This document shows positions 1 to 64,000 of a DNA stretch of 64,000 nt, piece by piece. The stretch comes from Escherichia phage dhabil: the sequence record MN850621.1; one strand, given 5' to 3'. Under the pieces are notes generated by a model. The model had not been told where the DNA came from. It saw only the letters and a program-made list of their open reading frames with translations, and did no database searches. Numbering within the stretch: position 1 is the stretch's first letter; the number at the start of each line of letters is the position of its first letter. The position numbers and the translations under genes were made by a program.

Positions 1-224
1 TCACCTGTAGCCACCAGTCCATCACCAGATTTTTCGATGAATCCTTTCTTAATCAATACACCAATGTTAGAGTTAACTACCGCAGCACTAAATTGTTCAC
101 TCAGGGCTTCGCGGACTTCGCCTGAAGTGATGAAGTTATTCTTGATGATATGTACTAAGATAGAAGCCGTTTTTTCATTCAGGACGTCTTCAGAAGCTTT
201 GATGATATAAGTAATTTTAGACAT
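1..224 (-). CDS. motA: MotA middle-transcription activator, N-terminal ~74 codons; rest of gene lies left of the window
   Basis: ATG at 222-224 with GGAG upstream; translation MSKITYIIKASEDVLNEKTAS...NSNIGVLIKKGFIEKSGDGL matches the T4 MotA N-terminal domain as I recall it. Confidence 0.8.
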   Translation of the reverse strand, partial: MSKITYIIKASEDVLNEKTASILVHIIKNNFITSGEVREALSEQFSAAVVNSNIGVLIKKGFIEKSGDGLVATG

Positions 225-247
225 TTTAATCTCCGATAACCATTTAT

Positions 248-287
248 TTGATAGGTCTATAGTATCATGTTTAAAGCAGAAGTAAAC
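248..287 (-). promoter_or_regulatory. T4-early-type promoter cassette for motA
   Basis: Minus strand GTTTAC (282-287), 17-nt spacer, TACTAT (259-264); contains the 20-mer core TTGATAGGTCTATAGTATCA. Confidence 0.6.
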
Positions 288-328
288 TTTATTTTGAGCT
301 CTTTTCCAAGAGCTCTGGTAAAAATTAC

Positions 329-544
329 TTAGATTGATAGGTCTTTAATCTCGGCGATTAAAGCGGCTTTTCCTTCACGAAGTTTTTCCAGTTCACGACC
401 ATTAGAGCCGCGAACTACTAAGGAATTTATCTCCACTTCCAGCCAATTTAGTTTTTCAACTAGTTCTTTACGTTTAGCATTCATACCAGGTTTAACTTTA
501 CCGAAACGGATGGTAGCGTTTTGGGTATTTTTCATCTTATTCAT
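329..544 (-). CDS. hypothetical protein, 71 aa, basic
   Basis: ATG at 542-544, SD GGAG; sits between motA and gene 52. Confidence 0.5.
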   Translation of the reverse strand: MNKMKNTQNATIRFGKVKPGMNAKRKELVEKLNWLEVEINSLVVRGSNGRELEKLREGKAALIAEIKDLSI

Positions 545-572
545 TTTTGTATCTCCATTTCACTCTGTTGTT

Positions 573-612
573 TTGATAGGTCTATAGTATCATGTTTAAA
601 GCAGATGTAAAT
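573..612 (-). promoter_or_regulatory. T4-early-type promoter cassette
   Basis: Same 20-mer core as 248-267; minus-strand ATTTAC-N17-TACTAT; near-identical 40-bp copy of the element at 248-287. Confidence 0.55.
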
Positions 613-627
613 ACTTTTTTGCACTAA

Positions 628-652
628 ACCAAAAAAGGAACCCGAAGGTTCC
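628..652 (-). terminator. intrinsic terminator, GC stem with UUCG loop plus U-tract
   Basis: Stem GGAACC/GGTTCC at 637-652 with loop cgaa (UUCG on minus), followed on minus strand by TTTTTTGG. Confidence 0.65.
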
Positions 653-757
653 TTACTTTTTAAAGTGTGCTGCTATTAAACCTATAGCTAAGCCCGTCGC
701 CAGGCCTAGGATAACAGCAAAGATACAGAGTAACAAGAACTCGACTCCAAGGCTCAT
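653..757 (-). CDS. small hydrophobic peptide, 34 aa
   Basis: ATG overlaps the gene 52 stop (ATGA); translation MSLGVEFLLLCIFAVILGLATGLAIGLIAAHFKK; below ORF-track size cut-off. Confidence 0.3.
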   Translation of the reverse strand: MSLGVEFLLLCIFAVILGLATGLAIGLIAAHFKK

Positions 758-2133
758 AGAGCCTCCAAATCTTTAACATACTCAGTTACAACATCAGTGG
801 TTTTCCAGTATTGATGCTCTTCTTTCTTAGCCTTGGCTTCCAAAGCCAGTTTCTTAGCTTCATCGGACGTGATATGGAAAATGTTCATTGCTACGAGTTT
901 ATCAGCATATTCACCGTAGACTTTATTACCGGCCAATTCTTCGGTTAAAACCTTACGGGTCTTACCTTGGATAACCACTACACCGTCAATAACATCTTTA
1001 ATGAATGTAGCTTTAGCCAATGCCAGTTTGAAAGCTTCTTCGGTTTCGATGATTTTACCATCAATACGTTTTTGTACAAAGGTCTTACGGACCTCAACGA
1101 AATCACGAATCAGTTCAACTGCATCTTCGTAAACCTTAAGTTTACCTTTCTCATTAATGACGGTCAGGTTTTGCGAACGACGTTCGATTAACCCGAAGTC
1201 CTTCATGATTTTTTCGTGCTTCTTATTTTCTTCAGTAGGCAATTCATATTCTTTACGAATCTTAACCTTGAAGCCGAAACCATTCTCGTCACAGTCGTCA
1301 TCATACGTGATATACCCTTTGTCTTCTAAAGGGTCCAACACCTTAGCCACGTATGTTTCACGGTCATATTTGTACGGGATTTCTGTAATATGCATTTGGG
1401 TTCGAGAGGTGAACTTATACGTTCCACGAATCTCATAACTTCCAGGTTCAATCTCAACAACTTCACCACGGAATTCCGGATAAGCTACCTTAGGCTTGGT
1501 TACGCGTTTTTCTTGAAGAACCTGCAATACAGCTTTCTTAACAGAATCAAAACTATGAGGAAGAATATTAGTTGCATAACCAGTTGCAATACCGGAAATA
1601 CCATTAAGAAGAACAGTAGGAATAATAGGCAGATAAAAAGCTGGTGGCTTATGTTCGACATCCGCATGAACCGGAGCATATTCTGTATCCTTATAAACCT
1701 TTGCGAAATTAGTTCCAATTCGTGCAAAAATATAACGAGAGGCTGCAGCCTTTTGAACTAATCGAGAACCAAAGTTACCTTGGCCATCCAACAGTGGGAA
1801 GTTGTTGTTCCATGTGTTAGCCATCAAAGCCCCTGCTTCCTGAGCAGAACCTTCACCATGGTGATATCCAAGGTCGGCTACACCACCTGCAATAGAAGCT
1901 AGTTTGTGGAATTTTTCTTTATTACCACGAGCCATATCAAGACAACGAGCAACTACAAAACGTTGTACAGGTTTAAAGCCATCAATCATATTTGGAATGG
2001 CGCGGTTTTCGACAGTATACATTGCGTAAGCCAGCGCTTCGTTGTCGATAATGCTTTTTAAGTCACGACGAGTAAAAGCGTCATCGTAAACATCTAAGGA
2101 TTGTTTAAAAAGGGTATCAATTACATCAGCCAT
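754..2133 (-). CDS. 52: DNA topoisomerase II medium subunit (GyrA-like)
   Basis: 459-aa ORF, ATG at 2131-2133; type II topoisomerase A-subunit-like; position downstream of ac/stp as in T4. Confidence 0.9.
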   Translation of the reverse strand: MADVIDTLFKQSLDVYDDAFTRRDLKSIIDNEALAYAMYTVENRAIPNMIDGFKPVQRFVVARCLDMARGNKEKFHKLASIAGGVADLGYHHGEGSAQEAGALMANTWNNNFPLLDGQGNFGSRLVQKAAASRYIFARIGTNFAKVYKDTEYAPVHADVEHKPPAFYLPIIPTVLLNGISGIATGYATNILPHSFDSVKKAVLQVLQEKRVTKPKVAYPEFRGEVVEIEPGSYEIRGTYKFTSRTQMHITEIPYKYDRETYVAKVLDPLEDKGYITYDDDCDENGFGFKVKIRKEYELPTEENKKHEKIMKDFGLIERRSQNLTVINEKGKLKVYEDAVELIRDFVEVRKTFVQKRIDGKIIETEEAFKLALAKATFIKDVIDGVVVIQGKTRKVLTEELAGNKVYGEYADKLVAMNIFHITSDEAKKLALEAKAKKEEHQYWKTTDVVTEYVKDLEAL

Positions 2134-2137
2134 AATT

Positions 2138-2278
2138 TTACCATACTAGTGAATGAATAACCATAATAACATCGGAAATAAAAAGCACAACTTGGATAAG
2201 ACCGAATATTACTCCATAATACAGCGCTACTAATAAAGCAGCAAGGGCTACAGAGTAGCCCAAGATTTTCTTAATCAT
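2138..2278 (-). CDS. small membrane protein, 46 aa
   Basis: ATG at 2276-2278; hydrophobic MIKKILGYSVALAALLVALYYGVIFGLIQVV...; overlaps the preceding gene end by 8 nt. Confidence 0.4.
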   Translation of the reverse strand: MIKKILGYSVALAALLVALYYGVIFGLIQVVLFISDVIMVIHSLVW

Positions 2279-2432
2279 TTTTAATCATCTTAAGTAAACC
2301 GACAAAAGTAGAAAGAACCCAGCCAATAAACAGAAAACTTAAGAATACCGGACCAGGGGTCCATACACCTAAAAAGAAGCAAACTGAACAGACCATAGCC
2401 ATAATAAGTTCAATAAAAACTAGGATAATCAT
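2271..2432 (-). CDS. small membrane protein, 53 aa, at the position of T4 ac
   Basis: ATG at 2430-2432 preceded by AGGAAAAT; two predicted transmembrane segments; between stp and gene 52. Confidence 0.45.
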   Translation of the reverse strand: MIILVFIELIMAMVCSVCFFLGVWTPGPVFLSFLFIGWVLSTFVGLLKMIKND

Positions 2433-2442
2433 ATTTTCCTCA

Positions 2443-2520
2443 TTAGCGTCCGAAGACGCCTTTAGTTTTAAGATTGTTACGATAGAACTGCATCACATGT
2501 TCGTTATGGAAATTACTCAT
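2443..2520 (-). CDS. stp: Stp peptide, 25 aa
   Basis: Translation [25 protein letters not shown] matches T4 Stp as I recall it; ATG overlaps the upstream stop (TAATG). Confidence 0.8.
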
Positions 2521-2969
2521 TAGTAAGCCTGCAGAACGAATTTGAAGTTATCGGCCAACATACGGTTCATTTCTTCCAGTGTCTGGAGGTCTGAACTATG
2601 GTTGCGAGTGAAAGCCATAGCGATTTGACCTTTACCGAAGCCTGTAGTCAGTGGTTTCATTTTAGAAGCCGGCACATAAAGAACTTCATACACAACACCA
2701 TTCACTGCCATAGTGCGAGCTGATTGTGAACGTTTCTTACGAATGTTAGCTACGATACCATCAAGACCTTGAGCTGAACGTTGGTTGCCGACATAAAAGC
2801 GTGCAGCTACGACACGAGAATCTGCTTCACCTTTAACAAAGAAGTAGAAGCCTGGCTGGGCTGAGATTTCTTTAGAAGGCTTACCATTTTGGTATTCGCC
2901 ATTCTTAACATAAGCAACAGTAGTAGCACCAGCAGACAGAACGTTACCGCGAGTCATATAAGTATTCAT
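2520..2969 (-). CDS. ndd: Ndd-like nucleoid disruption protein
   Basis: 149 aa, ATG at 2967-2969; size and position immediately upstream of stp match T4 ndd. Confidence 0.55.
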
Positions 2970-3010
2970 ATCAATTTCCTCAGTAGATTAATGTTTTGTT
3001 ATCCAGTCAA

Positions 3011-3047
3011 CGAGAACCATTATAACATGATTCTCGAGGTTGTAAAC
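3011..3047 (-). promoter_or_regulatory. early promoter with flanking inverted repeat
   Basis: Minus GTTTAC (3042-3047), N17, TATAAT (3019-3024); arms cgagaa/ttctcg flank the -10. Confidence 0.55.
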
Positions 3048-3391
3048 TATTTTTGTAGCTGTTCTAAAATAAATCCGCTAGTATAAAAGGGAGCATTATA
3101 AACCTTGTTCAGTGGGTTCAAAGCCTGTCCGTAAGTATCACGTAGTTCTTTGATAACGTTTTCATAACTCACGTAGTAAGCACTATGATAACCAGGGTCC
3201 ATACTCATACGAAATTTAATGAACCGATAAAAGCCTGTTTCCGGGTCTTGAACGAAAACGAAATCAGCACTCGTCATAATCTTTGAATGTACGCCGGGAA
3301 TCATACTTTGATTGAATGCCACCGATGCATCCTGAAGGCTGAGTTGTTTAAAGAACATTACCTTAGCATTACCAAAAAAGATTTTAGACAT
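3047..3391 (-). CDS. hypothetical protein, 114 aa
   Basis: ATG at 3389-3391; no motif recognised. Confidence 0.45.
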   Translation of the reverse strand: MSKIFFGNAKVMFFKQLSLQDASVAFNQSMIPGVHSKIMTSADFVFVQDPETGFYRFIKFRMSMDPGYHSAYYVSYENVIKELRDTYGQALNPLNKVYNAPFYTSGFILEQLQK

Positions 3392-3405
3392 GATAATTTC
3401 CTCAA

Positions 3406-3651
3406 TTATTCAGGGTCAACTGCGCCATCCCACAGGTCAACTTCTTCTGATGATTCCATCAGTTCATCAACTGTGAAGCACTCAGTATTATTTTCAATAG
3501 CAAAACGCTTTTGATAAAAAGGATAATCCAAACAGTTTTCAGTACGAATAGGCCGCTCGCTATTATCCATTAAAGGAGAAATACGAATCAATTGTTGACC
3601 ATTACCTAAGACAAATTTTTCACCAACTGCGATATCTTTAAAAAGTTTCAT
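3406..3651 (-). CDS. hypothetical protein, 81 aa
   Basis: ORF-track start is TTG at 3693; moved to ATG 3649-3651 with SD GAGGAAAA. Confidence 0.4.
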   Translation of the reverse strand: MKLFKDIAVGEKFVLGNGQQLIRISPLMDNSERPIRTENCLDYPFYQKRFAIENNTECFTVDELMESSEEVDLWDGAVDPE

Positions 3652-3777
3652 AATATTTTCCTCAGAAGTTAAAGAATACACGTACATGGTCAATCATAAA
3701 AACTATTGGGAAAATGCTCAATACAACCAATAACACAAACATGTTCCAAATTGCTTTAAGTAAGTTTTTCATAATCA

Positions 3778-3827
3778 TCTCCATTAGTTGATAGGTCTAT
3801 AATATCATGTCTAATGGAGATGTAAAC
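3778..3827 (-). promoter_or_regulatory. promoter cassette with RBS-pairing stem
   Basis: Minus GTTTAC (3822-3827), N17, TATTAT (3799-3804); 10-bp arms 3778-3787 / 3811-3820, right arm contains the SD GGAG. Confidence 0.6.
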
Positions 3828-4225
3828 ATTGATTGTTATCATTATTACTGGAAATAATATCACTCATATTAAGCGCCAGAACCTACTCAAACCCTGCGCT
3901 CCCAATTTCAAGGTTAGAGCGGTTGTCAAAGATTTTGCACCGACCTTTAACCTGGCTGGATGCGTAGAACTCCGCAGTTTCTTGAACATCAAAAGCATAC
4001 AACCTTGTTTCTAAATCGCGATAACGTGGTTCGCCGTTAAGTTCAAACCAAATCATAATAGTTACTGGGATCATTTTCGGGTTCCTTGTTTGTTGGTGTA
4101 TGAGTACTATAACATGCTAAATCTGAGATGTAAACTGATTTATGCTAATTTCCACAACAATAAACTAAAGCATATACAAATAATTGGAATACAAGTCATC
4201 CAAATAAGGCACCACGTTTTGCTAC

Positions 4226-4491
4226 TCAAAACACCACCTCTTTTATCTCAATCAATCCCCTGTGCAATGCGGTGCGAAGGTCATAAAGGATATCTATACC
4301 GTCAACATTATCCAGTTTACCGTCGATAAGTTTTTGTAAATCTTTTTTTGACGCTATCAAAGGGCGGAGAAATTTACATTCAGAAAGAGATAACTCTGTA
4401 GTAACATCATCACCTTCACCTGATGCATCATACATAGCGGCGACAACCATACCCGTAACTTTGTGTTTAGCGTAATATAATTTGATATCCA
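4226..4491 (-). CDS. hypothetical protein, 88 aa
   Basis: ORF-track start 4552 runs through the promoter; moved to ATG 4489-4491 with SD GAGGAG. Confidence 0.45.
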
Positions 4492-4509
4492 TTTTGTTCT
4501 CCTCATTAG

Positions 4510-4550
4510 TTGATAGGAAGATAGTAACACCATCCATGGCGTATGTAAAC
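4510..4550 (-). promoter_or_regulatory. T4-early-type promoter cassette
   Basis: Minus GTTTAC (4545-4550), N18, TACTAT (4521-4526); TTGATAGG core variant. Confidence 0.5.
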
Positions 4551-4563
4551 ACTTATTTTAAAA

Positions 4564-5040
4564 TTATAAGGCGAGATACCAGCCGTTGTAATTACTCTTA
4601 CGGACTAGCTTTTTGATGGATTCTCTGTCACCAGAGAACTTAGGAGTGAACAGGACGTCGCCTGCCTCATTTACTGAAGTGTCGAATATAATTATACAGT
4701 CTGCAACTTTATGATTCAAGAGCGGTCCCAGGTTTATCCCTGTTCCATAAGGGAAGTCACCCGAGTATCCTGTAGTGCAGGAAATCCACTTAGAATCAGA
4801 TTGGTGGGTCTTGACCTCTACACGTAGTCCGCAGTACATAGGATGGGCTAAAACATCCCAGGCGTAGGTATAAGGGTCGTCATGGTCTTCCAGACCACTG
4901 TTGACATATCCTTTCAACCAATCAGCAACCATGTACTCTGCATACGTTGCAATAACACACCGAGTCAATACTTCTTTCTTATCTTGGGAGGGGTCTTGGC
5001 TTAAGGAATATAATACGGTATCCTTAATCTTGACCTTCAT
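4564..5040 (-). CDS. hypothetical protein; start uncertain
   Basis: In-frame ATGs at 5082 and 5040; 5040 chosen for SD GGTGA and no overlap; region corresponds positionally to T4 denB/ndd.x. Confidence 0.4.
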   Translation of the reverse strand: MKVKIKDTVLYSLSQDPSQDKKEVLTRCVIATYAEYMVADWLKGYVNSGLEDHDDPYTYAWDVLAHPMYCGLRVEVKTHQSDSKWISCTTGYSGDFPYGTGINLGPLLNHKVADCIIIFDTSVNEAGDVLFTPKFSGDRESIKKLVRKSNYNGWYLAL

Positions 5041-5053
5041 TTCACCCGTTAAA

Positions 5054-5353
5054 TCAGATGTCTTCAGGGTAAATGTCGGCATCGCTGCCAATCGGAGTAA
5101 CCCCGGGTTCGTCTTCACCATAAATGCCTCGAATATGAAGTTCACCATAATAAATTCGGTCGTTTGGTTCTAAAATATCGGAATCAATTAAAGGAAATTC
5201 ACCTTCGACCACCTCATCACATTCTAGAAAAGCGTAATGGACATCGCCAGGATGTTTAACGAGCTTAGCACAATAAACAGTACCTGCTCGATGGAACCCA
5301 CGCAAATTAGAAATCTTGATATCACGTTCACCGACATTTAGGTAATTAATCAT
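5054..5353 (-). CDS. hypothetical protein, 99 aa
   Basis: ORF-track start is GTG at 5362; ATG at 5351-5353 chosen. Confidence 0.4.
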   Translation of the reverse strand: MINYLNVGERDIKISNLRGFHRAGTVYCAKLVKHPGDVHYAFLECDEVVEGEFPLIDSDILEPNDRIYYGELHIRGIYGEDEPGVTPIGSDADIYPEDI

Positions 5354-5354
5354 T

Positions 5355-5552
5355 TTACTCACCGAAATAAGAAATACGAACCTCTAAACAATGCGCATAT
5401 GCACCCATCGCATCCAGTTGGGCAATCAGTAACCCTTGTTGACGGATATCAAGAGTTTCAAAAACACCACCTTTAATAAACTCTTCGAGAGCATTAATTT
5501 TCAGGACCAGTTGGTCGTATTCTTCAATTACACGTGCTTGGAAACCTAACAT
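5355..5552 (-). CDS. hypothetical protein, 65 aa
   Basis: ATG at 5550-5552 with SD GAGGAA; immediately downstream of rIIB. Confidence 0.45.
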   Translation of the reverse strand: MLGFQARVIEEYDQLVLKINALEEFIKGGVFETLDIRQQGLLIAQLDAMGAYAHCLEVRISYFGE

Positions 5553-5590
5553 AATTCCTCATTAGGAGGCCGAAGCCTCCATTTATTAAT

Positions 5591-6559
5591 TTAGTATTTG
5601 TATTCGTTTGCGAACTGTTCAGTGACGTCTTCCAGAACTTCATAATAACATACACGCATTTTAGCATCACCGTAATCGACTGGGATACTAACAACATCAC
5701 GTGGGTTAACTTTACATGAAACTACTTTACAGTTAGAGTTACCAAAATGACCGATATAGCTACGAGAGCAAACATGCAGACCCGTTGAACAAGTTACTTC
5801 GTCGTCATCATTTACACGCGAACGAGGCATTTTAACTGGCTTACCTGGCGAGTTATCAAACGTACCAGTACGGCAGTCGGTGTAATCGGAGTTAACAACT
5901 TTCCATGCGATAAAGTGGCCGTCTTCAGTGATTTTGATATCGTTCGCGACCAGGAAGTCGAACAGACGCTGTACGGCTTTTTCGCTTGGGTTTTCTAACA
6001 GATTCTCAAGGAACGGCAGGTAGAATTCAAAATCTTCGCCATTTTCCATTGAGGTGATAATACGGTCAATCAACCCTGAACGTAATTCAATACCTTGATA
6101 AACCAGACGTCCACCTTCAATACGAACGTTACCTTTAACGAAAGCCTTGACAGCTTCTTTAATGGAAATCAGTTTAATCGCATCATCAAAACGGGATTCT
6201 TTAAGAGCCTGTACGATGGCATCAAAATGTTTGTTCTTATTAGTAGTGTTCCATACTGTACGACCTTCAGTGATGGATACGAATTTAGAACTGGCGTTCC
6301 AGATAATTTCTGGACGAGAACCGCCGATAGTAATATCCACCGGAACAAATCGAGGTTCGTTAGGAACCGTTACTTTGATATTTCCGGTAATAACCACTTG
6401 AGAACGTTTAGCTTCTTCAGCATTTTTCAGGACTTTACGGATGCTATCAACCGAGACACTGTACCGGTCGGCCAACTCATTCTGGGTATAATTACCAGAA
6501 GTATATAACTTAACGATGTCGACTTGTTCGGATTTAGTCAAACACTTAATATTGTACAT
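5591..6559 (-). CDS. rIIB: rIIB protector from prophage-induced early lysis
   Basis: 322 aa; N-terminus MYNIKCLTKSEQVDIVKLYTSGNYTQ matches T4 rIIB as recalled; adjacent to rIIA. Confidence 0.9.
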   Translation of the reverse strand: MYNIKCLTKSEQVDIVKLYTSGNYTQNELADRYSVSVDSIRKVLKNAEEAKRSQVVITGNIKVTVPNEPRFVPVDITIGGSRPEIIWNASSKFVSITEGRTVWNTTNKNKHFDAIVQALKESRFDDAIKLISIKEAVKAFVKGNVRIEGGRLVYQGIELRSGLIDRIITSMENGEDFEFYLPFLENLLENPSEKAVQRLFDFLVANDIKITEDGHFIAWKVVNSDYTDCRTGTFDNSPGKPVKMPRSRVNDDDEVTCSTGLHVCSRSYIGHFGNSNCKVVSCKVNPRDVVSIPVDYGDAKMRVCYYEVLEDVTEQFANEYKY

Positions 6560-6573
6560 AATATTTCCTTAGA

Positions 6574-8784
6574 TTAAGCCGCTTCCACGGCTTTCATGAA
6601 TTTAACGATTTGAGCTACAGAAGCCTCGGTAATGGATGTTCCACGACGATACATGTAATCCGAAACTAAATGGTAATCGGATTCAAACTGTACAGTCATT
6701 TTATCATTGTTACTTGAAGCATTATTGGTTAGCGTATTGAACGTCGTGTTACAGATTTTCTTGATAACAGAAAGTTTGTCATCAGTGATATACCCATGGA
6801 AATTCATATAACGGAATATATCATAGAAATTGCTCAGACGAGTATATGCTTCAGACACCGGCTTATCACTGAAATATTTAGTCATAAAACCAAGCTCAGG
6901 GAACTTAGCAATAATTTCAAGATAATACCTTGCACGGGTATTACTACCAATATAATCATCAATATCTACAGCATCTAGTGCTTCGGCATAAGCTTCTAAC
7001 GTGGTTTCCATCAAGCATTCACATTGGCCTAACTTTTTAATCTTTTTGGCAATCTGAGGGCGAATGATATGGAATTCGGTAGCACCAATCAAATTAGCCA
7101 TACGGCACATGGTAGTGGTGTTGATGTCAAAGATACCATAAGCTTCATCCATTCCCATGATATCAGAACGACTACCAAACAATACGTACCCTGTAATTTC
7201 TTCTGCTTCTGCAGCAGTTAAGTATAAGGTCTCTTGTTGCCAACGCCCGTCTTTAATGAACCAACGATAAGCACTTGGTGTTTTAGGACGAGGTTCGGAT
7301 GAACGAACAGTAACCGGAATCCACGGCTTAACAATTTTATTCAGTTCAGAGACTTTATAAAAATGAATTGTGTCGCCTTTAAAAAGTTCTTTAACCTTTT
7401 CAAGTTGTTGCATTTGCAACATTGAATTCGGGTCAACAAAAATAAGGTCTGTTCTGTATTTAGGAATATTGTGCTCTTTAACAATTTTCTTGGCCGAAGC
7501 GCTGTTGTCCATTGCTAAGGCCCAAAGTCCTCGAACTAATGGCACACGACCCTTTTCATCATCATAAACAATATGGATTTCTTTATTATTAATACCTAAT
7601 AGGCCACTAAGTCCTGCTACCGAAGAAGTATTACCACTCGGCTTAATTCGTTTCAAACGTGGGTCCATACAAACTTCGTAAACAACACCCAAATTAATAA
7701 GGTCGTTTTGAAGTGTATAACGTTGGTACAATTTCTCGTATGTTAATTTTTCAGTTGTGAACTCTTTAGTAACGCCTCTTTTAGAAAGATAGTCGCGAGC
7801 ACTATAACCTAGGTTAGAAAGGTCACGATAAACATGACGTGGATTATCAGATTCAACCCATTCCTGTGTATCGTTTTTAAAGACCAATGCATCCAAGGCT
7901 TCGATACGAGTTGCGATATTTTCCATTGTGCGTTTATCAAGAGACAGCACTTCACGAGATGGAGCGATATCTAACGAACCCATAGGGAACTTAATATAAA
8001 CTACATCATGGCGAGTACGCATCCATGTGCCTTTAATATAAGCCGAATCCAATGGATAAACAATACCACCATAAACGGCATAAAGCCCTGAACGTTCAAA
8101 ATCACCGTAGCCGGTATCGGTTACAGCATAGTAGTCATCAAATTCAGGGAAATAATCAACTTCGGCCCCATCAACATCACCAAGCCCAATGAACGGGCGC
8201 ATGATATATCGAACTTCAGTTTCAAACTTACGGAAATCTTCTTCGTCGACAGGAACCGTGATTTCGATACCTGTTTTGTCGCCTGGTTGCATTGGTTCAA
8301 CGAATGTAGGTTTAATCTGCGGCCCGTCACCATCCATATAAGCTACATAACCGCGAACTTCACCATTATGCCAGGATGTAATATTAAACGTTTCGGTATA
8401 ACTGAACGGGGATTTAGAACCAAGGCCAAATCCACCAATGAAATCGTTAGAAGCAGTTTTAGATGATGCGAAATAAGAGTTATACAAACCGGTTTCGTTT
8501 TCATCACCACGAATCTGGAAATCGCTCATACCTGGACCGAAATCACGACACACAAAGCGTGGGTCGAGCTTACCAGGAACCTGTACTTTCCAACGTTCTT
8601 TATTACCATTCAGAATATGAGCATCGATCATGTTGGTAATTAGTTCACGAACTACAGCACGCACCTTATTACTATAAAGGTCTGATGAAAGAATTTTAAA
8701 GACCTTAGGTGAGGCCTGGATAGTAAATCCTGTGGACTTAGCACCATTACCAATGATTTGTTCTTTTTCGGTTTCAATAATCAT
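6574..8784 (-). CDS. rIIA: rIIA protector from prophage-induced early lysis (GHKL-type ATPase fold)
   Basis: 736 aa; N-terminus MIIETEKEQIIGNGAKS...VVRELITNMIDAH matches T4 rIIA as recalled. Confidence 0.9.
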   Translation of the reverse strand: MIIETEKEQIIGNGAKSTGFTIQASPKVFKILSSDLYSNKVRAVVRELITNMIDAHILNGNKERWKVQVPGKLDPRFVCRDFGPGMSDFQIRGDENETGLYNSYFASSKTASNDFIGGFGLGSKSPFSYTETFNITSWHNGEVRGYVAYMDGDGPQIKPTFVEPMQPGDKTGIEITVPVDEEDFRKFETEVRYIMRPFIGLGDVDGAEVDYFPEFDDYYAVTDTGYGDFERSGLYAVYGGIVYPLDSAYIKGTWMRTRHDVVYIKFPMGSLDIAPSREVLSLDKRTMENIATRIEALDALVFKNDTQEWVESDNPRHVYRDLSNLGYSARDYLSKRGVTKEFTTEKLTYEKLYQRYTLQNDLINLGVVYEVCMDPRLKRIKPSGNTSSVAGLSGLLGINNKEIHIVYDDEKGRVPLVRGLWALAMDNSASAKKIVKEHNIPKYRTDLIFVDPNSMLQMQQLEKVKELFKGDTIHFYKVSELNKIVKPWIPVTVRSSEPRPKTPSAYRWFIKDGRWQQETLYLTAAEAEEITGYVLFGSRSDIMGMDEAYGIFDINTTTMCRMANLIGATEFHIIRPQIAKKIKKLGQCECLMETTLEAYAEALDAVDIDDYIGSNTRARYYLEIIAKFPELGFMTKYFSDKPVSEAYTRLSNFYDIFRYMNFHGYITDDKLSVIKKICNTTFNTLTNNASSNNDKMTVQFESDYHLVSDYMYRRGTSITEASVAQIVKFMKAVEAA

Positions 8785-8791
8785 ATTTTTC

Positions 8792-8995
8792 TCAATTCAG
8801 GTTACGTTTAAAAATATCTGCTACTTCAAGGAGCTCTTCCTTAGTAGCGATGTCGTTGAGTATTTTATACCGTATTTCCTTAAAGCGTTCTTTAAAATCT
8901 TCAGCTGCATTGATATCAAAAAATCTCTGGATTAGCCGGAATTCTTTATGGACAGCTTTATCGAACAAATCAATGTTGACTTTAAAGTTTGTCAT
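8792..8995 (-). CDS. hypothetical protein, 67 aa
   Basis: ATG at 8993-8995; position of T4 rIIA.1. Confidence 0.45.
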   Translation of the reverse strand: MTNFKVNIDLFDKAVHKEFRLIQRFFDINAAEDFKERFKEIRYKILNDIATKEELLEVADIFKRNLN

Positions 8996-9305
8996 TTTTA
9001 ACTACCTCATGTTGAACATATTCTCTGGTAGAACCTAGTTCAGCCAGAATTCTTCTCATAGAACCCATTGTACTTTTGTGCTCTCTGTGGCGATACAATA
9101 TCTCTAGAACCTTTTCCTGGACAACGGGAGAGAGCGCCTGGTTATCTTTAATCTTTAAGGCAATAGATTTTACAGCCTTAAGGTATTCTAGTCCCTTACC
9201 GCTTGTAATCACTACTCCTTCATCTTTACAGTTACGAATAGCGGTTTCCATAAAGGATAAAGCCAAGTTGTCAGTGTTCACTATACTATTATCTTGCATA
9301 ATCAT
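8982..9305 (-). CDS. hypothetical protein, 107 aa
   Basis: ATG at 9303-9305; own promoter upstream. Confidence 0.45.
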   Translation of the reverse strand: MIMQDNSIVNTDNLALSFMETAIRNCKDEGVVITSGKGLEYLKAVKSIALKIKDNQALSPVVQEKVLEILYRHREHKSTMGSMRRILAELGSTREYVQHEVVKNDKL

Positions 9306-9324
9306 ATTCTCACCTCTTAGAGAA

Positions 9325-9353
9325 TCATATCACACTTTTAATCTGTTGTAAAC
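9325..9353 (-). promoter_or_regulatory. sigma70-like early promoter
   Basis: Minus GTTTAC (9348-9353), N17, TGaTATGAT extended -10 (9325-9330). Confidence 0.5.
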
Positions 9354-9375
9354 CCCGAAAAGGGCCCGTAGGCCC
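9352..9375 (-). terminator. intrinsic terminator
   Basis: Stem GGGCC/GGCCC 9362-9375 followed on minus strand by TTTTCGGGG. Confidence 0.5.
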
Positions 9376-9575
9376 TTAATTATTCAATTTTGTAGACTTG
9401 ACCTCGAACTTGATAAAATTCGCCTTCCCAGGTTTCTACCATAATGGTCACATACTCTGCGAACAAAGGTCTCTTCTCGGCCCAGAGGTATCCAAATTCA
9501 CCGGTGGCTAGCGTTATCCAGTACTTTCTCATAAAGTCTCCTAATTGTATGGCACTCATGTACCATACATATTTA

Positions 9576-11393
9576 TTACGACATCCAGGCCTTACGGAGT
9601 TGAGGGTCGTTCCCGAGGAGCATTTCGAACTGTTCTTTCCAATCTTCAGGCAATTGAACTACATCAAATTTAGGGTCTTGAATCATTCGACGGTATTCAG
9701 CTTTCTCAAGAGAACCTAAACCTTTAATATATCGAATAGAATGTTTCGGTAGAGAGTCCTTGGCTTTGGTATAACTAGGAACATCATAAAACCATTCTTG
9801 TTCTTTACCGACCTGGGCAATAATCACCGGAGTTTTACAGAATCTCACTCGACCTTGTTCGAACAATTCAGGCCATTGACTAAAGAAGGCTAGCAATGAT
9901 GGATAAATCGAACCAGTACCATCCACATCAGCATCGGTCATAATGGCGATATTACGATAGTTGGTTTTATCTGCAGGTTCGCCAATAACCAATCCAGTGA
10001 TTGCACAGATATCAAATAGTTCCTTATTCTTCATGATATCTGTTGCTGTCATTCCCCAGGTATTCATAACCTTACCACGTAATGGATAACCACCTTGAAG
10101 GTCTTTATTACGGACTTCAATGAAAGGACCCATAGCGGAATCACCTTCAGTCAAGAACAGGGTTGTATCGGCATCTTTACCGTATAAGTTAGCTTTAATA
10201 TGCTTATGGACCTTGGCTTTAGAAGCTTTCTTAGCAGCTTTAGTTTCAGCAGCCTTTTCAGCTGCTAATTTACGTGCTAAAGCAGCTTCGACGATAGGCA
10301 TAATAAGCCCTTCGTTTTTAAGAATATACTGTGAGATTTTCTTTGCATCAATTTGAATATGATTACGAATTTCACCGAATGGTGACGTCAAACGCTCTTT
10401 AGTCTGGGAATCAAAACGCATATTACTCATATCACGAATGAACATTACCATCGTAAGGCATTCTTTAACACGAGCCTTTGTTACTTCAATTCCACGATAT
10501 TTCTTTTTAATACCAGGCAGAAGGTGCTCACAAATATCATCGAATACACATTCAACGTGGTGACCACCATTCTTAGTGTGGATATTGTTTACATAAGTCA
10601 GTTGACGGAAACCATCTGGAGATGTAGTAAATGCCATTGAGACATTATCGGTTTCTTGAATTACTACATCTTTACCAAATTGATTAGCATACTTTTTAAA
10701 GTTACCATCTACTTTTTTACCATTAAAAGTAAATTGGATACTAGGATAAATTACAGCTAGGGTTTTAAGACGATCTAAAGTAATATCCAGATAAATTTGG
10801 GTCAAACTATTTTCTTCGAAATGGTTAAAGTCTGGAGTGAATATAACCGAAGTGCCTTTATCTTTGGATTTCTTAGTAGTCCAACCTTTGTTTTCCATTC
10901 CGTTAGAACAGTTAACAGTAATCTCATTCTCACCATCAGAGGTGATGCCTGTGAACAAAACGGAGAAGATATTAGTTAAACTACTACCGACACCATTCAT
11001 GCCACCTGTCTTACGCTCTGCGTCATCTCCAAAGTTACCACCAGCCTTTGGAATAGTCCATGCAGCTACAGGACCTGGAATTTGTTCACCGTTTTGGTCA
11101 GTAACCATTGCTTGTGGAATACCACGGCCATTATCAGAAACTGAAACCTGATTATTCTTAATTCGGACATCAATTTTGTTTGCGAATTTAAAATTAGTAC
11201 GAATAGCTTCATCGACAGAGTTATCAATGATTTCATCAATTAATTTAACTAGCCCTGGAACATAGTTCACCTGTGTAAAATTACCGAACAGGAATCGACC
11301 ATGGGCTTCATTAGCACTAGAGCCAATATACATCCCACTACGTTTTTTGATATGTTCAATGTCGGACAGTACTTTAATTTCATTCTTAATCAT
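9576..11393 (-). CDS. 39: DNA topoisomerase II large subunit (GyrB-like ATPase), continuous 39+60 ORF
   Basis: 605 aa, ATG at 11391-11393; GHKL ATPase plus TOPRIM region; length equals the sum of T4 gp39 and gp60, with no interruption. Confidence 0.9.
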   Translation of the reverse strand: MIKNEIKVLSDIEHIKKRSGMYIGSSANEAHGRFLFGNFTQVNYVPGLVKLIDEIIDNSVDEAIRTNFKFANKIDVRIKNNQVSVSDNGRGIPQAMVTDQNGEQIPGPVAAWTIPKAGGNFGDDAERKTGGMNGVGSSLTNIFSVLFTGITSDGENEITVNCSNGMENKGWTTKKSKDKGTSVIFTPDFNHFEENSLTQIYLDITLDRLKTLAVIYPSIQFTFNGKKVDGNFKKYANQFGKDVVIQETDNVSMAFTTSPDGFRQLTYVNNIHTKNGGHHVECVFDDICEHLLPGIKKKYRGIEVTKARVKECLTMVMFIRDMSNMRFDSQTKERLTSPFGEIRNHIQIDAKKISQYILKNEGLIMPIVEAALARKLAAEKAAETKAAKKASKAKVHKHIKANLYGKDADTTLFLTEGDSAMGPFIEVRNKDLQGGYPLRGKVMNTWGMTATDIMKNKELFDICAITGLVIGEPADKTNYRNIAIMTDADVDGTGSIYPSLLAFFSQWPELFEQGRVRFCKTPVIIAQVGKEQEWFYDVPSYTKAKDSLPKHSIRYIKGLGSLEKAEYRRMIQDPKFDVVQLPEDWKEQFEMLLGNDPQLRKAWMS

Positions 11394-11417
11394 GTTATTT
11401 CCTCATGTAGTAGGAGA

Positions 11418-11442
11418 ATATTATCCCATTTCACTTAAAGCA
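11418..11442 (-). promoter_or_regulatory. MotA-dependent middle promoter for gene 39
   Basis: Minus ttTATGCTTTA (MotA box TGCTTTA, plus 11436-11442), 12 bp, TAATAT (11418-11423), then SD GAGGAAA and ATG. Confidence 0.55.
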
Positions 11443-11459
11443 TAAAAGGGCCGAAGCCC
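11441..11459 (-). terminator. intrinsic terminator, UUCG loop
   Basis: Stem GGGC/GCCC 11448-11459 with loop cgaa, followed on minus strand by TTTTAT. Confidence 0.5.
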
Positions 11460-11720
11460 TTAATCAAATCGGATGGTCGACTTTTTAAAGAATAACCCAG
11501 AACAAACTGTTCCTTCAACCCTTTTACCTGTCGGACCTACAGCAATAAAGCCTGTACGTTGGAAATCATCTTCAGAACAGCCAAATAGGTTGTATCCTGT
11601 GATTTGGATTTGTTTGTAGCCATTTGCATCCAATACACGGGCGGCATTATCGGCATCAGTACAACCAACCAACGAAACTGCTAGTACCAGAGCTGCAATA
11701 GAACGATTAACGTATTTCAT
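11460..11720 (-). CDS. putative lipoprotein, 86 aa
   Basis: Signal peptide with lipobox LVGC near the N-terminus. Confidence 0.5.
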   Translation of the reverse strand: MKYVNRSIAALVLAVSLVGCTDADNAARVLDANGYKQIQITGYNLFGCSEDDFQRTGFIAVGPTGKRVEGTVCSGLFFKKSTIRFD

Positions 11721-11904
11721 AATTTCTCACTTAGTCAGCAGGTCGTAAAAACCGCCATTAACATGTTTAGGGGCCGAGACTAACCGAACAGCCAGCCGAT
11801 GGCAATCAGGACAAACATCGTTATCTCTTTCAGAGATTTTCTTGATTTTTTCGTATTCTTTTGCACAGTCTTCAGATTGGCATTTGTAATCATAAAGTGG
11901 CATG

Positions 11905-12342
11905 TTATTCCTTAAAGTGTGCTTTCAGCATCTGGTAAACGGTCCAGGCTTCAGAGTTATTAGAGATAGTGATTTTAGTCAAAGGGAAATCACTCGGTTC
12001 ATATGGGGCTGCATCTTCAGACTGGTCTTCGTCTTCAGAGAAACCATCTTCGGCCCATTCGTCTTCACTGTCAACTACAACCATTTCCGTAAAGAATTTA
12101 CGCTCGCTTGGATATAAAACCATATCAATGTTATCGCCATAAGCCAAGTCTGCATTAAATACATATCCAGCCGATACTCTAACAGGGCAAAAACCTTCAG
12201 AATTGACAATAATATCTGCTATAGAAGAATTATCAGGATTTCTAATATTATGGGAATTCAGCTTACGGAATTCAGCTTCTGCCGCGTCATCTTTAAAATA
12301 GTACCATTTACCTTTTTCAAATTCGAGTTCTTGATTAAGCAT
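11905..12342 (-). CDS. hypothetical acidic protein, 145 aa
   Basis: ORF-track start 12435 overlaps the upstream gene; moved to ATG 12340-12342 with SD GGAAGGAAA. Confidence 0.4.
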   Translation of the reverse strand: MLNQELEFEKGKWYYFKDDAAEAEFRKLNSHNIRNPDNSSIADIIVNSEGFCPVRVSAGYVFNADLAYGDNIDMVLYPSERKFFTEMVVVDSEDEWAEDGFSEDEDQSEDAAPYEPSDFPLTKITISNNSEAWTVYQMLKAHFKE

Positions 12343-12553
12343 TGTAAGTTTCCTTCCAGAAGTCGGTGCCTTCAGCAGTGATTTCACGGAACACTGCATA
12401 GATAGGGTTTTTATCGCCTTGATTTTCGTATACATAAACCGACGATAAATGAGAAAACGTATCAGAATGTTCCTTTTGAACCACGATTAAATCAGGGTTG
12501 AACAGAACGTCTTCAAATTCTTCACGAGTCGAGTTCACAGTAACTTTAGCCAT
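12335..12553 (-). CDS. hypothetical protein, 72 aa
   Basis: ATG at 12551-12553. Confidence 0.45.
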   Translation of the reverse strand: MAKVTVNSTREEFEDVLFNPDLIVVQKEHSDTFSHLSSVYVYENQGDKNPIYAVFREITAEGTDFWKETYNA

Positions 12554-12572
12554 TTTATTTTCCTCTCATTTG

Positions 12573-12613
12573 TTGATAAGGTAATAGTATCACTACCCTA
12601 CCGTATTGTATAC
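12573..12613 (-). promoter_or_regulatory. promoter cassette variant with degenerate -35
   Basis: Core TTGATAAGGTAATAGTATCA with TACTAT -10; -35 is GTATAC at N18. Confidence 0.35.
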
Positions 12614-12626
12614 TGTTTTTTTAAAC

Positions 12627-13190
12627 TTATGCACGATGAATATTAGCATACTCGACAATAAAGCTTTCAGGAACCACCTTAAAAGTTCCAAGGAACACGA
12701 TGTTATAAAGCTTAACGCCTTCTTCAACCCACTGGTCTGTGATGTAACCGGACATGCTGGTGGTTTCATAAGTACCGAAAAGTTCGTCATCGTATTCAAA
12801 CGGCTTAGGGGAAACGAAAAAGACACCTTGACCTAATTCCCATTTAAAATCAACACCCACATGAGACTGGTCGATAGTTTCAACGTCTTGAGCTACTACG
12901 CCACGGATATCATTGCTTTCACATACATACCCATCATGGGATTCAACTTCTTCAACCACTGGGGTATGAACAAGTTCAGGAACTATTGGACGCGCTTTCC
13001 AGCCCTTAGAAATCAAAGTGACATAGCGTTCTTTAACATAACCTACAGTTGAAGAAACGAAACCACTGGAACGAAATGCCTGGACTTTAACAAGACCACG
13101 AGAGAAATTGAATCCAATAATAATACATTTTTTACCAGCAACTTTAGATTTAGAATCTTCGGAAACCGATACGATATCACCAATTTTCAT
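12627..13190 (-). CDS. hypothetical protein, 187 aa; paralog of 13268-13816
   Basis: C-terminal motif GYITDQWVEEGVKLYNIVFLGTFKVVP shared with the next gene (WVTDQWIEDGVELLNVVHAGDFSVVP). Confidence 0.5.
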   Translation of the reverse strand: MKIGDIVSVSEDSKSKVAGKKCIIIGFNFSRGLVKVQAFRSSGFVSSTVGYVKERYVTLISKGWKARPIVPELVHTPVVEEVESHDGYVCESNDIRGVVAQDVETIDQSHVGVDFKWELGQGVFFVSPKPFEYDDELFGTYETTSMSGYITDQWVEEGVKLYNIVFLGTFKVVPESFIVEYANIHRA

Positions 13191-13230
13191 AATATTACCT
13201 TTTGTTTAGGAATTAGGTTTATTCTCCATA

Positions 13231-13265
13231 AGAGCCATTATAACATGGCTCTCGATAAAGTAAAC
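13231..13265 (-). promoter_or_regulatory. early promoter with flanking inverted repeat
   Basis: Minus GTTTAC (13260-13265), N17, TATAAT (13237-13242); arms agagccat/atggctct. Confidence 0.55.
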
Positions 13266-13267
13266 TA

Positions 13268-13816
13268 TTAATTCAATACATTAACCACTGCACTACGAGG
13301 TACTACGCTAAAATCACCAGCATGTACAACGTTCAGCAGCTCAACACCATCTTCAATCCACTGGTCTGTTACCCAACCACAGATAGGATTATCAAAAGGA
13401 CGACGGATAGCCACAGCAGCACACAACAGGTCGGTAGGGCCTTGTTCTTCAACTTCTTGGAACAGGATGAACTCATCTTCATAAACCAGGTTTTTCTCTA
13501 TTTTGTTATTATCTAACCGGCGACCGTGGATGACGTAAGATTTGTCAAACCACTCACTTTTGGCGAATTCTTCAACAATAAATTCGCCTTCGCCAAAAAC
13601 ATAAGTCAGAGTTTTATAACCGGAAATCAGGGCCTTAGTTTTAAATTCAGGTTCAACCAGTTTGTAGGTTTTGCCGATTTCGATAGTCTGAGTAGTCATA
13701 GTGGGTTCCTTAATTTCCAATGGTTTAATAGGGGCTACATAAGTGCTTAAAACATCAAAATCAATCAATTTGGCCGCCGGGTTCGGTGTGTATTTGGGAT
13801 TATAATTAAATTTCAT
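13268..13816 (-). CDS. hypothetical protein, 182 aa; paralog of 12627-13190
   Basis: ATG at 13814-13816; shared C-terminal domain with the downstream gene. Confidence 0.5.
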   Translation of the reverse strand: MKFNYNPKYTPNPAAKLIDFDVLSTYVAPIKPLEIKEPTMTTQTIEIGKTYKLVEPEFKTKALISGYKTLTYVFGEGEFIVEEFAKSEWFDKSYVIHGRRLDNNKIEKNLVYEDEFILFQEVEEQGPTDLLCAAVAIRRPFDNPICGWVTDQWIEDGVELLNVVHAGDFSVVPRSAVVNVLN

Positions 13817-13818
13817 AA

Positions 13819-14322
13819 TTATCTCATTTCAATAAAATCTACGAGTTCAGCATGGGATTTGCGGAACATTACTTGGCGGTCACCAATGACTACCTCATCT
13901 TCAGGTATTTCGTAAACAGCAAGATAGAATCCTTTAGAAGATAATTCTTCGCGCTCTTCACGAGTGAACCAGCGCATCATATCATACTCGCTGGCAAAAG
14001 CAAAATGGTAGAGGTTAACAAACCAACCCGGAATATAATCGTCACAGTCTTCATAATCAGGTCGTTTCCACTTAGTTCTAATGGCTTTATTAGAATTTTC
14101 TACCAACAACTTATCTTGACTTGGTAGTGGGATATTTTTATTAATGCTATGATGATGTCTAAAAATAGGTCTGTCCAAACCTACTTCCAATAACCAGCCT
14201 TCACTCCATGAGTCTGTTGTACTTCTATACGGGGTCATTTGAGTACAGAGGTCTCGTCGTATTGTGATAGCGTTTCCATCATCTAAGATACTGAACGATG
14301 ACTCAACTCGATAAATTTTCAT
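13819..14322 (-). CDS. hypothetical protein, 167 aa
   Basis: ATG at 14320-14322 with SD GAGGAG. Confidence 0.45.
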   Translation of the reverse strand: MKIYRVESSFSILDDGNAITIRRDLCTQMTPYRSTTDSWSEGWLLEVGLDRPIFRHHHSINKNIPLPSQDKLLVENSNKAIRTKWKRPDYEDCDDYIPGWFVNLYHFAFASEYDMMRWFTREEREELSSKGFYLAVYEIPEDEVVIGDRQVMFRKSHAELVDFIEMR

Positions 14323-14329
14323 TTTGTTC

Positions 14330-14378
14330 TCCTCATGTTGATAGGGTAGATAATATCATGTCATGAGGAGAAGTAAAC
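14330..14378 (-). promoter_or_regulatory. promoter cassette with RBS-pairing stem
   Basis: Minus GTTTAC (14373-14378), N17, TATTAT; arms tcctcatg / catgagga. Confidence 0.55.
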
Positions 14379-14382
14379 ACTT

Positions 14383-15057
14383 TTATCGATTTTTTACACT
14401 TAATGGGTCTGGATTCTCAGGAACATCTTCTAGGTTTAAAGCATATCGTTGGGCATATTTCAGCATCAAGATATCCTTAGCACAGTCATGGATAGAGTCA
14501 TGAGCAACAAAACCATTCAATGTTCCGTTAGGCAGAGGGCACATGCTCAATCCTCGCGTCAGTGAATACGCTTCAATAGCTGTACGGATATCACGTTGGT
14601 TCCAGAATTTAACCGGTTCCAACTTGGTGGTATCGATTTCGTTCTCAGGAACACCTTCAGAACGATAAGCATCGCGAATAAGGTCCACTAAGATTGGAAA
14701 GTCAAAGGACATTCCGCGACACCACATCTGGGATTTCCATTGGTCCACTTCGTTTTTACGACAGTATTCCAGGAAATTACCAAGGCCGATAGAAGTAGTC
14801 ACATCAATTTCGGACGGAGCCAGGTTTTTACGTGCTTCAGGTCCTTGTTCTTTCCACCACTGCAATGTGCTTTTAGAGAACAGACGTTTATCACGTTGAG
14901 AAGCCAAATCGAATTTAATACGAAGGCCGCGTTGAGTAAGCTCTTCAAAAGATTCTACTACCTCTGGATTAGGGTCATAAGCAATTACGGCGAGGTCAAT
15001 AACTGCTGCATTTTGGGTAGTGGCAAAGGTTTCAAAGTCAATAATTATATCTTTCAT
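14383..15057 (-). CDS. dexA: exonuclease A (DnaQ-like 3'-5' exonuclease)
   Basis: 224 aa; N-terminal IIIDFETF acidic exonuclease motif; size and position as T4 dexA. Confidence 0.75.
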   Translation of the reverse strand: MKDIIIDFETFATTQNAAVIDLAVIAYDPNPEVVESFEELTQRGLRIKFDLASQRDKRLFSKSTLQWWKEQGPEARKNLAPSEIDVTTSIGLGNFLEYCRKNEVDQWKSQMWCRGMSFDFPILVDLIRDAYRSEGVPENEIDTTKLEPVKFWNQRDIRTAIEAYSLTRGLSMCPLPNGTLNGFVAHDSIHDCAKDILMLKYAQRYALNLEDVPENPDPLSVKNR

Positions 15058-15344
15058 TTAACGTACCTCATAAGGTCTCGGATTTGGCCAACAGTATAGT
15101 CTTCAATATAAACCGAAGAGATATTGTCATCCATCAGTTTTTGCACTGCAATAAAATCGCTTTCAATCTCTTTAAGTGAATGCAAGACCTTATGAGCCTT
15201 GCCACGGATATTTGTATCGTCTGGGTCGACCTTAATAATATATTCCGTCTCGAATTTCAACTTATAAAATTGGTCTTTAGTTACTTTAATCATATTTTCC
15301 TCAAACATAATAGGCATCAGTACGAGCACGGGTAATACTAACAT
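15054..15344 (-). CDS. hypothetical protein, 96 aa
   Basis: ATG at 15342-15344; between dexA and dda. Confidence 0.45.
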   Translation of the reverse strand: MLVLPVLVLMPIMFEENMIKVTKDQFYKLKFETEYIIKVDPDDTNIRGKAHKVLHSLKEIESDFIAVQKLMDDNISSVYIEDYTVGQIRDLMRYVK

Positions 15345-16632
15345 AAGCCAGCTGTGAAGCTAAATTCGCATCAGCCATGTGCATACACGGAGTATAGATG
15401 AAACTGTTTTGGACAGTAAGGCCCTGTGATTTATGAACAGTGCTCACCGGAAGAGCTCTAACCTTAGTGAACATTCGCTTGGCTTTCCAGAAATCAGCCC
15501 ACTTAGGTTTCTTACCGGTTCCACGCATAGCCTTGTACTCAGTAGCCACCTTAGCCAAGAAATAATGGAACTTCTCAACTGAAGCCTCATCAATAACTTT
15601 CAAGTGTTCTACATAGTACTCGTCATCCTCATCAATAGATTCAACCTGGAGGTCCCAGTAATTAATCATCTGGCGAGTGCCTACATCCTTGGCAGACAAG
15701 AACAATGAGGTATGGTTCACATCTAAAATACGAACCATTTGCCCGTTATTAAAAATGGTTTCAGAGAATTTCTTACCGTCGTATTCAAGCTCCTTCATAA
15801 AAGGCTCTTGCATCACGAGGATTTCACCCTTGATATAAGGCGCATCGGTTTCATAAAGCTTTTTACGAATAATGCTATTCAGCTTTTCAACCGATTTATT
15901 CGTATAAGCAAACATCCGGTTCTCAAACAAGGCATCGGCATCTTTTACGATGGAAAAATAATTCATCATAAAATCTTTTAAGGCTGTTTGAGATTTGAAA
16001 CCATGGACACCATGGCCTTCGAATATACAATCTCGGAACCATCCACCATTACGGATTTCAGTAGCAACCTCAATGATAGGAGCATTACTACGCATTACTT
16101 CAGTAAGGTGTAGCTGTTTAATTTTAGGGTGGGTAAAGAATGGAGACAACTGAGGACTACCATCACTTCCAGGTTCTACTGGCTGTAACTGAGCTCGGTC
16201 GCCAATCCCTAGTACAGTGCACCATGGTGGAACCGATGCTTCGATAATCTTAAACAACTTACCGTCAATCATTGAGCCTTCGTCGACCACAAGAACATTA
16301 CATTTGCTCAAGTCAGGAGCTTCACGCTGTTCAAAAATATCCTGGTCTTCGTATGTAGTCGGGTTAATCTTTAAGATTCGGTGGATTGTCGATGCTTCTT
16401 GGCCTGCGAGTTTCGACAATACCTTCTTGGCCGCGTGTGTGGGTGCGGTCAAAATAACTCCGAGTTCGCCATTCTTGACTAAGTGGTCAAGAATAAATTT
16501 AGTAAGGGTCGTTTTACCTGTACCGGCAGGACCATTCAATGTAATCCATTCGCCCTTACGTCGTTTAATAGCTTCAATGATTTCTTTAAAGGCCGTCCTC
16601 TGGCCGATGTTCAAGTCTTCAAATGTAATCAT
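15301..16632 (-). CDS. dda: Dda SF1 DNA helicase
   Basis: 443 aa; Walker A GPAGTGKTT; N-terminus collinear with T4 Dda as recalled. Confidence 0.9.
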   Translation of the reverse strand: MITFEDLNIGQRTAFKEIIEAIKRRKGEWITLNGPAGTGKTTLTKFILDHLVKNGELGVILTAPTHAAKKVLSKLAGQEASTIHRILKINPTTYEDQDIFEQREAPDLSKCNVLVVDEGSMIDGKLFKIIEASVPPWCTVLGIGDRAQLQPVEPGSDGSPQLSPFFTHPKIKQLHLTEVMRSNAPIIEVATEIRNGGWFRDCIFEGHGVHGFKSQTALKDFMMNYFSIVKDADALFENRMFAYTNKSVEKLNSIIRKKLYETDAPYIKGEILVMQEPFMKELEYDGKKFSETIFNNGQMVRILDVNHTSLFLSAKDVGTRQMINYWDLQVESIDEDDEYYVEHLKVIDEASVEKFHYFLAKVATEYKAMRGTGKKPKWADFWKAKRMFTKVRALPVSTVHKSQGLTVQNSFIYTPCMHMADANLASQLAYVSITRARTDAYYV

Positions 16633-16925
16633 GCCAATTTTACTCGCTTAACATATAAAGTGTCTAAAACTAATTTCAATTCTCGTGCATGTTCTTCAGT
16701 CGGAAAAACAGTTTTTGTTTCCCACTTATCAAACCACCATTTTCTAGGTGTGCATACTGTTTCAATACGTCCCATGCGTAAATATCGGTTTGTAGTATAT
16801 GAATAGTTGGCAAGTTCATATTCTGCGCCCGCTTTTGTGGTGTATAAGGTCACCTTTCCGTCATATTCTAGCGGATGTTCGTACCCATCTTTGTCTTTGT
16901 GAACTAATACGTATGCATAGTACAT
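16629..16925 (-). CDS. hypothetical protein, 98 aa
   Basis: ORF-track start is GTG at 16928; ATG at 16923-16925 chosen. Confidence 0.4.
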   Translation of the reverse strand: MYYAYVLVHKDKDGYEHPLEYDGKVTLYTTKAGAEYELANYSYTTNRYLRMGRIETVCTPRKWWFDKWETKTVFPTEEHARELKLVLDTLYVKRVKLA

Positions 16926-16929
16926 CACG

Positions 16930-17679
16930 TTAACCTCTAATCAGTGAAAAAATTGAAGCATTCAATGGAAGACCTTTTTTCAACTTCAATTTGTCAATAA
17001 AAGAAAGGTGTTCTAAACGCTCCAGACCTTGAATAATTTTATCATACATATCGTAACGCGTTTCTGCTTCAGACAATTTAAACTTGACACGCCAATCAGG
17101 CCCACCAATTAAAGATTTAAGACCTTTTTCCATAGTACCGATTGAAGCGTTAGAACCGTGGATACGGGCCTTAACTGCGATAACAGAAGGAGTCTTATCA
17201 GTAGCTCCTGATTTAATAAGGTCTTTAAGACGTTTTTCACGTTTTTTAAGACCTCTTTGGGTATCTTTTATATTTTTAACGATTTTACGGATTTTATAAT
17301 AGTTATCAGGAGTAACTTTAAAACTATTAGGCATTTTAGAACTACCTGAAATACGAACTGCTAAACGAGTCTGAGCACGTTTCAGTTCATCAAGGGACAA
17401 ATCGGCACGTAAGCTGTTATACTTAACTTTAACTGGGATTACATTACCCTCAATATAGCCGATATCGTTGTTAAAACGTTCAAATGAAATCTTGTCATTA
17501 ACTGAATTTTCATCAAAGTACTCGCCCGAATAAGCGCACACTTTTTGTTCGAGAAGTCTACGAACATACTTACTAGACAGATTGAAGTCCTTACCGCGTT
17601 TACAAGCAGAAGCTTTGGTGTGTTTGCGGCGGTTGTAAACCTTTAACTCAAATTCATCGTTAGTTTTAATAGTAGGCAT
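16930..17679 (-). CDS. hypothetical basic protein, 249 aa, at the position of T4 srd
   Basis: ATG at 17677-17679; Lys/Arg-rich C-terminal half; assignment by position and size only. Confidence 0.4.
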   Translation of the reverse strand: MPTIKTNDEFELKVYNRRKHTKASACKRGKDFNLSSKYVRRLLEQKVCAYSGEYFDENSVNDKISFERFNNDIGYIEGNVIPVKVKYNSLRADLSLDELKRAQTRLAVRISGSSKMPNSFKVTPDNYYKIRKIVKNIKDTQRGLKKREKRLKDLIKSGATDKTPSVIAVKARIHGSNASIGTMEKGLKSLIGGPDWRVKFKLSEAETRYDMYDKIIQGLERLEHLSFIDKLKLKKGLPLNASIFSLIRG

Positions 17680-17708
17680 GATATTTTTCTCATCTTACGG
17701 ACGATTAG

Positions 17709-17748
17709 TTGATAGGTCTATAGTATCATGTTGCTTAATAAAGTAAAC
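17709..17748 (-). promoter_or_regulatory. T4-early-type promoter cassette
   Basis: Exact core TTGATAGGTCTATAGTATCA; minus GTTTAC (17743-17748), N17, TACTAT. Confidence 0.6.
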
Positions 17749-17817
17749 ACTTTTTTGCTTTAAATTTTCGACGGTATAATGAATCAAGGACTTTGCCTTT
17801 CAATTAAACCGGGTGGT

Positions 17818-18432
17818 TCAGTAAGAAAGAACGGAAAGATTCCATAATGTATAATCTTGCCATCCACAAACTCTCTCAATAGAGTCTACGCGTAGCGTAG
17901 TTCCCGCAGGGAACATCATCTCATCTTCATCGTTTACTAATTGCAAGTTTGAAGTACGAGTTATTTCTGGATATGGCCCGTTGAACTCTTCGGGAGGAGC
18001 GCCACAAATCATTTTAAAGATTGCTTCCTGGTAATCAAATGCAAAAGGTGCATCATTAATACAGAAAATATTTTTGGTTCCGTAAAAATTATATGAAGCA
18101 AAGTTACGGGCCACCTTAAAATCTTTAGAGAAGCTCATTACTCTGTCAAATTCAATTGTGGCACCAACACATCCTACCGATTCGAGGTATTTCAAAGTTT
18201 TCTTAGAAATTCCACGGTACAGTTTGTCAGGCACTACAGAAGTTAGATTCTTACGAATGATTTTGTTCAAAGTTTCTTGGATAGAATCAGGTTTATTTTC
18301 CATGCACTGCCAGAGGACACTCTGTTCTAAATCAGAGTACTGCCCGTCTATTTCACCCTGAATGTTTTCACGGAAATCATCACATTTAACATTGTCATAG
18401 AACTCTGATAATTTATGATTTGGATATAACAT
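17818..18432 (-). CDS. modA: ModA-like ADP-ribosyltransferase
   Basis: 204 aa; R-S-E pattern (LYRGIS, SFSKD, DEDEMMF); paralog of the adjacent gene; position as T4 modA. Confidence 0.55.
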   Translation of the reverse strand: MLYPNHKLSEFYDNVKCDDFRENIQGEIDGQYSDLEQSVLWQCMENKPDSIQETLNKIIRKNLTSVVPDKLYRGISKKTLKYLESVGCVGATIEFDRVMSFSKDFKVARNFASYNFYGTKNIFCINDAPFAFDYQEAIFKMICGAPPEEFNGPYPEITRTSNLQLVNDEDEMMFPAGTTLRVDSIERVCGWQDYTLWNLSVLSY

Positions 18433-18446
18433 ATTATTCTCCTCAG

Positions 18447-18487
18447 TTGATAGAAAGATAGTACCACAAGCATCCTTGCCTGTAAAC
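18447..18487 (-). promoter_or_regulatory. T4-early-type promoter cassette variant
   Basis: Minus GTTTAC (18482-18487), TACTAT (18457-18462), spacer about 19. Confidence 0.4.
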
Positions 18488-19056
18488 TAAAAATCTAACA
18501 TTTTTAAATGAATTATTTTGTACTCGATTTCGTATGGGTCTCTTTTGATAGTTTCGATTTCCACAATCTCGAACCGTGATAGACTAGAGACCATGAACTC
18601 ACATTCAGTTTCGACCATATCATAGAGGTCTATCCGGGTTTCATCTATTTCAAGTTCGTCCACATTCCCTGCAAGAACAAGGTCGATAGCATGATTGTAG
18701 TAGTCGAAAATGAACGGTGCATTCCTGAGACTTAAGATGGTTTTAGTTCCATATTCCCACGCCCCTGCGAACTGACGAGCCTGAGAGTATTGTGTACTAA
18801 AAGAAGTAACACGGCCGGGAGACCACTGGCATCCGACAGAAAGAACTTCAAGTTGCTCAAGTTCTCTTGGAGTAATCCCACGATAAAGCTCTACCGGAAC
18901 GACCGAAGTAACATGCTTACGAACTAGTTTGTCTAGGTCATAATGGAAGTTAGGGTCTTTTTTGGCATCCAGACATTTCTCTAACAACGCTTGTTCAGAT
19001 TTTGAAAATTTAGAATTGATTCGGTCTTGATAAAGACATTTTTGTTCGATGTTCAT
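18487..19056 (-). CDS. modB: ModB-like ADP-ribosyltransferase
   Basis: 189 aa; LYRGIT, SFSTQ, ECEFMV motifs parallel to the 17818-18432 paralog. Confidence 0.55.
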   Translation of the reverse strand: MNIEQKCLYQDRINSKFSKSEQALLEKCLDAKKDPNFHYDLDKLVRKHVTSVVPVELYRGITPRELEQLEVLSVGCQWSPGRVTSFSTQYSQARQFAGAWEYGTKTILSLRNAPFIFDYYNHAIDLVLAGNVDELEIDETRIDLYDMVETECEFMVSSLSRFEIVEIETIKRDPYEIEYKIIHLKMLDF

Positions 19057-19058
19057 AT

Positions 19059-19109
19059 GACCTCCAGTGATTTAGAGGTCATTATAACATGAAGGGAGGA
19101 GGTGTAAAC
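19059..19109 (-). promoter_or_regulatory. early promoter with RBS-proximal hairpin
   Basis: Minus GTTTAC (19104-19109), N17, TATAAT (19081-19086); inverted repeat gacctc/gaggtc next to the start codon. Confidence 0.6.
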
Positions 19110-19363
19110 TACTTAAACACACCAAGTGGGACGCCAAACACTGCAATGTCAGCAGCTTGGCCTGTTAAGGATTGGGTATATGAAGTATAAGAGCTTTTTG
19201 GTTGATAAGAGCTTTTTATTTCCGGCGCCTTGGTCATAATCTTAGGAGCTTTTGCCTGAATATTTTTTTGCTCGATTTCCTTACGAGCTTGTTTACGGTC
19301 TATATCTAATGCCGATGTAGGTATATTTGTTAGCCAATTCATTATTTTACCCAAGGTGCCCAT
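19109..19363 (-). CDS. hypothetical protein, 84 aa
   Basis: ATG at 19361-19363. Confidence 0.4.
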   Translation of the reverse strand: MGTLGKIMNWLTNIPTSALDIDRKQARKEIEQKNIQAKAPKIMTKAPEIKSSYQPKSSYTSYTQSLTGQAADIAVFGVPLGVFK

Positions 19364-19530
19364 GGTGGAGGGTCTTGATAGTAAGAAGCTAGGTCGGCCA
19401 GGGCATCTTTAGGCAACTTAAAGCCGTGCTTCTGTATAATCATATCAAGTTCATTGACAAGGTCAATAGGCGGCTCCTGAGTTGTTTCAGGCTCAGGGTC
19501 CGGAATGACGAACATATCAAATAAGTCCAT
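19342..19530 (-). CDS. hypothetical acidic protein, 62 aa
   Basis: ATG at 19528-19530. Confidence 0.4.
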   Translation of the reverse strand: MDLFDMFVIPDPEPETTQEPPIDLVNELDMIIQKHGFKLPKDALADLASYYQDPPPWAPWVK

Positions 19531-20021
19531 TAGTAACCACCGATAGGACCATAACCATACATACGAGCTCGTAACTTAGCATCACGAATAGCTTCTTCAG
19601 TCATAGTAAAACGTAAGCCAATATCAAAGTGTTTCCAAATCTGTCGTTCGACTTCAGTAAGGTCTTCGGTGGTGGAAATCAAATATGTACGACCTTTAAG
19701 ACGTTCGTTGGACATTCTATCAGTATCTTTATAGAAAATATCCATTGTTCCTTCGGCATATGGGTCCGCCGGATAACGATAACCCTTGATATGTAATGCT
19801 TCAGCCAGGCTAAAAGGACACCCCTCAGCAACATCAACATTTTTATTATGATATGCCTTCATTAGAATATTTTCTGGCAGCTTAATATCTTTTAATCGTG
19901 TTTCTAATTGGGTGATAGAATTCATGCCGTTGTCAACAAGGATAAGGGCAGCCGTGGCATCATAAGGCAGCGTTTGACCGGATGAATCACGCACATGGAA
20001 TTCTAGTTCATAAACTTTCAT
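19530..20021 (-). CDS. hypothetical protein, 163 aa
   Basis: ATG at 20019-20021; position of T4 mrh. Confidence 0.45.
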
Positions 20022-20171
20022 TATGTTTTCCTCTTTTTAGTTTACCTACTAAAGGGCCATCCGGAATTTTATTTTCCTGGATGTATTTCTCGTTTTCTTC
20101 CATCATTTTACTACCAATTTTAAGAAGCAAATCCATTGCCTCTTTAGTACGTGCTTCAGCTTCTTCAATAG

Positions 20172-20372
20172 TCATGATTTATCCCCATAGATATCACGCA
20201 TAATCCTAAGGGCCTCGCGTTCTAATTTCTTTTCGCGTTCTTCACGGATACCTTTAAGAATCCATTCCTCAGATTCATGTTTCATTTCTGCGTTAGCTTG
20301 GTCTAACCAACCGTCATCAAGATAATCACCAGGACGGTCTAGCCAATCTTTAAGCCATGATAAAGGTTTCAT
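20172..20372 (-). CDS. hypothetical protein, 66 aa
   Basis: ATG at 20370-20372. Confidence 0.4.
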
Positions 20373-20689
20373 TAATCACACGAGCTTGACGAAGAGTCAC
20401 AGCTTCCTGAGTCAGAATAAGACGAATCGCCGGTCCAAGAACTAACGGCAGCCGCAACCATAATAGGAGTGGTATCAATATGGTTTGTACGACGAGTTTC
20501 TAGGTGTTCTTTTAACTTTTTAGAATTCAGTGGTAACGCACCAACACCAACATTACCTGCTTTTTCAGGCTGACGGATAACTTCTTCCATCATACCATCA
20601 CCCATGTAAACGTATTCCTTTGGGCCCGAGATAGGAACCATCCCTTCACCAGGTTTGGTCTTGAAAAAATTCTTAAGCCAACGAATCAT
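20372..20689 (-). CDS. hypothetical protein, 105 aa
   Basis: ATG at 20687-20689; Ser/Asp/Cys-rich C-terminus. Confidence 0.4.
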   Translation of the reverse strand: MIRWLKNFFKTKPGEGMVPISGPKEYVYMGDGMMEEVIRQPEKAGNVGVGALPLNSKKLKEHLETRRTNHIDTTPIMVAAAVSSWTGDSSYSDSGSCDSSSSSCD

Positions 20690-20895
20690 AGGAAACCTCG
20701 TTTAAATTCAACTTTATCAATATCATCAGTCTCGTGACGGATTTCGGCATTAAATTCGACAGAACCGTCTTCATGCATCATAAATGAATGGACAATAACT
20801 TCGGTATACCAAGGAGTATAGAAGTACTTTTTCAATACGTGATTAGCGATAATTTCATCCAAAGTTTTATTTGGTTTAATCCAACGATTTAACAT
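20686..20895 (-). CDS. hypothetical protein, 69 aa
   Basis: ATG at 20893-20895, ATGA overlap with the downstream gene. Confidence 0.4.
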   Translation of the reverse strand: MLNRWIKPNKTLDEIIANHVLKKYFYTPWYTEVIVHSFMMHEDGSVEFNAEIRHETDDIDKVEFKRGFL

Positions 20896-20960
20896 AGTGT
20901 TCTCCTCTATAAGATAGGTCTATCTTAACTCGGTCCAATAAGAAAGTAAACCATTAAAAA

Positions 20961-20984
20961 CGAAAAAAGGAACCCGAAGGTTCC
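20961..20984 (-). terminator. intrinsic terminator, UUCG loop
   Basis: Stem GGAACC/GGTTCC 20969-20984, loop cgaa, minus-strand TTTTTTCG; same stem as the terminator at 637-652. Confidence 0.65.
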
Positions 20985-20990
20985 TTATAA

Positions 20991-21224
20991 TTAAACAATA
21001 TCAGTTGGCGTAAACATCGCCGCGTTCTTAGTTCGCCAATCAGCAGCATCAGTAACTACGGTTGAGTAGGCCGCAACTGCAGAAGGGAAAGTCTGATAAT
21101 GAGAATTAGCGATACGATGCTCATTAGAATAGATTTCAAACGGAACCGAAACCTCAGTACCTTTAACTTCTTTACCTTCACCAGCTGGATGCGTAAAGGT
21201 TTTTATATTAACGAAACCACCCAT
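20991..21224 (-). CDS. soc: small outer capsid protein Soc
   Basis: 77 aa; VNIKTF...SHYQTFPSAVAAYSTV matches T4 Soc as recalled. Confidence 0.8.
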   Translation of the reverse strand: MGGFVNIKTFTHPAGEGKEVKGTEVSVPFEIYSNEHRIANSHYQTFPSAVAAYSTVVTDAADWRTKNAAMFTPTDIV

Positions 21225-21392
21225 AATTAACTCCTTTGTTGTTTAATTACAGGCGTATTTATTACTTTGAATTCGCCAAAGCTTCAATGATTTCTCTGTC
21301 TATTTCTTTAGTTATTTCGTTACGTAATAAAATAGCGGCCGAAGCCCTTTTCTTATTCAACTTTTTGAGTTGACGTTTATTTAAACGAGGCA

Positions 21393-21914
21393 TTAATAAC
21401 CTCGGTCTTGACGAGCAAAGTTCTCGGCATTTTTCAGATAATACAGTTTAAAGATTTCTTCAGCGGTCAGTCCAAGACCCTGGAACATATTAAGAACAAA
21501 GTGCAGAATATCAATCATCTCGAATTTGATTTCGAGCTGGTCTTCAGGAGACAACTCGTCAATACGACGATTACGGAATTCAGCATGTTGGGCTTTCCAA
21601 GGCTTCCACACACTAGAGGCAGCTTTTTCGCCATTACTCATACCGCCAAGAGAAGTCAGCAGTTCACGGAATTCATCATCAATATAATCTTTCTGGTTGC
21701 GAAGCCAATCAACAACTTGACCTGCTGTAGCTAGTTCATCAGGATTGGTGTTGAATTCCGATTTTTCAGTGGCCAGACGAACCTGTAATGATTTCTGCAT
21801 ATCAAGCATAACTTGCAGAGGGTCTTTATCTTCGTGAATCAGAGCATTAAAATAAGCTTCTTCAGCTTTATCAGCACCAGCAATAAGTTGAGAACATTCA
21901 TTAAAATGAGCCAT
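21393..21914 (-). CDS. 56: dCTP pyrophosphatase (gene 56)
   Basis: 173 aa; size and position between soc and 61 as T4 gp56. Confidence 0.65.
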   Translation of the reverse strand: MAHFNECSQLIAGADKAEEAYFNALIHEDKDPLQVMLDMQKSLQVRLATEKSEFNTNPDELATAGQVVDWLRNQKDYIDDEFRELLTSLGGMSNGEKAASSVWKPWKAQHAEFRNRRIDELSPEDQLEIKFEMIDILHFVLNMFQGLGLTAEEIFKLYYLKNAENFARQDRGY

Positions 21915-22005
21915 TATATTTTTCCTTTTTCAATTCATTAATAAGTTAGATAATTATAAACTGTTAGACTAAAGCGAATAAATATTAATTTAACAGGAGG
22001 ATAAC

Positions 22006-22206
22006 ATGGGCAGTATTTTTTACCAAATCTGGAAATTGGCAGAAAAGAAAGACAAGAAAATGATGTTAGGTTTTCTTGCGCTAGACGTATTCCTTTGGAA
22101 TCTTCTAGTAGTCCCTGTAGCCGCTAGCCAAGGGGTAATTTTACCAGCGGTTACAATGGAACACGTGTTAAGCATAATTGGATTCTTTAGCGGAGTTCCT
22201 GTCTAA
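22006..22206 (+). CDS. hypothetical membrane protein, 66 aa; only plus-strand candidate with a strong RBS
   Basis: AGGAGG at 21995-22000, 5-nt spacer, ATG at 22006; hydrophobic C-terminal half; lies in the 56-61 intergenic gap. Confidence 0.4.
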   Translation: MGSIFYQIWKLAEKKDKKMMLGFLALDVFLWNLLVVPVAASQGVILPAVTMEHVLSIIGFFSGVPV

Positions 22207-23231
22207 ATTTTAGAATATTTTGAAAGCCTCATTTTTGCCATTAACCCTTGGGCTATATTAGCTTTCATATATGCCAATACATCATTTATATCAGCTTTAT
22301 CTTTCATAACCATATCATTTATATCTTTAGAAGGCCACGGAGCCTTGTCCCAGAATAGAACCCTTTCGCCAGCATCAACTAGGCGTTGCATACGCTTAAT
22401 TGTGTCAGGATGACGGGGTTCATTGTCCATTACCCACGCTCTTGTTTCTTTACATGGAACTACTGATAAGTCTAATGACCCACCAGTAATTGCTATGGCA
22501 TTAGGGACAAATAAAGAATCAATAGGACCTTCCATTACCCACACCAATTGACGTTCGTCAACTGTATCCATTCCATATATTTTTGTAGCTTGGTCATGAG
22601 CTTTTATTGTAATATATTTTTGTGGAGCATCTTTACGTAAGGCTCGGCCCTGAAAACTTTCTATTTGTTTATCCTTATTGAAAATAGGAATAACCAAACG
22701 AGGCTCAGGCATTTCTTTAGAATAGGTTCCTGGATTAACTGAGTTAACCAATGCAGGCCATTCTTTAGTAAACCATAACCGATTCCATTTATTTTCAGGA
22801 ATGCACCGCAACGTCACATATTTGATAATAGGATGGTCCTTCGGCATTCTATCTAATCGTTCGCAGAAATTAAGCTTTTCAATGACAGGCATCTTAGCTT
22901 TAATTTTTTCAGATATCTCCACCTTAGGTGCAGCTTGTCTCCCGAACGATTGCTCTTTATGTTTCTCAAGAATATATTCCCGATATAAATCAGGTTCGTA
23001 TTCGTATAGGTACTTCTTAATTCCTGCCGAATAATCACAGTTAAAACAGTGTAGCATTACAGAGCCGTCATTGGCCGGATAGGCCCAGAATCGAGCTTTG
23101 TTTTCATCTTTTTGGGAGTCACCACATACACGGCAACGACAGTTTAATTTAAAATCACTACCAGTTACTTGTCTGAATTTAGGTTGGTAATTCAAGGCAC
23201 GTACAGCAAATTCTCTATCGACATATGACAT
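22203..23231 (-). CDS. 61: DNA primase (gene 61)
   Basis: 342 aa; zinc ribbon CRCRVCGD...CFNCD and TOPRIM EGPIDS; same length as T4 gp61. Confidence 0.9.
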   Translation of the reverse strand: MSYVDREFAVRALNYQPKFRQVTGSDFKLNCRCRVCGDSQKDENKARFWAYPANDGSVMLHCFNCDYSAGIKKYLYEYEPDLYREYILEKHKEQSFGRQAAPKVEISEKIKAKMPVIEKLNFCERLDRMPKDHPIIKYVTLRCIPENKWNRLWFTKEWPALVNSVNPGTYSKEMPEPRLVIPIFNKDKQIESFQGRALRKDAPQKYITIKAHDQATKIYGMDTVDERQLVWVMEGPIDSLFVPNAIAITGGSLDLSVVPCKETRAWVMDNEPRHPDTIKRMQRLVDAGERVLFWDKAPWPSKDINDMVMKDKADINDVLAYMKANIAQGLMAKMRLSKYSKI

Positions 23232-23269
23232 TATTTTTCCTTGGGCTCTAAATTAATAGAGCCATTATA

Positions 23270-23431
23270 TCATTCGTTTTCGGATTTTTCTTTACGCTTT
23301 TTAGATGGGATTTGTTCAGGCCCTTTGTTGACGACTGCGCCTGAGGTAGTTCCGGAGGCAATATTAGATGGATTTCCATCAGCATCGCCTGCGACCATAT
23401 CTTCGTTCATAACTTCTTTAAAAGATTTCAT
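23270..23431 (-). CDS. small charged protein, 53 aa
   Basis: ATG at 23429-23431 with SD AGGAG; TATAAATA 14 nt upstream. Confidence 0.35.
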   Translation of the reverse strand: MKSFKEVMNEDMVAGDADGNPSNIASGTTSGAVVNKGPEQIPSKKRKEKSENE

Positions 23432-23444
23432 AGGCTCCTGGCCT

Positions 23445-23452
23445 TATTTATA
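23445..23452 (-). promoter_or_regulatory. T4 late-promoter-like TATAAATA box
   Basis: Exact minus-strand TATAAATA (plus tatttata) upstream of the 53-aa ORF. Confidence 0.45.
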
Positions 23453-23639
23453 TTACGAAAATAGCTTTATCACCATTTGCATCAGTGACTTCATACGTAT
23501 CTTCGTGGTAAAGTGGAATAATCCAAGTTAAGCCATCACCTGCAATAATATGGATAGCTTCTTGGTCTTTTGATACGATTTCATATTCTTCGAACAGTTC
23601 GAATACAGAAATCTTAGAGCCTGTACACATTGCAGTCAT
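23448..23639 (-). CDS. hypothetical protein, 63 aa
   Basis: ATG at 23637-23639; 61.x interval. Confidence 0.4.
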   Translation of the reverse strand: MTAMCTGSKISVFELFEEYEIVSKDQEAIHIIAGDGLTWIIPLYHEDTYEVTDANGDKAIFVI

Positions 23640-23640
23640 A

Positions 23641-24081
23641 TTAACCTCGGTTCATAAAGGCATTAAAAATCTGGTCGTCGATTGAATAAACCGGAGCTTC
23701 CAGAATTTTCAACAGACTGTTTTTGATATACTTGCTAGGGATATCCATATTAACGGCATCATTCAATTCGTTGTCCCGGAGGATATCTTTAAATTCAAAC
23801 CCTTCAAACTCAACCTTGTCAGGAATACCATCAGAGAAAAAATAAACCAATTGGTGCATTGTATTACATGAAAATAATTTAGACTTCACTGCAATAAGTT
23901 CTTCCCAGTGGTTTAATTCTCTATTAAGAAGTTTATGGGCAAATATAATCCTATCATCACTATCAACAAGAAAATAACCTAGGTACTGGTGGTCGTCGCT
24001 CCAAAACATCCTGTATGCTTGTGCATTTGGATTTTTACAACGAAGCTTTTTGATAACTAAATTTCTGTTAATCTTATTCAC
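23641..24081 (-). CDS. hypothetical protein, 146 aa
   Basis: Starts at GTG 24079-24081 with SD AGAGGTGA; no in-frame ATG near the start. Confidence 0.4.
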   Translation of the reverse strand: MNKINRNLVIKKLRCKNPNAQAYRMFWSDDHQYLGYFLVDSDDRIIFAHKLLNRELNHWEELIAVKSKLFSCNTMHQLVYFFSDGIPDKVEFEGFEFKDILRDNELNDAVNMDIPSKYIKNSLLKILEAPVYSIDDQIFNAFMNRG

Positions 24082-24367
24082 CTGTCACCTCTTTAACAAT
24101 ATTTTTGTTATCGAAATTAGCATCACAGTACAGAACATAGTTATACTGCATAACACCACTAGAAGCCAATTGGTCAGATACTTCTTTAACCATATCAGGA
24201 CGGTCGCGTTTAGTGATGTTCATGATATCAGCGTAAATCTGATGTTCAACTGACTCTTGGTCTGCAGTCATAGACCATTCACAAAGGTCTTTATCCAATC
24301 CGGCAGTTACCGGAGCCGTGCCACATGATGCTACTGTAAGGATTGCTGCGATTAATAACTTTTTCAT
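24074..24367 (-). CDS. sp: Spackle-like periplasmic protein
   Basis: 97 aa with signal peptide MKKLLIAAILTVASCGTAP; size and position between 61 and dmd as T4 sp. Confidence 0.6.
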   Translation of the reverse strand: MKKLLIAAILTVASCGTAPVTAGLDKDLCEWSMTADQESVEHQIYADIMNITKRDRPDMVKEVSDQLASSGVMQYNYVLYCDANFDNKNIVKEVTGE

Positions 24368-24384
24368 TTTTAACTCCTCATTAG

Positions 24385-24426
24385 TTGATAAGGCCTATAG
24401 TATCACTACCATAGACCGTTGTAAAC
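24385..24426 (-). promoter_or_regulatory. T4-early-type promoter cassette
   Basis: Minus GTTTAC (24421-24426), N18, TACTAT (24397-24402); TTGATAAGG core variant. Confidence 0.5.
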
Positions 24427-24427
24427 T

Positions 24428-24667
24428 TTATTTTAACGAATCTTCTAAATAAATTTTACGGAATTTACGTTTGGTCTGACGAATCTGACGCTTAGTAGGC
24501 TTCACAGGAAATTCGAAGAACTCTACATATTCCTGTTCATAATCATTATGACCTACTGAAAGAACTAGTTCCCAGCTGCTTACGGTGCGTTGGATAAACA
24601 TATTATGTTTACCAAAAGATTTATTCCAAAAAGAGCTAGGGGTTGGCTTCATTAATACAATATTCAT
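24428..24667 (-). CDS. hypothetical protein, 79 aa
   Basis: ATG at 24665-24667. Confidence 0.4.
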   Translation of the reverse strand: MNIVLMKPTPSSFWNKSFGKHNMFIQRTVSSWELVLSVGHNDYEQEYVEFFEFPVKPTKRQIRQTKRKFRKIYLEDSLK

Positions 24668-24808
24668 TTATTCCTCGTCTTCGTGTTTATGAGCAATTTC
24701 TTCGTATTCGCTATTGCAGTCTAAACAAGTTGCGTTGTCCCAAGCATCAAATACCGCCTGGTCTTCACATACCGAACAACCACATACTACACATTCAACC
24801 TCTTCCAT
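24668..24808 (-). CDS. zinc-ribbon protein, 46 aa
   Basis: MEEVECVVCGCSVCEDQ...CLDCNSEY; two Cys pairs; below ORF-track cut-off. Confidence 0.4.
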   Translation of the reverse strand: MEEVECVVCGCSVCEDQAVFDAWDNATCLDCNSEYEEIAHKHEDEE

Positions 24809-25012
24809 TTAGATTTCCTCAATGCGGGCATCATATTCAAAAACTTTATTGTCATTAACAAAGGCTTTCACCAGTGCATTATTCACTTCTGCATACTGCA
24901 CTGTAACCCATTCAATCATTTTTTGGTCACTAACATCCAGCGCAGTTTCTTTGGTAAACATATTACCGTTTTCAAACCAACCAATAAACACTACGTTCTC
25001 TAATTTATACAT
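24809..25012 (-). CDS. dmd: Dmd-like antitoxin (inhibitor of RnlA/LsoA)
   Basis: 67 aa; VVFIGWFENGNMFTKE...YAEVNNALVKAF resembles T4 Dmd as recalled; position beside gene 41. Confidence 0.55.
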   Translation of the reverse strand: MYKLENVVFIGWFENGNMFTKETALDVSDQKMIEWVTVQYAEVNNALVKAFVNDNKVFEYDARIEEI

Positions 25013-25330
25013 TTAGATTTCCTCACAGAAGGCCCATTCAGCGTGATAAACCGTAGCGCCTTTGGTATCATTTAAACAAACCACATCTACCGGAGCAATT
25101 ACACGATAAAGACGAGGTTCTCCTCCCACCGAACGAGCAGCTCGTCCAGCATAAATCTTAGCCAAACCAATGTCCTCAGTAAAGAACACACGATTTAGGT
25201 TTTTCTTACGACCAGTTTCAGACAGAACTCCTGTTTCCTCAGGAGGACAAAGCATATTACCAATATTAGCAACACTACAACTTCCATGATAATACACTTT
25301 ATATTCTGCTTTACAGTCGATGGTTTTCAT
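25013..25330 (-). CDS. hypothetical protein, 105 aa
   Basis: ORF-track start 25342 lies in the promoter; moved to ATG 25328-25330 with SD GGAGAA; contains YYHGS motif. Confidence 0.4.
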   Translation of the reverse strand: MKTIDCKAEYKVYYHGSCSVANIGNMLCPPEETGVLSETGRKKNLNRVFFTEDIGLAKIYAGRAARSVGGEPRLYRVIAPVDVVCLNDTKGATVYHAEWAFCEEI

Positions 25331-25334
25331 TTTG

Positions 25335-25383
25335 TTCTCCAAGTTGATAGGTCTATAGTATCATGCCTACAGGAGAAGTAAAC
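25335..25383 (-). promoter_or_regulatory. promoter cassette with RBS-pairing arms
   Basis: Exact 20-mer core; minus GTTTAC (25378-25383), N17, TACTAT; arms ttctcc/ggagaa. Confidence 0.6.
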
Positions 25384-25390
25384 CCTTAAA

Positions 25391-25412
25391 ACAAAAAAGG
25401 AGCCGAAGCTCC
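25391..25412 (-). terminator. intrinsic terminator, UUCG loop
   Basis: Stem GGAGC/GCTCC 25399-25412, loop cgaa, minus-strand TTTTTTG; directly after the gene 41 stop. Confidence 0.6.
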
Positions 25413-26852
25413 TTAAAATTTGATAGATGCTGCTAAATCGTCTAAATCGCTTCTATTAACACGCGACTGGCGATTGACCTCTGCTTGGCGGTTCATTTCA
25501 CCTGTAGCCTCACGAACGGTGTTCACTGGACCTGGGTTAGAATCGTCTTCAACTTCATACCAACGCTGGTTTCCTTTCTTAACACCAATCTTAAATTTGT
25601 TGTAGTAGCTCTTATCGCCATAACGAGATTTAAGCTGCTTAACCATCTGCATACCCATCTGAGCAAACTCTTCTGTCTCGACCACACCTAACATGAAGTC
25701 TGCCGTATGTGCAATACCAAAGGATTCAGCAATATCGGCCATATCGATTTCGGCCGCAACATTCGCACCACGAGTAGTCTGGGCTGCAGTCCACAGCAAT
25801 AATTTCTTCTCTACTGCAAGGCCACGTAGTTCTTCGGCAACCATCTTAATCAATCCGTAACTGTTTTCAGAGAAAACTTTCGTACGAGATGAAGCACAGA
25901 TAGCCAAGTAGTCGACGATAACGACCTGTGGGACAAAGTTTTGTTTGAGCTTGTATTCGTTTAATAATGCACGGAATGTATCGGCATTAGCACCACCAGT
26001 AGGGTACTGTTTAATCTTTAAACGACCTAAAGTAGCAGTTGAACGCCACTTATCCATCTTAGCTTTATATTCAGGCCATGAGACGTGACCATCATCAATA
26101 TCATCCAGTGATACATCCAGAAGGTTGGCATCGATACGCTTAGCACATACTTCCTCTGCCATCTCCATGGAGATATAAAGAACATCATAACCGGATTGAA
26201 GGTAATCAGCAGCCAATGAACATAGTCCAAGAGACTTACCTACGTTTGTTCCTGCCAACAATACGTTTTCAGTACCAAACTCAGCGCCACCCTTGGTAAT
26301 CTTATTCAGAATATTAAGACGGAATGGAACCTTACGGGCTTTATCAGAATAACTTTTAAAACGTTCTTCATAGTCATCCATCCAGTCATGGCCTAATTCA
26401 GAATCGAAACAAATCGATAATGCATCGCGCATGATATCCGGAATGGCACCAATACCTGGGAGTTTTCTATTTTGTTGCTCAACCGGAAGGTCGGCATTAG
26501 TTTGAATTTCAATAATTTTTGAAGTGGCATTATACATCGCTGCCTTCTGAACATATTTCTCTGTCTCTTTAACCAACCATTCTTGGTCTTCAGGGCCTGC
26601 ATTCAGAGAATTTAAAAGCTCTTTAGCTCCTTGGTGTTCAACTTCTGAAAGGGTGCTGTTATCTAATGCAATACTCAAAGCATTTTTAGAAGGCACCGCA
26701 TTATATTCATTGACATGTTTTTTTATTTCTTTGAAAAGGGTCTTTGCCGGACCCTGGTCAAAATAAGAATCATTCATATAAGGCCAGACCTTAGTGAAAT
26801 AATCACTATTGCCTAGCAGTTGAGCCAAAATAGTTTCTACCACTTCCACCAC
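25413..26852 (-). CDS. 41: replicative DNA helicase (gene 41, DnaB-like)
   Basis: 479 aa; starts with GTG; Walker A GTNVGKSLG; N-terminus MVEVVETILAQL parallels T4 gp41. Confidence 0.9.
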   Translation of the reverse strand: MVEVVETILAQLLGNSDYFTKVWPYMNDSYFDQGPAKTLFKEIKKHVNEYNAVPSKNALSIALDNSTLSEVEHQGAKELLNSLNAGPEDQEWLVKETEKYVQKAAMYNATSKIIEIQTNADLPVEQQNRKLPGIGAIPDIMRDALSICFDSELGHDWMDDYEERFKSYSDKARKVPFRLNILNKITKGGAEFGTENVLLAGTNVGKSLGLCSLAADYLQSGYDVLYISMEMAEEVCAKRIDANLLDVSLDDIDDGHVSWPEYKAKMDKWRSTATLGRLKIKQYPTGGANADTFRALLNEYKLKQNFVPQVVIVDYLAICASSRTKVFSENSYGLIKMVAEELRGLAVEKKLLLWTAAQTTRGANVAAEIDMADIAESFGIAHTADFMLGVVETEEFAQMGMQMVKQLKSRYGDKSYYNKFKIGVKKGNQRWYEVEDDSNPGPVNTVREATGEMNRQAEVNRQSRVNRSDLDDLAASIKF

Positions 26853-27166
26853 CTCTTAGATTTAATTTTATCCAGTTCTTCTTGTATTTGCATTGTAACA
26901 CATTTTTCTACATGAAGCGCTAGCTCTTCTTTTCGGTCTTCGGAAGGAGTTCCGAAATCAACCGACACTTTTCCATCTTTCTCAATAACAATATTCATCA
27001 CATAAATGATGTGAGCAGTGCCATCGGGTAATGTAAGCATAATTTCCTGCTTAACAGAACCCATTGACTTACGGATTATATCTAACGATTTCTCATAATA
27101 ACGAGGGTCACTAGGACCCTCTTCAGTATCTTTAACAAAATTATCTAAATCAGATAAATCAGTCAT
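26837..27166 (-). CDS. hypothetical protein, 109 aa, at the position of T4 gene 40
   Basis: ATG at 27164-27166; between uvsX and 41. Confidence 0.45.
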   Translation of the reverse strand: MTDLSDLDNFVKDTEEGPSDPRYYEKSLDIIRKSMGSVKQEIMLTLPDGTAHIIYVMNIVIEKDGKVSVDFGTPSEDRKEELALHVEKCVTMQIQEELDKIKSKRWWKW

Positions 27167-28331
27167 CTAAATCCATCTCTTCTAAATCGTTTTCGATATC
27201 AGCAGCACTTTGAGCGTCACCACTCAATTTAACTGCAACGTTCTTAGAGACACGAGAGTTAATAAGGTCGTTCACGGCATCATCGACTTCTTTAATAGAA
27301 TTAATTGCACCAAGCTTATACTTATTCTCGATTGCTTCACGGAACGGGGCATGTTTAAACAGCGGTCCCCAGAACTCGACACAATCGGTAGCTTTAGCAC
27401 GCCATGATTTTTCTTCTTGAACCATTTCACCTGTAGTTTCGTCAAGGAATGCACGATTATACCAACCAGCTTTAGGTTTCACGACAAAGCCAATATCAGT
27501 AGCCATTTCAAGCAGACCACTAAACGGGTCGATACCACCTTCAAAGTTCACAGTAATTGGGAACGTTGATTTCTCTTTAACAGTACGAGATTTTTCGGCC
27601 TTCAGGGTGAAGTCATAACCAGTGAGCTCAGTACCATCTTTAACCTGACGTTTAGAGATAAAGAATACGGTAGAAGCAGAGTACAGAATACCAGTACCAC
27701 CACCCATAATCTCTTTAGGATACATTCCACCAATTTCCATAGCCGTATGGTTAATTGCTACGCAAGGAATGTCCTTGATAGTCAAATAAGGTGTTACGAT
27801 ACGGAACAGAGATTTCAGAGACTTAGCACGAGTCATATCACCTACAACTTTCTCGTTCAAAGCATCTTCGGTTTCTTTCTTAGAAGCGGTGTTACCGATG
27901 GAGTCGATAAAGATAATAACCTTTTCACCACGAGTAATTTCTTCCAATTGGTTGGTCATGTCAACCTTCAGTTGTTCGACTGACTGGATTGGCGTATGAA
28001 CCACACGTTCCAGGTCAACACCCATTGAACGGAAATAAGATTCTGAAGCACCGAACTCAGAGTCATAGAACAAGCAAATTGCGTCTGGATATTTCTTCAT
28101 ATATGCCGCAACCATAGTTAATCCAAACAACGTTTTAAAGTGTTTAGACGGTGCAGCAAAGATTGTCAAACCTGATTGTAAGCCTGCATTCAACGCACCA
28201 CCCAATGCAATATTAAGCATAGGAATACGAGTAGGAACTTCGTCACGACCATTAAACAATTTAGATTTGGTCAGATCGGCAGTCATTTTAGAAGTAGAAG
28301 CTTTAATCAAACGGGATTTTAAATCGGACAT
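27159..28331 (-). CDS. uvsX: UvsX recombinase (RecA-like)
   Basis: 390 aa; RecA-fold Walker A region; same size and position as T4 UvsX. Confidence 0.9.
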   Translation of the reverse strand: MSDLKSRLIKASTSKMTADLTKSKLFNGRDEVPTRIPMLNIALGGALNAGLQSGLTIFAAPSKHFKTLFGLTMVAAYMKKYPDAICLFYDSEFGASESYFRSMGVDLERVVHTPIQSVEQLKVDMTNQLEEITRGEKVIIFIDSIGNTASKKETEDALNEKVVGDMTRAKSLKSLFRIVTPYLTIKDIPCVAINHTAMEIGGMYPKEIMGGGTGILYSASTVFFISKRQVKDGTELTGYDFTLKAEKSRTVKEKSTFPITVNFEGGIDPFSGLLEMATDIGFVVKPKAGWYNRAFLDETTGEMVQEEKSWRAKATDCVEFWGPLFKHAPFREAIENKYKLGAINSIKEVDDAVNDLINSRVSKNVAVKLSGDAQSAADIENDLEEMDLDD

Positions 28332-28409
28332 TATATTTTTCCATAGGCACCATTATATTTTTCTCACGTTTTTAAGATAGGGTAATTATATCACTTCACA
28401 GCTATAGCA

Positions 28410-28541
28410 TTACTTAATTCCTCGGTTGATAGCCTTATCGACTATCTTCCGAACTTCTCGTTTCTCGAGCCAGCATAATACTAGAAGGGCTCCGAAAGAG
28501 AATAATAACAAACCTATAAAAAGCAATAGAGGACCTAGCAT
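28410..28541 (-). CDS. small membrane protein, 43 aa
   Basis: ATG at 28539-28541 with SD GAGGACG; hydrophobic MLGPLLLFIGLLLFSFGALLVLCW; below ORF-track cut-off. Confidence 0.3.
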   Translation of the reverse strand: MLGPLLLFIGLLLFSFGALLVLCWLEKREVRKIVDKAINRGIK

Positions 28542-29428
28542 ACTACGTCCTCATAACGTGGCATTTCGTACTCAGAATGAATATGGGCACCGAAATAAAT
28601 GAATTCAGCCAGACCAGGATGGAATACTAAACCTGGGTTCTCATGATAAATGATATGTGGTCTTGATTTCAGAATCTGATAATATTCAACCTTACTCGGT
28701 TTGAATTTAACAATCTCTACATCAGGACGATAGTCTTCACGCTTAAATGAATCATTCGGGTCGGTGATATAAAGACGAGCACCTTCAGCGGCAGCTTGGT
28801 CTACAACTCTTTCGAATTGATAGCACTTATCCGAAATACGGAATGGATGGAAAATACCATCAATTTTAATAGGCGCTAGACCATCAGAGTAACGCTCAAT
28901 TACTGCAGGATTAATTACCTTTTGGTCTACAAAAATCTTATCAGAGGATGCACCTCGTGACACCAGGACGTCTTTCTGGCATTGATTCAGGACTGTAGTA
29001 TAAAGTGAACGTTCAACTGAAGCCACATCAATATCAATGAACTCATCGATATAATAACGAGGAACTTCAGGGTCCATTGTGATATTAAAGTTGAATTGTA
29101 CAGTATGAGCACCATCATAACCGGTGATATCGGTTACCAGTCCTGAGCAATCATAGTATTCGATTAGTGAATCGACTACAAACTCATTTTCGGACCAGAA
29201 ATGTTTACGGGTTTCATAAGCATTTTCTTTATACCAAAGTGGTACGAAATTCAGTTCTGGGAATAATTCAATGCATTCTTTGATATCGCTCGAATTTCTA
29301 GGATAAGCCAGATAATCACCTGGACGAGCACGATTTAAATGGAGTTGAAAATTACCGTCCTTAAGGACGGCATATTCACCTGTTTCGTAACTACGCATAC
29401 TGAAAATAGGAACGATAAACAAACTCAT
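28535..29428 (-). CDS. hypothetical protein, 297 aa, at the beta-glucosyltransferase locus; candidate modification transferase
   Basis: ATG overlaps the stop of the ThyA-family gene (ATGA); no motif recognised; sits where T4 has beta-gt. Confidence 0.5.
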   Translation of the reverse strand: MSLFIVPIFSMRSYETGEYAVLKDGNFQLHLNRARPGDYLAYPRNSSDIKECIELFPELNFVPLWYKENAYETRKHFWSENEFVVDSLIEYYDCSGLVTDITGYDGAHTVQFNFNITMDPEVPRYYIDEFIDIDVASVERSLYTTVLNQCQKDVLVSRGASSDKIFVDQKVINPAVIERYSDGLAPIKIDGIFHPFRISDKCYQFERVVDQAAAEGARLYITDPNDSFKREDYRPDVEIVKFKPSKVEYYQILKSRPHIIYHENPGLVFHPGLAEFIYFGAHIHSEYEMPRYEDVVC

Positions 29429-30123
29429 TTCAGGAAACCTCGGACGTAGTCAAAATCACGTTCAAACACGTGTGCACTTACCATGGTGTGGGAATACGTA
29501 CCTAAACCGACACCACACTGTTCGGCAATAAATGCCATCAGTTTACCCTGCAGATAGAAATCCAGCTGCATAACAACAGCGCAGTTTTGTGAACGCATAT
29601 GGGTATGTGCGTACAAACGACCATCACGAATATAATACGTTACTGAATCGGTGCACGGGTATTCTAAGGATTCGTCAGAATCAAGGAGGGCTTGGTCTTG
29701 TTCTTGGAGAATCTGGAACACAACTCTTCGCGAGTTAGCCTTTTCTTTAAGCTCTTTAAGTAGGGCTGGGAGCTGGGCCACAATTCGAGGTCCATAGAAA
29801 GTGTTGAAGTTTGCAGGCAATACGTCACTTTTCGGCTTATCAATGAACTTAGCAACATTAGGGTATTCCTTAAATGCTTCGGCAGCGTCAGTACCACCAG
29901 AAATCATAAATTTCCAAAAGGATTCGGCATATTCATAACTGATACGATTGATACGTGGGTCGGTGAATTTATAGGTGCTGGCATCCAGTACTTCTACTGA
30001 AGCAGAACCAATTTCATAACAGCGTCCGATACGAGAATCAACTGCAAACTGTGGAGCTTCCAGGATTTCTTCGTTCATTTGTTTAAATGCGTTTTCAAAA
30101 CTAACAGCGGTAATGTGTTTCAT
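29425..30123 (-). CDS. 42: ThyA-family pyrimidine hydroxymethylase, dCMP hydroxymethylase-like
   Basis: 232 aa; SRR phosphate loop, Cys nucleophile in YPCTD, Asp 31 residues after the Cys (QLDFY), the position that is Asn in thymidylate synthase and Asp in dCMP hydroxymethylase. Confidence 0.65.
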   Translation of the reverse strand: MKHITAVSFENAFKQMNEEILEAPQFAVDSRIGRCYEIGSASVEVLDASTYKFTDPRINRISYEYAESFWKFMISGGTDAAEAFKEYPNVAKFIDKPKSDVLPANFNTFYGPRIVAQLPALLKELKEKANSRRVVFQILQEQDQALLDSDESLEYPCTDSVTYYIRDGRLYAHTHMRSQNCAVVMQLDFYLQGKLMAFIAEQCGVGLGTYSHTMVSAHVFERDFDYVRGFLK

Positions 30124-30656
30124 TTATTCACCTTATTTTCAATATATTCGTTCAGACGTTTTAATTCTACCATATCAACATTAAGCAAATTATTATGACC
30201 GTCATGATTTAAGATTTTAAACACGTTTTCAAAACATGTTTCGTATTGCTGGATAGTTAGGTTGAACTCATCTTTGGTTAATTTAATAAGGTCATCTTCG
30301 AAGTCTTCGTCTAATGGGTTGCGAGTTAAAATAACCTCGATAACGTTAAATTCAGATTTAAACCCTTTCCAATCTTCCAGTTCTACATAAGGGTCCATTT
30401 CACCACGAAGGAATCCTGAGTAAACAATATTACTTGGATAACCACGGTCAAGGATATAAACGAAATTAGGGTCTAAAAACTTATACAGAGTTTCAACTAA
30501 AGCCTTATCGTTATCAGTTCCTAATGAAATACACTTGCCATTAATCTTTTTAGGAAAATCAATAAGGCGGTATTTCTTATTGGATAACAGATTTTTAATT
30601 AAAGTGGACTTCCCGGAATTATCCGGGCCGTCTATAACAATGATTTTTGGATTCAT
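30120..30656 (-). CDS. P-loop nucleotide kinase, thymidylate-kinase-like
   Basis: 178 aa; Walker A IDGPDNSGKST; DR[YH] motif LDRGYPSNIVYSG; ATGA overlaps on both sides. Confidence 0.55.
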   Translation of the reverse strand: MNPKIIVIDGPDNSGKSTLIKNLLSNKKYRLIDFPKKINGKCISLGTDNDKALVETLYKFLDPNFVYILDRGYPSNIVYSGFLRGEMDPYVELEDWKGFKSEFNVIEVILTRNPLDEDFEDDLIKLTKDEFNLTIQQYETCFENVFKILNHDGHNNLLNVDMVELKRLNEYIENKVNK

Positions 30657-31051
30657 GGATGATAGGCCTTATAACTATCAAGAGTTCCTTCACGAACCAA
30701 TTCTTTAAAGTGGTCAGGACGGATTGCTCGGTCATCGATGATAAAAGTATAACTCGGCTTGTGTGTAAGCAAATTGTGATATTTCAATCCAATTTTTTCA
30801 AGATTCTTAACCAATGCAGGAACTACTTCAACCAAGATTCGACCTGGGCCACATGAAGTCATGCCACGGGCAGTGAACAATGTAATCTCGTACCCTTCAT
30901 CATAAAGCTTATTAATCATGGACACCATTTCGGTGTCCGGTTTAAAGTTCTCATAATCACGGTCATGGTTCCAAATCGTGATTGTGTTATCGATATCAAA
31001 ACATAAATGTGGCTTATTTTCTACTCGATGCGACATTAAATTTTCTTCCAT
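30653..31051 (-). CDS. HAD-superfamily phosphatase
   Basis: 132 aa; motif I FDIDNTIT (DxDxT), motif II LFTARG, motif IV FIIDDR. Confidence 0.6.
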   Translation of the reverse strand: MEENLMSHRVENKPHLCFDIDNTITIWNHDRDYENFKPDTEMVSMINKLYDEGYEITLFTARGMTSCGPGRILVEVVPALVKNLEKIGLKYHNLLTHKPSYTFIIDDRAIRPDHFKELVREGTLDSYKAYHP

Positions 31052-32709
31052 TGTTTGTGGAGTTCAGTAGAACCTGTAGGTTTATATTTTACACCAGTTT
31101 CCTGGTCAAGCAAAACCCACTTATCAGGACAACGAGTAATAATTTGAGCCGTAATAGGGTCACGAACTTCATCGACAAATTCACCCGTAATAAGCTTACG
31201 CTTACGAGGATGCCGCTTCAGCAGCACACTCAGTTGATACAAACCATTATAATAAGCACCCAGAGCTTTCAGAGGGTTATTCTTAAAGTAACCTGCCAGA
31301 GCCATCCAAATAACGGCAATCCAGAGCTTGTGCTTAAATGTGCACATAGGGATATCGTCTAAAGGCATAACCTTTTCGATATCAACGAATACACGAGTTC
31401 CGTTACGAGTTAATCCACCCCATAGAGGGTCTGAGTTAAATTTATCATAGCCATCGATAGAATAAAGCACCTTAGCTTCATCATAAATCGCAGGGCCTTT
31501 AGAACTATTACCGAAATAACCGCGTGGGTCGATGATTTTAATATCACCTTCGTCCGACAGCATAATATTACTGTAGTGCGGGTCGCCATGAATAAGTTGG
31601 TATGGTTCTTTATGTTCAGACAGAATTTCTAGTGCATGGCGGAGAAGTTTTTCAGGGTCGCCTACTTTGAAATCGTTAACGTGGGTAATGCCTTGTGGAG
31701 CAAAGCCTTCAATCAATCCAGCAATAGAAGCATTACGAATAAGGACCTTGTCCAATACTTCTTTCTTAACATCAGAATACCATTGTTCATCGGACGGATT
31801 ATCGATAGTTCCACCAAATGAACGTAATGCACTAATGACCTTATAAACCATGAGGACTTTAGTTTCTTTGGACATAAAGCGGTAGGCATCTGCCATGGTA
31901 CGACCAAAGATACGTTCCATTTTAATGAATTCGCCTGGAGAAAAGTCCACAATACTAGGAACAAATTCAGAATCAATAGAATTATACCAATTGATTTCTT
32001 TAGATTGAATTTCTTTACCTAATTCGTTAGTTGGTACTTTAATGGCCAGATTCTCAGTGAATTCTAATTTATTAAATTCACGATTGATTTCAGATTCTTC
32101 ATGGGCCTTAGCCAGTTTCAATTTGTCACCGACATCAACTACAAAGTCTAGTTTACGTTCGGTCAAATAGACCATTGAATCCAGGTTATCAGCAAGGTCT
32201 TCACCATAATTAGAACGGTCGAAACCTGTCCAGTTAGCCACCTGATACAAACCAACTACGCCACCACCAGTACCAATTTCACGTAAATATGGTTCTTCGA
32301 ATGTAAAACGACAGTCGGTTCCATAGGTATAACAGTAGTCGTTACCCCATTCAACTTTATGACCGATAGGAATGATGTCACACCAGTTAAACAAGACATT
32401 ATGGCCAATGATATCTTCGGCAATGCAATCGATAGCATGGGCCGAACCATTAGCAACATCAACGTTACGAATAGTGAATTTAGGCTTATCGCCAGTAATC
32501 ATGTTAATGGATTTAATATAGCCTTTAACGAGGTCGTTAAATTTGCTGTGGATAACCAGAATAATTTCATCTGATTGGTTACTATACAAATCATACAAAT
32601 GTTTTAATACAGTATGTTGTTTGTAGTTAACCAATACCTTCGGGATTTCGTTAGTAATTGGATACAACCGTGAGCCAAGACCTGCGCCTAAAATAACAAC
32701 CTTTTTCAT
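31036..32709 (-). CDS. bifunctional sugar-1-phosphate nucleotidyltransferase / APH-ChoK-family kinase
   Basis: N-terminus VVILGAGLGSRLYPIT (RmlA/GlmU/LicC-type loop); C-terminus HGDPHYSNIM and IIDPRG (kinase catalytic loop); start moved from 32739 to ATG 32707-32709 with SD GAGGAA. Confidence 0.6.
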   Translation of the reverse strand: MKKVVILGAGLGSRLYPITNEIPKVLVNYKQHTVLKHLYDLYSNQSDEIILVIHSKFNDLVKGYIKSINMITGDKPKFTIRNVDVANGSAHAIDCIAEDIIGHNVLFNWCDIIPIGHKVEWGNDYCYTYGTDCRFTFEEPYLREIGTGGGVVGLYQVANWTGFDRSNYGEDLADNLDSMVYLTERKLDFVVDVGDKLKLAKAHEESEINREFNKLEFTENLAIKVPTNELGKEIQSKEINWYNSIDSEFVPSIVDFSPGEFIKMERIFGRTMADAYRFMSKETKVLMVYKVISALRSFGGTIDNPSDEQWYSDVKKEVLDKVLIRNASIAGLIEGFAPQGITHVNDFKVGDPEKLLRHALEILSEHKEPYQLIHGDPHYSNIMLSDEGDIKIIDPRGYFGNSSKGPAIYDEAKVLYSIDGYDKFNSDPLWGGLTRNGTRVFVDIEKVMPLDDIPMCTFKHKLWIAVIWMALAGYFKNNPLKALGAYYNGLYQLSVLLKRHPRKRKLITGEFVDEVRDPITAQIITRCPDKWVLLDQETGVKYKPTGSTELHKQWKKI

Positions 32710-32769
32710 TATCTGTTCCTCAAGTGAATGTAGATACATTATACACTATTTTTAATAAATTTCTATTGC

Positions 32770-33270
32770 TTAAATCTTATCTTTACCGTATTCCATGCAC
32801 TGTTCTACTGCAGCAGGCACTTTGGTCTTAAGCTTGTTGATTTGTTTCTTATAATCGCGCGCCTTATCGAAGCTCTCGGTTTCGAGCATTTCGTAATAAC
32901 GGGCCTCGTGGACGGAAATCTGTAGATTGATATGGTTTACACACATCGCGTACAGTTTCTGCTTTTTGTACAAATCATCTTGGCGCTTCATTTCTGCCTG
33001 GTGTTTGGCTAGTACCGCTTCACGCTTAGACTCTTGTTCACGTTGGAATTCGATTTCCCTTTGAGCATATTTTGCACAGTTATTACCACATTGATTATTA
33101 GCTCGGGTATACACAAGTCCAGAACCAGCACGGAATTTCATTTCGCCGTCGAATTGTTTCTGTTCAGCTGCAATACGAGCTTTACCAACTTCATCAGCCG
33201 AAACTGCATCGCCGTATTGGACCGCGCAACCTGATAGGAGCATACTCATTGCGATAATTAACTTTTTCAT
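32770..33270 (-). CDS. putative lipoprotein, 166 aa
   Basis: Signal peptide with lipobox LLSGC; coiled-coil-like remainder. Confidence 0.5.
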   Translation of the reverse strand: MKKLIIAMSMLLSGCAVQYGDAVSADEVGKARIAAEQKQFDGEMKFRAGSGLVYTRANNQCGNNCAKYAQREIEFQREQESKREAVLAKHQAEMKRQDDLYKKQKLYAMCVNHINLQISVHEARYYEMLETESFDKARDYKKQINKLKTKVPAAVEQCMEYGKDKI

Positions 33271-33288
33271 AATATCCTCAATTAAAAC

Positions 33289-33415
33289 AGTTATACTTAA
33301 TTTGTGCTATAAGAATAATCCATCCCATGATTAATGTTGGAATCATTGGAGGAATTGCCACTGCCCAATAAATGGTAAAGGCAACCATTATAAGAAATAA
33401 AATAATTATCTTCAT
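33289..33415 (-). CDS. small membrane peptide, about 41 aa
   Basis: ATG overlaps the imm stop (ATGA); MKIIILFLIMVAFTIYWAVAIPPMIPTLIMGWIILIAQIK. Confidence 0.3.
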
Positions 33416-33648
33416 TGTTTAACGATAATGATTTGTGCGTTTGATTTACGTTCAGCGACGATAGCCCAGATTAAAGCCACTACCCAACCAATCATCGTCC
33501 ATCCTAACAGGAGATTAAGGAAGAAGATTCCGACATTGCTACGAGTGCCTCGCAGAAGAGCCAGAATCCATGGTAAAAAGTAACCAATGAACATAATAAC
33601 CAGAGAACCGAATCCTAAAACACCAGCACTAACGATTAAAGCTTCCAT
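33412..33648 (-). CDS. imm: Imm-like superinfection immunity membrane protein
   Basis: 78 aa, two predicted transmembrane helices; directly downstream of gene 43 as T4 imm. Confidence 0.6.
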   Translation of the reverse strand: MEALIVSAGVLGFGSLVIMFIGYFLPWILALLRGTRSNVGIFFLNLLLGWTMIGWVVALIWAIVAERKSNAQIIIVKQ

Positions 33649-33666
33649 TATAATTTCCTCATGTAG

Positions 33667-33708
33667 TTGATAGGAAGGATACTACCACGTTCCATGTGGT
33701 ATGTAAAC
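33667..33708 (-). promoter_or_regulatory. T4-early-type promoter cassette variant
   Basis: Minus GTTTAC (33703-33708), N18, TAGTAT. Confidence 0.45.
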
Positions 33709-33710
33709 AC

Positions 33711-36422
33711 TTAAAAGTCAAACATGTCAAATAATGTTGCTTTTTTCTCGTAGTCGATTTTAGCAGACTCAGTAAAACCGGTCAGAGGTTTGATAAAGGT
33801 CTTTTGGAACAGTACATTGTAGTCCATCCAACGGAGGACTTGGTCACGAATCTGAATCGGAAGTTCAATACCTGACGGCCATGCCATACAAGCTTCACCG
33901 AACGGGTTGCCTTCTTTAAGTGGCAGTACATATACCTTTTCACCATCAACGATACGAGGCATAGTCAAATCACCGGCAGAAGCACGCATGTAAGCTAAGC
34001 AACCTTTGATGTGGTACGGACATTTAGAACCAGGGAAACCGCCTTCATTATATTTCTCGATGTTGTTAGCACTGGATACTGCAGCAATGCTTACATAGTC
34101 TAGTTCGTTAAATTCCTTATTAAACTGTTTGAAATATTCTTGCAAAGAGGCCTCGCCTTCTTGAAGCATACGTCGGATACATTCTTTCAGAGCTTTCTGA
34201 ACCGCTTTAGGTGTACTTGATTTCTGGGTTTCGAGACCCATGATTTTCAAGTGTGGTTCGGCATAGCGAGTACCTTCCATGTCCCAAACGTTCAGTGCAT
34301 AACGTTTCTTGCCTGTCCAGAATCCACCAAGACCTTTAGAACCAAGTGGAGGACCAGCGATAGCTTCTCGGTCCATGAACATCAAGTGCTGTTTATTGTT
34401 CATGTATTCACACATCTCACGGAAGCCTGCATCAATAGCTGGTTCCATACGTTCACGTGCAAATTTATCTAAGAAGTCGACCCAGTGGTTGGTATCACGG
34501 AATTTGTCTTCGCCTACTTTATTGATGATTGCATCGGCCTTAACATAAATGGAGTCGGTATCACCATAGAGCACGAACTTCTGGTTTTCAGTCTTGCACA
34601 CACCATTCAGATATTCGTTAACCTTACGTTCAATCCATTGGAGGGCCATTTGACCAAACAATGTTATTGCAGTTGCGTTCCTGAGGTCATAGTAACGGAA
34701 CCATACGTTACCAAGTGCACCATAAAGGGAGTTGATAAGCAATTTACGGTTAATCTGAGCAGTCATACCTGCGACTTCAGTACGTTCGGCTTTGAACAAC
34801 ATTTCTTTTAAAGAAGAGGCTGACAATTTTTTAATCTGGGCTTTGACTTCGTCAGAGAAGTCGAAACGATAATCAACATCCAATGGACTATCAACAGACA
34901 GATTAGGATTTTCTAATGCTTCTTTAATTAACTCACCATTACGTTGAGCTGCAAGCATATAACCTTTATGTTCTTTACGTTGTAAGAACACCTTCGTGAT
35001 TTCTGTAGGAATCACACCATCACGGTCTTTATAGTACATCATGCCGTTAGGAGAGCAACTGTAGGTGTCGCTAGGACGCGGAGCAGTTCCGGCAATATAT
35101 TCATGTATCGGCGCGTTTGCGAATGTCCCTGCGATGGTCTCTGGGCTTATATTCACTTGTCGAATGATACTCGGGTACAGAGATGTAAGGTCGAAACTCA
35201 TTACATATTTGTACGCGTTAGGAATAGGTTCCTTAACGAAAGCGCCTGGATAAGGTTGAACCGCATGCGATTTGGCCTGAGGAATAACTTTACCCTGTTC
35301 TTTAAGGCTATTAAAGATAATAGCGTCCCAAGTCTTAATTGGACTGAACACCGACTGAATCTGCATCTTGGCATAGTAACCCATGTCCAGACTAAGAAGA
35401 ATGAACTGGCGTTTCATATCAATCTGCACAACACGATATACGTCGATAATGTTATAGGAAATATATCGTTGGTGGTTCGTCTCACGTAACTTGGAGATAG
35501 GACCATCATATTTCAACTTACCTACTTTCAATTCATATTCAGAAACGTAATCCAGAGAATAAGAAGGCTGGTTAGTAAAGCTGAATTTTTTATAAAGGTC
35601 GATATAATCCAGAACAGAGATACCGAACAGTGTAATAATTTCGCGAGCGCCGTACATGTTCTCGATAACTTTAACACGAGTCTTACGATGCGGGCTTAAT
35701 CGCTTAGCAGTGTTCTCACCAAACAGATTTTTCAGACGGTTATAAACGTATGGCACGTCAAATGATTCAACGTTCCATCCAGTCAAAATCACAGGAGTTT
35801 TCTGTTGCCAGAAATTAAGATACTCAAGCATCATTTCTTCTTCAGAATTAAACGGAAGATAAACGATTTTGTCAATGATTTCCTGTGGAACTTCGTCACC
35901 ACCTTCGTCTTGGAGTTTCTCAGCGATTTTAATCGACCACTCTTCGACCGTACCATAAGGTGAAACTAAAAGGTCGAATACATAGAATTTATCATCAATC
36001 GAGTCGTAGTGAGTAATGGCATCGATAGGATGTTTAGCCTGGGCAGGTTCAGGGAATCCATCAGGAGATGTTACCTCGATGTCGAAGTTAGCAATACGAA
36101 TCTTAGAAGAATCATACTTGATTTCTTTACGATAGGTATCAGACAAATAGGCTAATTTATAGTCATCCATACCAAGGGCTTCGAGACCCATATCGTCCAT
36201 GCGCTTCATCCACTGAGAAGCATCGCGCATTGAATCGAATTCTTTCTTAACACAGCCCTTACCGTAGATGTCAATATATTTTACGGCTTGCTCTGGGTTA
36301 GCATGCATAAACATTGTAGGCTTGTAAGGAACTTCACGACTACGTTCGTTACCATTTTTATCGATGTAACGTTCGAGAATATTATCACCGATTTGTTCGA
36401 CTGTCAAATAGAATTCTTGCAT
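33711..36422 (-). CDS. 43: DNA polymerase (gene 43, family B)
   Basis: Near-collinear with T4/RB69 gp43 as recalled (YGDTDS and other family-B motifs); ORF-track TTG start at 36482 rejected; ATG at 36420-36422 (MQEFYLTVEQ) with SD AAAGGA. Confidence 0.95.
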   Translation of the reverse strand: MQEFYLTVEQIGDNILERYIDKNGNERSREVPYKPTMFMHANPEQAVKYIDIYGKGCVKKEFDSMRDASQWMKRMDDMGLEALGMDDYKLAYLSDTYRKEIKYDSSKIRIANFDIEVTSPDGFPEPAQAKHPIDAITHYDSIDDKFYVFDLLVSPYGTVEEWSIKIAEKLQDEGGDEVPQEIIDKIVYLPFNSEEEMMLEYLNFWQQKTPVILTGWNVESFDVPYVYNRLKNLFGENTAKRLSPHRKTRVKVIENMYGAREIITLFGISVLDYIDLYKKFSFTNQPSYSLDYVSEYELKVGKLKYDGPISKLRETNHQRYISYNIIDVYRVVQIDMKRQFILLSLDMGYYAKMQIQSVFSPIKTWDAIIFNSLKEQGKVIPQAKSHAVQPYPGAFVKEPIPNAYKYVMSFDLTSLYPSIIRQVNISPETIAGTFANAPIHEYIAGTAPRPSDTYSCSPNGMMYYKDRDGVIPTEITKVFLQRKEHKGYMLAAQRNGELIKEALENPNLSVDSPLDVDYRFDFSDEVKAQIKKLSASSLKEMLFKAERTEVAGMTAQINRKLLINSLYGALGNVWFRYYDLRNATAITLFGQMALQWIERKVNEYLNGVCKTENQKFVLYGDTDSIYVKADAIINKVGEDKFRDTNHWVDFLDKFARERMEPAIDAGFREMCEYMNNKQHLMFMDREAIAGPPLGSKGLGGFWTGKKRYALNVWDMEGTRYAEPHLKIMGLETQKSSTPKAVQKALKECIRRMLQEGEASLQEYFKQFNKEFNELDYVSIAAVSSANNIEKYNEGGFPGSKCPYHIKGCLAYMRASAGDLTMPRIVDGEKVYVLPLKEGNPFGEACMAWPSGIELPIQIRDQVLRWMDYNVLFQKTFIKPLTGFTESAKIDYEKKATLFDMFDF

Positions 36423-36480
36423 TTCATTTCCTTTATAGACGAGTGATTGTCTTTTGTTTGTTGATGAATCATTATACTCC

Positions 36481-36500
36481 AAAAAAGGGACCGAAGTCCC
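36481..36500 (-). terminator. intrinsic terminator, UUCG loop
   Basis: Stem GGGAC/GTCCC 36487-36500, loop cgaa, minus-strand TTTTTTGG, followed by TATAAT. Confidence 0.6.
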
Positions 36501-36505
36501 TTTGC

Positions 36506-36721
36506 TTAAATTTCTATTGTCAAACGTTTAATAGTCGGATTGCCATCTTCGCCTTTAGTTCTAATCATAGCCTGGAAGACTTGCTGACCTGGATGTAGTA
36601 ACTTATGGAGGTCCTTTTGAAATTCTATTTGGAGCTCTTCGGAAAGGTCAAAAACAGTTTGAGTTGGTGAAAGCCCGTACACCTCTTTAAGACGTTCACA
36701 CATTTCAATTTCAAGAATCAT
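36506..36721 (-). CDS. hypothetical protein, 71 aa
   Basis: ORF-track version overlaps regA; ATG at 36719-36721, 1 nt after the regA stop. Confidence 0.4.
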   Translation of the reverse strand: MILEIEMCERLKEVYGLSPTQTVFDLSEELQIEFQKDLHKLLHPGQQVFQAMIRTKGEDGNPTIKRLTIEI

Positions 36722-36722
36722 A

Positions 36723-37085
36723 TTAATTACCAATGGTATACTTAGACAATAGTTCCCAGTCATTTTTCTGTTTAAAGGAAATGACACGGAAATTATTAGT
36801 AATTTCGAACAATTCAGAATCGTCTACAATATCAATAAGTCCCCAATCCTTAAGAAGCTGGGCGATAGAATCGCGGCGTTGGTAGTCTTCACCATCGATA
36901 TCTACCTGGCGACCGTCCATACGCAACATCTCTTTAAAGTGGACAATATAATACCGTCCTTGCTTTTGCAAAATGTGGCAGGATTGATATAGTTTCTTTT
37001 CTTTATTATTAGCGATACCCATACGAGTCAGGGTCTCTTTCACTTTTAGGAAGTCTTCAGGTTGCTTCAGAGTAATTTCAATCAT
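36723..37085 (-). CDS. regA: RegA translational repressor
   Basis: 120 aa; MIEITLKQPEDFLKVKETLTRMGIANNK...NNFRVISFKQK matches T4 RegA as recalled. Confidence 0.85.
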   Translation of the reverse strand: MIEITLKQPEDFLKVKETLTRMGIANNKEKKLYQSCHILQKQGRYYIVHFKEMLRMDGRQVDIDGEDYQRRDSIAQLLKDWGLIDIVDDSELFEITNNFRVISFKQKNDWELLSKYTIGN

Positions 37086-37091
37086 TTTAAT

Positions 37092-37664
37092 TTACCATTC
37101 CAATGCTTTCTTTTTCAAGTCTTTTTGTTCTTTCACATTTTTAGTTACGGATTTCAGGAACTCGTCCGTAACCAACCCTTTCATCTTCTTAAGCATCGCC
37201 GGAAGATGGCCTTTAATTTTATAAGTCTCGAGATAACGATAAGCGTCATCATTATTAATTGAATGGTATTTCATTAATAAACGAGTAATAAAAACTACAC
37301 TAACTTCATCATCATGGGCCTTAGCCCATTTACCAAATCTCTTACCCTTAGGAACAGCATGTAAAAGATAGTTGAAGTGGCTTTGGTCGTCAAGTTTAAG
37401 ACAGTTAACCATCGCGGCTTGCATAATGCAATCTACGTGTTGGCTCAAACTATTATCTAGCCAAAATTGATTATAGTTTTCTGATTGAGCCAGGTTACGT
37501 TGTTTTTTACCGTATGTGATATCGTTCATAATGGCAAACAATTCGTTTTCAGCCTTTTCTTTAAATGAATCGGCTAAGGCTTGAATAGCAGCGTCGTTAC
37601 GTTGTTTCCAAGCAACTTCATGTTCATTCAGTTCAACGTCATCATCAAAAAGACTTATAGCCAT
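37092..37664 (-). CDS. 62: clamp loader small subunit (gene 62)
   Basis: 190 aa; between regA and 44 as in T4. Confidence 0.75.
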   Translation of the reverse strand: MAISLFDDDVELNEHEVAWKQRNDAAIQALADSFKEKAENELFAIMNDITYGKKQRNLAQSENYNQFWLDNSLSQHVDCIMQAAMVNCLKLDDQSHFNYLLHAVPKGKRFGKWAKAHDDEVSVVFITRLLMKYHSINNDDAYRYLETYKIKGHLPAMLKKMKGLVTDEFLKSVTKNVKEQKDLKKKALEW

Positions 37665-38614
37665 TGGAGCTCCAGAGCAAGTTGGATAAAAAGATAAGTC
37701 AGGTGAATTTCTGGGTTAGCAGCAATACCATGGTATTGGTTATTTTCACCGACGATTTCATACATTCTAACAATGCTTGGCCCAGGCAATTTACCATAGA
37801 GTTCGTTAGCCAATGTCATAATAAAGTTGGTATAATCATTGACATGACGTGGAGCTAATGCACGGAGTTCTTTAAAGTTTTTATCTTTCAGTGCAGCCAC
37901 TACTTCATCAATAGGCGAATTGGTATTCATTACAATACTCAAAATGCCTGTATCGATTTTACCACTTGAGGAATAACGGTCTAGTTGGTTAACTGTTTTA
38001 CGGAAGTCAGGGAAGTTTTGTTTAACTAAAGCAGCAATAACTTTAAGGTCTTCGACTTCGATATTTTCGTTTTTACAAATTGCTACTGCACGATGAATCA
38101 TTTCTTTCATCATGGTTGTTTGGTCAGCTGGAGTGGCTTCACCAAATTTAATTACGCGACAACGAGATTGAAGTGGACCGATAATACCGTCAATATTGTT
38201 TGCTGTAATAATTACAGAACAGTTTGAGGAATAGGCCTCTAAGAATGAACGAAGGTGGCGTTGAGCTTCAGCAACACCAGCACGGTCGAATTCGTCAATA
38301 ACAATTACCTTACGTTTACCTTCGATAGATTTAGAAGATGCAAAACGAGTAAGTTCGTTACGAACGAAATCAATACGACAGTCGGAACCGTTAACAAACA
38401 ACATGTCTGAATTTGTATCAGCACACAATGCTTTAGCCACGGTAGTTTTACCTGTGCCTGGTGAAGCAGAGACTAGGATAATGTTAGGGATTAGGCCCTT
38501 ATTAACAATGGCTTGGAGAGTTTCTTTATCATGAGCAGGCAGAATACATTCAGATAAAGTACCTGGACGATATTTCTGTTCCCACATGAATTCATTATTA
38601 TTTACTGTAAGCAT
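37655..38614 (-). CDS. 44: clamp loader large subunit (gene 44, AAA+)
   Basis: 319 aa; Walker A SPGTGKTT, Walker B VIVIDEFD. Confidence 0.9.
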   Translation of the reverse strand: MLTVNNNEFMWEQKYRPGTLSECILPAHDKETLQAIVNKGLIPNIILVSASPGTGKTTVAKALCADTNSDMLFVNGSDCRIDFVRNELTRFASSKSIEGKRKVIVIDEFDRAGVAEAQRHLRSFLEAYSSNCSVIITANNIDGIIGPLQSRCRVIKFGEATPADQTTMMKEMIHRAVAICKNENIEVEDLKVIAALVKQNFPDFRKTVNQLDRYSSSGKIDTGILSIVMNTNSPIDEVVAALKDKNFKELRALAPRHVNDYTNFIMTLANELYGKLPGPSIVRMYEIVGENNQYHGIAANPEIHLTYLFIQLALELQWL

Positions 38615-38675
38615 ATTAATTTCCTCAGGTTTGTTTTTACATTATACTCCAAGGGAGGAATTTCCTCCCTATGCT

Positions 38676-39374
38676 TTAGAACGAGTGGCTTGAGCCTGCT
38701 TCCATAGCTAATACATAAGAAGCTTGTGTACCTTCAAACTTAGCTGCAAATCGAGCATCCTGACCTTCACCACGAGCCCATAGCAATACATGATAATCGG
38801 CTGGCATCATTTTCATATTGGTTTTGTTAATGATGAACTTAAAGTCAGGACCGTCATGATCGGCTACTACCAAAGAATACAGTGGACGAGTTAATTCTTT
38901 ATCGTCGACTTGTTTATAACCGTTGATAACAATTTTACCATCGTCTACAGTGATTGCAAATGTATCAATACTCAGACCAGAGGACACACGCATCAACTGT
39001 TGATAATCTTCGGCTTTCAGGTCGAAAATAACTTCAGCCACAGGGAACGGGATAGCTTTACTTGGGAATGCGATTGTGCTTGGGTCAGCAATAGGCCACT
39101 TAATTGTTGAACGTTGGTCTTTAATAATTAATGTGGTTTGGTCTTCACTTACCGAAACTTCAGCACTTTCTGATACCAAAGACAGAATACTTAAGAAGCC
39201 ATTCAAATCATAGATTGCTGCTTCGATATCGAAGGTATCACTTACAGTAGCTTCACCATAACTTGCACCGGTAACAGATCGGGTCAGAATGGTGTTACCT
39301 GGTTTAAGCATAATGCCCGGGTTAATACCAGAGAAGTTTTTAAGAATGTTCAGGGTTTCTTTAGAGAATTTCAT
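38676..39374 (-). CDS. 45: sliding clamp (gene 45)
   Basis: 232 aa; N-terminus ...LKNFSGINPGIMLK and C-terminus ...FEGTQASYVLAMEAGSSHSF match T4 gp45 as recalled. Confidence 0.9.
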   Translation of the reverse strand: MKFSKETLNILKNFSGINPGIMLKPGNTILTRSVTGASYGEATVSDTFDIEAAIYDLNGFLSILSLVSESAEVSVSEDQTTLIIKDQRSTIKWPIADPSTIAFPSKAIPFPVAEVIFDLKAEDYQQLMRVSSGLSIDTFAITVDDGKIVINGYKQVDDKELTRPLYSLVVADHDGPDFKFIINKTNMKMMPADYHVLLWARGEGQDARFAAKFEGTQASYVLAMEAGSSHSF

Positions 39375-39396
39375 AATGTTTCCTTATCAAGTCAAA

Positions 39397-39816
39397 TTAA
39401 GCAATTACGATCATTTGTTTACGGATTGATTCAGGCAGAGATTCAATATACTCTGGAATCTGGGAAGCAACCATAGCACCGGCTTCAAGCAACTGCTCAT
39501 CAGGGTCGACGCAATAATCATCTTCTAAACGTTCAGAACCGTCGCGGTCGATAACAAGTTTAGCACCTGCGGCCAGTGAATCATTATAATGGCGACGCAT
39601 GATTTCTACCCACTTATCAGATACGTCGTTATCAATAATACCGTAGAGCATGAACTTAGTTTCTTGTGGAAGAGACTGCAGTCGACGGGCAGAGTTGGTA
39701 TCAATATTCAGCACCCATGATTTACGGATACGGTTCTGATTATGCGGGTTGGAATCAGTACGGATGGTTTTAACTTGGATATCTTTAACTGTAACGCCAT
39801 TAGAAGTAGCAAACAT
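39397..39816 (-). CDS. hypothetical protein, about 139 aa, at the position of T4 rpbA
   Basis: ORF-track start is TTG at 39858; in-frame ATGs at 39831 and 39816; start uncertain. Confidence 0.35.
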   Translation of the reverse strand: MFATSNGVTVKDIQVKTIRTDSNPHNQNRIRKSWVLNIDTNSARRLQSLPQETKFMLYGIIDNDVSDKWVEIMRRHYNDSLAAGAKLVIDRDGSERLEDDYCVDPDEQLLEAGAMVASQIPEYIESLPESIRKQMIVIA

Positions 39817-39872
39817 AATATTTTCTCTCATTTGGTTGGTAAATGTATTATAAATCAATATTTTAAAGCAAT

Positions 39873-40064
39873 TTAATCAAAGTACTCGTAGACAAACCAT
39901 GCTGGATTTCTATTTGACATGATTTTATCATATTCTGACTTAAAAGCATTTTGGAGATAATCTTCAGTAACAAGATGTTCGTCTCCAGAGAAGTTGTTAA
40001 CTAAAACATATCTCTTTATTTCCGGAACGGCCAACAAATGCTGGCCTGTTATAAAATCACTCAT
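39873..40064 (-). CDS. hypothetical protein, 63 aa
   Basis: ATG at 40062-40064, ATGA overlap with the gene 46 stop. Confidence 0.4.
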   Translation of the reverse strand: MSDFITGQHLLAVPEIKRYVLVNNFSGDEHLVTEDYLQNAFKSEYDKIMSNRNPAWFVYEYFD

Positions 40065-41743
40065 TCCATCACCGTGAATCGTCCAACTTTCTTCATTTGG
40101 AGATGTTGGCCATAAGCTTGTGGGTCATGGTCTCGGTGAGAGATAATGAACACGTTCGTATCCTCAAGGCTATTCAAGATGGTTGCAATGCTCTTAACGC
40201 CTTCAGCGTCAGTTGCACTGTCAAATACCTCATCAAGAATCAGTGTGGATATATTAACACCTGATACCCTAGAAGCAATATCACGCCATGTAAAAAGAAG
40301 TGCGATATCAATACGTGCTTTCTCACCCTGTGAAAATGAAGCATAACTAAAGTCTTCACGTCCACGTGATTTAATCGTCTCATTGAATTCTTCGTCTAGA
40401 GTAAAGACGTAGTCCGCTTCCATAATCTTCAAATAAGAATTAATCTGCTTATTAAAGATAGGAATGTATTTCTTAATAATGGAACCTTTAATACCGGTAT
40501 CCTTCAACATTTCTGTCAGAATTCCACGATGATATTTTTCCATTACCAAGGACGATTTGGTAGAGACGATTTTATCAAGCTCCGCTTGAAGCGTAGCAAT
40601 CTCTTCAGCATTACTTACGAACTCAGCTGCTGCCTGGTCAATTAATACCTTAACCTTTTTAGCTTTCTCTACAGCAGTAATGGCTTGCTGCTTATGAGTA
40701 GCTATCTGAGATTTAATAGCCAAAGCTTTATTGCGTTGTTCGGTTACTTGGTCTTTAATGAGCTTGAGTTCTTGGTATTGCTCATTAATCTTATCCAAAG
40801 ATTTTTGAAGCTCAAAGTTTTTATCCTTAATTTTAGTAAGGATATTACCATGCTCTTCTAACCCTTGCATACACGTAGGACAATGGCCACCGGTTTCGTA
40901 TAACTTAATTACCTTTGTAAAGGTTGCCATATCATTTTTGATTGCAAATCCTTTATTACTCAGGTCACTCATGGAGTTGCTAGGGTCATCATCTACGATA
41001 ACATTGAGTAATTCATCAGTCAGGGATTCTATGCTCGCCTTCGCAGTCCTGGCTTCTTTAACGAGCTCATCATACATTAATTGTAGACGGGCAGCGTTCT
41101 CGCCGGATAATTTACGTTGACGTTCTTCGTTGTCGTTATAAATTTTAATTTGTTGGGTAATAGAATCTTGCTTAACGTCTATTACTTGGATTTGGCTATT
41201 AGTCTCACGAATCAAAGATTTGTTCAACTTATCCATATCCGCTAATACAGAAACCTCTAAGAGGTCTTCGACGAGTTTTCTTCTTGCAGGAGTGGATAGG
41301 CCCATAAAAGGGGTATATCCAGCTGTGCCGAGTACGACAATTTGTTTAAAGCTTGCGTAGGACATTCCGATAAGCTGTTCAAATTCCGCTTGGAAGTCTT
41401 TACTGCTGGCAGATTCATCAAGACGTTCACCGTCACAAGAGATTTCAAAAACGTTGGGTTTTTGCCCGCGTTTGATATAGTATTCTTTGCCATCATATTC
41501 CATCCACAGTTCGACCAAAAGGTCTTTCTTGTTACTTGAGTTAATCAACTGCCCTTTCTTAACATCACGAAAAGGCTTACCAAACAGAGCAAATGTTACA
41601 GCTTCAAGGAATGTTGATTTCCCTGCACCATTTTTACCTGTGACTAAGGTCTTTTGGACCTTATCAAGTTGGATTGTAATAGGCTGCTGCCCTACCGACA
41701 TAATATTTTTATACGTTACTTTATTTAACTTAAACGTTTTCAT
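40061..41743 (-). CDS. 46: recombination endonuclease ATPase subunit (gene 46, Rad50/SbcC-like)
   Basis: 560 aa; Walker A GKNGAGKST; zinc hook GGHCPTC; coiled-coil middle. Confidence 0.9.
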   Translation of the reverse strand: MKTFKLNKVTYKNIMSVGQQPITIQLDKVQKTLVTGKNGAGKSTFLEAVTFALFGKPFRDVKKGQLINSSNKKDLLVELWMEYDGKEYYIKRGQKPNVFEISCDGERLDESASSKDFQAEFEQLIGMSYASFKQIVVLGTAGYTPFMGLSTPARRKLVEDLLEVSVLADMDKLNKSLIRETNSQIQVIDVKQDSITQQIKIYNDNEERQRKLSGENAARLQLMYDELVKEARTAKASIESLTDELLNVIVDDDPSNSMSDLSNKGFAIKNDMATFTKVIKLYETGGHCPTCMQGLEEHGNILTKIKDKNFELQKSLDKINEQYQELKLIKDQVTEQRNKALAIKSQIATHKQQAITAVEKAKKVKVLIDQAAAEFVSNAEEIATLQAELDKIVSTKSSLVMEKYHRGILTEMLKDTGIKGSIIKKYIPIFNKQINSYLKIMEADYVFTLDEEFNETIKSRGREDFSYASFSQGEKARIDIALLFTWRDIASRVSGVNISTLILDEVFDSATDAEGVKSIATILNSLEDTNVFIISHRDHDPQAYGQHLQMKKVGRFTVME

Positions 41744-41946
41744 GTATTGTTCTCACGAATTGTTTGTTCAGCATATTCTAGCATTTCTTCGGAAGAAGCA
41801 AACACGTCGTCAAGTTCCATGGCCCATGAAACACCTTCAGAATATTCAGAAGTGACATACATAGTTCCGGTATACCAAGAACCATCCACGTCCCATTCTA
41901 CATTACCGAACCAGCCATCGCCAATATGAAAATCATGTTTATACAT
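41740..41946 (-). CDS. hypothetical protein, about 68 aa
   Basis: ORF-track start overlaps the upstream gene; ATG at 41944-41946 used. Confidence 0.35.
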   Translation of the reverse strand: MYKHDFHIGDGWFGNVEWDVDGSWYTGTMYVTSEYSEGVSWAMELDDVFASSEEMLEYAEQTIRENNT

Positions 41947-42202
41947 TTTCATCATTATAAGCATCCTTGATGCATGATTCAGCCATATGAATTAATGCCT
42001 CTGGAGTATCATCTTCCATTACATTAAAACTAAATTCTACAGCCCAATCGGTAGCAACATAAACTTTAATAAGCTCGCCGGTATCACGAGTGCTCACGGC
42101 TTCAAACCAGAACTTAATTGTACTAGGTTGACCATCATCATCAATAACTATACAGTCGTGTTCCAGTTCAAGTCCCGATTTTTTGAATTCATCTAAAGTC
42201 AT
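41939..42202 (-). CDS. hypothetical protein, 87 aa
   Basis: ATG at 42200-42202, ATGA overlap with the gene 47 stop. Confidence 0.4.
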   Translation of the reverse strand: MTLDEFKKSGLELEHDCIVIDDDGQPSTIKFWFEAVSTRDTGELIKVYVATDWAVEFSFNVMEDDTPEALIHMAESCIKDAYNDENV

Positions 42203-43221
42203 CGTGTAACCTCATTATAAAGTTGTGCAGCCATAGTCTTAAGGGCTTTAACATCGGCTTCAGTGTGGCCATCAGGAAGGGCGTCGATATAATCATACAT
42301 CATATCCAAGAGAGATTTAACTTCATCTTCCTCTTCAGAATCATCGATATAAACACTATTATCTACCTTAGACACAATACGTAAAGAGTGAACAACCTTT
42401 TCAAGCTCTGATTCGAACTTAGTAAGGCCATCATCAATTTTATCGACTATAACACGAACTGCGATATTTGTAAAATCTTTGTAATCGATAGTCGCGTTAG
42501 GGTAATGAATCTTACGATGCCAACAGGTTTCATTAATGATGAAATCCATTTTATGAGTTTCGGTATCAAAAATCCAGAAACCACGGGGGTCGTTCTCATC
42601 ACCTGCAGTCAGGGTCCATGGAGTACCAATGTACTTAACGTTTGCTGCATCAGAAATAGTGTGGAAGTGACCAGACCAAACTTGCTTATACTTTTTAAGG
42701 AAATCAGGTTCTAAACCATGGGATTTCATTCCTTTATAGAAATAGAAACCATTTAATTCCCAATGACCAATACAGAAATCTGCTGTGGTATTTTTGATAT
42801 GGTCCATGATATCGGTCGTGTTTTCTTCACACATCCATGGAATCAAATCAATTTCGGTGCCATCAAAGTTAACCGTAGTAGGTTTTTCAATAACCTTGAT
42901 ATGGTCATATTTACCCAGAACTTCAGAAGCAGCATTAGGAGTTAAGGTATTTTTGTAGTGCATATCATGATTACCAACAACAGTATACATGGTAATGCCA
43001 TTAGCTTTAAGCAAATCAGAGATTTCGCGAGCGAATTCCATACACTTATGGGTAATTGCTTTACGAACGTCAAAGATATCACCATACTGAATCCATACAG
43101 TAATACCATTTGCTTTAGAATAATTGATGGCGTCTTTAATGCCCGACAATTGAATGTTTTGCACCCAAGGGTCGTCGTTCTTAACTCCAAGGTGCCAGTC
43201 ACCTGTGTTTAATATTTTCAT
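42199..43221 (-). CDS. 47: recombination endonuclease nuclease subunit (gene 47, Mre11/SbcD-like)
   Basis: 340 aa; calcineurin-like phosphoesterase motifs GDWHLG, GDIFD, GNHD. Confidence 0.9.
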   Translation of the reverse strand: MKILNTGDWHLGVKNDDPWVQNIQLSGIKDAINYSKANGITVWIQYGDIFDVRKAITHKCMEFAREISDLLKANGITMYTVVGNHDMHYKNTLTPNAASEVLGKYDHIKVIEKPTTVNFDGTEIDLIPWMCEENTTDIMDHIKNTTADFCIGHWELNGFYFYKGMKSHGLEPDFLKKYKQVWSGHFHTISDAANVKYIGTPWTLTAGDENDPRGFWIFDTETHKMDFIINETCWHRKIHYPNATIDYKDFTNIAVRVIVDKIDDGLTKFESELEKVVHSLRIVSKVDNSVYIDDSEEEDEVKSLLDMMYDYIDALPDGHTEADVKALKTMAAQLYNEVTR

Positions 43222-43244
43222 AATATCCTCGCTTAATTAAACCT

Positions 43245-43270
43245 ATTTTATCATCCATTCAGAAAGCAAA
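43245..43270 (-). promoter_or_regulatory. MotA-dependent middle promoter for gene 47
   Basis: Minus TTTGCTTTC (MotA-box-like), 13 bp, TAAAAT (plus 43245-43250), then SD GAGGA and ATG. Confidence 0.45.
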
Positions 43271-43287
43271 AAAGGAGCCTAAGCTCC
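43268..43287 (-). terminator. intrinsic terminator
   Basis: Stem GGAGC/GCTCC 43274-43287, loop ctaa, minus-strand TTTTTTGC. Confidence 0.55.
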
Positions 43288-43510
43288 TTTACCAATTAAT
43301 ACGCCATACAGAGGTTCATGAGAAGACCTGAACTTGATTTTCTTATAAGTAATAGTACCTTCATTTTCCGCTTTAATACGAGCAGCTTCAAATTTAAGTA
43401 TCATCTCATTTTTGTCAGATTTAATCTTATCAAAATCCATCGAATTCGTCATTCATAAAACCTCTTAAAAATCAGGATGTTCGTCTTTCATTAGCCACCT
43501 GTCCATGTTA

Positions 43511-43711
43511 TCATCGTTGCCACCATTTCTTAAGTTGGTGCGAATCCACCCAAACCTTGGCTACAGGCTCAATCCGAAAAATTTCATCGGAATATTGCCC
43601 AACCATTTTATATTCGGTTTCAGTCTGCTTAATACAAATATTACCGTATGAGCGAAGTCTGAAGGCGGCTCCAATAAGAAGCCGTTTAAAGGGTTTATTT
43701 ACTAGCGCCAT
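43511..43711 (-). CDS. hypothetical protein, about 66 aa
   Basis: ORF-track start 43795 overlaps the upstream gene; ATG at 43709-43711 used. Confidence 0.35.
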   Translation of the reverse strand: MALVNKPFKRLLIGAAFRLRSYGNICIKQTETEYKMVGQYSDEIFRIEPVAKVWVDSHQLKKWWQR

Positions 43712-44006
43712 TGATAATTTCCCAAATCTGTTTACGCGTAGTTTCCCACATAACTCTAACGATTTCGTCAGTAGTTGGTTGACGGTAAATACCACGTAAT
43801 TTAATTATAGCATATTTGTAAGCTTCGAAATTGTTTTCGAGAACAGCGCCCTGAGCATGTGTATTAAGACGCTTAATTTCACGGGCATTCTTTTTAAGAA
43901 TTTTGGCAGCTTGAGAAGCGGCTTCTTTAGCATTATTCTCTTCTAAACGCTTCTGGGCTTCTTCAATTTGCTCTTCGGTCAATTGAGAAATGTCGGTGCT
44001 TTGCAT
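43695..44006 (-). CDS. hypothetical protein, 103 aa
   Basis: ATG at 44004-44006; charged, helical-looking. Confidence 0.4.
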   Translation of the reverse strand: MQSTDISQLTEEQIEEAQKRLEENNAKEAASQAAKILKKNAREIKRLNTHAQGAVLENNFEAYKYAIIKLRGIYRQPTTDEIVRVMWETTRKQIWEIINGASK

Positions 44007-44007
44007 A

Positions 44008-44235
44008 TTAATCCTTGTAATTCAGTTTTATATAAAAATCTTCGTCGGTAACGTGATAGTTATAAGTTAATGTTCCTTTTTCAGCTTTAATTTCTACCGA
44101 ATCAGGGTGTTTTGGGTCTATTACAATAGGAAGCTTGGCAATATCCTTAAGATACATTTTAAGAACATAAGGAATTGCCGAATACTCTCCATCTACTTCT
44201 TCTAAAAGGCCTACCAGGTTAATCTTGAGTTCCAT
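44008..44235 (-). CDS. hypothetical protein, about 75 aa
   Basis: ORF-track start is TTG at 44256; ATG at 44233-44235 used. Confidence 0.35.
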
Positions 44236-44776
44236 ATAAAAAATCCAGCTCACCAACTTTAGATTCGGCGCTCTTATCAGACCCTGGCGCTTTAACTAAA
44301 GAGGTTTCATACTGAGTCATTTTGTCGTAAATATCCTGGATAAAAGTTTCATCTGCGATACCTACCATGTCGTCGTCATTAGCGTCATAAACGTTATGGA
44401 CGAAGTAGCTGTATTTCTTTGCCATTTCTTTGCGTTCTTTCTTGATACGCTGAACAAAGGCATTAAAACAAGCCATAGTGATATATGCATGTGGGTTGTC
44501 GTATTTTGTTTCGTCGAAGTTGTGAAGACCTTTAATAGAAGCTTCGATTCCATCAGCAATCATTTCTTGCTTCCAAGATTGGGTATACCCGGAGAAGTTG
44601 AAACGCTTAGAAAGGCCTTCAGCAATGAGCATAATAGCCAAGCCGATAACATCGTTCTGACGAACTATTTTATTAGGATCGGTATTTTCTCGGAGCTCTG
44701 TTTTCCACTGGGTAATGGCTTTCAGAAGCTCCTTATTATTTACATAGTTATTTTTAGTCAGTTTAATTTCGGTCAT
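44219..44776 (-). CDS. 55: late sigma factor (gene 55)
   Basis: 185 aa; same size as T4 gp55; position between the gene 47 side and gene 49 side. Confidence 0.8.
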
Positions 44777-44842
44777 TGTTACCTCAGATAACTCAAATCA
44801 TAGGTCTATTATATCATAGTATTTGAAGACCCGTTTAAAGCA

Positions 44843-45106
44843 TCAACGGAGTAAGCAATAAGCCTGAAATACTGTTTCAAGAATTTTTTTGAACTCTTCG
44901 AAGGAAGGGGCTCCTTCAAATCCTTGGCTTTGAATATAAAGGCAGAATTGTTGGTAAAGGACTAAATATTCGGATTGGTTGTATTTGGAAATATGAGACT
45001 TCCACACTTCAGAAGTCTCTCCGCAAATAAACTCAACATTCATATAGTTATCTATTAAGAAAAATCCTAAGCCTTCATAAGCCAATGTTATGGATACAGG
45101 CGTCAT
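44843..45106 (-). CDS. hypothetical protein, 87 aa
   Basis: ATG at 45104-45106. Confidence 0.4.
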   Translation of the reverse strand: MTPVSITLAYEGLGFFLIDNYMNVEFICGETSEVWKSHISKYNQSEYLVLYQQFCLYIQSQGFEGAPSFEEFKKILETVFQAYCLLR

Positions 45107-45369
45107 TGTAGGAATCGGGCTCCTTCTAGTGCATCATCAAGATTATCAAACTCGTCAACGTAATCAATACCGCCGACCTCATCTTTAGCGTATAGCCAGT
45201 ACCGTTTAAATTCATATTCGATAATAAAGTGGTCACCCTCAATCTGGAGAACCCCATCACTATTAAATTGAACTGCATAACCTGTAAAGCGGACATCATT
45301 CAAGAGTTCTTCTTTCATAGCAATCATTTCCAAGTTTTTATCGTAATTAGAGAGTTTTATTTTAATCAT
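45103..45369 (-). CDS. hypothetical protein, 88 aa
   Basis: ATG at 45367-45369. Confidence 0.4.
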   Translation of the reverse strand: MIKIKLSNYDKNLEMIAMKEELLNDVRFTGYAVQFNSDGVLQIEGDHFIIEYEFKRYWLYAKDEVGGIDYVDEFDNLDDALEGARFLQ

Positions 45370-45610
45370 TTAAATAATCCTCAAATTCATTTAATGTCAT
45401 GCCTTCGTCCCAAGCTATTTTAGGATCGGGCATTTTCATATAAGTGGTCTTAGAGCTTATAGGAAATATCCTGAAATCGCGATGACTTCCACTTAACATA
45501 TTAGCCGCTTTTATAATAGTTTCACTATTATTCATCATAGGGGTACGTTGGAAACCGGCTAAAGATTTAAGGACTATTATAACCGATACATCTTCAGGCA
45601 AATTACTCAT
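45362..45610 (-). CDS. hypothetical protein, 82 aa
   Basis: ATG at 45608-45610. Confidence 0.4.
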   Translation of the reverse strand: MSNLPEDVSVIIVLKSLAGFQRTPMMNNSETIIKAANMLSGSHRDFRIFPISSKTTYMKMPDPKIAWDEGMTLNEFEDYLND

Positions 45611-45936
45611 TTAGCAGCCTTAACAATTTTCAGGTCAACGAATTTTTTCTTACGTTGATTCTTCATACGACGGATGGTTTTGTCCGTGATTTCACCCGGG
45701 CACCAAGCTTTAGATTCGACACCAAAGGCGGCCACATCAAACTCGTCGAGAATATATTGAACCAGGATTTCACGAATACCGTTCTTACCAATTTTTTGGT
45801 CTTTAGAGTGCATGATTGGTAACAGTTCAGCAACCCATTGGTCAAGAACCTGAGGAGTTACAAAGCCGGTTTTCATCAGTTCGTTAACTTTATCGAAAGC
45901 GAAAGAGTTCAGTACGTTTTTAATAGCTTGTGACAT
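45607..45936 (-). CDS. hypothetical protein, 109 aa
   Basis: ATG at 45934-45936; initiation region identical to that of the gene at 52456-53301. Confidence 0.45.
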   Translation of the reverse strand: MSQAIKNVLNSFAFDKVNELMKTGFVTPQVLDQWVAELLPIMHSKDQKIGKNGIREILVQYILDEFDVAAFGVESKAWCPGEITDKTIRRMKNQRKKKFVDLKIVKAAK

Positions 45937-45966
45937 AATAATTTCCTCAGTTTAAAATTTATAATC

Positions 45967-46005
45967 CGTGGGACCATTATACTCTGGTCCCAAGAGTTTG
46001 TAAAC
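45967..46005 (-). promoter_or_regulatory. early promoter with flanking inverted repeat
   Basis: Minus GTTTAC (46000-46005), N18, TATAAT (45976-45981); arms gggacc/ggtccc. Confidence 0.5.
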
Positions 46006-46205
46006 TATTTTTGTGCTAATGCACCTTTCCAACCTTCATACATCATCGCGGCCGATATTAATATTGCTCCTGAGCATTTTGAATATTTGTTATTCCAAAA
46101 CCAGTTTAGAAAAACTTCGTCATCAATACCTTGAGCTATCATATTTTCAAAGAACTGACGACGAGCTTCAGCAATTCGTTGTGATAATTTAGATTCAGGA
46201 TTCAT
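46005..46205 (-). CDS. hypothetical protein, 66 aa
   Basis: ATG at 46203-46205. Confidence 0.4.
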   Translation of the reverse strand: MNPESKLSQRIAEARRQFFENMIAQGIDDEVFLNWFWNNKYSKCSGAILISAAMMYEGWKGALAQK

Positions 46206-46337
46206 TTAAATTTTCCAGTTACCGTTTTCATCAATAAATTCAATCCAGTCATTTACTGACCACTTAGTCGTATCGCCTTTTGGAGCAACATTTAAAGTGT
46301 ATAATCCTTGTTTAAAAAGCATACGTTTGATATTCAT
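46206..46337 (-). CDS. hypothetical protein, about 43 aa
   Basis: ORF-track start overlaps the upstream gene by 86 nt; ATG at 46335-46337 with SD GAGGAAA used. Confidence 0.35.
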   Translation of the reverse strand: MNIKRMLFKQGLYTLNVAPKGDTTKWSVNDWIEFIDENGNWKI

Positions 46338-46344
46338 ACTTTCC

Positions 46345-46638
46345 TCAGCTGTAACGATAGCATTCGTTTGATTTACGTTTTGCAACTCGATGAGAAGTAT
46401 TGTAATCAGGTTCATCGTAGTTGTAAACATCTTTTTTCAGTTTTCTTACTTCTTTACGAAGTTGGCGGTTCATTTCATTCTTAACTTCAGAATCAACGCC
46501 ACGCATACGTTTCCACTTGTCAGATCGGAAGATATTTTCTTCAACTCGTTCCTGACTTACGCCATCTGGTGCTTTACGGCGTCCGGAATAATAAAAATCT
46601 TTTACAGACAATTCTTTACGACGGATAGTTTTACCCAT
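46345..46638 (-). CDS. hypothetical basic protein, 97 aa
   Basis: ATG at 46636-46638. Confidence 0.4.
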   Translation of the reverse strand: MGKTIRRKELSVKDFYYSGRRKAPDGVSQERVEENIFRSDKWKRMRGVDSEVKNEMNRQLRKEVRKLKKDVYNYDEPDYNTSHRVAKRKSNECYRYS

Positions 46639-46640
46639 AG

Positions 46641-46895
46641 TTACCTCAACAGTTTGTATCCAATAAGATTTTTAATATACTGGATATCTTTGATATCCAA
46701 ATCCAACTTAAGGTCTTTCAGACGGTCGGCCAGGGTCAAAAAGGTTACATGCTTCCAATTCTTCACTGGGCAGCAATAAGTCTTAGGACCATTTGCAATT
46801 TCAATATTCTTATCAGTGATGGTGAGAAAAATCAAACGTTCATCATCAAGATTAAGGGTGATGACATTTTTCATTGAATGCAATTTCAGGCTCAT
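46641..46895 (-). CDS. hypothetical protein, 84 aa
   Basis: ATG at 46893-46895. Confidence 0.4.
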   Translation of the reverse strand: MSLKLHSMKNVITLNLDDERLIFLTITDKNIEIANGPKTYCCPVKNWKHVTFLTLADRLKDLKLDLDIKDIQYIKNLIGYKLLR

Positions 46896-47085
46896 AATTT
46901 AATTTCCTTAGCTATCGAACAAAATACACCACGGTCACAAATCATTTTAATATTAAGGTCAATTATGGTATACCACACGTCCAGGCTAGATATTTCAGTT
47001 ACTAGAACAGCTTTGCCGTTGATTGAATAATACTGGTTGACTTTAATTTCTTTATCTTGGATAGTCATAATGTTCTCCTCATGTG

Positions 47086-47126
47086 TTGATAGGATAGACT
47101 ATAACACGTGAGGAGAGGAAGTAAAC
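47086..47126 (-). promoter_or_regulatory. promoter cassette with RBS-pairing arms
   Basis: Minus GTTTAC (47121-47126), TATAGT at N16; arms cctcatgtg / cacgtgagg. Confidence 0.5.
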
Positions 47127-47127
47127 A

Positions 47128-47445
47128 CTAATCTTCAATTAAATCTCGGTCATAGCCAAGCTCAATCAAAAGGGATTTGAAGGCAGGAATATTTTCTATT
47201 TTCTTATTATCAACAAAGATTACAGGATAGCGTATAGCTAAGCTCTTGAAGCCTGCACGTTTGGCCAATGATACTATAAGAGGCTTGTCATATACTGCGC
47301 CTGACGGCGTCTGATTAATCACAGGATAGAAAGTATGTGGGATAGAAAGGGAATTTAGGAGCGATAGAACTGCAATGCACCCTGGACAGCGCATGACTGT
47401 CTCAGGTATACCGTAAATCTCAATTTTAGTTAACTTTTGGTCCAC
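47128..47445 (-). CDS. thioredoxin-fold redox protein with CPGC active site (glutaredoxin/NrdH-like)
   Basis: Beta-strand KIEIYGIPE followed by CPGC; likely GTG start at 47443-47445 with SD AAGGAG; the 159-aa ORF-track form overlaps the upstream gene. Confidence 0.5.
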   Translation of the reverse strand: MDQKLTKIEIYGIPETVMRCPGCIAVLSLLNSLSIPHTFYPVINQTPSGAVYDKPLIVSLAKRAGFKSLAIRYPVIFVDNKKIENIPAFKSLLIELGYDRDLIED

Positions 47446-47722
47446 AGGAAATAACTCCTTGGTAGTCCCAAGTTTTGATAACTTCGTCTTCATTAGTTCC
47501 ATATGGGATGTAAATCTGGATAAGGAACCCGGTATCATCAAAAGAGAAGTAGACCGTAGGTTTAATACCGTGAATCTCTGACAGAGCATAGATGTCCTTG
47601 AGGTCATCTTCCTTATCTTTAAAGAATTCTGGGTTCAGGTCACAGTCATGGAAGTACCATTCTTGGCCAAACTTGTCCCAAGCACCCCAATCAGTAGCTA
47701 CATATTCTTCAAAACGTTTCAT
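47426..47722 (-). CDS. hypothetical protein, 98 aa
   Basis: ATG at 47720-47722. Confidence 0.4.
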   Translation of the reverse strand: MKRFEEYVATDWGAWDKFGQEWYFHDCDLNPEFFKDKEDDLKDIYALSEIHGIKPTVYFSFDDTGFLIQIYIPYGTNEDEVIKTWDYQGVISCGPKVN

Positions 47723-47934
47723 TCTTTAACCTTCATCATTTTAGAAATAACACTATGGACAGACTGGATTCGTTTTTCGAACTCAGACTCTTCAAGACCC
47801 TTTTCAGTACTCAGCGCACCAATCATCACAAACAGCAATCCGAATGGGATGACCAGGATTAAAAGACACACAATAAACAGGACAAATGTAATATTGGCCA
47901 GGATATCAGAAACAGCGTTACGAAATTTATTCAT
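47719..47934 (-). CDS. small membrane protein, about 71 aa
   Basis: ORF-track start is GTG at 47946; ATG at 47932-47934 used; one transmembrane helix. Confidence 0.35.
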   Translation of the reverse strand: MNKFRNAVSDILANITFVLFIVCLLILVIPFGLLFVMIGALSTEKGLEESEFEKRIQSVHSVISKMMKVKE

Positions 47935-48055
47935 TAAAGAACCCACATATTAGTTACAACAAATAACCATTGAGCAGGATACTCAACACCCATAATACGC
48001 CCTGCATCGTTCAGAGATTCAACTAGAGCATAGAATGTGTAGCCATAAAAATTAA

Positions 48056-48529
48056 TCATTTAAGCGATTTCCTCAGTTGTTTTTTAAATGAATCAACCAT
48101 TTGTTTTTTGGTATCAGATTCATTATAAGTCATTCCGTGTGAAAGCATTTCAGCAATCATTTCTTCCTTACCTAATCTACTGAACTCTTTGGTTTTATCA
48201 GGAACGAAATTAGGATGGATATTGTTTTCGGTATAATCAGCTTTTAGATAGACCAGCAAATTCTCTAACCATTCGAGGTAGTCAACGTTTTGACCTTTAA
48301 GACCAGAACGGTTGAACTTATGCTTCATTTGTCCTTCTGCAGCATTGCACAGGTTACATAGTAAACCACGAACCTTACCGGCTTTTGGCCCGTTCAATTC
48401 ATGGTCGTGGTCAAGGTGGTTACTTTGAACATCAGGGTTTAATTCACGTTTACAAATCAAACACTTACCATGTTGTGCATCATAAAGTTTTTGTTTTTCT
48501 TCTTTGTATAGTTTGCCAGTCAACAACAT
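48056..48529 (-). CDS. 49: endonuclease VII, Holliday junction resolvase (gene 49)
   Basis: 157 aa; HLDHDHELNGPKAGKVRGLLCNLCNAAEGQ matches T4 endonuclease VII as recalled. Confidence 0.9.
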   Translation of the reverse strand: MLLTGKLYKEEKQKLYDAQHGKCLICKRELNPDVQSNHLDHDHELNGPKAGKVRGLLCNLCNAAEGQMKHKFNRSGLKGQNVDYLEWLENLLVYLKADYTENNIHPNFVPDKTKEFSRLGKEEMIAEMLSHGMTYNESDTKKQMVDSFKKQLRKSLK

Positions 48530-49030
48530 AATAAACCCTTACCATTATTAGATAAGGGTATTTATTAAACGTTATAAAATGAGCGATGCAACCTTTTAAA
48601 TTGACGAATCATCTTTTTGGTAGGACGGGTATATAATCCTACACAAGTGGCCATAAACTGGTCAGTAGGACTTCCTTTGATAAGAAGTTTCCAGACCTTG
48701 TCACCATTTAACTTTTCGGTATAGACTAATTTAGTTTTCATCAGAAGACCTCGTCAGAAAAGCGGAGTTGCGCTTCAAGCCAATGGATATAATCGGCTGC
48801 AGCTTTAATCAAATCAGACTCTAGGTCAGGTAAAGAACCCGAATCCGATAACTCGTAAAGCGAATGTTCAATCAGACGGCCTTTATGACGGCCAATTTCA
48901 ATTTTGGTACTCATATCCAAACTCCATATCGATTAAATCATTGTTTGAAGGTTCATTATACTCTATTTCGGAATCGTTGTAAACCGGTTCCTCTGGCTCG
49001 GTAGTTTCCCACCGAGCGACATACCACGGC

Positions 49031-49339
49031 TTAACGGTCACACCACCAACTACTTACTTCAAAATCAGGCTCGCCGTTTTCCCAATACCAAGGGCCAACC
49101 GGATGCCAATCACCATGCTCATCTTCTTCAAATTCTTCGGATTCGAGCCCGACGTATTGCCATTGAACTTCATAAGCAGTGCCACCAATTACAACAGTAT
49201 TCTCACCATACGGATTAGCCACAGCAAAGTCAATACCTTCTGCTTTAGCCAACCAAACCATGTATTCATAGAGTTTATATTCTAGGTCGTCTTCGGTGCC
49301 ATCACCTAGAAAAATGGTTTGTTCGTTTAACCCAATCAT
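49031..49339 (-). CDS. hypothetical acidic protein, 102 aa
   Basis: ATG at 49337-49339; Trp/Glu-rich. Confidence 0.4.
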   Translation of the reverse strand: MIGLNEQTIFLGDGTEDDLEYKLYEYMVWLAKAEGIDFAVANPYGENTVVIGGTAYEVQWQYVGLESEEFEEDEHGDWHPVGPWYWENGEPDFEVSSWWCDR

Positions 49340-49508
49340 AATTCCACCATAAATTCAAATAACTGGTCGCGTACACAAGTATCAGTCCAACCCCATTCGT
49401 TGGCTTCTTCTTTTAACCAATCCGGGAGATTTGCTAATACGGTTTCTTTACTAGGGGCAGGAGTATCAAACTCTCCTGCACAGGTTTTATAGGCCATATC
49501 AAATTTGG

Positions 49509-49772
49509 TCATTTGAAATACGCCCGCAGTTGGTCAAAGCCACCAATAGAAGTTCCATCAGGAGCAAATACCTGAGGCATAGTCAAACCTACTTGAGATT
49601 CACGACCAAGAGCAGTCAAGAGTTCAGCAATCTTCTCATCATCAAATACACCTTTTTCCGGCATCACGTTAATGAATTCGTAAGGTTGTTTCTTAACATC
49701 AAGTAGACGTTTGGCATTATCACAGAAAACACAACGGTGAATATTTGAATCGTAACCATAAACTTTAAACAT
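49509..49772 (-). CDS. nrdC: phage thioredoxin/glutaredoxin NrdC
   Basis: 87 aa; MFKVYGYDSNIHRCVFCDNAKRLL...GGFDQLRAYFK, CVFC active site, matches T4 NrdC as recalled. Confidence 0.85.
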   Translation of the reverse strand: MFKVYGYDSNIHRCVFCDNAKRLLDVKKQPYEFINVMPEKGVFDDEKIAELLTALGRESQVGLTMPQVFAPDGTSIGGFDQLRAYFK

Positions 49773-49773
49773 T

Positions 49774-50010
49774 TTAAATTCCTAATACTTGTTTGAATGC
49801 TTCAGAACGGTCAAGTTCTGTTCCATATTTTTCGAGGTGTTCGTATTTTAAATCATAAACATCAGATAGTATATTATTATACGAACGAGTTAAAGCAGAT
49901 TTCAATACTGAATAACTGTCCGGGAATTTACCATGCTCTTTATAATAAGCCAAAGTAAGTTCGCGAACCGCCTTATCGGCGGCCTCTACATATTCTTTAC
50001 GCTTTGCCAT
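49774..50010 (-). CDS. hypothetical protein, about 78 aa
   Basis: ORF-track start is TTG at 50025; ATG at 50008-50010 used. Confidence 0.35.
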
Positions 50011-50218
50011 TTTCGTCTCGCTCAAATTTGTGCTTACAATGACGGCATTTATACTGAAGCGGATTATGACGCCATTGAATCAACTGGACCTGTTCAGTTC
50101 CACATTCAGGACAATTTGGAACATTCTTAGAAGCTCGTTCGCGACGTTCGACAATTTTAATAATTTGATTCCAATCAGGAATAGTTTGGTCGATATCATC
50201 GGCTAATTGATATTTCAT
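49997..50218 (-). CDS. zinc-ribbon protein, 73 aa
   Basis: CPECG...CRHCKHKF, four-Cys ribbon. Confidence 0.45.
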
Positions 50219-51225
50219 TTCAACAGCTCCAGAGCTTGTTCAAGACGGTCTAAACGATTGGTAGACTCTTCCCAAAGTTTCTTGGCAGCGGTATATTGGC
50301 CAGTCAGTTTTTTGTTAATAGCAAGGGCATCTTTATACGCTTTTTCTAAGGCAACGATTTCCGGTAACTTGGATTTAGTAATTGGTGTAGGAGCCATGAT
50401 AGGGCTATTCAAGTCATTAATCAAGTCTTCTAATGTAGCAGGCTCTTTATCGGTGTTCACAATTTCCTCACATTTTTCTTGGTAAATTTCAGCATCGGTT
50501 TTTGGAACAGGACATTTGATTTCGCGGACTTTTACTAAGACCTCGTATCCTTTCCAGCCATAGAAATGTTTTACTTCTTGAGTCTCATATTTCTCTACTG
50601 TATCCATAAAAGCTAAGGCTTGTTCGATAATATTCAAGGTGTCGTAAGCAATATCTTGATACTTTACAACTTCCGCGTCATCTTTAGGTTTCCTATTAGG
50701 TGACCAAATAACAGAAATAATAGCTTTTCCTTTATAACTATTTGTTTTAATCATGCAATTAGCCATAGGGTGAATAGTACGGGAATCACCAGAAACTATG
50801 GTTTTAGAGGCCGCTTTGAGAATTAATGCAGAGTTAGCCTTAAATTCGCTAGTCCAACGCTGTGGAAATAGACCACTAGGATCCATACCTTTCATTTTGA
50901 TATAGCTTTTTAAAACATCACCAAACCATTGGTAGCTAACAACGTGGCTGGAACCTGGGTGTTTCTCTTTGCCAAACTCTGAAAGGATATCCTTATTAAC
51001 CAGCCGCGAAAGCAGTCGAGAACCTTTAAATGTATCTATGATATCAGGGATAAACAAACGCCCTGCAATCTTTTCTATTTCAGATTTAAAATACAGCGAC
51101 AAATCTTCGTCAATTTGGTCTACCCATTTATTGATATTAGAAACTATCACCTCATATGGGGTTAATGGAGGGGTATTGTCAGTGATATACGTAGTAAAGG
51201 CATTGATGTATTCAGTACGGGTCAT
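50215..51225 (-). CDS. hypothetical protein, about 336 aa
   Basis: ORF-track start 51285 lies in the promoter; moved to ATG 51223-51225 with SD AGGAG; C-terminal coiled-coil-like tail. Confidence 0.45.
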   Translation of the reverse strand: MTRTEYINAFTTYITDNTPPLTPYEVIVSNINKWVDQIDEDLSLYFKSEIEKIAGRLFIPDIIDTFKGSRLLSRLVNKDILSEFGKEKHPGSSHVVSYQWFGDVLKSYIKMKGMDPSGLFPQRWTSEFKANSALILKAASKTIVSGDSRTIHPMANCMIKTNSYKGKAIISVIWSPNRKPKDDAEVVKYQDIAYDTLNIIEQALAFMDTVEKYETQEVKHFYGWKGYEVLVKVREIKCPVPKTDAEIYQEKCEEIVNTDKEPATLEDLINDLNSPIMAPTPITKSKLPEIVALEKAYKDALAINKKLTGQYTAAKKLWEESTNRLDRLEQALELLK

Positions 51226-51242
51226 GATATTCTCCTCAGTAG

Positions 51243-51283
51243 TTGATAAAAGGATTATACTCCATCCGTCCTTGGATGTAAAC
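51243..51283 (-). promoter_or_regulatory. T4-early-type promoter cassette variant
   Basis: Minus GTTTAC (51278-51283), N18, TATAAT (51254-51259). Confidence 0.5.
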
Positions 51284-51284
51284 A

Positions 51285-52178
51285 TTATTTTAGAGCTAAT
51301 AGTGCCGCGCGAAGCTTGTCACGCTGGTTTTCCATATTCTTGATGCGATTAAGAACGTCTTGAATACTCTTTTTCTCATCTTCAATCTGGCCATTTAAAC
51401 GATGGATTGATTCCTGGATGCTATCTGCATAATAGGTCTCAATAGGTTTCATCGTAGGGTTAGTAACAACCAAAGAATTATCGGGTTTAATTTTCCAATG
51501 ATACGGTTCGGAATTGAATGGACTGGGCACCGCGGTGGTTTTGAATTTGTCATAGGCTGCATACTGGCCTACGCTGTCACATGATACTGCAGAGATACGA
51601 CGTTCCATTTGTGGGTCCTTTTGTTGGGATTGATAAGGGGCATAAGATAAAAGATATTCGCGAGTTAGTTTAACTCTTATATACACTGCATCGGCTTGCC
51701 CTGAACAATCGGCATATTCATCGGTTGTAACTTTATACGATTCTACTGCCTTAATACGGGTCATTGCTTCCCTAAATAAGGTTTCGAATGCTTCACGAAG
51801 GGCCTTATTACCTTTTGAGGTAGGACGGAAACGAACTTGGATACCGTCAGCCAGAATATTAATGACCAGGTTACGAGCCGTAAAATTAATATTCTTGATA
51901 TTAACAGGAACCGTAGAAATACGTCCTGCGGTAGCCAAGAGGTCTTTGATATTAGCTCGTAATGTTGCACCAAACAGGTGGGCTGGGCGACGGCAATAAT
52001 CGTTCAAAGAAGAAATATAAGTTCCTTTACGACCTACGCCATAAGTATAATTACCATTACAAATATGACCAAAGTCAGCTAGCCGATCGATAGCGATACG
52101 ACGAGTCGTGTCATGGTCGTATATAGAGTATTCTTTACGTGTTTTAATATTCATATTAAAGTCCAAATAATTTTTCAT
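51285..52178 (-). CDS. hypothetical protein, 297 aa
   Basis: ATG at 52176-52178; alternative coupled start at 52152-52154; no motif recognised. Confidence 0.45.
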   Translation of the reverse strand: MKNYLDFNMNIKTRKEYSIYDHDTTRRIAIDRLADFGHICNGNYTYGVGRKGTYISSLNDYCRRPAHLFGATLRANIKDLLATAGRISTVPVNIKNINFTARNLVINILADGIQVRFRPTSKGNKALREAFETLFREAMTRIKAVESYKVTTDEYADCSGQADAVYIRVKLTREYLLSYAPYQSQQKDPQMERRISAVSCDSVGQYAAYDKFKTTAVPSPFNSEPYHWKIKPDNSLVVTNPTMKPIETYYADSIQESIHRLNGQIEDEKKSIQDVLNRIKNMENQRDKLRAALLALK

Positions 52179-52371
52179 AGAATTTAGCGATAGGCCAAAA
52201 CACCATCATAATGACCAAAACAACCCAAAGTAGGGGCCATACTAGTGTAATGAATACTGCATCATAGCTTGATTCAATTTCGATTGGATTCCAATCACCT
52301 GATTTATGAATGATAAAGGTCGTCATAAATCCTAGCACAAAGTAAAGGAGAATAAAACCTAAGATTTCCAT
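52156..52371 (-). CDS. small membrane protein, 71 aa
   Basis: ATG at 52369-52371; two hydrophobic segments. Confidence 0.45.
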   Translation of the reverse strand: MEILGFILLYFVLGFMTTFIIHKSGDWNPIEIESSYDAVFITLVWPLLWVVLVIMMVFWPIAKFYEKLFGL

Positions 52372-52455
52372 ATTAACCTATAATGTTTGAGAAAATTAGC
52401 CACAGAACACCCGTGGCTACGATTACATATCCAAGAACAGCGAGCCATTCCATAA

Positions 52456-53301
52456 TTAATCCTTAAGAAGATTTAGGATATCGATATATTTCCGGCGTTC
52501 AGCCTTAGCTTTGGCATTCAGACCAGAGAGTCGGAAAATCTCATCATCTTGTTGTTGGATTGTAACATTCAAGCAAGTAAGCAAATTGCTAAAATACTCA
52601 ATCTGGGCTTGATGTTTCTCATTGCTGCGCACTGGTACAGGTTCCATTTTAGGAGCTTGTTCTGAATGCTCTTCAGCCAGGTCTTTAATTTTATAAAGTT
52701 TAATACGTTGGCCTACTCCAGTTTCAGCATCACCAAAACTAAGAACACCGTGTTGTTCTAATTCAGACAGGGCCAAGCGCAGATGGAACTTCCAGTTGTC
52801 ATATTGACAACCACTAAAAGTTGAAATGGTATACTCATTTTCATTTCCAGGGTGGTTAACAATATTAAAGATAATCCAATCACCTGAACCGTTAGTCTTA
52901 AATGTCATTTGTTTATCAAGACCTTTTGCAAGTCGAGCGCCAAGAGCCAGTAGACGTCGTTGGTTGGCATGAAGGTCTTGAACAACTTCACCAAATGACA
53001 TCGCCGGGATTAAACGACCATAAAGGTCGTAGCCTTTGTTATAATTTTTAAGAATAATTTTGGCATTAGCACGAGACAACATACCTGTTTTACGAAGAGT
53101 TTTCATGACCCGGTCTTCTAACGTAAACGAACCTTTAGTCTTGTCAAAGATTTTAATAAAGTCATCTTTAACAGTACAAACATTGAACTTGTCCCACATC
53201 ATATATAGGACCTTTTCAACCACTTCTTTAGAACTAGGAATACGACCAAATTTAACAACTTTTTTAACTTCAGAACGAATTTGATTAATTGCTTGTGACA
53301 T
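52456..53301 (-). CDS. hypothetical protein, 281 aa
   Basis: ATG at 53299-53301; first codons MSQAI and the 25-bp initiation region are identical to 45926-45950. Confidence 0.45.
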   Translation of the reverse strand: MSQAINQIRSEVKKVVKFGRIPSSKEVVEKVLYMMWDKFNVCTVKDDFIKIFDKTKGSFTLEDRVMKTLRKTGMLSRANAKIILKNYNKGYDLYGRLIPAMSFGEVVQDLHANQRRLLALGARLAKGLDKQMTFKTNGSGDWIIFNIVNHPGNENEYTISTFSGCQYDNWKFHLRLALSELEQHGVLSFGDAETGVGQRIKLYKIKDLAEEHSEQAPKMEPVPVRSNEKHQAQIEYFSNLLTCLNVTIQQQDDEIFRLSGLNAKAKAERRKYIDILNLLKD

Positions 53302-53364
53302 AATAATTTCCTCAGTAAGTAATTAAGAACCTAGAACCATTATACCATCCTTGGTATAAAGCGT

Positions 53365-53889
53365 TTATGCGAGAACCGTCTTTAAACGCTCTTCAAATTT
53401 CTGAAGCAGAGCTTGGCGTTCAGCTCGTTGTGATTTGTACTGCTCGATACGACCTGAAGTGAGGGCGTACTGTTCGTTTACTGATTCCCGCATAAATTCA
53501 GGAATCTCTTTACAAGCTTTGATTTCGTCAAACTTATCAATAACCGCTTGTTGTTCGGCAATTAAGTTATCAAAATAAGCGATATCTGATTTAACGTTTG
53601 CCAGGTCAGATTCAGTAGGCATTAAACGTTTATTACGCTCAGCTTGATAAGCTTGGTTGGTTTCACGACTCCAGTGAAGAGTACGTTTTTTGTTGGTGTT
53701 TTTGTAGAGCTCTACAATACCAACTGAATCGATGACAGCAATCCAGTTCCAACGGCTTTTGTAAATCTCTCCTCCAGATACGGTAATCTCATTACCACAA
53801 GCAACGTCATTAAAGAACTTGCTTTGTTTTTCGGATTTGAAATTACCATTGTTAAAATTAATCAGTGAAAAAATATCTTTAGCGTTCAT
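53365..53889 (-). CDS. hypothetical protein, 174 aa
   Basis: ATG at 53887-53889; coiled-coil-like C-terminus. Confidence 0.45.
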   Translation of the reverse strand: MNAKDIFSLINFNNGNFKSEKQSKFFNDVACGNEITVSGGEIYKSRWNWIAVIDSVGIVELYKNTNKKRTLHWSRETNQAYQAERNKRLMPTESDLANVKSDIAYFDNLIAEQQAVIDKFDEIKACKEIPEFMRESVNEQYALTSGRIEQYKSQRAERQALLQKFEERLKTVLA

Positions 53890-53895
53890 GATAAC

Positions 53896-53944
53896 CTCCA
53901 GTAGTTGATAGGTCTATAGTATCATTTCTACTGGAGATGTAAAC
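53896..53944 (-). promoter_or_regulatory. promoter cassette with RBS-pairing stem
   Basis: Exact 20-mer core; minus GTTTAC (53939-53944), N17, TACTAT; 9-bp arms ctccagtag / ctactggag. Confidence 0.6.
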
Positions 53945-53946
53945 AA

Positions 53947-54288
53947 CTAATAAAAACTTTTTTCACCGGCTTGTCCACTAAACCATGCGGATTGGGTGTT
54001 CTCTTTCCGTTGATGTTTAATACGAATAAGGTATTCATTCCTGATGGCACAGAGTTCATCTCTGAAGTCGCCTGCCAACTTAACCTGCTTACGGTCTAGA
54101 TTTATTAAGGCTTGGGTCTTCGCTGCCAAGAGCAGTCTCTTGTAGTCTCCTTCTTCACAATCGGTTTTGTAAACCTTCTCAGCGAATTGGTGTTTAAATT
54201 CATTATCATAGTCTTCAATAGACTGTTTCATGGCATTAGAGTATTTCAACTCTGCTTTTATAAGGTCATAACTAAATTGTTCGAACAT
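53947..54288 (-). CDS. hypothetical protein, 113 aa
   Basis: ATG at 54286-54288. Confidence 0.4.
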   Translation of the reverse strand: MFEQFSYDLIKAELKYSNAMKQSIEDYDNEFKHQFAEKVYKTDCEEGDYKRLLLAAKTQALINLDRKQVKLAGDFRDELCAIRNEYLIRIKHQRKENTQSAWFSGQAGEKSFY

Positions 54289-54298
54289 AATTTCACCT

Positions 54299-55279
54299 TT
54301 ATTTCAGAAGTGTAACTTCAGCGATTTCGCTCCAGTCATTTTTATCGGTGGCAATGAAGTCCGCCAGGTAAAGAGCCGTGCGTAATGATACGTTACGAAG
54401 ACGAGATACATTGGCCTTCATCCATGCTAGAGCTTGATAAGTCTCAGCATCAGTCAGACCTCGGTTTTGCATCATATCAGTGGACAGGATAACGTCTTCA
54501 ACACGAACCATAATCTCTTCATTCGAGTGAACTCCGAGGTCTAAGTAAACCGAACGAGATACTAAAGCCTGGAGGTGTGGAGCAAGTTTAGTTCCACGCT
54601 CTAATTCACGGTCAATGTCAACGTTGGTGATGAACACGATGGTGCCTTCGTATTCGAATTCTTTATCGATATTTTTATCATCGAGATAAGAACTTGAAGT
54701 GCTCCAGCACACCTTACGTTTCTCACCGGTATCCAATGCGGCTTTAAGAAGGTTCAGGATATCCATGTCAGAGAATACATCAACATCATCAATAAGAAGA
54801 ACACTATTAGGGCCGCGGTTATTCCAAAGCTGCTCGTAAAGACCGATTCCACTAATCTTTCCGTTGATTGATTTATATTCGATAGTTTCATTTTCGTGGG
54901 CATTTTGTAATGCTTTATCTAAAGAGTAGGTTTTACCAATACCTGCGGCACCAGAGATGATAAGGGAACGAATTTTACCATCGATGATTCCGTTAGTCAT
55001 CATGTTCATTACTTTAAAACGTTTGTTGATGCGATGTTTCATTTCTTCAGAGGATTCGGTAACCATTACAGGAGCTTCAGCACCTTCCATTTCAACGTCA
55101 CATTTGAACACCCACACACCACGTTCAACACCATCAATCTGTACGAATACCTTGCCATCACCGAGGTGAGCTTCAGATTCATGAATTTTATTAGGGAACC
55201 AGGTTTTACCTGAACTCATGAACGTACCAGAGATTTCATTACCGCGATAGATACCTTTGTTGATTTTGATAGTTAACAT
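54299..55279 (-). CDS. P-loop NTPase (AAA-like), about 326 aa
   Basis: Walker A ISGAAGIGKTYS, Walker B VLLIDDVD; start moved from 55366 (inside the promoter) to ATG 55277-55279 with SD GGAGAA. Confidence 0.55.
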   Translation of the reverse strand: MLTIKINKGIYRGNEISGTFMSSGKTWFPNKIHESEAHLGDGKVFVQIDGVERGVWVFKCDVEMEGAEAPVMVTESSEEMKHRINKRFKVMNMMTNGIIDGKIRSLIISGAAGIGKTYSLDKALQNAHENETIEYKSINGKISGIGLYEQLWNNRGPNSVLLIDDVDVFSDMDILNLLKAALDTGEKRKVCWSTSSSYLDDKNIDKEFEYEGTIVFITNVDIDRELERGTKLAPHLQALVSRSVYLDLGVHSNEEIMVRVEDVILSTDMMQNRGLTDAETYQALAWMKANVSRLRNVSLRTALYLADFIATDKNDWSEIAEVTLLK

Positions 55280-55306
55280 TATATTCTCCGTTTCACTCAG
55301 TAGATT

Positions 55307-55345
55307 TGATAGGTCCATAATAACATGCTCTACGAGAGGGTAAAC
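55307..55345 (-). promoter_or_regulatory. T4-early-type promoter cassette
   Basis: Core TTGATAGGTCCATAATAACA; minus GTTTAC (55340-55345), N17, TATTAT. Confidence 0.55.
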
Positions 55346-55362
55346 TCTTTTTTGCACTAAAC

Positions 55363-55386
55363 CCAAAAAAGGACCCCGAAGGGTCC
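55363..55386 (-). terminator. intrinsic terminator, UUCG loop
   Basis: Stem GGACCC/GGGTCC 55371-55386, loop cgaa, minus-strand TTTTTTGGG; with the adjacent promoter it repeats the 573-652 cassette. Confidence 0.65.
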
Positions 55387-55581
55387 TAAATTGCGCTCCA
55401 ATAATTATGGAAGCGGATATTATTGATAGCCCAGTTAATACACCGTCTTATCTGCTTAGACGTAGGCTTGCATACGTACTTGAAATTGATTCGTCTACCG
55501 GTTTCTCTACAAACTACTTCAAGATACCAACGACAGGTTTTATGAGGTCTTCCATATGACAGGAAAACCTTGATTTCTTCT

Positions 55582-56592
55582 TTAGCGGTAATAAGAGTTG
55601 TGGTTGTCAAGATACACCTCTTCGACGAACTTGTCCCAGAACTTCATGTCCACCTTCTCAGGTATACCGTTCTTATGAGCTTGTACAGCCAGGACTTCAA
55701 CTTCATCAACAATGTTTTCTAGCAGCCCTTGGACCACTTTAAAAGGCATATCACCTGCTTTTATTGCTTTAATAATAGAAGCATTTTTAAGTGGATAAAC
55801 CAAATCGCCTGTTTGATAGATTTCCTTCAACTGATATCCAGCACGATAAGCGTGGCTCAGAGCTTTCCAGTCAATACCTTCATTGGCTTCGGCCTTACGA
55901 GCACGTTCACCATATTCGGCATCAAGTTTATTCAGAGATTGCTTGAGCTCGATTAATGACAAAGTAGTTTGGTATTTACGACCGAGGACGGTATAGAACG
56001 TTTGAGGACCTGTTTTCTCGTGGTTATGAAATACCCATTCACAGAACTCATTTTCAGGGAGCCGGTGCTTAATATCTTCTACCTTAGTACGTCGTTGCTT
56101 AGTAGAACCATCTTCTTGATAATCAACCCACTGTTCAGGAATCTGGTTAACAATTGCCAGTACACCACGTAAAGCAGCCAGTCGAGAACCCTTAACACCA
56201 TATTTAGAAGCTTGCTTACGGACGTACCCTAAATAGGCTTTCATGTTGGTTGTATAGAAACGCGAACGGTTATCTTGGATAAATTTCCATACATCAGGTA
56301 AATCAGATTTAACCACCATTTCAGGCGGAGTGTGGAGCATATCCAGAGCAACGGTTTCGCCTTCAGCAGCCAGTTTAAAGAAATATTTCAGACTGTAAAG
56401 CTCATGGTCAACATCATCTTTAGTGTTTTTGGAAGCAGTGTTATTCGTGTTCAGGTTGGTATGGTTCATTGCCGTACCTAACAGAATATCACGCGGATGT
56501 GGAACAAAGATTTCTTTAAAATCGACATCAGATTCCGGAGTACTTGTTCCATAAAGGTGGCTACCGAAGTAGCCTTTCATAACTGTTCTCAT
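55582..56592 (-). CDS. Pol-beta superfamily nucleotidyltransferase
   Basis: 336 aa; N-terminal GSHLYGTSTPESDVDF fits the [GS]-x(9-13)-D-x-[DE] nucleotidyltransferase motif; ATGA overlap with the upstream membrane-protein gene. Confidence 0.6.
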   Translation of the reverse strand: MRTVMKGYFGSHLYGTSTPESDVDFKEIFVPHPRDILLGTAMNHTNLNTNNTASKNTKDDVDHELYSLKYFFKLAAEGETVALDMLHTPPEMVVKSDLPDVWKFIQDNRSRFYTTNMKAYLGYVRKQASKYGVKGSRLAALRGVLAIVNQIPEQWVDYQEDGSTKQRRTKVEDIKHRLPENEFCEWVFHNHEKTGPQTFYTVLGRKYQTTLSLIELKQSLNKLDAEYGERARKAEANEGIDWKALSHAYRAGYQLKEIYQTGDLVYPLKNASIIKAIKAGDMPFKVVQGLLENIVDEVEVLAVQAHKNGIPEKVDMKFWDKFVEEVYLDNHNSYYR

Positions 56593-57041
56593 TTCTTAGC
56601 CTCAAAATGGATTACCGGACACATCTTAGATTTACGAGCTTTAATATATTGAATGAAAACATTTTCTTTAATTTCCTTTCCTTCACGTTTAGCTTTAATG
56701 CGTTCCCATTCTTTTTCTTCTTTACGTAAATCGTACCGGGCCCATAAATTCATTAGACCATACACCAAACCAAAAGCTACCGCTAGAATAAGGGCTATTA
56801 TAATCAGTCCTAAAATAAAACCTAAACTTAAACCAACAGGAGTACTCAATACAAAGAACTGCTCCAATATACCGGCACCTGCAACAGTTAAGCCGAAAAT
56901 AGTACTACCTGCAAGCACAGAACACATAAAGCACACCCAAACCATTTTCCAGAAGTATGCGCATAATGATCGCGGACGCGAATAACTGGCATAAAAGCGG
57001 TCATGTAATTTAACATGCCAAGAGTTTTCATTGATAATCAT
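56589..57041 (-). CDS. integral membrane protein, 150 aa
   Basis: Three hydrophobic segments then a Lys/Glu-rich tail; translationally coupled to the nucleotidyltransferase. Confidence 0.5.
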   Translation of the reverse strand: MIINENSWHVKLHDRFYASYSRPRSLCAYFWKMVWVCFMCSVLAGSTIFGLTVAGAGILEQFFVLSTPVGLSLGFILGLIIIALILAVAFGLVYGLMNLWARYDLRKEEKEWERIKAKREGKEIKENVFIQYIKARKSKMCPVIHFEAKK

Positions 57042-57050
57042 AATATTTCC

Positions 57051-57611
57051 TTAAGAGTTCATAGTTGGGATAACAGAGTTCAGATAAGATACTAAAACTT
57101 TTAGCTCGTCCTTCGTAAATACAACTTCATTTTCACCGTCGTGTCTTTGGACCAAGGATAGCAAATCACGGCCCTGGTGTTGATACACGGTTAGTTCGGT
57201 ATCATAATCCATTTCTTCTTCATCACCTTCAAATGTTTCACTAGAACGAATTACGGCATCTTGACCAGGGACTTTCCATTCAACTTCCGGCTTGCATTCT
57301 TCCTGGAACAGTTTAAAAATACATTTAAAGAAATTACTAGAATCGCTAATGCTCAGACATTCTCCGTCTGTTTCCAAATTAAACCCTTTGTCATGGTTAT
57401 AAATCTGGGCCCATAAACCATCATTAATATCAAATACACCTCTAAATCTGCCATTAAGATATTCGTGTTTGTCCAAAACCTTTAAATCATAAAGCGGCTT
57501 GATATCTTGGATAGTCAGTACGATTTTATCGTCTTCTTGTGAAAGCACAATTGCATTATCAACTACTTCAGCAGTCAGGTCACCAAACAGCCCAGATGTT
57601 TCAATAATCAT
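57051..57611 (-). CDS. hypothetical acidic protein, 186 aa
   Basis: ATG at 57609-57611. Confidence 0.45.
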   Translation of the reverse strand: MIIETSGLFGDLTAEVVDNAIVLSQEDDKIVLTIQDIKPLYDLKVLDKHEYLNGRFRGVFDINDGLWAQIYNHDKGFNLETDGECLSISDSSNFFKCIFKLFQEECKPEVEWKVPGQDAVIRSSETFEGDEEEMDYDTELTVYQHQGRDLLSLVQRHDGENEVVFTKDELKVLVSYLNSVIPTMNS

Positions 57612-57621
57612 TTTCCGTTCC

Positions 57622-57804
57622 TCATTTCACATTTTGTTTAATAAAATTTAGCAATTCTTTAAGGGCTTTATCTTCTTCTTTAGAAAGCCTAGTACAATCA
57701 TCAACCGAGTAATGGTGACAAAATGCTGTTTCGAATCTGGCAACTGTACCAGCATAGGCCTCGATAAGCTCTTCAAGCTTTAAGTGCTTTTCTTTGGTTT
57801 TCAT
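57622..57804 (-). CDS. hypothetical protein, 60 aa
   Basis: ATG at 57802-57804. Confidence 0.4.
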   Translation of the reverse strand: MKTKEKHLKLEELIEAYAGTVARFETAFCHHYSVDDCTRLSKEEDKALKELLNFIKQNVK

Positions 57805-57807
57805 AAA

Positions 57808-58017
57808 TCACCGGTTATGTTTTAAAATACTATAAAGCTCTTCGACTTGGCTTGCATCCAGATAAATGACCTCGTCATCTTGTTCCAGGACAATTCCGCC
57901 TTTAATAAGATTCCACTCTACCACTTCAACAGTCATATCATCACCTGAACCTGCTAATGTTTCAGGTTTCAAAACAATAACACCATCTTCAGAATTACCA
58001 CTCGGGTCGTATAACAT
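57808..58017 (-). CDS. hypothetical acidic protein, about 69 aa
   Basis: ORF-track start is TTG at 58092; ATG at 58015-58017 with SD GAGGAA used. Confidence 0.35.
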   Translation of the reverse strand: MLYDPSGNSEDGVIVLKPETLAGSGDDMTVEVVEWNLIKGGIVLEQDDEVIYLDASQVEELYSILKHNR

Positions 58018-58108
58018 TACAGTTTCCTCGCTAACCGTGAAAAGAATAAACCTATTAAAACTGGACCAATAAGCATTGTAAGCCAAGCCCAAGGTTCAAG
58101 ATAGTAAA

Positions 58109-58366
58109 TCATCTCATGCTCCTATGCCAACAGTTACGTGGCTCACGTTTAAAAATTTCATCATGCATTGACTGACAACCTACACAGTATATCACACCCT
58201 TAATAGCTTGACGTCGTGCTTCAGGAATCTCTTCATCACAATCAAAACAATATTTAGCCGATTCACGTTCAACTGCTACTTGCTTACGGGCGTGTACTAT
58301 AGCGGCCTGTACGACCGCTTCCATTTCGAGCTGTTCGGCCCCGTCCTTAGCAAATCCAACGGCCAC
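58109..58366 (-). CDS. TraR/DksA-family C4 zinc-finger protein
   Basis: CFDCDEEIPEARRQAIKGVIYCVGCQ (CxxC-N17-CxxC); start is GTG at 58366 or ATG at 58324. Confidence 0.5.
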   Translation of the reverse strand: MAVGFAKDGAEQLEMEAVVQAAIVHARKQVAVERESAKYCFDCDEEIPEARRQAIKGVIYCVGCQSMHDEIFKREPRNCWHRSMR

Positions 58367-58548
58367 TATGCTTTCAACCCATTAAGATACTCAACCAAGG
58401 CTGCTTTAGAGTTAGCCAAATCTCGTTTACACTGCTCTATTCCGGAATACGAATAACCTTCACAATATTCAACAGCCAGGTCATTGGATGCGTTTTCAAT
58501 GTGCTGGGCGAGTTTGATAATTTTCTCAATCTGTTCGGTAGTTAACAT
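58366..58548 (-). CDS. hypothetical protein, 60 aa
   Basis: ATG at 58546-58548. Confidence 0.4.
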   Translation of the reverse strand: MLTTEQIEKIIKLAQHIENASNDLAVEYCEGYSYSGIEQCKRDLANSKAALVEYLNGLKA

Positions 58549-58561
58549 AATATTTTCCTCA

Positions 58562-58792
58562 TTAAATTTTTTCGAATAATGCCAAAGCTTTTTCGATAGC
58601 TACAGATTTAGTACCAATAACCATTTTAGGCTGTGATTGGAACTTAGTAGCTTCATAAACTTCTAAACCAGTTACTTTACCGTTTTGTTCGATAATAGCA
58701 AAGGTAGCGTTTTCAAAATCTTCAGCTTTAACTTTAAGTGCTTTAGAAGCTTTAGCGATATCGATAACTTTCAGGTTGGTGATGGTTTTCAT
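58562..58792 (-). CDS. hypothetical protein, 76 aa
   Basis: ATG at 58790-58792; first gene after the promoter at 58801-58849. Confidence 0.45.
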   Translation of the reverse strand: MKTITNLKVIDIAKASKALKVKAEDFENATFAIIEQNGKVTGLEVYEATKFQSQPKMVIGTKSVAIEKALALFEKI

Positions 58793-58800
58793 TTTATTCT

Positions 58801-58849
58801 CCTCATTAGTTGATAGGTCTATAGTATCACGTTCCTAGAGGATGTAAAC
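58801..58849 (-). promoter_or_regulatory. T4-early-type promoter cassette
   Basis: Exact 20-mer core; minus GTTTAC (58844-58849), N17, TACTAT. Confidence 0.6.
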
Positions 58850-58858
58850 ACTAAAACG

Positions 58859-58884
58859 AAAAAAGGTCCCACCGAAGTGAGACC
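58859..58884 (-). terminator. intrinsic terminator, UUCG loop
   Basis: Stem GGTCCCAC/GTGAGACC (one mismatch) 58865-58884, loop cgaa, minus-strand TTTTTTCG. Confidence 0.55.
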
Positions 58885-58889
58885 TTTGA

Positions 58890-59276
58890 TTATTCTAACG
58901 TTAACAAATACTTAGTCTGGTAAAAGACACCAGTGATGTCGTCCAAAGTCGATTGGATGGCCTTAGGAAGATTTTTGTAGATTTTATCAGACGCTTTAAT
59001 AAGTTCATCAAGAAAATCTATGGGGTCTTTAGGCAGTTCTGAAGCAGACGGTAGTGATGCTTTATATTCTTTGCCACTAAATCCTAAATACTGTTCACTG
59101 AACTGGTCTAGTGGTCCTTGAACTTCTGTATAATAGAAGTCATATGCTTTGTGTCTTGCATAGCTTTTGGTTTCCAAATGGGCTGACTTAAAATAGGCTA
59201 AAGAAACCAACAGCCAGCCAATATAAGAATCTACTTCAGTCCCTCGACTAAGTACGAAATCATTGAATTTCATCAT
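58890..59276 (-). CDS. hypothetical protein, 128 aa, at the position of T4 rI.-1
   Basis: ATG at 59274-59276. Confidence 0.45.
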   Translation of the reverse strand: MMKFNDFVLSRGTEVDSYIGWLLVSLAYFKSAHLETKSYARHKAYDFYYTEVQGPLDQFSEQYLGFSGKEYKASLPSASELPKDPIDFLDELIKASDKIYKNLPKAIQSTLDDITGVFYQTKYLLTLE

Positions 59277-59553
59277 CTACCTTCATTAGTTTAGCGTATC
59301 GTTCTCCGATAGCCCGACCTTCAATCGAGCAAGACTCTATTGTATTGCAATTTGAAATTTTCCAAGAAGCAGTTACATAAGCCCAGTAGTCTTCGGAAGC
59401 CTTTACACTAGGTTTACTCATTTGCGCATAAACTGGCATCGCACTACTAGCAAAGGCATCCATCAATTTAGGGTCGGATTTGTTTGCTAGTGAAGATGTC
59501 GGGCTTAAACATCCAATCATAAGGATACAAGCCACTGTACGGAAAATACCCAT
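59260..59553 (-). CDS. rI: RI-like lysis inhibition regulator (signal-anchored periplasmic protein)
   Basis: 97 aa; N-terminal hydrophobic anchor; C-terminal EGRAIGERYAKLM resembles T4 RI as recalled; position near tk. Confidence 0.5.
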   Translation of the reverse strand: MGIFRTVACILMIGCLSPTSSLANKSDPKLMDAFASSAMPVYAQMSKPSVKASEDYWAYVTASWKISNCNTIESCSIEGRAIGERYAKLMKVDDEIQ

Positions 59554-59646
59554 ACAAAAGTCCTTTGTTATTTTATACGAATTTGCCTTTCGGCCTTAAC
59601 CGATAGCGATTACCAAAAGCTAAAGCTCTACGGTTAGTATTACTAT

Positions 59647-59925
59647 TTATAGCTTTTTAAGCTTACGACAATAAGAATAGAACACGTCGTTAAAATTATA
59701 TTCAACCCAATTCCTCTGTATAGGCGAGGTAATGGAAAGCATATAATGCGCTTTAATTAAATCCATTCCATTTTTATTAGGACATTCTTTATTATTAGCA
59801 TTATACGTCGCTGCTACAACTTCTATCTCTCTTTTGTAAGCCACATCATCCATGATGGGCGAAAGAACAATATAAGAGATGGCCACAGCGAACGCTAGAA
59901 TTAAAATCTTTGAATTTAGGTCCAT
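59647..59925 (-). CDS. signal-anchored periplasmic protein, 92 aa
   Basis: N-terminal transmembrane segment with VLSP motif; adjacent to tk. Confidence 0.45.
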   Translation of the reverse strand: MDLNSKILILAFAVAISYIVLSPIMDDVAYKREIEVVAATYNANNKECPNKNGMDLIKAHYMLSITSPIQRNWVEYNFNDVFYSYCRKLKKL

Positions 59926-59932
59926 AGTACCC

Positions 59933-60505
59933 TCAACTCGTTATTTCTATCCAGTGCTTCCTGCACAATGACACGTAAGAATCGTTGCCACCTATAGAAA
60001 CTTGGGCTCCGTCCTTAATTGCGATACCATCTTGGACCCTAGCAGTCATAGTAGCTTTACGGCCGCAATGGCACACACCTTTGTACTCAACGAGTTTATC
60101 TGCTGTAGCGAGTAATTCAGCAGAACCAGGAAACAGTTTACCCTGAAAATCAGTTCTTAGCCCATAGCACATAACTGGAACATTATAATTGTCTACTATC
60201 TTTGCCAGTTGTTTTATCTGTGCAGGTTCTAAGAACTGTGCTTCATCCACAAACACACAGTGGATATCTTTTTGAGATTCAGCCCAACGATAGAACTCGT
60301 ATAGGTCCATATCCGGAGTCACTGCATTAGCCTCTTGACTAATCCCTATACGAGACGAAATGGTATGGCTTGATTCTCTATTGTCTATCGCAGGCTTTAA
60401 AAGGAGCACGCCCATACCACGTTCTTTGTAGTTATGAGCCGCTGTTAGCAATGAAGCGGTCTTACCTGAGTTCATTGCCGCATAGTGAAAATAAAGTTGA
60501 GCCAT
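59933..60505 (-). CDS. tk: thymidine kinase
   Basis: 190 aa; P-loop AAMNSGKT; C-terminal zinc ribbon CHCGRKATMTAR...SLCRKH typical of type II thymidine kinase. Confidence 0.9.
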   Translation of the reverse strand: MAQLYFHYAAMNSGKTASLLTAAHNYKERGMGVLLLKPAIDNRESSHTISSRIGISQEANAVTPDMDLYEFYRWAESQKDIHCVFVDEAQFLEPAQIKQLAKIVDNYNVPVMCYGLRTDFQGKLFPGSAELLATADKLVEYKGVCHCGRKATMTARVQDGIAIKDGAQVSIGGNDSYVSLCRKHWIEITS

Positions 60506-60514
60506 ATTACCTTC

Positions 60515-60700
60515 TTAAAGACTATTCACATAAGCAATTAATTCGTTTTCTTTCGCATCAAATCTATTAGCAAATTCTTCCTGATGTTCGGCATCTATTG
60601 GGCCGTATTCATCGTAAAAAGCGTTTGCTTCTGTATGCTCATCCAAAAGCTCATGGATAAGCTCAAACAATCTACTTTTCTGACTAATACTTAAACTCAT
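60515..60700 (-). CDS. hypothetical acidic protein, 61 aa
   Basis: ATG at 60698-60700. Confidence 0.4.
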   Translation of the reverse strand: MSLSISQKSRLFELIHELLDEHTEANAFYDEYGPIDAEHQEEFANRFDAKENELIAYVNSL

Positions 60701-60903
60701 TTAGGTTCACCATATCGCACAAATTTAGGATGTTCGCAATAACCAGAATGAAAACCTTCACCCTTATGATTAGAGCAGCCTTTATTAGAGCAATACCACC
60801 AGTAATCATATTCGCAATTCATTTCATCGTTGCATAAAGCTGCGATTACAGGCCATTCACATTTTTCACATTTGGCCGTTTTAAGAATTCGCACTTGACT
60901 CAT
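60697..60903 (-). CDS. Cys/His-rich putative metal-binding protein, 68 aa
   Basis: CEKCEW...CNDEMNCEYDYWWYCSNKGCSNHKGEGFHSGYCEH. Confidence 0.45.
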   Translation of the reverse strand: MSQVRILKTAKCEKCEWPVIAALCNDEMNCEYDYWWYCSNKGCSNHKGEGFHSGYCEHPKFVRYGEPK

Positions 60904-61354
60904 AATCCACCACTATTAAATCAATATCAGGAGTAAACATGTCGATTAATTTAGAAACCTTGTCCCAATCACCACCAGCAATACCACAACCTATGCGCGG
61001 AATATAAATTCTTGGTTTAAACAAAAGGTCATTTGCTTGTAGATTTAATTCTATCATACAGTTTACTAAAGCACCGTAATCAAGATTAGGGCCTGGTTCG
61101 TATTGGGTGTACAAATTATAACACATACCAAACCCAGTAGGCTTATGTTTAAAAACAATAGACATGTCACCTAATTTATCACGAGAACCATATTCAGTAG
61201 TGGTCTTATCAATTTCTAATATTTTAGGATAGGCCCTTGCTAATTGACCAGCCACCCCTGAACCCATAGTATGAAAACAGTTGCACCCGTGTGCAATAAT
61301 ATTACCTTGAAGAAACAGGGCGACGATATCGCCCTTAATATAATCAATAATCAT
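60881..61354 (-). CDS. macrodomain protein, TARG1/DarG-like ADP-ribosyl hydrolase fold
   Basis: 157 aa; GDIVALFLQGNIIAHGCNCFHTMGSGVAGQLARAY and PRIGCGIAGGDW parallel the TARG1 motifs (LAHCISEDCRMGAGIA and PRIGCGLDRLQW) as I recall them. Confidence 0.6.
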   Translation of the reverse strand: MIIDYIKGDIVALFLQGNIIAHGCNCFHTMGSGVAGQLARAYPKILEIDKTTTEYGSRDKLGDMSIVFKHKPTGFGMCYNLYTQYEPGPNLDYGALVNCMIELNLQANDLLFKPRIYIPRIGCGIAGGDWDKVSKLIDMFTPDIDLIVVDYESSANS

Positions 61355-61707
61355 TTAGAGTTTAGCCCTCGGTTGTAAGAGTCAACGAGTCTGTCTACCA
61401 TAGACGCGCACATTTCTTTGTACTTTTTATCAGACGGAACACATTCAGTAACGTTTAGACGTTGCTCGTATCTTTTAGAAAGAGTTTTCTCTTTCATTCG
61501 GCGATGCTCGACGTCGTTCTGTCCATCTTTAAAAGCAGCTGTTATTTTTGAACTGAATTCAATAACGCATTCAGTATTACTCGGATGACAATAATCTTTT
61601 GCTGTACGGGTGGCATACTCGACAATTGAATTATTTGTATCATCAACCTGTGATGCTAATACTCCCGGAGCAATCAACATAAGCGCTATAGTCATCTGTT
61701 TAATCAT
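61351..61707 (-). CDS. secreted protein, 118 aa
   Basis: Signal peptide MIKQMTIALMLIAPGVLAS; four Cys in the mature part. Confidence 0.45.
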   Translation of the reverse strand: MIKQMTIALMLIAPGVLASQVDDTNNSIVEYATRTAKDYCHPSNTECVIEFSSKITAAFKDGQNDVEHRRMKEKTLSKRYEQRLNVTECVPSDKKYKEMCASMVDRLVDSYNRGLNSK

Positions 61708-62247
61708 TTAATATACCGCCTCAAACATCTTTTTAGATTTTAGGTAATTGGCCTTTTCTAGAACTTCGGAAGCATATTTACTGCCTGCTTTGACATTCCA
61801 GCCCGCATTATAAGAAGCAATCGCTTTTCTCAGGTCACCTTTGTGAACATCAATCCAATAAGACAGCTCAATGTAGGCCCAAGAGGCACTGTTCTGTCGT
61901 TTTTGGACCATGCGAATTATTTCTTTGTCTGACATCTTCCAACCTACCTGTTGAACACGACTTCTTAACGTAGGCAAGTAATTTTGGAACATGCCATAAG
62001 CATGGTGCTTATCTTTATTTAAACCTTGATTAATTCCAGCAGATGATTCCTGCCATAATAATCCGGCCATTATATATCCTAATCCTTTTTGATTAGGGTT
62101 TTCTTTGAACTTTCCCGACTTTTGGTATTGTTCACCGAAAGCATACGCATAATGTAAATTATCGAGTTGTTCATTACTGAAAGTAGGCTCTACGCTATAG
62201 GCAGACATACTAACTGTCAATAGTAAAGTGGCTAATACTTTTTTCAT
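61708..62247 (-). CDS. periplasmic lytic-transglycosylase-like (SLT domain) protein
   Basis: 179 aa; signal peptide; SLT signature QESSAG...YGMFQ (ES catalytic pair and GxxQ). Confidence 0.55.
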   Translation of the reverse strand: MKKVLATLLLTVSMSAYSVEPTFSNEQLDNLHYAYAFGEQYQKSGKFKENPNQKGLGYIMAGLLWQESSAGINQGLNKDKHHAYGMFQNYLPTLRSRVQQVGWKMSDKEIIRMVQKRQNSASWAYIELSYWIDVHKGDLRKAIASYNAGWNVKAGSKYASEVLEKANYLKSKKMFEAVY

Positions 62248-62259
62248 GAGACCTCATTA

Positions 62260-62718
62260 TTAAAGATAGATTACTTTCGTGCTGGTTTTACCTTCTAAAC
62301 GTTTAGAATTAACAAATGCCATACGACATTTTAATGAATATCCTTTATCAGGATGTTTACGATCTACGGTCATACCCAACCATAAGGTTTTATCGGTAAT
62401 CTCGAGACGCAGTGGACGATACACTTTACCTGGGACAATTTCAGATTCTATGTCAGGAAGAGGCTCCTGGATTAAAAATTCATGGATTTCTTTAACATGA
62501 TTGTGGAGCTTCTTGAACAAAGAGAAAACATATTTTTCGTCAATTTCACGTTGGATAGCACGGTCCAACAAGTGATTAGAGTACTTAATAAAGAAAGCTG
62601 GGACACCGCTCTTAATGGCGGCTTTTTTGATGGACGCGTTAAGTTCACGAAATTCGGTTTCGAACTGACGACGTAATTTGTTGCGGCGGATGAATACTTC
62701 TGAATTAATTTCTGACAT
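62260..62718 (-). CDS. regB: RegB site-specific endoribonuclease
   Basis: 152 aa; EVFIRRNKLRRQFETEFRELN...HLLDRAIQREIDEKYVF...YRPLRLEITDKTLWLG matches T4 RegB as recalled. Confidence 0.7.
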   Translation of the reverse strand: MSEINSEVFIRRNKLRRQFETEFRELNASIKKAAIKSGVPAFFIKYSNHLLDRAIQREIDEKYVFSLFKKLHNHVKEIHEFLIQEPLPDIESEIVPGKVYRPLRLEITDKTLWLGMTVDRKHPDKGYSLKCRMAFVNSKRLEGKTSTKVIYL

Positions 62719-62726
62719 TTTGTAAT

Positions 62727-62775
62727 CTCCTGTAGTTGATAGGTCTATAGTACCACGTCTACAGGAGATGTAAAC
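62727..62775 (-). promoter_or_regulatory. promoter cassette with RBS-pairing stem, upstream of regB
   Basis: Minus GTTTAC (62770-62775), N17, TACTAT (62747-62752); 9-bp arms ctcctgtag / ctacaggag, right arm contains the SD. Confidence 0.6.
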
Positions 62776-62780
62776 TGCTT

Positions 62781-63059
62781 TTAGTATTTTTCCTCAGGTT
62801 GGAAAACGGAACGACAGGCCCACATGGATGCTTCTTTCAAGCGTTCGATTGCCGTACGAATCTGGGCGAGGCGTTCATGAGTAAGGTCGAATTCTTCATC
62901 ACTCATTTTATCAACACCGGAGCATGTAAAGGCTTCAACATATTCTTCTTCTAATGCTTTAAAGATTAAGCCCAATCGAACTTCAGCATCTTTAATGGCA
63001 TTCACTTTACCGATTTTATCGTCGGTATGTGGCTTGTAACCTTTGATGTCTTCAATCAT
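62781..63059 (-). CDS. hypothetical protein, 92 aa
   Basis: ATG at 63057-63059. Confidence 0.4.
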   Translation of the reverse strand: MIEDIKGYKPHTDDKIGKVNAIKDAEVRLGLIFKALEEEYVEAFTCSGVDKMSDEEFDLTHERLAQIRTAIERLKEASMWACRSVFQPEEKY

Positions 63060-63274
63060 TTCACTTCCTCGCCAGTTGCGATATCATATTCCACCAAACG
63101 AAGGCCTTCAGTCCAACCTTGCACGGAGATATAAGTAGTTGGGTAAACCACTTCTTTACCATTCCACTGACCACCGTCCCAGACTTCCAGAAAGTCTTGT
63201 TCACCCGGCCCATTAAACCATTCAACAAATCTCTTCAGAGCTTCATCAGAGCCTTCAATTGTCAATTTAGACAT
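63056..63274 (-). CDS. hypothetical protein, 72 aa
   Basis: ATG at 63272-63274. Confidence 0.4.
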   Translation of the reverse strand: MSKLTIEGSDEALKRFVEWFNGPGEQDFLEVWDGGQWNGKEVVYPTTYISVQGWTEGLRLVEYDIATGEEVK

Positions 63275-63563
63275 ATTTTTTCCAGTCAGAAATCATATGA
63301 ATCTCTTGGTCATACGTCAAGAGACTGCGAGTAATAATACCCTTACACGGCCCAGAGATGAACTCGAGAGTGAAGTAAGGAACCTGTTTCATTAATCGGA
63401 TGCTTGGGGCGTGGCATCTAAAACGAGAGCCCTTAAAGGGCCCTGACATGAATACATATTCTAATGGATAGAAATAAGCATATTCGAAATTTGTAGTAAG
63501 GTCCTCTCTTCGAACCTTACGTGAGAAATAACAGAACTCAAAAAGCTCTTCATCAGTCATCAT
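63267..63563 (-). CDS. hypothetical protein, 98 aa
   Basis: ATG at 63561-63563. Confidence 0.4.
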   Translation of the reverse strand: MMTDEELFEFCYFSRKVRREDLTTNFEYAYFYPLEYVFMSGPFKGSRFRCHAPSIRLMKQVPYFTLEFISGPCKGIITRSLLTYDQEIHMISDWKKYV

Positions 63564-63979
63564 TGCATTCCTATCACAAAGAACAGTGGCAGAGGTTTAG
63601 AACCCTGGCACATAAATTTATTCATCATTACCTGGTAAGCTTCATAGAACTTATCCATCGCTGGTAGGCGAATAGGCTCTTCAATAATAATCAATAATCG
63701 GGTAACAGACAGTCCACGATACTTATGGAAGTTATCTTCGTCTAAAAATGAACGCACGGTATCATACACAACAAACCCAGGACCTTCTACTTGAAGGTGT
63801 GGTTGGGCCTTAGAAACCCTTTTTATTATATTACAGATTTCTCGTGAGCGATGCGAAGAACTTGACATAACAATCACATCATTACCCTTGGAAACCCAAT
63901 CCGCCGCGAACTGGGCGATGGCACTTGTTTTACCTGTTTGACGCCCGCCGTCAAGTCGAAGAGTACCAAACTCTTGCAT
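63560..63979 (-). CDS. P-loop-containing protein, 139 aa
   Basis: ATG at 63977-63979; Walker-A-like GGRQTGKTS. Confidence 0.45.
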   Translation of the reverse strand: MQEFGTLRLDGGRQTGKTSAIAQFAADWVSKGNDVIVMSSSSHRSREICNIIKRVSKAQPHLQVEGPGFVVYDTVRSFLDEDNFHKYRGLSVTRLLIIIEEPIRLPAMDKFYEAYQVMMNKFMCQGSKPLPLFFVIGMQ

Positions 63980-64000
63980 TCTTGAAGTAGGTTCATACCA

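Follow-up and report, generated by a model that had tools for sequence, protein, structure and literature searches.

Repeated modules with a predicted terminator, early promoter and leader flank small-ORF cassettes in a T4-like Dhakavirus genome and probably provide homology for their exchange

The closest described counterparts of the elements reported here are the PeSLs of phages RB49 and phi1, conserved segments of ~100 bp in which an early promoter and a stem-loop are combined with an AT-rich region and a Shine-Dalgarno/start sequence (PMC2839356). Arbiol et al. (2010) showed that PeSLs possess both promoter and terminator activity and detected mini-circles that arise when flanking PeSLs cross over (PMC2839356). 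In a later study, Comeau et al. (2014) extended PeSLs to the T4/PST and KVP40/nt-1 pairs and gave TTTACW...TAYWAT as the consensus for the T-even pair (PMC4122927). JS98 is mentioned in these papers in passing only, for the g43 locus. The early promoters of T4 display a UP/-35/TGn/-10 architecture that includes UP elements (PMC2988021).

The stretch of DNA analyzed here, referred to as the window, comprises 64,000 nucleotides of Escherichia phage dhabil (MN850621.1). It derives from a T4-like Dhakavirus genome (JS98 group; Straboviridae, Tevenvirinae): in megablast searches, positions 1-8000 displayed 98.5% identity to Escherichia phage CLB_P2, and positions 52500-59500 displayed 98.9% identity to phage dhaeg. 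The T4 gene order is kept, with almost every gene encoded on the minus strand; the modules described below are therefore read as the reverse complement. Module A (545-655), at the gp52/motA locus (locus A), and module B (55280-55389), between nrdC.11 and nrdC.10 (locus B), contain a sigma-70-like promoter, a stable stem-loop, an AT-rich region and a Shine-Dalgarno/start sequence. They adjoin small, functionally uncharacterized ORFs of variable regions and flank insertions, deletions and replacements that distinguish close relatives; small-ORF indels or replacements with junctions inside the element were found at both loci and between the Tequatrovirus G29 and T4. Both PeSL classes, 'stem-loop upstream of -35' and 'stem-loop overlapping -10', occur in the window. 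Judged from these features, the repeated modules of 80-120 bases correspond to the PeSLs of T4-like phages, so that a published concept is rediscovered and no new mechanism is revealed. The published PeSL stems read GN-loop-CN or AGNA-loop-TCNT, whereas the stems described here, in Dhakavirus, are GGAACC or GGACCC with a UUCG loop.

Other systems share some of these properties. T4 displays the same UP/-35/TGn/-10 promoter and the same succession of terminator, UP element, promoter and UTR between motA.1 and motA, but has a single module with another hairpin (GGGAGAGCC...), another spacer and no ORF between the two genes. Intrinsic terminators with a C(UUCG)G tetraloop were reportedly described for T4 intercistronic regions by Tuerk et al. 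in PNAS in 1988. The hairpins of the window resemble them in having a short G+C stem, a C-G pair closing the UUCG loop and a U tract thereafter, with nothing functionally distinct evident, but are fused to a promoter at a fixed distance of 19-20 nt. Lambdoid morons and integron cassettes likewise bring a single ORF, together with its promoter and terminator, to intergenic sites that tolerate additions. However, moron flanks are not thought to mediate insertion, and integrons need an integrase and attC sites, whereas here the homology seems to come from a repeated regulatory sequence, with no evident integrase. We consider it probable that this cassette of terminator, early promoter and UTR doubles as homology for the gain, loss and swapping of gene cassettes, and hold the regulatory assignment with higher confidence than the role in recombination.

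Locus A is arranged in the order gp52, a motA.1-like ORF, module A, a small ORF (ORF71), a stem-loop with a promoter copy, and motA. The 5' end of motA (1-225, minus strand, cut by the window start), whose product activates middle transcription, was assigned from the annotation of CLB_P2, JS98 and JS10. Read on the minus strand from 655 to 542, module A begins at a stop codon and continues through a hairpin followed by U6, a UP-like region, a promoter and a 5'UTR to the ATG of ORF71. The putative terminator A (631-655, minus strand) has GGAACC stem arms at 647-652 and 637-642, a UUCG loop at 643-646 and U6 at 631-636, and directly adjoins the stop codon (653-655) of a motA.1-like membrane ORF of 34 aa. 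Its hairpin (637-652) has an RNA folding energy of -15.9 kcal/mol (z = -3.5), it is among the sites listed by a terminator scan, and Mosigvirus G2285 and MM02 carry a 'terminator' annotation at the orthologous site. At 635-654, the terminator stands between A6 and a T-rich run and is listed by the scan on both strands; it has the shape of a bidirectional terminator, though the genes nearby are all on the minus strand.

A linker with an A-rich UP-like region, GGTTTAGTGCAAAAAAGTA (612-630, minus strand), separates terminator A from the -35 element, upstream of which the AT-rich sequence GCAAAAAAG is found. The candidate early promoter A (584-611, minus strand), detected by pattern scan, combines a -35 TTTACA (606-611) with a -10 TACTAT (584-589) across a 16-nt spacer that ends in TGA, with TGn at 590-592; its +1 probably lies near 577. 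This promoter fits the PST/T4 PeSL consensus TTTACW...TAYWAT (PMC4122927) and is orthologous to the region upstream of T4 motA. It is followed by the conserved initial transcribed region AGACCTATCAAA and a 5'UTR, termed 'A' (together 545-583, minus strand), which lead ORF71. The Shine-Dalgarno GGAG of module A is at 553-556; in both modules an ATG follows GGAG 8-9 nt further on, at 542-544 in module A and at 55277-55279 in module B. 5'UTR 'A' also precedes motA in Dhakavirus PSD9 and two different ORFs in IME08, and a variant of it precedes nrdC.10 in module B. On the basis of consensus and orthology, module A is predicted to constitute an intrinsic terminator, an early promoter and a translation-initiation region.

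Promoter calls rest on the T4-type pattern and its context, since generic scans of positions 1-20000 gave yields only weakly above those of shuffled sequence (75 promoter-like sites for sigma-70 vs 58.6 in shuffles, and 25 terminator-like sites vs 14.3). An Rfam scan of the whole window returned no match; thus no curated RNA family explains the modules.

ORF71 (329-544, minus strand), the cargo of locus A, encodes a 71-aa protein of unknown function (phrog_6200) and lies between two promoter copies. The second copy of the promoter core (247-286, minus strand; -35 at 281-286, -10 at 259-264) is predicted to drive motA and is preceded by a stem-loop, GAGCUCUU-GGAA-AAGAGCUC (296-315, minus strand), which is without a U tract and has an RNA folding energy of -12.8 kcal/mol (z = -3.6). 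The first-pass annotation had described the cores at 248-287 and 573-612 as near-identical 40-mers. They indeed match at 38 of 40 positions, and shifting both by one base to the left (247-286 and 572-611) raises the match to 39 of 40, the non-consensus spacer included.

Locus B is arranged as nrdC.11, a 74-aa ORF, module B and nrdC.10. The predicted terminator B (55365-55389, minus strand) has GGACCC stem arms at 55381-55386 and 55371-55376, a UUCG loop at 55377-55380 and U6 at 55365-55370. Its hairpin (55371-55386) has an RNA folding energy of -20.9 kcal/mol (z = -4.6), and it differs from terminator A by three mismatches, two of which form one compensatory pair. The rest of module B (55280-55364, minus strand) comprises a linker/UP region (55345-55364), a promoter (55317-55344) with -35 TTTACC, 16-nt spacing and -10 TATTAT, and a 5'UTR with GGAGA at 55285-55289. 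The module leads an nrdC.10 homologue (54299-55279), for which it is predicted to serve as promoter. It looks mosaic, since its spacer and -10 resemble those of another promoter subfamily (families D7 and D12). The 74-aa ORF (55386-55610, minus strand; phrog_8921, function unknown) is the variable cargo between nrdC.11 and terminator B, and its stop codon (55386-55388) abuts the terminator stem. The mechanically called start of this ORF is a TTG, and the ORF is unannotated in phage dhaeg.

In a third module (20922-20987, minus strand), a terminator of the same sequence as A (20963-20987) precedes an early promoter (20922-50); mapping of coordinates to JS98 places this module between the homologues of soc and mrh.2. 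Its hairpin (20969-20984) has an RNA folding energy of -11.4 kcal/mol. The recurrence of the terminator stem at 20969-20984, already remarked in the first-pass annotation, extends to an exact 25-mer, AAAAAAGGAACCCGAAGGTTCCTTA, at 631-655 and 20963-20987, for which no occurrence is expected by chance. This identity could be partly convergent, because the A6/T6 flanks and the C(UUCG)G loop are constrained and only ~5 stem positions are free. The energies of the four hairpins at 637-652, 55371-55386, 20969-20984 and 296-315 range from -11 to -21 kcal/mol (z = -2.8 to -4.6). Stems of 6-8 bp, U6 tracts and abutting stop codons, as in intrinsic terminators, are found among them. The C(UUCG)G tetraloop followed by a U tract is a known habit of T4 intercistronic regions, and six such hairpins were noted on the minus strand of the window (637-652, 11446-11461, 20969-20984, 25395-25410, 55371-55386 and about 58860-58880); a hairpin on the plus strand, at 5565-5580, reads CGAA.

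The segment 573-652 had been reported to recur almost identically at 55307-55386. The repeat is real and well beyond chance expectation, but its identity was overstated: the two segments agree in 66 of 82 columns (80.5%), and the full modules (545-655 vs 55282-55389) agree in 88 of 113 (78%). Likewise, the hairpin GGAACC-cgaa-GGTTCC ascribed to both sites is present at A, but reads GGACCC-cgaa-GGGTCC at B, a compensatory A:T to C:G change in keeping with selection on the hairpin. The tract given as common to the two sites, CTTTTTTGCACTAAACC, is identical in modules A and B. This 17-mer linker has two matches in the entire window, even with two mismatches allowed, where 0.01 are expected, and a 14-nt block of the 5'UTR, TCTCCRTTTCACTC, is found in the window only at these two modules. 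Among the 210 pairwise local alignments of the 21 early-promoter modules, the A-B pair scored highest (63; next-best pair 50, median 17.5).

Part of the similarity is nevertheless family consensus, as the core GTTTAC ... TGnTAnnAT AGACCTATCAA recurs ~20 times in the window. It could therefore be proposed that the copies are alike solely through the T4-type promoter and terminator consensus, with no common descent and no part in recombination. The ~20 window promoters that share GTTTAC...TGnTAnnAT-AGACCTATCAA, the same C(UUCG)G loop with U6 in several window terminators and the extended consensus regions of T4 early promoters (PMC2988021) are all in keeping with this proposal. However, it does not account for the linker and UTR block restricted to A and B, for the rank of the A-B pair, for the identity of the 247/572 pair through an unconstrained spacer, or for the indel junctions that fall inside the repeats in related phages. 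For the A/B and 247/572 pairs, convergence is largely refuted, and as a general explanation we regard it as very unlikely. With a top-scoring pair and two unique blocks, the outcome of a similarity confined to the consensus between unrelated flanks was not observed. Modules A and B are diverged paralogues of one cassette.

Recent gene conversion between A and B was considered and rejected, as orthologues are 95-97% identical vs about 80% for the paralogues; there is no sign of recent exchange between these distant loci. If A recombined with B, about 55 kb that include the replication genes gp43 and gp41 would be lost, presumably with lethal effect, so that such recombination cannot be shown from surviving genomes.

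Comparison with related phages at the synteny breakpoints identified loci A and B as hot spots of insertion, deletion and replacement. At locus A, ORF71 is absent in Dhakavirus PSD9 and E33, in Mosigvirus G2285 and in T4, all of which have no ORF at this position and one module directly before motA. Window positions 1-294 and 545-1100 both align to PSD9 and overlap there on 75 nt; the two phages thus differ by a 325-bp insertion/deletion whose ends lie inside the duplicated promoter/UTR. In IME281 and JS10, positions 332-539, approximately the whole body of ORF71, are swapped for an unrelated 75-aa ORF (phrog_10955 in place of phrog_6200) while both flanks are kept. IME08 has a tandem pair of cassettes with the same 5'UTR leading each of them, and its motA is preceded by a third, degenerate promoter. 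Mosigvirus MM02 has an ORF71 homologue at locus A, again between two copies of the promoter core. Within Dhakavirus, and likewise within Mosigvirus, variants specific to the genus are common to the two flanking promoter copies, suggesting recombination between the copies. The gp52/motA locus therefore holds zero, one (with two alternative cargos) or two small-ORF cassettes across three genera. The cargo ORFs found between the repeats, at locus B as well as here, fall into different PHROG families or have no PHROG assignment. Two annotation points emerged for IME08: its second cassette (L009 883-1300), before motA, contains an unannotated 73-aa ORF at about 957-1178, and the annotated motA CDS (250-957) appears to start too far upstream, because an ORF with the conserved MSKITYI start spans 250-882.

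The cargo protein of IME281 and JS10 is 98.7% identical in more than 130 records, which are mostly named as Escherichia, Shigella or Yersinia phages. In the Tequatrovirus G29, the one record whose locus was checked, this cargo occupies the same gp52/motA locus; compared to T4, G29 has a 321-nt insertion between 23-nt direct repeats in the promoter/UTR region. Sliding-window comparison of IME281 with G29 revealed ~400 nt of mostly 97-100% identity, which starts shortly after promoter 1, spans the ORF, the stem-loop and promoter 2 and reaches the motA ATG, with a dip to 83-88% over the stem-loop and second promoter. The flanking gp52 and motA are about 55-80% identical. In G29, the motA promoter has a Dhakavirus-type core, and a T4-type promoter stands upstream of the inserted ORF. 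At the sequence level, this pattern bears the signature of a recent inter-genus transfer of a promoter-bounded cassette.

The sharp edges of the near-identical inter-genus cassette might also be expected if the hairpin or promoter core were the site of a phage recombinase or nuclease that moves ORF cassettes in an integron-like manner, a possibility raised by Arbiol et al., who likened PeSL cassettes to integrons (PMC2839356). The junctions, however, vary in position within the module, falling in the promoter core, the UTR, the Shine-Dalgarno/ATG region or the terminator, which argues against a fixed attC/attI-like site, and the hairpin itself differs between genera (e.g. GGGAGAGCC in T4 vs GGAACC). 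We therefore regard a dedicated site-specific system as extremely improbable. A transposon- or MITE-like element was rejected, as it is direct repeats of the promoter module that border the inserted segments; the sole inverted repeats are the terminator stems.

At locus B, similarity to IME08 and VR5 breaks at terminator B (window 55382/55391), and the segment 55383-55588 is missing in IME08, VR5 and JS98. IME341 has an extra 84-aa ORF between duplicated 22 nt of promoter, and EcWhh-1, JS98 and JS10 have a different 76-aa ORF between duplicated promoter segments (54 nt in JS98). In E33, the same two-piece match to the module spans 455 nt, a statement that concerns the match only.

For a survey of indels, the complete window was compared to JS98 and Esco_phi_B-01 by chained BLAST, and events of at least 60 nt were retained. 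A boundary in a promoter module was found in 6 of 28 distinct indel or replacement events, where 1.95 are expected under uniform placement (P about 0.01), the 21 promoter modules covering 4% of the window. The enrichment is modest, and selection for whole-gene indels in scarce intergenic space could produce some of it; we have not leaned on this test because it is confounded by selection for intergenic breakpoints. Five segments of 125-230 nt that are absent from JS98 and/or Esco_phi_B-01 (21268-21392, 36514-36722, 41744-41947, 45372-45602 and 57625-57807) have junction overlaps of 2-10 nt and no recognized early-promoter module at their ends; these are small indels made by some other route.

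The same survey bears on the proposal that short-homology or illegitimate indels arise anywhere, that only changes of whole small genes survive, and that the modules are passive landmarks which do not promote recombination. Indeed, 22 of the 28 events touch no recognized module, their junction overlaps are often 2-28 nt, and modules that make up 4% of the window probably make up much of its intergenic space. Set against this are the lengths of the overlaps at the two loci, 75 nt of repeated module at locus A and 22-54 nt at locus B, together with a pattern of presence and absence bounded by the same repeats in three genera and the genus-specific variants common to the two copies of one genome. 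Furthermore, recombination between PeSLs was shown experimentally for RB49 and phi1 (PMC2839356). Taken as the whole explanation, passive landmarks seem unlikely to us, and repeat-mediated exchange is best viewed as one route among several, as Comeau et al. likewise concluded (PMC4122927).

The proposal of a repeated regulatory cassette that also serves in recombination leads to the following model. The C(UUCG)G hairpin with its U6 tract would end transcription of the upstream gene, a strong sigma-70 early promoter of UP/-35/TGn/-10 type would restart it, and the short 5'UTR with its GGAG Shine-Dalgarno would be supplied to the next gene; we infer these promoter and terminator activities from homology and consensus. 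Because 40-110 nt of nearly the same sequence are repeated in direct orientation, the homologous recombination machinery of the phage could cross over between module copies. A crossover between neighboring copies would delete the small ORF between them, while the reverse reaction, or recombination with a co-infecting phage, would insert or swap an ORF that carries its own promoter. At locus A, the cores at 247-286 and 572-611 would act as the two arms flanking the cargo ORF71. To the anatomy, the paralogy, the breakpoints inside repeats and the near-identical inter-genus cassette, all of which are observed, we add by inference a crossover or mini-circle mechanism. The earlier suggestion that the modules are mobile or recombinogenic rather than independently evolved is supported by the breakpoints in relatives, which fall inside the repeated promoter, with the qualification that the modules are recombination substrates flanking cassettes rather than autonomous mobile elements.

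The terminator-promoter-UTR unit stands before at least four unrelated ORFs. It is possible, if rather doubtful, that the gp52/motA site is a conserved cross-genus landing pad and that this unit serves as a portable adaptor, or that pairing between the promoter spacer and the Shine-Dalgarno region insulates the cassettes. Under the landing-pad reading, single-ORF cassettes could be exchanged among Tequatrovirus, Mosigvirus and Dhakavirus at high frequency. Neither PeSL paper (PMC2839356; PMC4122927) states the landing-pad or the translational-insulation idea in this form. With the present analysis, the PeSL picture comes to include the JS98/Dhakavirus group, on which phage therapy work draws, and one locus with zero, one or two cassettes, one of them nearly identical across genera, provides a clean natural example. 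The pattern shows how T4-like phages can gain or lose small accessory genes without disturbing neighboring transcription; for genome engineering, the modules mark sites that are likely to tolerate insertions and at which expression signals are already in place.

Pairing between a promoter spacer and its own downstream region was observed for several other minus-strand promoters of the window, at 3019-3046, 3799-3826, 13237-13264, 14350-14377, 45976-46004, 53916-53943 and 62747-62774. In several of these the complementary downstream region is the Shine-Dalgarno site (e.g. CTCCAGTAG with CTACTGGAG). The cognate spacer duplexes reach energies of -11 to -19 kcal/mol; in comparison with all other UTRs, six of them take the first of 21 ranks (permutation P < 5e-5). 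Such promoters match the PeSL subclass 'stem-loop overlapping the -10'. Formation of the spacer hairpin would be possible in read-through transcripts only; there it would mask the ribosome-binding site and could in this way insulate cassettes by allowing translation only from their own promoter. As a feature of modules A and B, spacer-UTR pairing was rejected, being weak in both (-4.3 and -8.9 kcal/mol, ranks 14 and 12 of 21).

A further observation concerns the Shine-Dalgarno regions of module B, GGAGAATATAA (55279-55289, minus strand), and of motA, GGAGATTAAAA (226-238, minus strand). Each agrees with the strong RegB cleavage consensus GGAGRAYARAA (PMC3014915) at 10 of 11 positions, and a regB homologue is expected near 62 kb of the window by synteny with JS98.

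Follow-up and report, generated by a model that had tools for sequence, protein, structure and literature searches.

The sequence at 3777-3827 on the minus strand of Escherichia phage dhabil (MN850621.1) raises the question of whether a promoter whose spacer is complementary to the ribosome-binding site just downstream can confine translation of its gene to the RNA that starts at that promoter, and whether this is a general property of promoters of its kind. The window, which is the whole stretch of 64,000 nt that was analysed, is the early-gene region of a Dhakavirus, a T4-like coliphage; it has 98% identity to Dhakavirus CLB_P2 and dhaeg, and its genes follow the order of the T4 early region. 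In the early regions of T4-like phages, genes stand in long one-strand arrays where promoters are many and terminators few, and most genes therefore lie on several overlapping transcripts. If a hairpin embedded in its promoter silences every transcript of a gene but its own, that gene is expressed as an independent unit within a narrow time window and needs no terminator for this; cassettes that phages exchange by shuffling would be well served by a module so self-contained. The reading favoured here, to which a probability of roughly 0.6 is assigned, is that the locus belongs to a family of early sigma-70 promoter cassettes in which a gene-specific subset carries an inverted repeat that confines translation to own-promoter RNA. 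It is built on the sequence architecture, a predicted folding difference, covariation, and conservation at the same genes of T4.

The pattern GTTTAC-N16-18-TAnnnT has 24 matches on the minus strand of the window and none on the plus strand, whereas shuffled sequence gives 1.7 on average and 6 at most. Two extra cassettes have a -35 hexamer with one mismatch (ATTTAC in 612 and GTATAC in 12613, each cassette being named by its upper coordinate), which brings the total to 26, all on the minus, coding strand; the “about 20” of the original prediction was therefore a fair count. A cassette occupies approximately 60-90 bp and consists, in order, of an A-rich UP-like tract, GTTTAC, a spacer of 17-18 nt, TGn-TAnnnT, a leader of about 20 nt, GGAG and ATG. 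The consensus just 5' of the -35 is aaaaaa, with an A+T content of 73% compared to the window average of 61%; the extended -10 (TG at -15/-14) is present in 21 of the 26, TATCAA lies at about +1 in 17, and AGACCTATC directly follows the -10 in nine. Many cassettes have an A-rich run between GGAG and ATG, and GGAGAAnAAAA occurs in cassette leaders. The 20-mer TTGATAGGTCTATAGTATCA is found exactly at 248, 573, 17709, 25344, 53905 and 58810, with one mismatch at 3788 and 62736 (all eight positions as originally listed), and with three mismatches at 55306, while shuffled sequences gave no match. The same promoter motif occurs in T4 at the orthologues of regB, motB.2, modB, nrdC.8, motB, srd and the imm-region genes. 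On sequence criteria, then, the cassettes are T4-type early (host sigma-70) promoters. An Rfam scan of the whole window returned no family match.

Table 1. Coordinates of the focal locus and of the early-promoter cassettes of the window (classes and ddG are defined in the text).
Feature	Coordinates	Strand	ddG (kcal/mol)	Remarks
Focal -35 hexamer GTTTAC	3822..3827	-
Focal 5' arm ATCTCCATTAG	3811..3821	-		first 11 nt of the 17-nt spacer; contains anti-SD CTCC
Focal -10 hexamer TATTAT	3799..3804	-		preceded by TGA (extended -10)
Focal conserved discriminator/leader AGACCTATCAA	3788..3798	-		predicted start ~3792
Focal 3' arm CTAATGGAGAT	3777..3787	-		contains Shine-Dalgarno GGAG
Focal downstream gene, 36-aa hydrophobic ORF (MKNLLKAIWNMF...)	3662..3772	-
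regB cassette, class A	62716..62775	-	9.5	arms 62759-62769 / 62725-62735
nrdC.8-like cassette, class A	53887..53944	-	14.1	arms 53928-53938 / 53894-53904
58-aa ORF cassette, class A	47066..47126	-	12.2	-10 TATAGT; arms 47104-47116 / 47074-47086, 13 bp, one C-A mismatch
modB cassette	19054..19109	-	12.9	8-bp stem
modB 5' arm ATGACCTC	19075-19082	-		in -10 end and discriminator
modB 3' arm GAGGTCAT	19057-19064	-		adjoins ATG
motB.2 cassette, class A	14320..14378	-	15.2	arms 14362-14372 / 14327-14337
Exact-20-mer cassette	58790..58849	-	3.1	behind intrinsic terminator; TCCTC/GAGGA remnant
nrdC.10-like cassette	55277..55345	-		behind terminator; ribosome site not occluded
nrdC.4-like cassette	51223..51283	-	3.8	TATCAAC leader
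pin-like gene early-promoter match	48912..48984	-		inside upstream coding sequence; T4 counterpart 47452
Early-promoter match, 55-nt leader	46335..46428	-		inside 55.5-like coding sequence; least certain member
55.2-like cassette, class B	45934..46005	-		TGGGACC/GGTCCCA stem across -10
imm-like cassette	33646..33708	-	5.2	spacer-internal hairpin
Exact-20-mer cassette	25328..25383	-	4.7	behind terminator; 5' arm TTCTCCTGTAG retained, 3' arm shortened to CTTGGAGAA
sp (spackle) cassette, class B	24365..24426	-		11-bp stem across -10, z = -4.5
mrh.2-like cassette	20893..20951	-		behind terminator
modA cassette	18430..18487	-		spacer-internal hairpin, flagged by terminator scan
srd cassette, exact 20-mer	17677..17748	-		ribosome site not occluded
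motB cassette, class B	13188..13265	-		GAGAGCC/GGCTCTT stem across -10, z = -6.5
cef cassette, class B	12551..12613	-		-35 GTATAC; stem across -10, z = -4.2
Cassette	9303..9353	-		behind terminator-like hairpin; short 12-nt leader
88-aa ORF cassette	4490..4550	-		TATCAAC leader
63-aa ORF cassette	4072..4135	-		-10 TATAGT
ndd cassette, class B	2967..3047	-		CGAGAATC/GGTTCTCG stem across -10
Exact-20-mer cassette	542..612	-		-35 ATTTAC; behind terminator; left flank of 71-aa gene
motA cassette, exact 20-mer	222..287	-		right flank of 71-aa gene indel

The stems within the cassettes are of more than one kind. A significant hairpin, either local or reaching the Shine-Dalgarno sequence, is found in about 14 of the 26 cassettes, and the others have no clear stem. 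In class A a stem formed by the spacer or the discriminator hides the Shine-Dalgarno sequence, while in class B the stem spans only the -10. The occluding stem, a pairing of 8-13 bp between the spacer or discriminator and the Shine-Dalgarno region, is present in six of the 26: regB, nrdC.8-like, motB.2, modB, the 58-aa ORF and the focal 36-aa ORF. The original prediction had stated that the spacer pairs with the downstream ribosome-binding site in many copies, and had listed four pairs. Those four (focal, motB.2, nrdC.8-like and regB) are indeed perfect 11-bp complements, with one G-U in the nrdC.8-like pair, and there are two further stems, at 47126 (13 bp, one mismatch) and 19109 (8 bp); but “many” does not hold for strong stems, which are absent from 20 of the 26 cassettes, several of which have stems across the -10 only or lie behind an intrinsic terminator. 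The stem therefore does not define the cassette. Only a CTCC-type remnant is present in cassettes 58849, 55345 and 25383, and the idea that the anti-SD CTCC is a requirement of the promoter was rejected, since the class B and terminator-type cassettes have no CTCC in their spacers. At the focal cassette an inner helix is also possible between TATCA of the leader and TGATA of the extended -10. The 36-aa ORF downstream is annotated in CLB_P2 and carries no annotation in dhaeg, and the nearest upstream source of read-through is the cassette at 4072..4135.

To evaluate the effect of the stems on the ribosome site, the cost of opening positions -13 to +3 was computed for the read-through and the promoter-started RNA, and ddG was taken as the first minus the second, with the start set, on the T4 model, 7 nt past the -10. 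The 5' arm then spans -30 to -20 relative to this predicted start, or -8 to -1 in modB. In the folding calculation the opening cost in the six occluding cassettes is 11-19 kcal/mol for read-through RNA and 1.7-3.9 kcal/mol for promoter-started RNA, so that ddG is about 9.5-15 kcal/mol. None of 100 spacer shuffles reaches the observed value in five of the six cassettes, folds computed separately by the folding tool agree, and among 73 control genes without a cassette none has a difference of at least 9 kcal/mol, the maximum being 7.9 (Fisher p = 1.7e-4). The predicted contrast between a hidden site in read-through RNA and an open one in own-promoter RNA is thus borne out by folding in six cassettes and in none of the 73 controls, but it does not extend to the other 20 of the 26.

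The mechanism that would follow can be stated simply. RNA reading through from an upstream promoter would hold both arms, which would form a hairpin of 8-13 bp and bury the ribosome-binding site, while RNA from the cassette's own promoter would start about 7 nt past the -10, lack the upstream arm and leave the site open. Because only the own-promoter RNA would have an open site, translation is expected only from the gene's own early promoter. The genes of the subset would then be translated only during the first minutes of infection, and on the longer read-through transcripts of the early or middle period they would be present but untranslated. For about a quarter of the cassettes, then, it is probably only the promoter-started RNA that would be translated. 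Where transcription starts, that read-through RNA exists and how translation responds are all inferred from the sequence and its predicted folds.

The existence of read-through RNA depends on what lies between the promoters, and here the role that the literature assigns to PeSL stem-loops must be considered, namely that they are terminators or attenuators of upstream transcription and that their overlap with the Shine-Dalgarno sequence is incidental. In RB49/phi1 termination by PeSL stem-loops has been shown experimentally, and the PeSL211/210 stem-loop cut lacZ expression as strongly as rrnB T1 (PMC2839356); in the window, the terminator scan marks the spacer hairpin at 18464-18485 as terminator-like on account of the T-rich -10 that comes after it. 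None of the class A stems is flagged by the scan; they have interiors of 23-24 nt and no U-tract past the 3' arm, the tails being GAUUAUG, UACAAAAUG and CAAAAUG; and the 3' arm is always the GGAG region, which the covarying part of the stem tracks. True terminators, assigned by eye from folds together with the terminator scan and recognizable by UUCG loops and T runs, are separate structures upstream of cassettes outside class A: the six cassettes directly behind a clear terminator (58849, 55345, 25383, 20951, 9353 and 612) all have no strong occluding stem, and the scan placed no strong intrinsic terminator between any class A cassette and the next early promoter upstream. A terminating role for the class A stems is therefore improbable.

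If complementary arms are maintained because they pair in RNA, then substitutions in one arm should be matched in the other. When 10 paralogous and orthologous cassettes are aligned, five of the 11 stem pairs have changed on both sides, and 91.8% of cells are paired compared to 76% in shuffles (0 of 500 reach the observed value) and at most 58% when the partner is slid. One lineage (L060) has three substitutions in the 5' arm, all of which keep or repair pairs. In T4 itself, the regB stem is 15 bp (TTTTCCTCTTGACTG/CAGTTAAGAGGAGAA), the nrdC.8 stem is GTTCCTCTGTGGT/ACTACGGAGGAAC, the motB.2 stem is TCCTCGGT(T)AG/CTACTGAGGA, and the modB arm lies in the discriminator, as it does in the window; the opening-cost difference is 12-16.5 kcal/mol in all four. 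Another lineage (L027) has TTTCTCCTCTTTATG/CATAAAGAGGAGAAA at regB. In T4 and other genera the same genes thus have their predicted occluding stems rebuilt from other sequences, and the covariation together with this cross-genus conservation supports the occlusion of read-through RNA that the folds predict. The occlusion must be dispensable, since the regB or nrdC.8 stem is lost in some lineages (L018-20 and L038-40), which have a -10-only stem instead.

Complementary arms could also be a functionless by-product of the spread of a palindromic cassette and of its homogenisation by recombination or gene conversion. There is a palindrome in the conserved core itself (TGATA...TATCA), the T4 ipII-denV cassette (-35 at 65413) is almost identical to the regB cassette of the window, and cassettes do recombine. 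vB_EcoM_005 lacks a 71-aa gene that lies at 329-544 between cassettes 612 and 287, and has a single hybrid cassette in its place, which is the one clean gene gain or loss between two cassettes and supports the recombinational shuffling that had been proposed; elsewhere a cassette has been replaced (L057), a chimeric cassette has formed (L041), and flanks diverge at the -35. The comparison with vB_EcoM_005 (NC_055783) uses only its larger differences, as this record contains about 25 deletions of almost exactly 100 nt that were judged artefactual. Rearrangement junctions support the proposal at this one indel, but gaps between relatives show no significant excess near cassettes (two of nine against dhaeg and one of four against CLB_P2), in small numbers. 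Homogenisation does not account well for arms that vary between cassettes yet remain complementary, with five pairs changed on both sides, for an occluding stem kept at the same genes in T4 and other genera with unrelated arms, or for spacer shuffles that fall short of the observed occlusion, and there is accordingly only a small chance that the complementarity is functionless.

Another possibility is that the hairpin mainly governs the fate of the RNA, by shielding GGAG from RegB or host RNases or by acting as a processing or stability element. T4 early leaders contain the RegB/S1 cleavage site GGAGAAUAAAA (Durand et al. 2006, PMC1702504); cleavage by RegB requires a single-stranded site of 11 nt, GGAG followed by an A-rich run, and GGAGs in stable structures resist it (PMC1702504). 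The leaders described here have GGAGAAnAAAA, and regB is itself one of the class A genes. A buried Shine-Dalgarno sequence, however, would block 30S binding regardless of RegB, as at gene e (PMC3014915), and denV, which is class A in T4, is a poor RegB substrate (PMC1702504). An effect on RNA fate is compatible with translational occlusion and does not exclude it; as the main role of the hairpin it is unlikely. The two may be combined in a more speculative scheme, which is possible but favoured well below the main reading: in T4-like phages a conserved, gene-specific “pulse” circuit would strictly tie translation of regB, motB.2, nrdC.8, modB, denV and some small ORFs to their own immediate-early promoters, with GGAG doubling as a RegB target when single-stranded, so that promoter-started RNA would be translated and then cut while read-through RNA would be silent and RegB-resistant. 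If this scheme is true, one class of PeSL stem-loop would count as translational insulators and no longer as terminators, and the shut-off of immediate-early protein synthesis despite continuing transcription across the genes would be easier to explain. The main reading, too, bears on this shut-off and gives a reading of part of the PeSL stem-loops that experiment can address; it is relevant to the engineering of T4-like therapeutic phages such as CLB_P2.

Two explanations are less likely still. In the first, translational coupling, the 5' arm would be melted by ribosomes that finish the upstream gene, and translation of read-through RNA would depend on upstream translation. In regB, nrdC.8, motB.2 and the 58-aa gene the upstream stop codon does precede the -35 by 1-5 nt and the 5' arm by 8-11 nt, and the upstream stop of modB overlaps the -35. 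On established ribosome geometry, however, unwinding at about +11 from the P site would reach approximately 5-9 nt past the stop, which would leave the arms just outside; the focal cassette has 55 nt between stop and -35, and the relevant modB arm is about 30 nt 3' of the stop. Terminating ribosomes might partly open the hairpin in the four of six cases with a stop 8-11 nt before the 5' arm, but coupling as the general explanation is very improbable. Equally remote is a role for the repeat as DNA, either as the operator of a dimeric repressor that shuts off early promoters, a shut-off which is not understood in T4 (PMC3014915), or as a cruciform that promotes recombination: the arms do flank the -10 and the start site, but most cassettes have no such repeat, and arms which are unconserved between cassettes except for CTCC/GGAG, which covary, and which tolerate G-U (53944 and T4 regB) indicate RNA pairing and not protein recognition of DNA.

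The reading in which occlusion confines translation to own-promoter RNA can now be set against known systems. T4 early promoters have a UP/-35/TGn/-10 architecture (Hinton 2010, PMC2988021) with GTTTAC at -36 to -31 (Nolan et al. 2006, PMC1524935). The cassettes share GTTTAC, the 17-18-nt spacer, TGn, TAnnAT, the upstream A tract and the same genes, so that the promoter itself does not differ; neither of these two papers mentions inverted repeats at T4 early promoters. PeSL cassettes have been described in RB49/phi1 (Arbiol et al. 2010, PMC2839356) and in PST/T4 and nt-1/KVP40 (Comeau et al. 2014, PMC4122927), where the published role of the stem is that of a terminator or attenuator and a recombination site. 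Their elements (AT-rich tract, early promoter, stem-loop, Shine-Dalgarno sequence and start codon) are all found in the window, likewise in repeated intergenic modules, with a stem-loop often between or across the -35 and -10, flanking small variable ORFs and with gene gain or loss between two cassettes; the RB49 stems differ in consisting of a G-run and a C-run, and the PST/T4 figures draw the stems just 5' of the promoter. Judged by composition, the cassettes are the T-even counterpart of the published PeSL or PeSL-like cassettes, and the likeness originally proposed is upheld by their T4 early-promoter architecture and their location at T4 orthologues (PMC2988021, PMC1524935). Pairing between spacer and Shine-Dalgarno sequence, or an effect on translation, is described in neither PeSL paper, and the 2010 text never uses the word “translation”. 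In the same phage group and with the same promoter type, a T-even early promoter of about 70 bp with an overlapping inverted repeat flanks the internal-protein genes and, as summarised in PMC2839356, was described as a recombination substrate that shuffles them (Repoila et al. 1994). The RegB/S1 site, present in many cassettes as GGAG and an A-rich run, is a separate layer on the same nucleotides, and would act only when these are single-stranded.

For the nested arrangement there is a precedent in the T4 genes e, soc, 49 and I-TevI, where a ribosome-binding-site hairpin contains a late promoter in its 5' strand (Uzan and Miller 2010, PMC3014915), with a 100-fold effect for the lysozyme gene e (PMC3014915). 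In the window, the gene 49 homologue has this late-promoter arrangement at 48535-48568 with the variant TAATAAATA; there is no exact match to TATAAATA 5' of soc or gene 49, and a reading of the sequence shows no obvious ribosome-binding-site hairpin at soc. The nested-promoter principle is already textbook for T4 late genes, and the advance is incremental. No description of an early-promoter version was found in a search whose scope stopped short of the older T4 literature (Liebig and Ruger 1989; Repoila et al. 1994; Miller et al. 2003). The likeness is that long transcripts would bury the Shine-Dalgarno sequence or AUG here too, while RNA from the nested promoter, which lacks the 5' strand, would be translated. 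The differences are that the arm here lies in the -35/-10 spacer, that the element belongs to a cassette that is repeated and mobile, and that the nested promoter is an early sigma-70 promoter and not a gp55 late promoter (TATAAATA). The subset would therefore be a variant of the T4 design, and not a member of the described late-promoter set, with its timing inverted: expression would fall in the first minutes, instead of being postponed to late infection.

Annotation of phage dhaeg and the gene order of T4 identify the window as the classical T4-type early region: the genes run motA, 52, ndd, denB, rIIB, rIIA, 39, cef, motB, motB.2, dexA, dda, srd, modA, modB, soc, 56, 61, sp, 41, uvsX, 43, 45, 46/47, 55, 49, nrdC.x, tk, regB and vs, all on the minus strand. 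The Escherichia phages CLB_P2 and dhaeg (Dhakavirus, Tevenvirinae) are 98% identical to a 4-kb query around the focal cassette (3827; cassettes are named by the position of their -35 element), and CLB_P2 matches the whole window at 98.6% identity in five alignment blocks. In both phages the 5' part of motB (12962-13215), directly downstream of cassette 13265, is swapped for a stretch of the same length (about 251 nt) that does not align. Behind the focal cassette lies a 36-aa hydrophobic ORF (3662-3772, minus strand), which is annotated in CLB_P2 (89890-90000) and absent from the dhaeg annotation; ORF and cassette are conserved jointly in several Dhakavirus genomes. The RefSeq record of a further relative, vB_EcoM_005 (NC_055783.1), shows, relative to the window, some 25 deletions that are dispersed in coding regions and each measure almost exactly 100 nt; these look like products of faulty assembly (the record has 155 kb, its relatives about 170 kb).

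The focal site reads, on the minus strand, GTTTAC-ATCTCCATTAGACATGA-TATTAT-AGACCTATCAA-CTAATGGAGAT-GATT-ATG. Matches to GTTTAC-N16-18-TAnnnT number 24 on the minus strand and zero on the plus strand, compared with 1.7 in shuffled sequence, and two sites with a one-mismatch -35 bring the cassette total to 26. An A-rich tract directly upstream of the -35 is common to cassettes; TG at -15/-14 is present in 21 of the 26, TATCAA at about +1 in 17, and AGACCTATC directly after the -10 in nine. The leaders, which are 18-25 nt long in most cassettes, carry GGAG ahead of the ATG in 17/26 cases and GGAGAA in 9/26. The original prediction had placed copies of a shared 20-mer, and every position was exactly right; the window holds six exact copies, two at one mismatch and one at three mismatches, and shuffles hold none. 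The 20-mer (3788-3807 and other copies) is an imperfect palindrome, TGATA-CTATAGACC-TATCA, which gives the read-through hairpin an inner 5-bp helix. Conservation of (C)TATCAAC at about +1 extends to sites that cannot pair in this way and to many early promoters of T4.

The four arm pairs singled out in the prediction, in which the promoter spacer (5' arm) complements the Shine-Dalgarno region (3' arm), are each perfect over 11 bp; the cassette and the pairing are therefore confirmed, but the statement that pairing occurs in many copies was too strong, since strong Shine-Dalgarno pairing is found in 6/26. The opening cost, defined as the free energy needed to make start-region positions -13 to +3 single-stranded, was computed per cassette for two RNAs: a read-through RNA, which enters from an upstream promoter and was modelled with its 5' end 40 nt upstream of the -35, and a promoter-started RNA, with its 5' end 7 nt past the -10.

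Predicted cost of opening the ribosome site at the six occluding cassettes (minus strand; kcal/mol)
Cassette	Gene	Read-through RNA	Promoter-started RNA
62775	regB	11.2	1.8
53944	nrdC.8-like	17.7	3.6
47126	58-aa ORF	14.9	2.7
19109	modB	14.8	1.9
14378	motB.2	19.1	3.9
3827 (focal)	36-aa ORF	15.3	1.7

As controls, 73 cassette-free genes of the minus strand were folded in the same geometry: the difference between the two RNAs peaks at 7.9 kcal/mol and is below 9 in all of them (Fisher p = 1.7e-4). With shuffled spacers, the observed value is reached by 0/100 shuffles at every occluding cassette except modB, where shuffling has no effect because the 5' arm, made up of the final two -10 bases and the discriminator, lies outside the spacer. 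A separate RNA fold calculation returned the same structures, together with the inner TGATA/TATCA helix made by the conserved 20-mer. Opening a promoter-started leader also costs less than opening an ordinary ribosome site (2.8 vs 4.3 kcal/mol, p = 0.003).

The best-supported reading is the one originally proposed, in which a gene is silenced in read-through RNA and open in promoter-started RNA; we infer where transcription starts, that read-through RNA exists and how translation is affected. The large predicted folding difference that underlies this reading is confined to the six cassettes; in the other 20 the difference is at most 6 kcal/mol. An RNA crossing such a cassette from upstream would hold both arms, burying the Shine-Dalgarno, while an RNA begun at the cassette would lack the upstream arm. 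A role in RNA stability or in shielding from RegB is compatible with this reading rather than opposed to it. The RegB/S1 target is GGAG followed by an A-rich run and must be single-stranded (PMC1702504), and the stretch from Shine-Dalgarno to ATG matches the consensus GGAGAAUAAAA (for example at 58795-58805, 18435-18445, 14325-14335 and 4495-4505); we therefore propose that promoter-started RNA would be cleavable and read-through RNA protected. The regB gene itself (62260-62718) is one of the six occluded genes.

Translational coupling to the upstream gene is possible, given that the upstream stop codon lies 8-11 nt ahead of the 5' arm in four cases, but this distance is just past the expected unwinding reach of a terminating ribosome, and at the focal cassette the gap is 55 nt. 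A terminator or attenuator role, as demonstrated for an RB49 stem-loop (PMC2839356), fits the stems that pair with the Shine-Dalgarno poorly: they have no U-tract, they enclose an interior of 23-24 nt, and none of them was flagged by the terminator scan. Nor did the scan find a strong terminator on the way from the next upstream early promoter to any of the six occluding cassettes. Clear intrinsic terminators (UUCG-type loop and T run) stand directly ahead of six cassettes (58849, 55345, 25383, 20951, 9353 and 612), none of which has a strong occluding stem; in three of them, all that is left of it is a CTCC remnant or a 3' arm cut short. The complementary pattern of terminator and occluding stem is suggestive, and the numbers are small. 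The cassettes at about 612-660 and 55345-55395 (minus strand) share a longer module, in which a UUCG-loop terminator is followed by TTTTTTGG(G)TTTAGTGCAAAAAAG and then the promoter, so the repeat unit can include a terminator. Some seven cassettes have a significant hairpin only across the -10 or within the spacer (z < -3 at 46005, 24426, 13265, 12613 and 3047), matching the commonest geometries of published promoter-early stem-loops (PeSLs).

Selection on the pairing was evaluated in an alignment of ten distinct cassettes of the same geometry, comprising window paralogues, Dhakavirus orthologues and T4 denV. Both sides have changed at 5/11 stem pairs, and 91.8% of cells are paired, compared with 76% in shuffles (0/500 as high) and at most 58% with the partner column slid. 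Further orthologous loci were taken from IMG/VR; in one (L060), the cassette of the 58-aa gene has three 5'-arm substitutions, each of which keeps or repairs a pair. At motB.2, Dhakavirus has the stem TTCTCCTCATG/CATGAGGAGAA, and T4 and another lineage have TCCTCGGT(T)AG/CTACTGAGGA, with a computed difference of 11-17 kcal/mol in 11/11 loci, and the regB arms are ATCTCCTGTAG/CTACAGGAGAT in the window, TTTCTCCTCTTTATG/CATAAAGAGGAGAAA in locus L027 and TTTTCCTCTTGACTG/CAGTTAAGAGGAGAA in T4. The first 76 kb of T4 contain 24 early-type promoters, and the difference is at least 9 kcal/mol at regB, nrdC.8, motB.2, modB, denV, e.8 and one at 70359; occlusion is therefore seen again at corresponding genes in different genera, although the arm sequences differ. 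Occlusion is not universal: loci L018-20 and L038-40 have a -10-spanning stem at regB or nrdC.8, and L057 has a GGGG/CCCC stem over the -35 ahead of an identical 58-aa protein. A DNA operator is unlikely, since the arms covary, accept G-U pairs and have just CTCC/GGAG in common. That the pairing is a functionless by-product of cassette recombination is contradicted by the covariation and by the re-creation of the stem across genera. The T4 cassette with its -35 at 65413 (L032/L033), between ipII and denV, is almost identical to that of window regB (ATCTCCTGTAG...AGACCTATCAACTACAGGAGA) but lies ahead of denV, and denV has a cassette with Shine-Dalgarno pairing in Dhakavirus genomes too.

Recombinational shuffling, which had also been suggested, has one clean example, and breakpoint enrichment at cassettes was not formally demonstrable with two reliable comparators (dhaeg and CLB_P2). 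The 71-aa gene (329-544) lies between near-identical cassettes, 612 (542-612) and 287 (222-287), whereas in vB_EcoM_005 the gene is missing and only one cassette, a hybrid, is present; this is the topology described for PeSL-mediated excision (PMC2839356), and the difference is a PeSL-type insertion or deletion. The nrdC.8 cassette of L041 (IMG/VR 641509422, about 540-600) is chimeric, its 5' half identical to the focal type and its 3' half to the 53944 type, with one stem base pair lost, and is evidence of exchange between cassettes. In L057 the cassette has been replaced, and at regB and the focal site, divergence of the cassette flanks sets in a few bases or less from the -35. In dhaeg (L031, about 1108-1317; window 62781) an extra 207-nt ORF without its own promoter stands between the upstream stop codon and the regB cassette, with its junction 5 nt upstream of the -35. 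In IMG/VR, Dhakavirus contigs alone carry the exact 21-mer core, in several copies per genome; T4 has one copy, at denV.

The window promoters are ordinary T4-type early promoters. Repoila et al. (1994) reportedly described a T-even early promoter overlapped by an inverted repeat, a layout which the window cassettes match. The cassettes are, as was recognised at the outset, of the PeSL type (PMC2839356, PMC4122927); those papers treat the stems as terminators and say nothing about translation. Pairing between spacer and Shine-Dalgarno, with its implication, was not found in the accessible literature, although older papers may mention it, and a 2010 review of T4 post-transcriptional control covers just late-promoter and homing-endonuclease cases (PMC3014915). 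In T4 genes e, soc, 49 and I-TevI, an inhibitory hairpin carries a late promoter in its 5' strand, and long transcripts yield 100-fold less lysozyme (PMC3014915). The window's gene 49 homologue (ATG at 48529) has this arrangement at 48535-48568 on the minus strand, with a late-promoter-like TAATAAATA followed by a hairpin, ACCCTTAT.../...GTAAGGGT, over its Shine-Dalgarno region. The predicted logic of the six occluding cassettes is the same, but their nested promoter is early instead of late, so the timing would be reversed, with translation just while early promoters fire; on read-through RNA made later and on middle transcripts (PMC2988021), the gene would be present but silent. The Shine-Dalgarno-pairing version of the cassette is real but affects about a quarter of the cassettes, and it is an early-promoter form of a known T4 design.

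Follow-up and report, generated by a model that had tools for sequence, protein, structure and literature searches.

Gene 39 of Escherichia phage dhabil is almost certainly an ordinary Dhakavirus gene 39, never interrupted, that encodes the whole GyrB-like large subunit of DNA topoisomerase II. We analyzed it in the window, a 64,000-nucleotide stretch of the sequence record MN850621.1. The uninterrupted state of the gene is confirmed as a real feature that a preliminary description of the window had read correctly, and it was already known. The gene lies on the (-) strand:

9576..11393, (-) strand: gene 39, complete DNA topoisomerase II large subunit (ATPase plus Toprim, GyrB-like), 605 aa, assigned from the ORF, PHROG and PDB matches and identity to phage dhaeg.

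In the ORF listing of the window, this interval is exactly one ORF, with an ATG start, 605 aa and zero internal stops; the preliminary description had given both its coordinates and its length exactly. The N-terminus, MIKNEIK, is that of T4 and T6 gp39. PHROG 543, "DNA topoisomerase II large subunit", matches the protein over residues 1–605 (E=1.7e-281).

One reading frame spans both parts of the T4 subunit

T4 gp39 (516 aa) and gp60 (160 aa, with the annotated 50-nt bypass skipped) were translated from NC_000866 and compared with the window protein. By BLASTP, window residues 1–474 match T4 gp39 1–473 at 77% identity (722 bits, E=0), and residues 474–605 match gp60 28–159 at 75% identity (220 bits, E=3e-73). 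Both matches lie far beyond chance. Together with a three-way alignment, they bear out the reading that one ORF spans both T4 parts. Homology of the C-terminal residues to gp60, on which the preliminary description had made its reading depend, holds at 75% identity across 132 aligned residues. Its figure of 90 such residues was too low; the gp60-homologous portion is actually ~131 residues long, with 113 of them downstream of the point equivalent to the bypass.

The MAFFT alignment took in the window protein, T6 gp39, and the concatenated T4 gp39 and gp60. A single T4-only block of 71 aa emerged, made up of the last 43 aa of gp39 and the first 28 aa of gp60, and this block is absent from both the window and the T6 proteins. 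T6 gene 39, at 1818 nt and 605 aa, has the same length as the window gene. The two proteins share 78% identity and the same domain order and are colinear apart from two single-residue gaps; T6 gp39, ~22% divergent in sequence, has no gap relative to the window protein at the T4 split site. The alignment against T4 gp39, gp60 and T6, which had been proposed as a check, shows the T2/T6-type arrangement.

The best solved structure among PDB matches is 8ylu_C, aligned from window residues 1–605 to residues 1–604 (E=0). We take chain C of 8ylu to be, presumably, the large subunit of T6: the next match, 8yo3 chain C, is named as an artificial T4 gp39–gp60 fusion, and both are entries of the same cryo-EM study of T4 and T6 (PMC11461880).

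Domain organization and predicted enzyme

The protein carries the following domains, in order from its N-terminus:

10827..11255, (-) strand: GHKL ATPase domain, aa 47–189, Pfam HATPase_c, E=1.9e-10, 41.6 bits against a cut-off of 26.4.
10239..10646, (-) strand: transducer domain, aa 250–385, Pfam DNA_gyraseB (PF00204), E=1.9e-15, 57.2 bits against a cut-off of 27.
9837..10163, (-) strand: Toprim domain, aa 411–519, continuous, assigned from motifs and from end-to-end alignment with T6, T4 and 8ylu_C.
9645..9833, (-) strand: C-terminal Toprim-associated region, aa 521–583, wholly in the gp60-equivalent part, Pfam TOPRIM_C.

Sequence motifs are intact throughout. The ATPase domain has an N-box, EIIDNSVDE (aa 54–62), a G1 motif, DNGRGIP (87–93), and a G2 motif, GGMNGVG (130–136), and the transducer domain has a QTK loop with its lysine (SQTKERL, aa 329–335). 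Within the Toprim domain, the catalytic Glu (TEGDSA, aa 415–420) falls in the gp39-equivalent part and the acidic DxDxD cluster (TDADVDG, aa 486–492) in the gp60-equivalent part. PHROG 7229, "DNA topoisomerase II", covers aa 450–605 (E=6e-61). The Pfam scores for Toprim (17.7 bits, cut-off 23.1) and TOPRIM_C (22.7 bits, cut-off 29) both fall under their cut-offs, as is expected in a divergent phage clade. In our reading of the sequence, the Toprim motifs and a full-length structural homologue outweigh these scores.

A gene for the cleavage subunit lies ~7.4 kb downstream on the same strand:

754..2133, (-) strand: gene 52 homologue, GyrA-like DNA-cleavage partner, 459 aa, PHROG 551 "DNA topoisomerase II", E=3.8e-208 over aa 20–459.

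The marks of a B-type subunit are all present, namely the ATPase motifs, the transducer QTK lysine, the Toprim Glu and DxD, and a gene for an A-type partner. Window gp39 and gp52 would form a T2/T6-type two-subunit enzyme, an A2B2 heterotetramer, in which ATP would be bound and hydrolyzed in gp39 and the Toprim E/DxD residues would coordinate Mg2+ for DNA cleavage by gp52. Both the activity and the quaternary structure are inferred from the 78% identity to the T6 protein, which has been characterized in structure as well as in biochemistry; relaxation activity of T6 gp39 has been reported (PMC11461880). The genome, as read here, carries a standard two-subunit T-even topoisomerase II, a result of little significance beyond annotation.

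The site of the T4 cassette is unoccupied

In T4, a ~1.1-kb cassette lies inside the Toprim domain and comprises the gp39 C-terminal extension, mobA, 60.1 and the gp60 N-terminal extension. The last of these carries a nascent-peptide signal; a UAG follows the take-off GGA, and then comes the 50-nt gap. The split leaves the catalytic Glu in gp39 but places the DxD cluster in gp60, just ahead of the bypass, whereas the Toprim domain of the window protein is continuous. According to Manning & Atkins, MobA travels as a 1.1-kb mobile cassette, which independent insertions have brought to one and the same position in several clades of myoviruses; it gives ORF1 a C-terminal extension and ORF2 an N-terminal extension plus bypass, and swaps 55–75 nt of the gene for a cassette-borne homologous region (10.1101/2022.08.31.505936). 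Earlier, Edgell et al. (2010) had listed mobA as splitting the T4 topoisomerase gene relative to related phages (PMC2988022). A 2024 cryo-EM study in Nat Commun gave the T2 and T6 topoisomerases two subunits and that of T4 three, with the ~70-aa T4 insertion hanging off the Toprim domain (PMC11461880).

The corresponding positions in the window are these:

9969..9974, (-) strand: point equivalent to the T4 39/60 split, between A474 and D475, from MAFFT and codon coordinates.
9912..9974, (-) strand: unoccupied MobA-cassette site, the homR-equivalent stretch, from codons, T6 and T4 identity and the definitions of Manning & Atkins.

At 9969..9974, where T4 has 71 extra residues, mobA and 60.1, the window has none of these. 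The equivalent of the T4 take-off and landing sites is the uninterrupted run of codons GAT GGT ACT GGT (D491 G492 T493 G494, 9923..9912), and the unoccupied site ends at the codons that match take-off and landing (G492/T493, 9920..9915). In the alignment with T6 and T4, no residues of either extension are present at aa 474/475. The T4 nascent-peptide signal (gp60 residues ~14–29, KKYKLQNNVRRSIKSS) falls inside the T4-only block and has no window counterpart in that alignment. No endonuclease ORF is interposed, and the coding-strand ORFs of at least 40 aa at this place are only out-of-frame overlaps. A search of the whole window with the T4 take-off hairpin, GGATAGCCTTCGGGCTATCTATAG, returned no match at up to 3 mismatches. 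We found neither two ORFs split by an HNH gene or its remnant, nor the series of take-off GGA, stop codon, 50-nt gap bearing a 5' stem-loop, and matching landing GGA.

We also folded the 121-nt junction RNA. Its minimum free energy is -31.7 kcal/mol (z = -1.8), and 11 of 200 shuffled sequences are as stable. As a relic hairpin this fold was rejected: the z-score is unremarkable, and all that the centroid retains is a weak 5' helix with no relation to the bypass site. The junction check for remnants of the bypass hairpin that had been called for thus came back empty, by window search and RNA fold alike. Uninterrupted codons and the lack of a mobA-type ORF between the two parts likewise uphold the earlier statement that no gap, stop or inserted mobile element is present.

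In the mobA region (2780..3920), the T4 reference record NC_000866 is 11 nt longer than T4T, RB55, RB59 and further isolates of T4, to which it is only 98.7% identical. mobA is a pseudogene in the reference strain, where it is annotated as a 114-nt remnant; in other T4 isolates it is annotated as an intact homing endonuclease. Reference T4 gp39 also has MRLIRQTK in place of the MRFDSQTK found in T6 and the window.

The uninterrupted form is the rule among phages

We placed the window gene in a census of 50,697 phage records. With the window protein as tblastn query, gene 39 protein homologues were found in 2,216 records, in 2,055 of which the match lies in one place and covers at least 80% of the query. 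Megablast with the T4-type cassette, comprising mobA, 60.1, bypass and flanking extensions, detected it in only 43 records, each of them a close relative of T4 with a name as Escherichia, Tequatrovirus, Salmonella, Enterobacteria or Shigella phage. To mark MobA insertion at the protein level, whether past or present, we used the 43-aa gp39 C-terminal extension (CTE). CTE-like sequence occurs in 62 records, which comprise T4 relatives and Proteus, Acinetobacter and Aeromonas phages; no Dhakavirus is among the matches listed. An uninterrupted gene is the norm, and split genes are exceptional. Because the T4 split is so rare, the absence of a bypass in the window is expected, and it is already documented.

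Uninterrupted large-subunit genes have been termed "parental" (Manning & Atkins, 10.1101/2022.08.31.505936). The T4 arrangement of 39, mobA and 60 with its bypass is the derived state and goes back to a MobA homing-endonuclease cassette that landed within the Toprim domain; the window lineage was either never entered by the cassette or shows no trace of it. Since the uninterrupted form is parental and the T4 split derived, "never split" describes the window gene better than "gene 39 fused with gene 60", the wording of the preliminary description. The single ORF in that wording stands; the evolutionary direction that it implies is contradicted by the literature and by the census.

An uninterrupted gene could also arise by secondary re-fusion, or "hit and run", in which the gene was at one time split by a MobA/bypass cassette whose later, precise excision restored a single ORF. 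Such cases have been reported for some Aeromonas phages (Manning & Atkins clade 7, 10.1101/2022.08.31.505936), and in our census CTE-like sequences do lie inside Aeromonas phage topoisomerase genes. The reported hit-and-run genes, however, keep residues derived from the C- and N-terminal extensions, whereas the window gene has none and is colinear with T6 across the insertion site. The absence of Dhakavirus from the listed CTE-like matches also speaks against this history, as do the listed close relatives (JS98, IME08, dhaeg and others, at 89–97.5% DNA identity), which carry no kilobase-size insertion; even in phage 04086, gene 39 is 1818 nt. A perfectly scarless loss of the cassette would look identical to never having been invaded, and we consider re-fusion very unlikely here.

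It is improbable in the extreme that this copy of the gene is decaying or non-functional, or that an interruption is concealed by an artefact of assembly. No stops or frameshifts occur across the 1818 nt, and the ATPase, QTK and Toprim motifs are all intact. Protein identity to dhaeg is 99.0%, compared with 97.5% for the DNA of the surrounding 2.4 kb, and the same 605-aa ORF occurs in dozens of independently sequenced phages. The upstream hairpin, -10 box and Shine-Dalgarno sequence are conserved as well.

A possible target for MobA homing

Over the unoccupied site, 9912..9974, 44 of 63 nt are identical to T6, and 37 of 57 nt are identical to the cassette-borne homR of T4. The MobA nick site in T2 was placed, approximately, in the homR-equivalent region by way of Manning & Atkins (10.1101/2022.08.31.505936). 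It is conceivable, if rather doubtful, that 9912..9974 is a naive homing target, which a phage with an intact MobA cassette might, during mixed infection, nick and turn into the split/bypass form; if so, the known range of the MobA cassette would extend to the genus Dhakavirus. Conversely, the 30% DNA divergence from the T6 site might make Dhakavirus naturally immune to MobA homing. The window gene adds a further unoccupied site as a reference from which the limits and the homing range of the MobA/bypass cassette could be mapped.

The upstream control region is conserved

T4 and the window share the same architecture in the control region upstream of gene 39. Its elements in the window are as follows:

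11446..11461, (-) strand: terminator-like hairpin AAGGGCTTCGGCCCTT with a UUCG loop, followed by a T-rich tail, from the promoter and terminator scan.
11442..11436 and 11423..11418, (-) strand: candidate T4-type middle promoter, MotA-box-like TGCTTTA, 12-nt spacer and -10 TAATAT, by inspection.
11401..11404, (-) strand: Shine-Dalgarno sequence GAGG, 7 nt upstream of the ATG, from the sequence.

The hairpin lies between genes 39.1 and 39, overlaps the last two bases of the gene 39.1 stop codon (11462..11460), and is kept, with its G+C-rich stem, in T4, T6 and dhaeg. A comparison of Dhakavirus with Tequatrovirus shows one pair of the stem changed on both sides (GGGC..GCCC versus GGCC..GGCC), with pairing preserved. 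T4, T6 and dhaeg all keep the -10 block, ATAATATTC, without change. TGCTTTA, 12 nt and TAATAT form a putative middle promoter by comparison with the published MotA-box consensus. GAGGA is invariant across the window, T4, T6 and dhaeg. A scan for sigma-70 promoters returned 4 sites, fewer than the 7.8 found in shuffled sequence, and none upstream of gene 39.

Relatives, gene neighborhood and annotation

Megablast of 9300..11700 against the 50,697 records matched dhaeg and CLB_P2 at 97.5% DNA identity over 100% of the query, and IME08, JS98, JS10 and many others at 89–94%. The dhaeg record is classified in Tevenvirinae, genus Dhakavirus. Its 1818-nt counterpart of the window gene bears the label "DNA topoisomerase II large subunit", as does that of CLB_P2. 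The window belongs to the genome of a JS98-like T-even phage of the genus Dhakavirus. At the protein level, Dhakavirus gp39 differs from that of the window by point differences only, with 99.0% aa identity for dhaeg and 96.4% for JS98. The dhaeg protein is closer to the window than its DNA (97.5%), so most of the DNA differences are probably silent, consistent with purifying selection.

Gene order is common to dhaeg and the window, with rIIA and rIIA.1 downstream and the 39.1, zinc-ribbon (39.2), goF, cef and motB homologues upstream. The T6 neighborhood is similar, with rIIA.1 and rIIA downstream and 39.1, 39.2 and goF upstream, but a T6 ORF between 39.1 and 39.2 is missing from the window. 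rIIA.1 directly adjoins gene 39 in T6 and gene 60 in T4, whereas two small ORFs intervene in the window, at 9380..9559 (-), 59 aa, and 8982..9305 (-), 107 aa. These belong to PHROG 4369 and 5382, respectively, both with function unassigned, and are hypothetical proteins in dhaeg.

In JS98 (EF469154) and JS10 (EU863409), the full-length gene 39 is labeled "topoisomerase II large subunit N-terminal region". This label is transferred from T4 and is misleading for an unsplit gene. The correct annotation is a full-length large subunit, neither an "N-terminal region" nor a "39+60 fusion".

Two further observations concern the genes upstream. In phage 04086 (OR842557.1, 3594..4167), a Dhakavirus relative, the matched region spans 187 bases more than the 2401-base query. 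Since gene 39 of this phage is unchanged in length, the additional bases must fall elsewhere, and their probable place is 39.1 or its vicinity; the 04086 record leaves 39.1 unannotated. The goF-like ORF of the window, 11905..12435 (-), encodes 176 aa from its first ATG. Its true start is probably an internal Met (MLNQELEF...), because the PHROG match begins at residue 38 and the protein annotated in dhaeg has 145 aa.

Follow-up and report, generated by a model that had tools for sequence, protein, structure and literature searches.

In the stretch of DNA analysed here (64 kb, referred to as the window), open reading frames of at least 60 aa on the minus strand cover 91% of the sequence. Between gene 56 (dCTPase, 21393-21914, minus strand) and the primase gene 61 (22203-23231, minus strand) a reading frame of 66 codons runs on the plus strand. 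This raises the question whether it is a gene, when it would be expressed and what its product may do. Over 2 kb the window shares 99.2% identity with dhaeg and CLB_P2, two phages of the genus Dhakavirus.

Read directly from the sequence, the frame occupies 22006-22206 on the plus strand, with ATG at 22006 and TAA at 22204-22206. The features of the locus are as follows.

21977-21984, plus strand: predicted gp55-type late promoter AATAAATA, i.e. the TATAAATA consensus with A at -13
21995-22000, plus strand: Shine-Dalgarno sequence AGGAGG with a 5-nt spacer (ATAAC) to the ATG, read from the sequence
22006-22206, plus strand: coding sequence of a 66-aa protein (phrog_2024), orthologous to RB69ORF029w and to a T4 ORF that is without annotation
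22203-22206, both strands: convergent overlap of stop codons by 4 bases (TAA of the ORF, TAG of gene 61 on the minus strand)

A preliminary description of the locus had reported a plus-strand ORF of 66 aa with AGGAGG, 5 nt and ATG between genes 56 and 61, all of which we find in the sequence. It gave the length of the gap as 290 bp; the gap is there and measures 288 nt, most of it occupied by the ORF. According to the same description no other plus-strand ORF in a gap has good translation signals. Our whole-window scan agrees, as 22006-22206 is the sole plus-strand ORF of at least 40 aa in a gap with a strong Shine-Dalgarno sequence. Only one other plus-strand ORF (46 aa, ATG start, 43318-43458) is both wholly within a gap between minus-strand ORFs and preceded by a Shine-Dalgarno-like sequence, a weak GAGG; it is without a late-promoter motif.

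The reading frame is conserved in well over 1,000 phage records. A tblastn search with the window product returned 469 phage records and one with the equivalent T4 ORF 790, the two sets partly overlapping. An ORF of 60-74 codons on the plus strand is arranged tail-to-tail with gene 61 in nine or more T4-type genera. The loci compared were the following.

Dhakavirus (JS98, dhaeg): ortholog tail-to-tail with the primase gene
Tequatrovirus (T4, T2, T6, RB32): likewise tail-to-tail
Mosigvirus (RB69, HX01): likewise tail-to-tail
Gaprivervirus (VR26): likewise tail-to-tail
Marfavirus: likewise tail-to-tail
Kanagawavirus (Q7622, PEi20, CIP9, Kosakonia 305): likewise tail-to-tail
Gelderlandvirus (CGG4-1, STP4-a): likewise tail-to-tail
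Jiaodavirus (JD18, Metamorpho): likewise tail-to-tail, with an extra gene inserted on the primase side in Metamorpho
Unclassified relatives (Citrobacter phage Ursula, a metagenomic T4-type contig): ortholog tail-to-tail with the primase gene

The T4 ortholog likewise has 66 codons and is located between dam and gene 61 (NC_000866, 17738-17938). The same 4-nt stop overlap with gene 61 is present in T4, Marfa, VR26, HX01, RB69, CIP9, Ursula and STP4-a. The neighbour on the primase side is nearly constant across genera, Metamorpho being the lone exception seen. The neighbour on the other side varies between gene 56, dam, a small 56-like gene and a homing endonuclease, with extra small genes or a homing endonuclease on the 56 side in Marfa, Kanagawavirus and Kosakonia phage 305.

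Differences between the orthologs fall mainly at third codon positions, which is the pattern of coding sequence under purifying selection. The window and Marfa differ at codon positions 1/2/3 by 11/5/38 and share 77% amino-acid and 73% nucleotide identity. For PEi20 against Kosakonia 305 the differences are 2/4/22 (dN/dS 0.07), and dN/dS is 0.13 for JD18 against Metamorpho. Moreover, the protein matches phrog_2024 (function unknown) at E 6.5e-28, residues 1-64 aligning to profile positions 1-64 of 65. A spurious ORF was considered and rejected, as the substitution pattern is that of coding sequence. The preliminary description had treated the frame as a gene candidate and named its conservation in related phages as a way of checking it. 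With orthologs beside gene 61 in nine or more genera and a third-position bias in their substitutions, the candidate stands, and we regard 22006-22206 as a real gene with virtual certainty.

Gaprivervirus VR26 carries two tandem paralogs, ~25% identical, at 995-1192 and 1201-1401 of the extracted locus. One belongs to the T4/RB69 subtype and one to the Dhakavirus subtype, and several further Gaprivervirus phages show two matching places in tblastn. The first VR26 paralog alone has the late-promoter motif described below; the second has its own Shine-Dalgarno sequence 8 nt downstream. By analogy, this tandem arrangement is reminiscent of holin/antiholin pairs.

The late promoter of T4 is TATAAATA, spanning -13 to -6. 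Of the 50 T4 sites listed, 9 have A instead of T at -13, a variant that is also common in relatives, and late transcripts of either polarity occur (PMC2988020, PMC1524935). In the window, AATAAATA ends 21 nt before the ATG of the new gene. With this motif taken as -13 to -6, transcription is predicted to start near 21990-21993; a start near 21990 is 5 nt before the Shine-Dalgarno sequence and results in a leader of ~15 nt that contains it. The heptamer ATAAATA occurs on the plus strand just once in the 64-kb window, at 21978-21984. Counting both strands of the window there are 6 copies, while 26 +/- 4.5 are expected from 100 dinucleotide-preserving shuffles, all of which had at least 6. This roughly four-fold depletion is consistent with selection against stray late promoters. 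A minus-strand copy at 21256-21262 lies 32 nt upstream of soc. Since soc is a late gene, this copy serves as a positive control.

The promoter motif is conserved together with the gene. Among 16 orthologous gene starts, NATAAATA is found in 13 and TATTAAATA in the other 3, located 12-22 nt before the ATG, and JD18 and Metamorpho have a second copy of the motif at 33 nt before the ATG. Outside the motif, the upstream sequences of these 16 starts are unalignable. A Shine-Dalgarno sequence (AGGAGG, GGAGG or AAGGAG) precedes the start by 4-7 nt in all 16 first-in-operon orthologs. Judged from these signals, the gene is very probably expressed late.

Further motifs and frames were noted nearby. A perfect TATAAATA is located at 23445-23452 (minus strand), inside the early gene cluster. 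The homolog of gene 61.1 (ORF 23270-23431, minus strand, 53 aa) starts 13 nt downstream of it and may therefore also be transcribed late. This site is among the only six ATAAATA copies of the 64-kb window. Between soc and gene 56 there is a lysine-rich ORF of 43 aa (21262-21393, minus strand), annotated in dhaeg (dhaeg_233) and unannotated in JS98; the late-promoter motif of soc (21256-21262) overlaps its 3' end.

The predicted protein can be divided into three segments.

22006-22059, plus strand: residues 1-18, basic N-terminal segment, predicted cytoplasmic (net charge +3, positive-inside rule)
22060-22125, plus strand: residues 19-40, predicted transmembrane helix with invariant W31, N32 and P37 (alignments, AlphaFold2, hydropathy)
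22126-22203, plus strand: residues 41-66, predicted loop followed by a short C-terminal hydrophobic helix, 51-62 (alignments, AlphaFold2)

Family alignments reveal that, besides W31, N32 and P37, G43 is invariant; P47 and G63 are nearly so, and most members have an acidic residue at position 52. Residues 19-40 reach a mean Kyte-Doolittle hydropathy of 2.0. Across the orthologs, net charge is +1 to +7 in the N-terminal 15-24 residues and -2 to 0 in the part that follows the hydrophobic helix. Applying the positive-inside rule to this distribution, the N-terminus is expected to be cytoplasmic. AlphaFold2 places helices at 3-10, 17-41 and 51-62, albeit with modest confidence (mean pLDDT 65.8); helix 51-62 is hydrophobic and too short for confident spanning of the membrane. 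A Foldseek comparison of this modest-confidence model with viral structures returned family members only. The preliminary description had suggested a small membrane protein with a hydrophobic C-terminal half. Hydropathy, charge distribution and the AlphaFold2 helices agree with the first part, and we consider it highly probable that the product is a membrane protein. The hydrophobic character is likewise seen, its extent being larger than described: it comprises residues ~19-40 plus 54-66, more than the C-terminal half.

What kind of membrane protein it may be was evaluated by homology. A Pfam scan of the window protein gave no match even at E 10, and an NCBIfam scan nothing useful. A profile search of 1.84 billion cluster representatives retrieved only 20 clusters; the family is hence small. 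Several of its distant members match PF11351 (GTA_holin_3TM) at E 0.013-0.07 with 14-16.5 bits, each time in the same region of the profile, and phrog_3427 'holin' at E 5e-4 to 2e-3. The PF11351 gathering threshold (24.8 bits) is reached by no T4-type family member. Using one distant member as query, tblastn led to two proteins above the thresholds of both PF11351 and phrog_3427. One comes from a T7-like Roseobacter phage, in which its gene is flanked by the tail-fibre genes and by DNA maturase A; T7 has its holin gene at this position. The other is an annotated holin located two genes upstream of a peptidase gene.

We then compared alignments directly. From viral contigs 80 PF11351 loci were gathered and reduced to a non-redundant alignment of 31 proteins, all 31 verified against Pfam PF11351; the query alignment consisted of T4-type proteins only. 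hhalign aligned the two over 45 columns with a probability of 95.6%, E 1.3e-8 and a score of 47.9, and a separate run of T4-type against PF11351 alignments gave a probability of 95.3% and P 2.1e-8. Reversed alignments scored 11.9, 100 column shuffles 11.2 on average (maximum 17.2) and 100 local block shuffles 12.5 on average (maximum 25.6). As the real score is far above those of the shuffled controls, hydrophobic composition alone is an insufficient explanation.

The aligned region covers the second-to-last hydrophobic segment of PF11351, which corresponds to residues 19-40, and the loop plus last hydrophobic segment, which correspond to residues 41-66. The invariant residues of the T4-type proteins (W/Y-N, P, G, P) coincide with conserved PF11351 columns. 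On this evidence homology to PF11351 is very likely. The T4-type proteins start just before the core helix and stop right after the last hydrophobic segment. They are without the N-terminal ~60 residues of PF11351 (...IPD..., N..EA motif), WRPxIGW and the basic tail RTFEK.KG. Because these features are missing and the Pfam threshold is failed, the alignments argue for a truncated remote homolog of PF11351 rather than a member of it.

Family members outside the T4-type phages fall into proteins of 69-70 residues on siphovirus-like contigs and proteins of 96-98 residues, which abound in prophages of Escherichia, Klebsiella, Serratia and Pectobacterium. One cluster of the PF11351-like 96-aa prophage proteins alone is found on more than 900 contigs. 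tblastn with two distant members detected no relatives in cultured phages beyond the T4-type phages. The non-T4 relatives belong to clusters of tail genes, where a phrog_1924 'minor tail protein' gene is their neighbour, and not to classical lysis cassettes; their genomic context therefore gives no independent support for a lysis role. In an E. coli prophage the family gene lies ~1.4 kb from a Phage_lysozyme gene on the opposite strand.

In these clusters the family gene is repeatedly linked to the phrog_1924 gene (179-186 aa) and to a gene of ~105 aa of unknown function, both downstream of a tail-tip gene (5136-6291 in the E. coli prophage, 6001-7089 in two other loci; positions in the extracts). 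A nearby protein of 88-98 aa combines an N-terminal transmembrane segment with a coiled coil and has weak XhlA/Rz-like matches.

ICP1 TeaA carries the PF11351 domain, and for this protein collapse of the proton motive force and DNP-triggered lysis have been reported (PMC7182436); of the PF11351 proteins considered here, TeaA is the only one with holin activity shown. At five of ten sampled PF11351 loci a peptidoglycan hydrolase gene is adjacent (Peptidase_M15_3, Peptidase_M15_4, Glyco_hydro_108 twice, Amidase_2), and a sixth has DUF5675 as neighbour. The gene in the window adjoins genes 56 and 61, and in T4-type phages it is not beside an endolysin or holin gene.

Taken together our data point to a conserved late gene for a membrane protein that is homologous to a holin core and may act in late membrane permeabilisation or the timing of lysis, a tentative reading to which we give a nearly even chance. 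According to this reading, RNA polymerase with the phage sigma factor gp55 would start late in infection at AATAAATA (21977-21984). The resulting mRNA with its short leader would oppose the surrounding early genes, and the strong AGGAGG would drive translation of the 66-residue protein. The protein would insert in the inner membrane by one transmembrane helix, with its basic N-terminus in the cytoplasm and the short loop and hydrophobic C-terminal helix at or in the periplasmic face. There it may self-associate and contribute to late permeabilisation or lysis timing, presumably by assisting or modulating the main T holin and not as an independent holin. A lysis-related function as such has a somewhat less than even chance.

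Genetic data on T4 bear on this. Mutants of t were reportedly described by Josslin in 1970 as failing to lyse while they keep respiring. On that basis a second autonomous holin would not be active in T4. Sequenced r mutants of T4 are said to fall in rI, rII, rIII, rIV(sp) and rV(t), a result attributed to Burch et al. in 2011. Since all of them lie in other genes, loss of the new gene probably gives no rapid-lysis plaque. As rIV maps near gene 61, we considered whether the new gene might be rIV; a review citing Burch et al. 2011 equates rIV with sp/61.3, and this identity was rejected.

Other explanations of the element were weighed against this reading. As the stop codons overlap by 4 nt, there is no room for a terminator between the ORF and gene 61, and a late transcript of the plus strand must enter gene 61 in antisense. 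The element might hence mainly produce a late antisense RNA against the early message of the primase region (61/61.1), the ORF being secondary. Further along the plus strand, the first terminator-like hairpin comes at 23432-23444, beyond genes 61 and 61.1, and T4 transcribes both strands of some sites at different times (PMC2988020). However, terminator-like sites in the region occur at chance level (2 found vs 1.6 expected), and the ORF of Metamorpho is not adjacent to gene 61, as another gene lies between the two. Moreover, purifying selection at the protein level and the Shine-Dalgarno sequence in every ortholog show that the peptide is selected. Such a role is thus quite unlikely; selection on the protein excludes antisense as the main reason for the element, and an antisense effect could be a by-product. 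A different proposal came with the preliminary description, namely that of an origin-associated membrane peptide tied to an oriA-type origin near gene 56. Indeed only ~115 bp separate the ORF start from gene 56 (its 5' end) in this phage, and the T4 RefSeq record annotates oriA in the equivalent region. Linkage, however, is usually to the 3' end of gene 61 and not to gene 56/oriA; in T4 dam intervenes and the ortholog lies ~1 kb from the annotated oriA point. The late-promoter motif implies expression after origin-dependent initiation, and the only detectable relatives are membrane proteins of the holin family. Inspection of the flanks for iterons and skew, suggested in the same description, was negative as well. 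The repeat search around the ORF revealed no iterons and no repeat families beyond chance two-copy matches, the composition profile no switch in skew apart from a small local change of the kind that a flip of the coding strand produces, and the Rfam scan no match and no structured RNA. An origin-linked peptide is therefore hardly credible.

Two further alternatives accept a late membrane protein and differ in what it does. The N-terminal 40 residues might form a cleavable or releasable signal sequence, such that a hydrophobic peptide of ~25 residues in the periplasm or outer leaflet would be the active product. A basic N-region, a hydrophobic stretch and a conserved P-x-A-x-[AST]-x-G in the alignments are in line with this, the latter resembling an A-x-A signal-peptidase site preceded by proline. 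With ~22 residues in the hydrophobic stretch and ~18 in the N-region, both are long for a cleaved signal peptide, though, and the homologous PF11351 segment is a transmembrane helix in which 6 residues are inserted here and A-x-A is lacking. We consider cleavage improbable. More plausible, although at clearly less than even odds, is a real late membrane protein in which the holin-like core is reused outside lysis. It could serve late morphogenesis as a membrane anchor or assembly factor, protect the envelope of the infected cell or interfere with holins of resident prophages. The missing N-terminal region and basic tail suggest a changed function, and the phrog_1924 gene next to the non-T4 relatives places these in tail clusters and not beside an endolysin. 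PF11351-like proteins of 96 aa abound in enterobacterial prophages, and T4 needs t for lysis. On the other hand, nothing positive speaks for any specific one of these alternatives, and holin is the only functional annotation that can be reached by homology. The reading as a late membrane protein acting in permeabilisation or lysis timing is the one we prefer.

Just past genes 61 and 61.1, the terminator-like hairpin with T-run at 23432-23444 (plus strand) reads AGGCTCCTGGCCT TATTTATATT. Its T-run is complementary to the TATAAATA that precedes the 61.1 homolog. A late plus-strand transcript from the new gene, antisense to the primase message, could terminate at this hairpin after ~1.45 kb.

The gene call as such is already known, as the product is a 'hypothetical protein' in many genomes and has a PHROG. 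RB69 annotates it as RB69ORF029w, whereas the RefSeq records of T4 and JS98 leave the gene unannotated. A literature search found no paper on its presence in T4 despite the missing annotation, its conserved dedicated late promoter or its relationship to PF11351. Likewise no study of the gene was found in the literature on ribosome profiling and small-ORF discovery in T4, and none for RB69ORF029w or phrog_2024.

In the extracted loci the gene is located at 2239-2439 (T4), 2117-2317 (JS98) and 1201-1401 (T6). T6 has the codon ATT at the position of the T4 start, and its annotated start is Met6. Product names that resemble transferred errors occur in many genomes: 'dCTP pyrophosphatase' (dhaeg_231, CGG4-1), 'DNA packaging ATPase' (SAKp28) and 'putative head morphogenesis protein' (T6). 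The name 'Holin', which the UniProt entry of the T4-type phage OE5505 bears without explanation, resembles another such transfer. The mis-annotated records merit correction, and the gene merits addition to those of T4 and JS98.

Both phage lysis and its inhibition have T4 as their reference system, and the lysis genes of T4 (t, e, rI, rIII, spanins) are regarded as a complete set. The new gene is conserved, has strong expression signals and encodes a predicted late membrane protein whose only detectable relatives are experimentally supported holins. It is a candidate for a component so far overlooked in the timing of lysis or the control of the envelope. It would further indicate that a holin core can persist as a protein of 60-70 residues alongside an unrelated holin. 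One may speculate that T4 and its relatives carry a second, unrecognised lysis component of the holin family, a miniature PF11351-type protein with its own late promoter that cooperates with the T holin. It might, for instance, be a trigger that depolarises the membrane and sharpens the timing of lysis, or a modulator within the membrane. This is possible and no stronger a proposal than that; if true, such a component has been absent from the T4 reference annotation for decades.

Among known systems, the T4 holin T and the antiholins RI and RIII come from the same phages and are small late-phase proteins that act at the inner membrane, as predicted for the new protein; RI is a small protein with a single N-terminal hydrophobic domain. 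No sequence relationship of T, RI or RIII to the new protein was detected, and the r-mutant collections are not known to include the new gene. Pinholins and truncated holin-like regulators (phage 21 S68/S71, lambda S107) are small membrane proteins with two segments that depolarise the membrane or modulate a holin without releasing the endolysin themselves. The likeness of the new protein to these is one of concept and not of homology.

Closer by sequence are the other members of phrog_2024 (RB69ORF029w, RB32ORF030w and the enterobacterial prophage proteins of 96-98 aa). Its T4-type members are equal in length, position and orientation, whereas those of prophages have retained extra N-terminal residues alignable to the N-terminal part of PF11351 and are located near tail genes and a lysozyme gene. 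The holins of PF11351/PHROG 3427, such as the Rhodobacter capsulatus GTA holin and TeaA of Vibrio phage ICP1, share with the T4-type protein the core of helix, loop and segment with W/Y-N-x4-P, G, P, an acidic residue and G. Both are small phage-encoded proteins of the inner membrane and the late phase, this being a prediction for the T4-type protein. In contrast to the PF11351 holins of ~133 aa, the latter comprises 66 aa and is without the N-terminal amphipathic or first hydrophobic region, WRPxIGW and the basic C-terminal tail. Its gene is not placed beside an endolysin and coexists with the unrelated, essential holin T.
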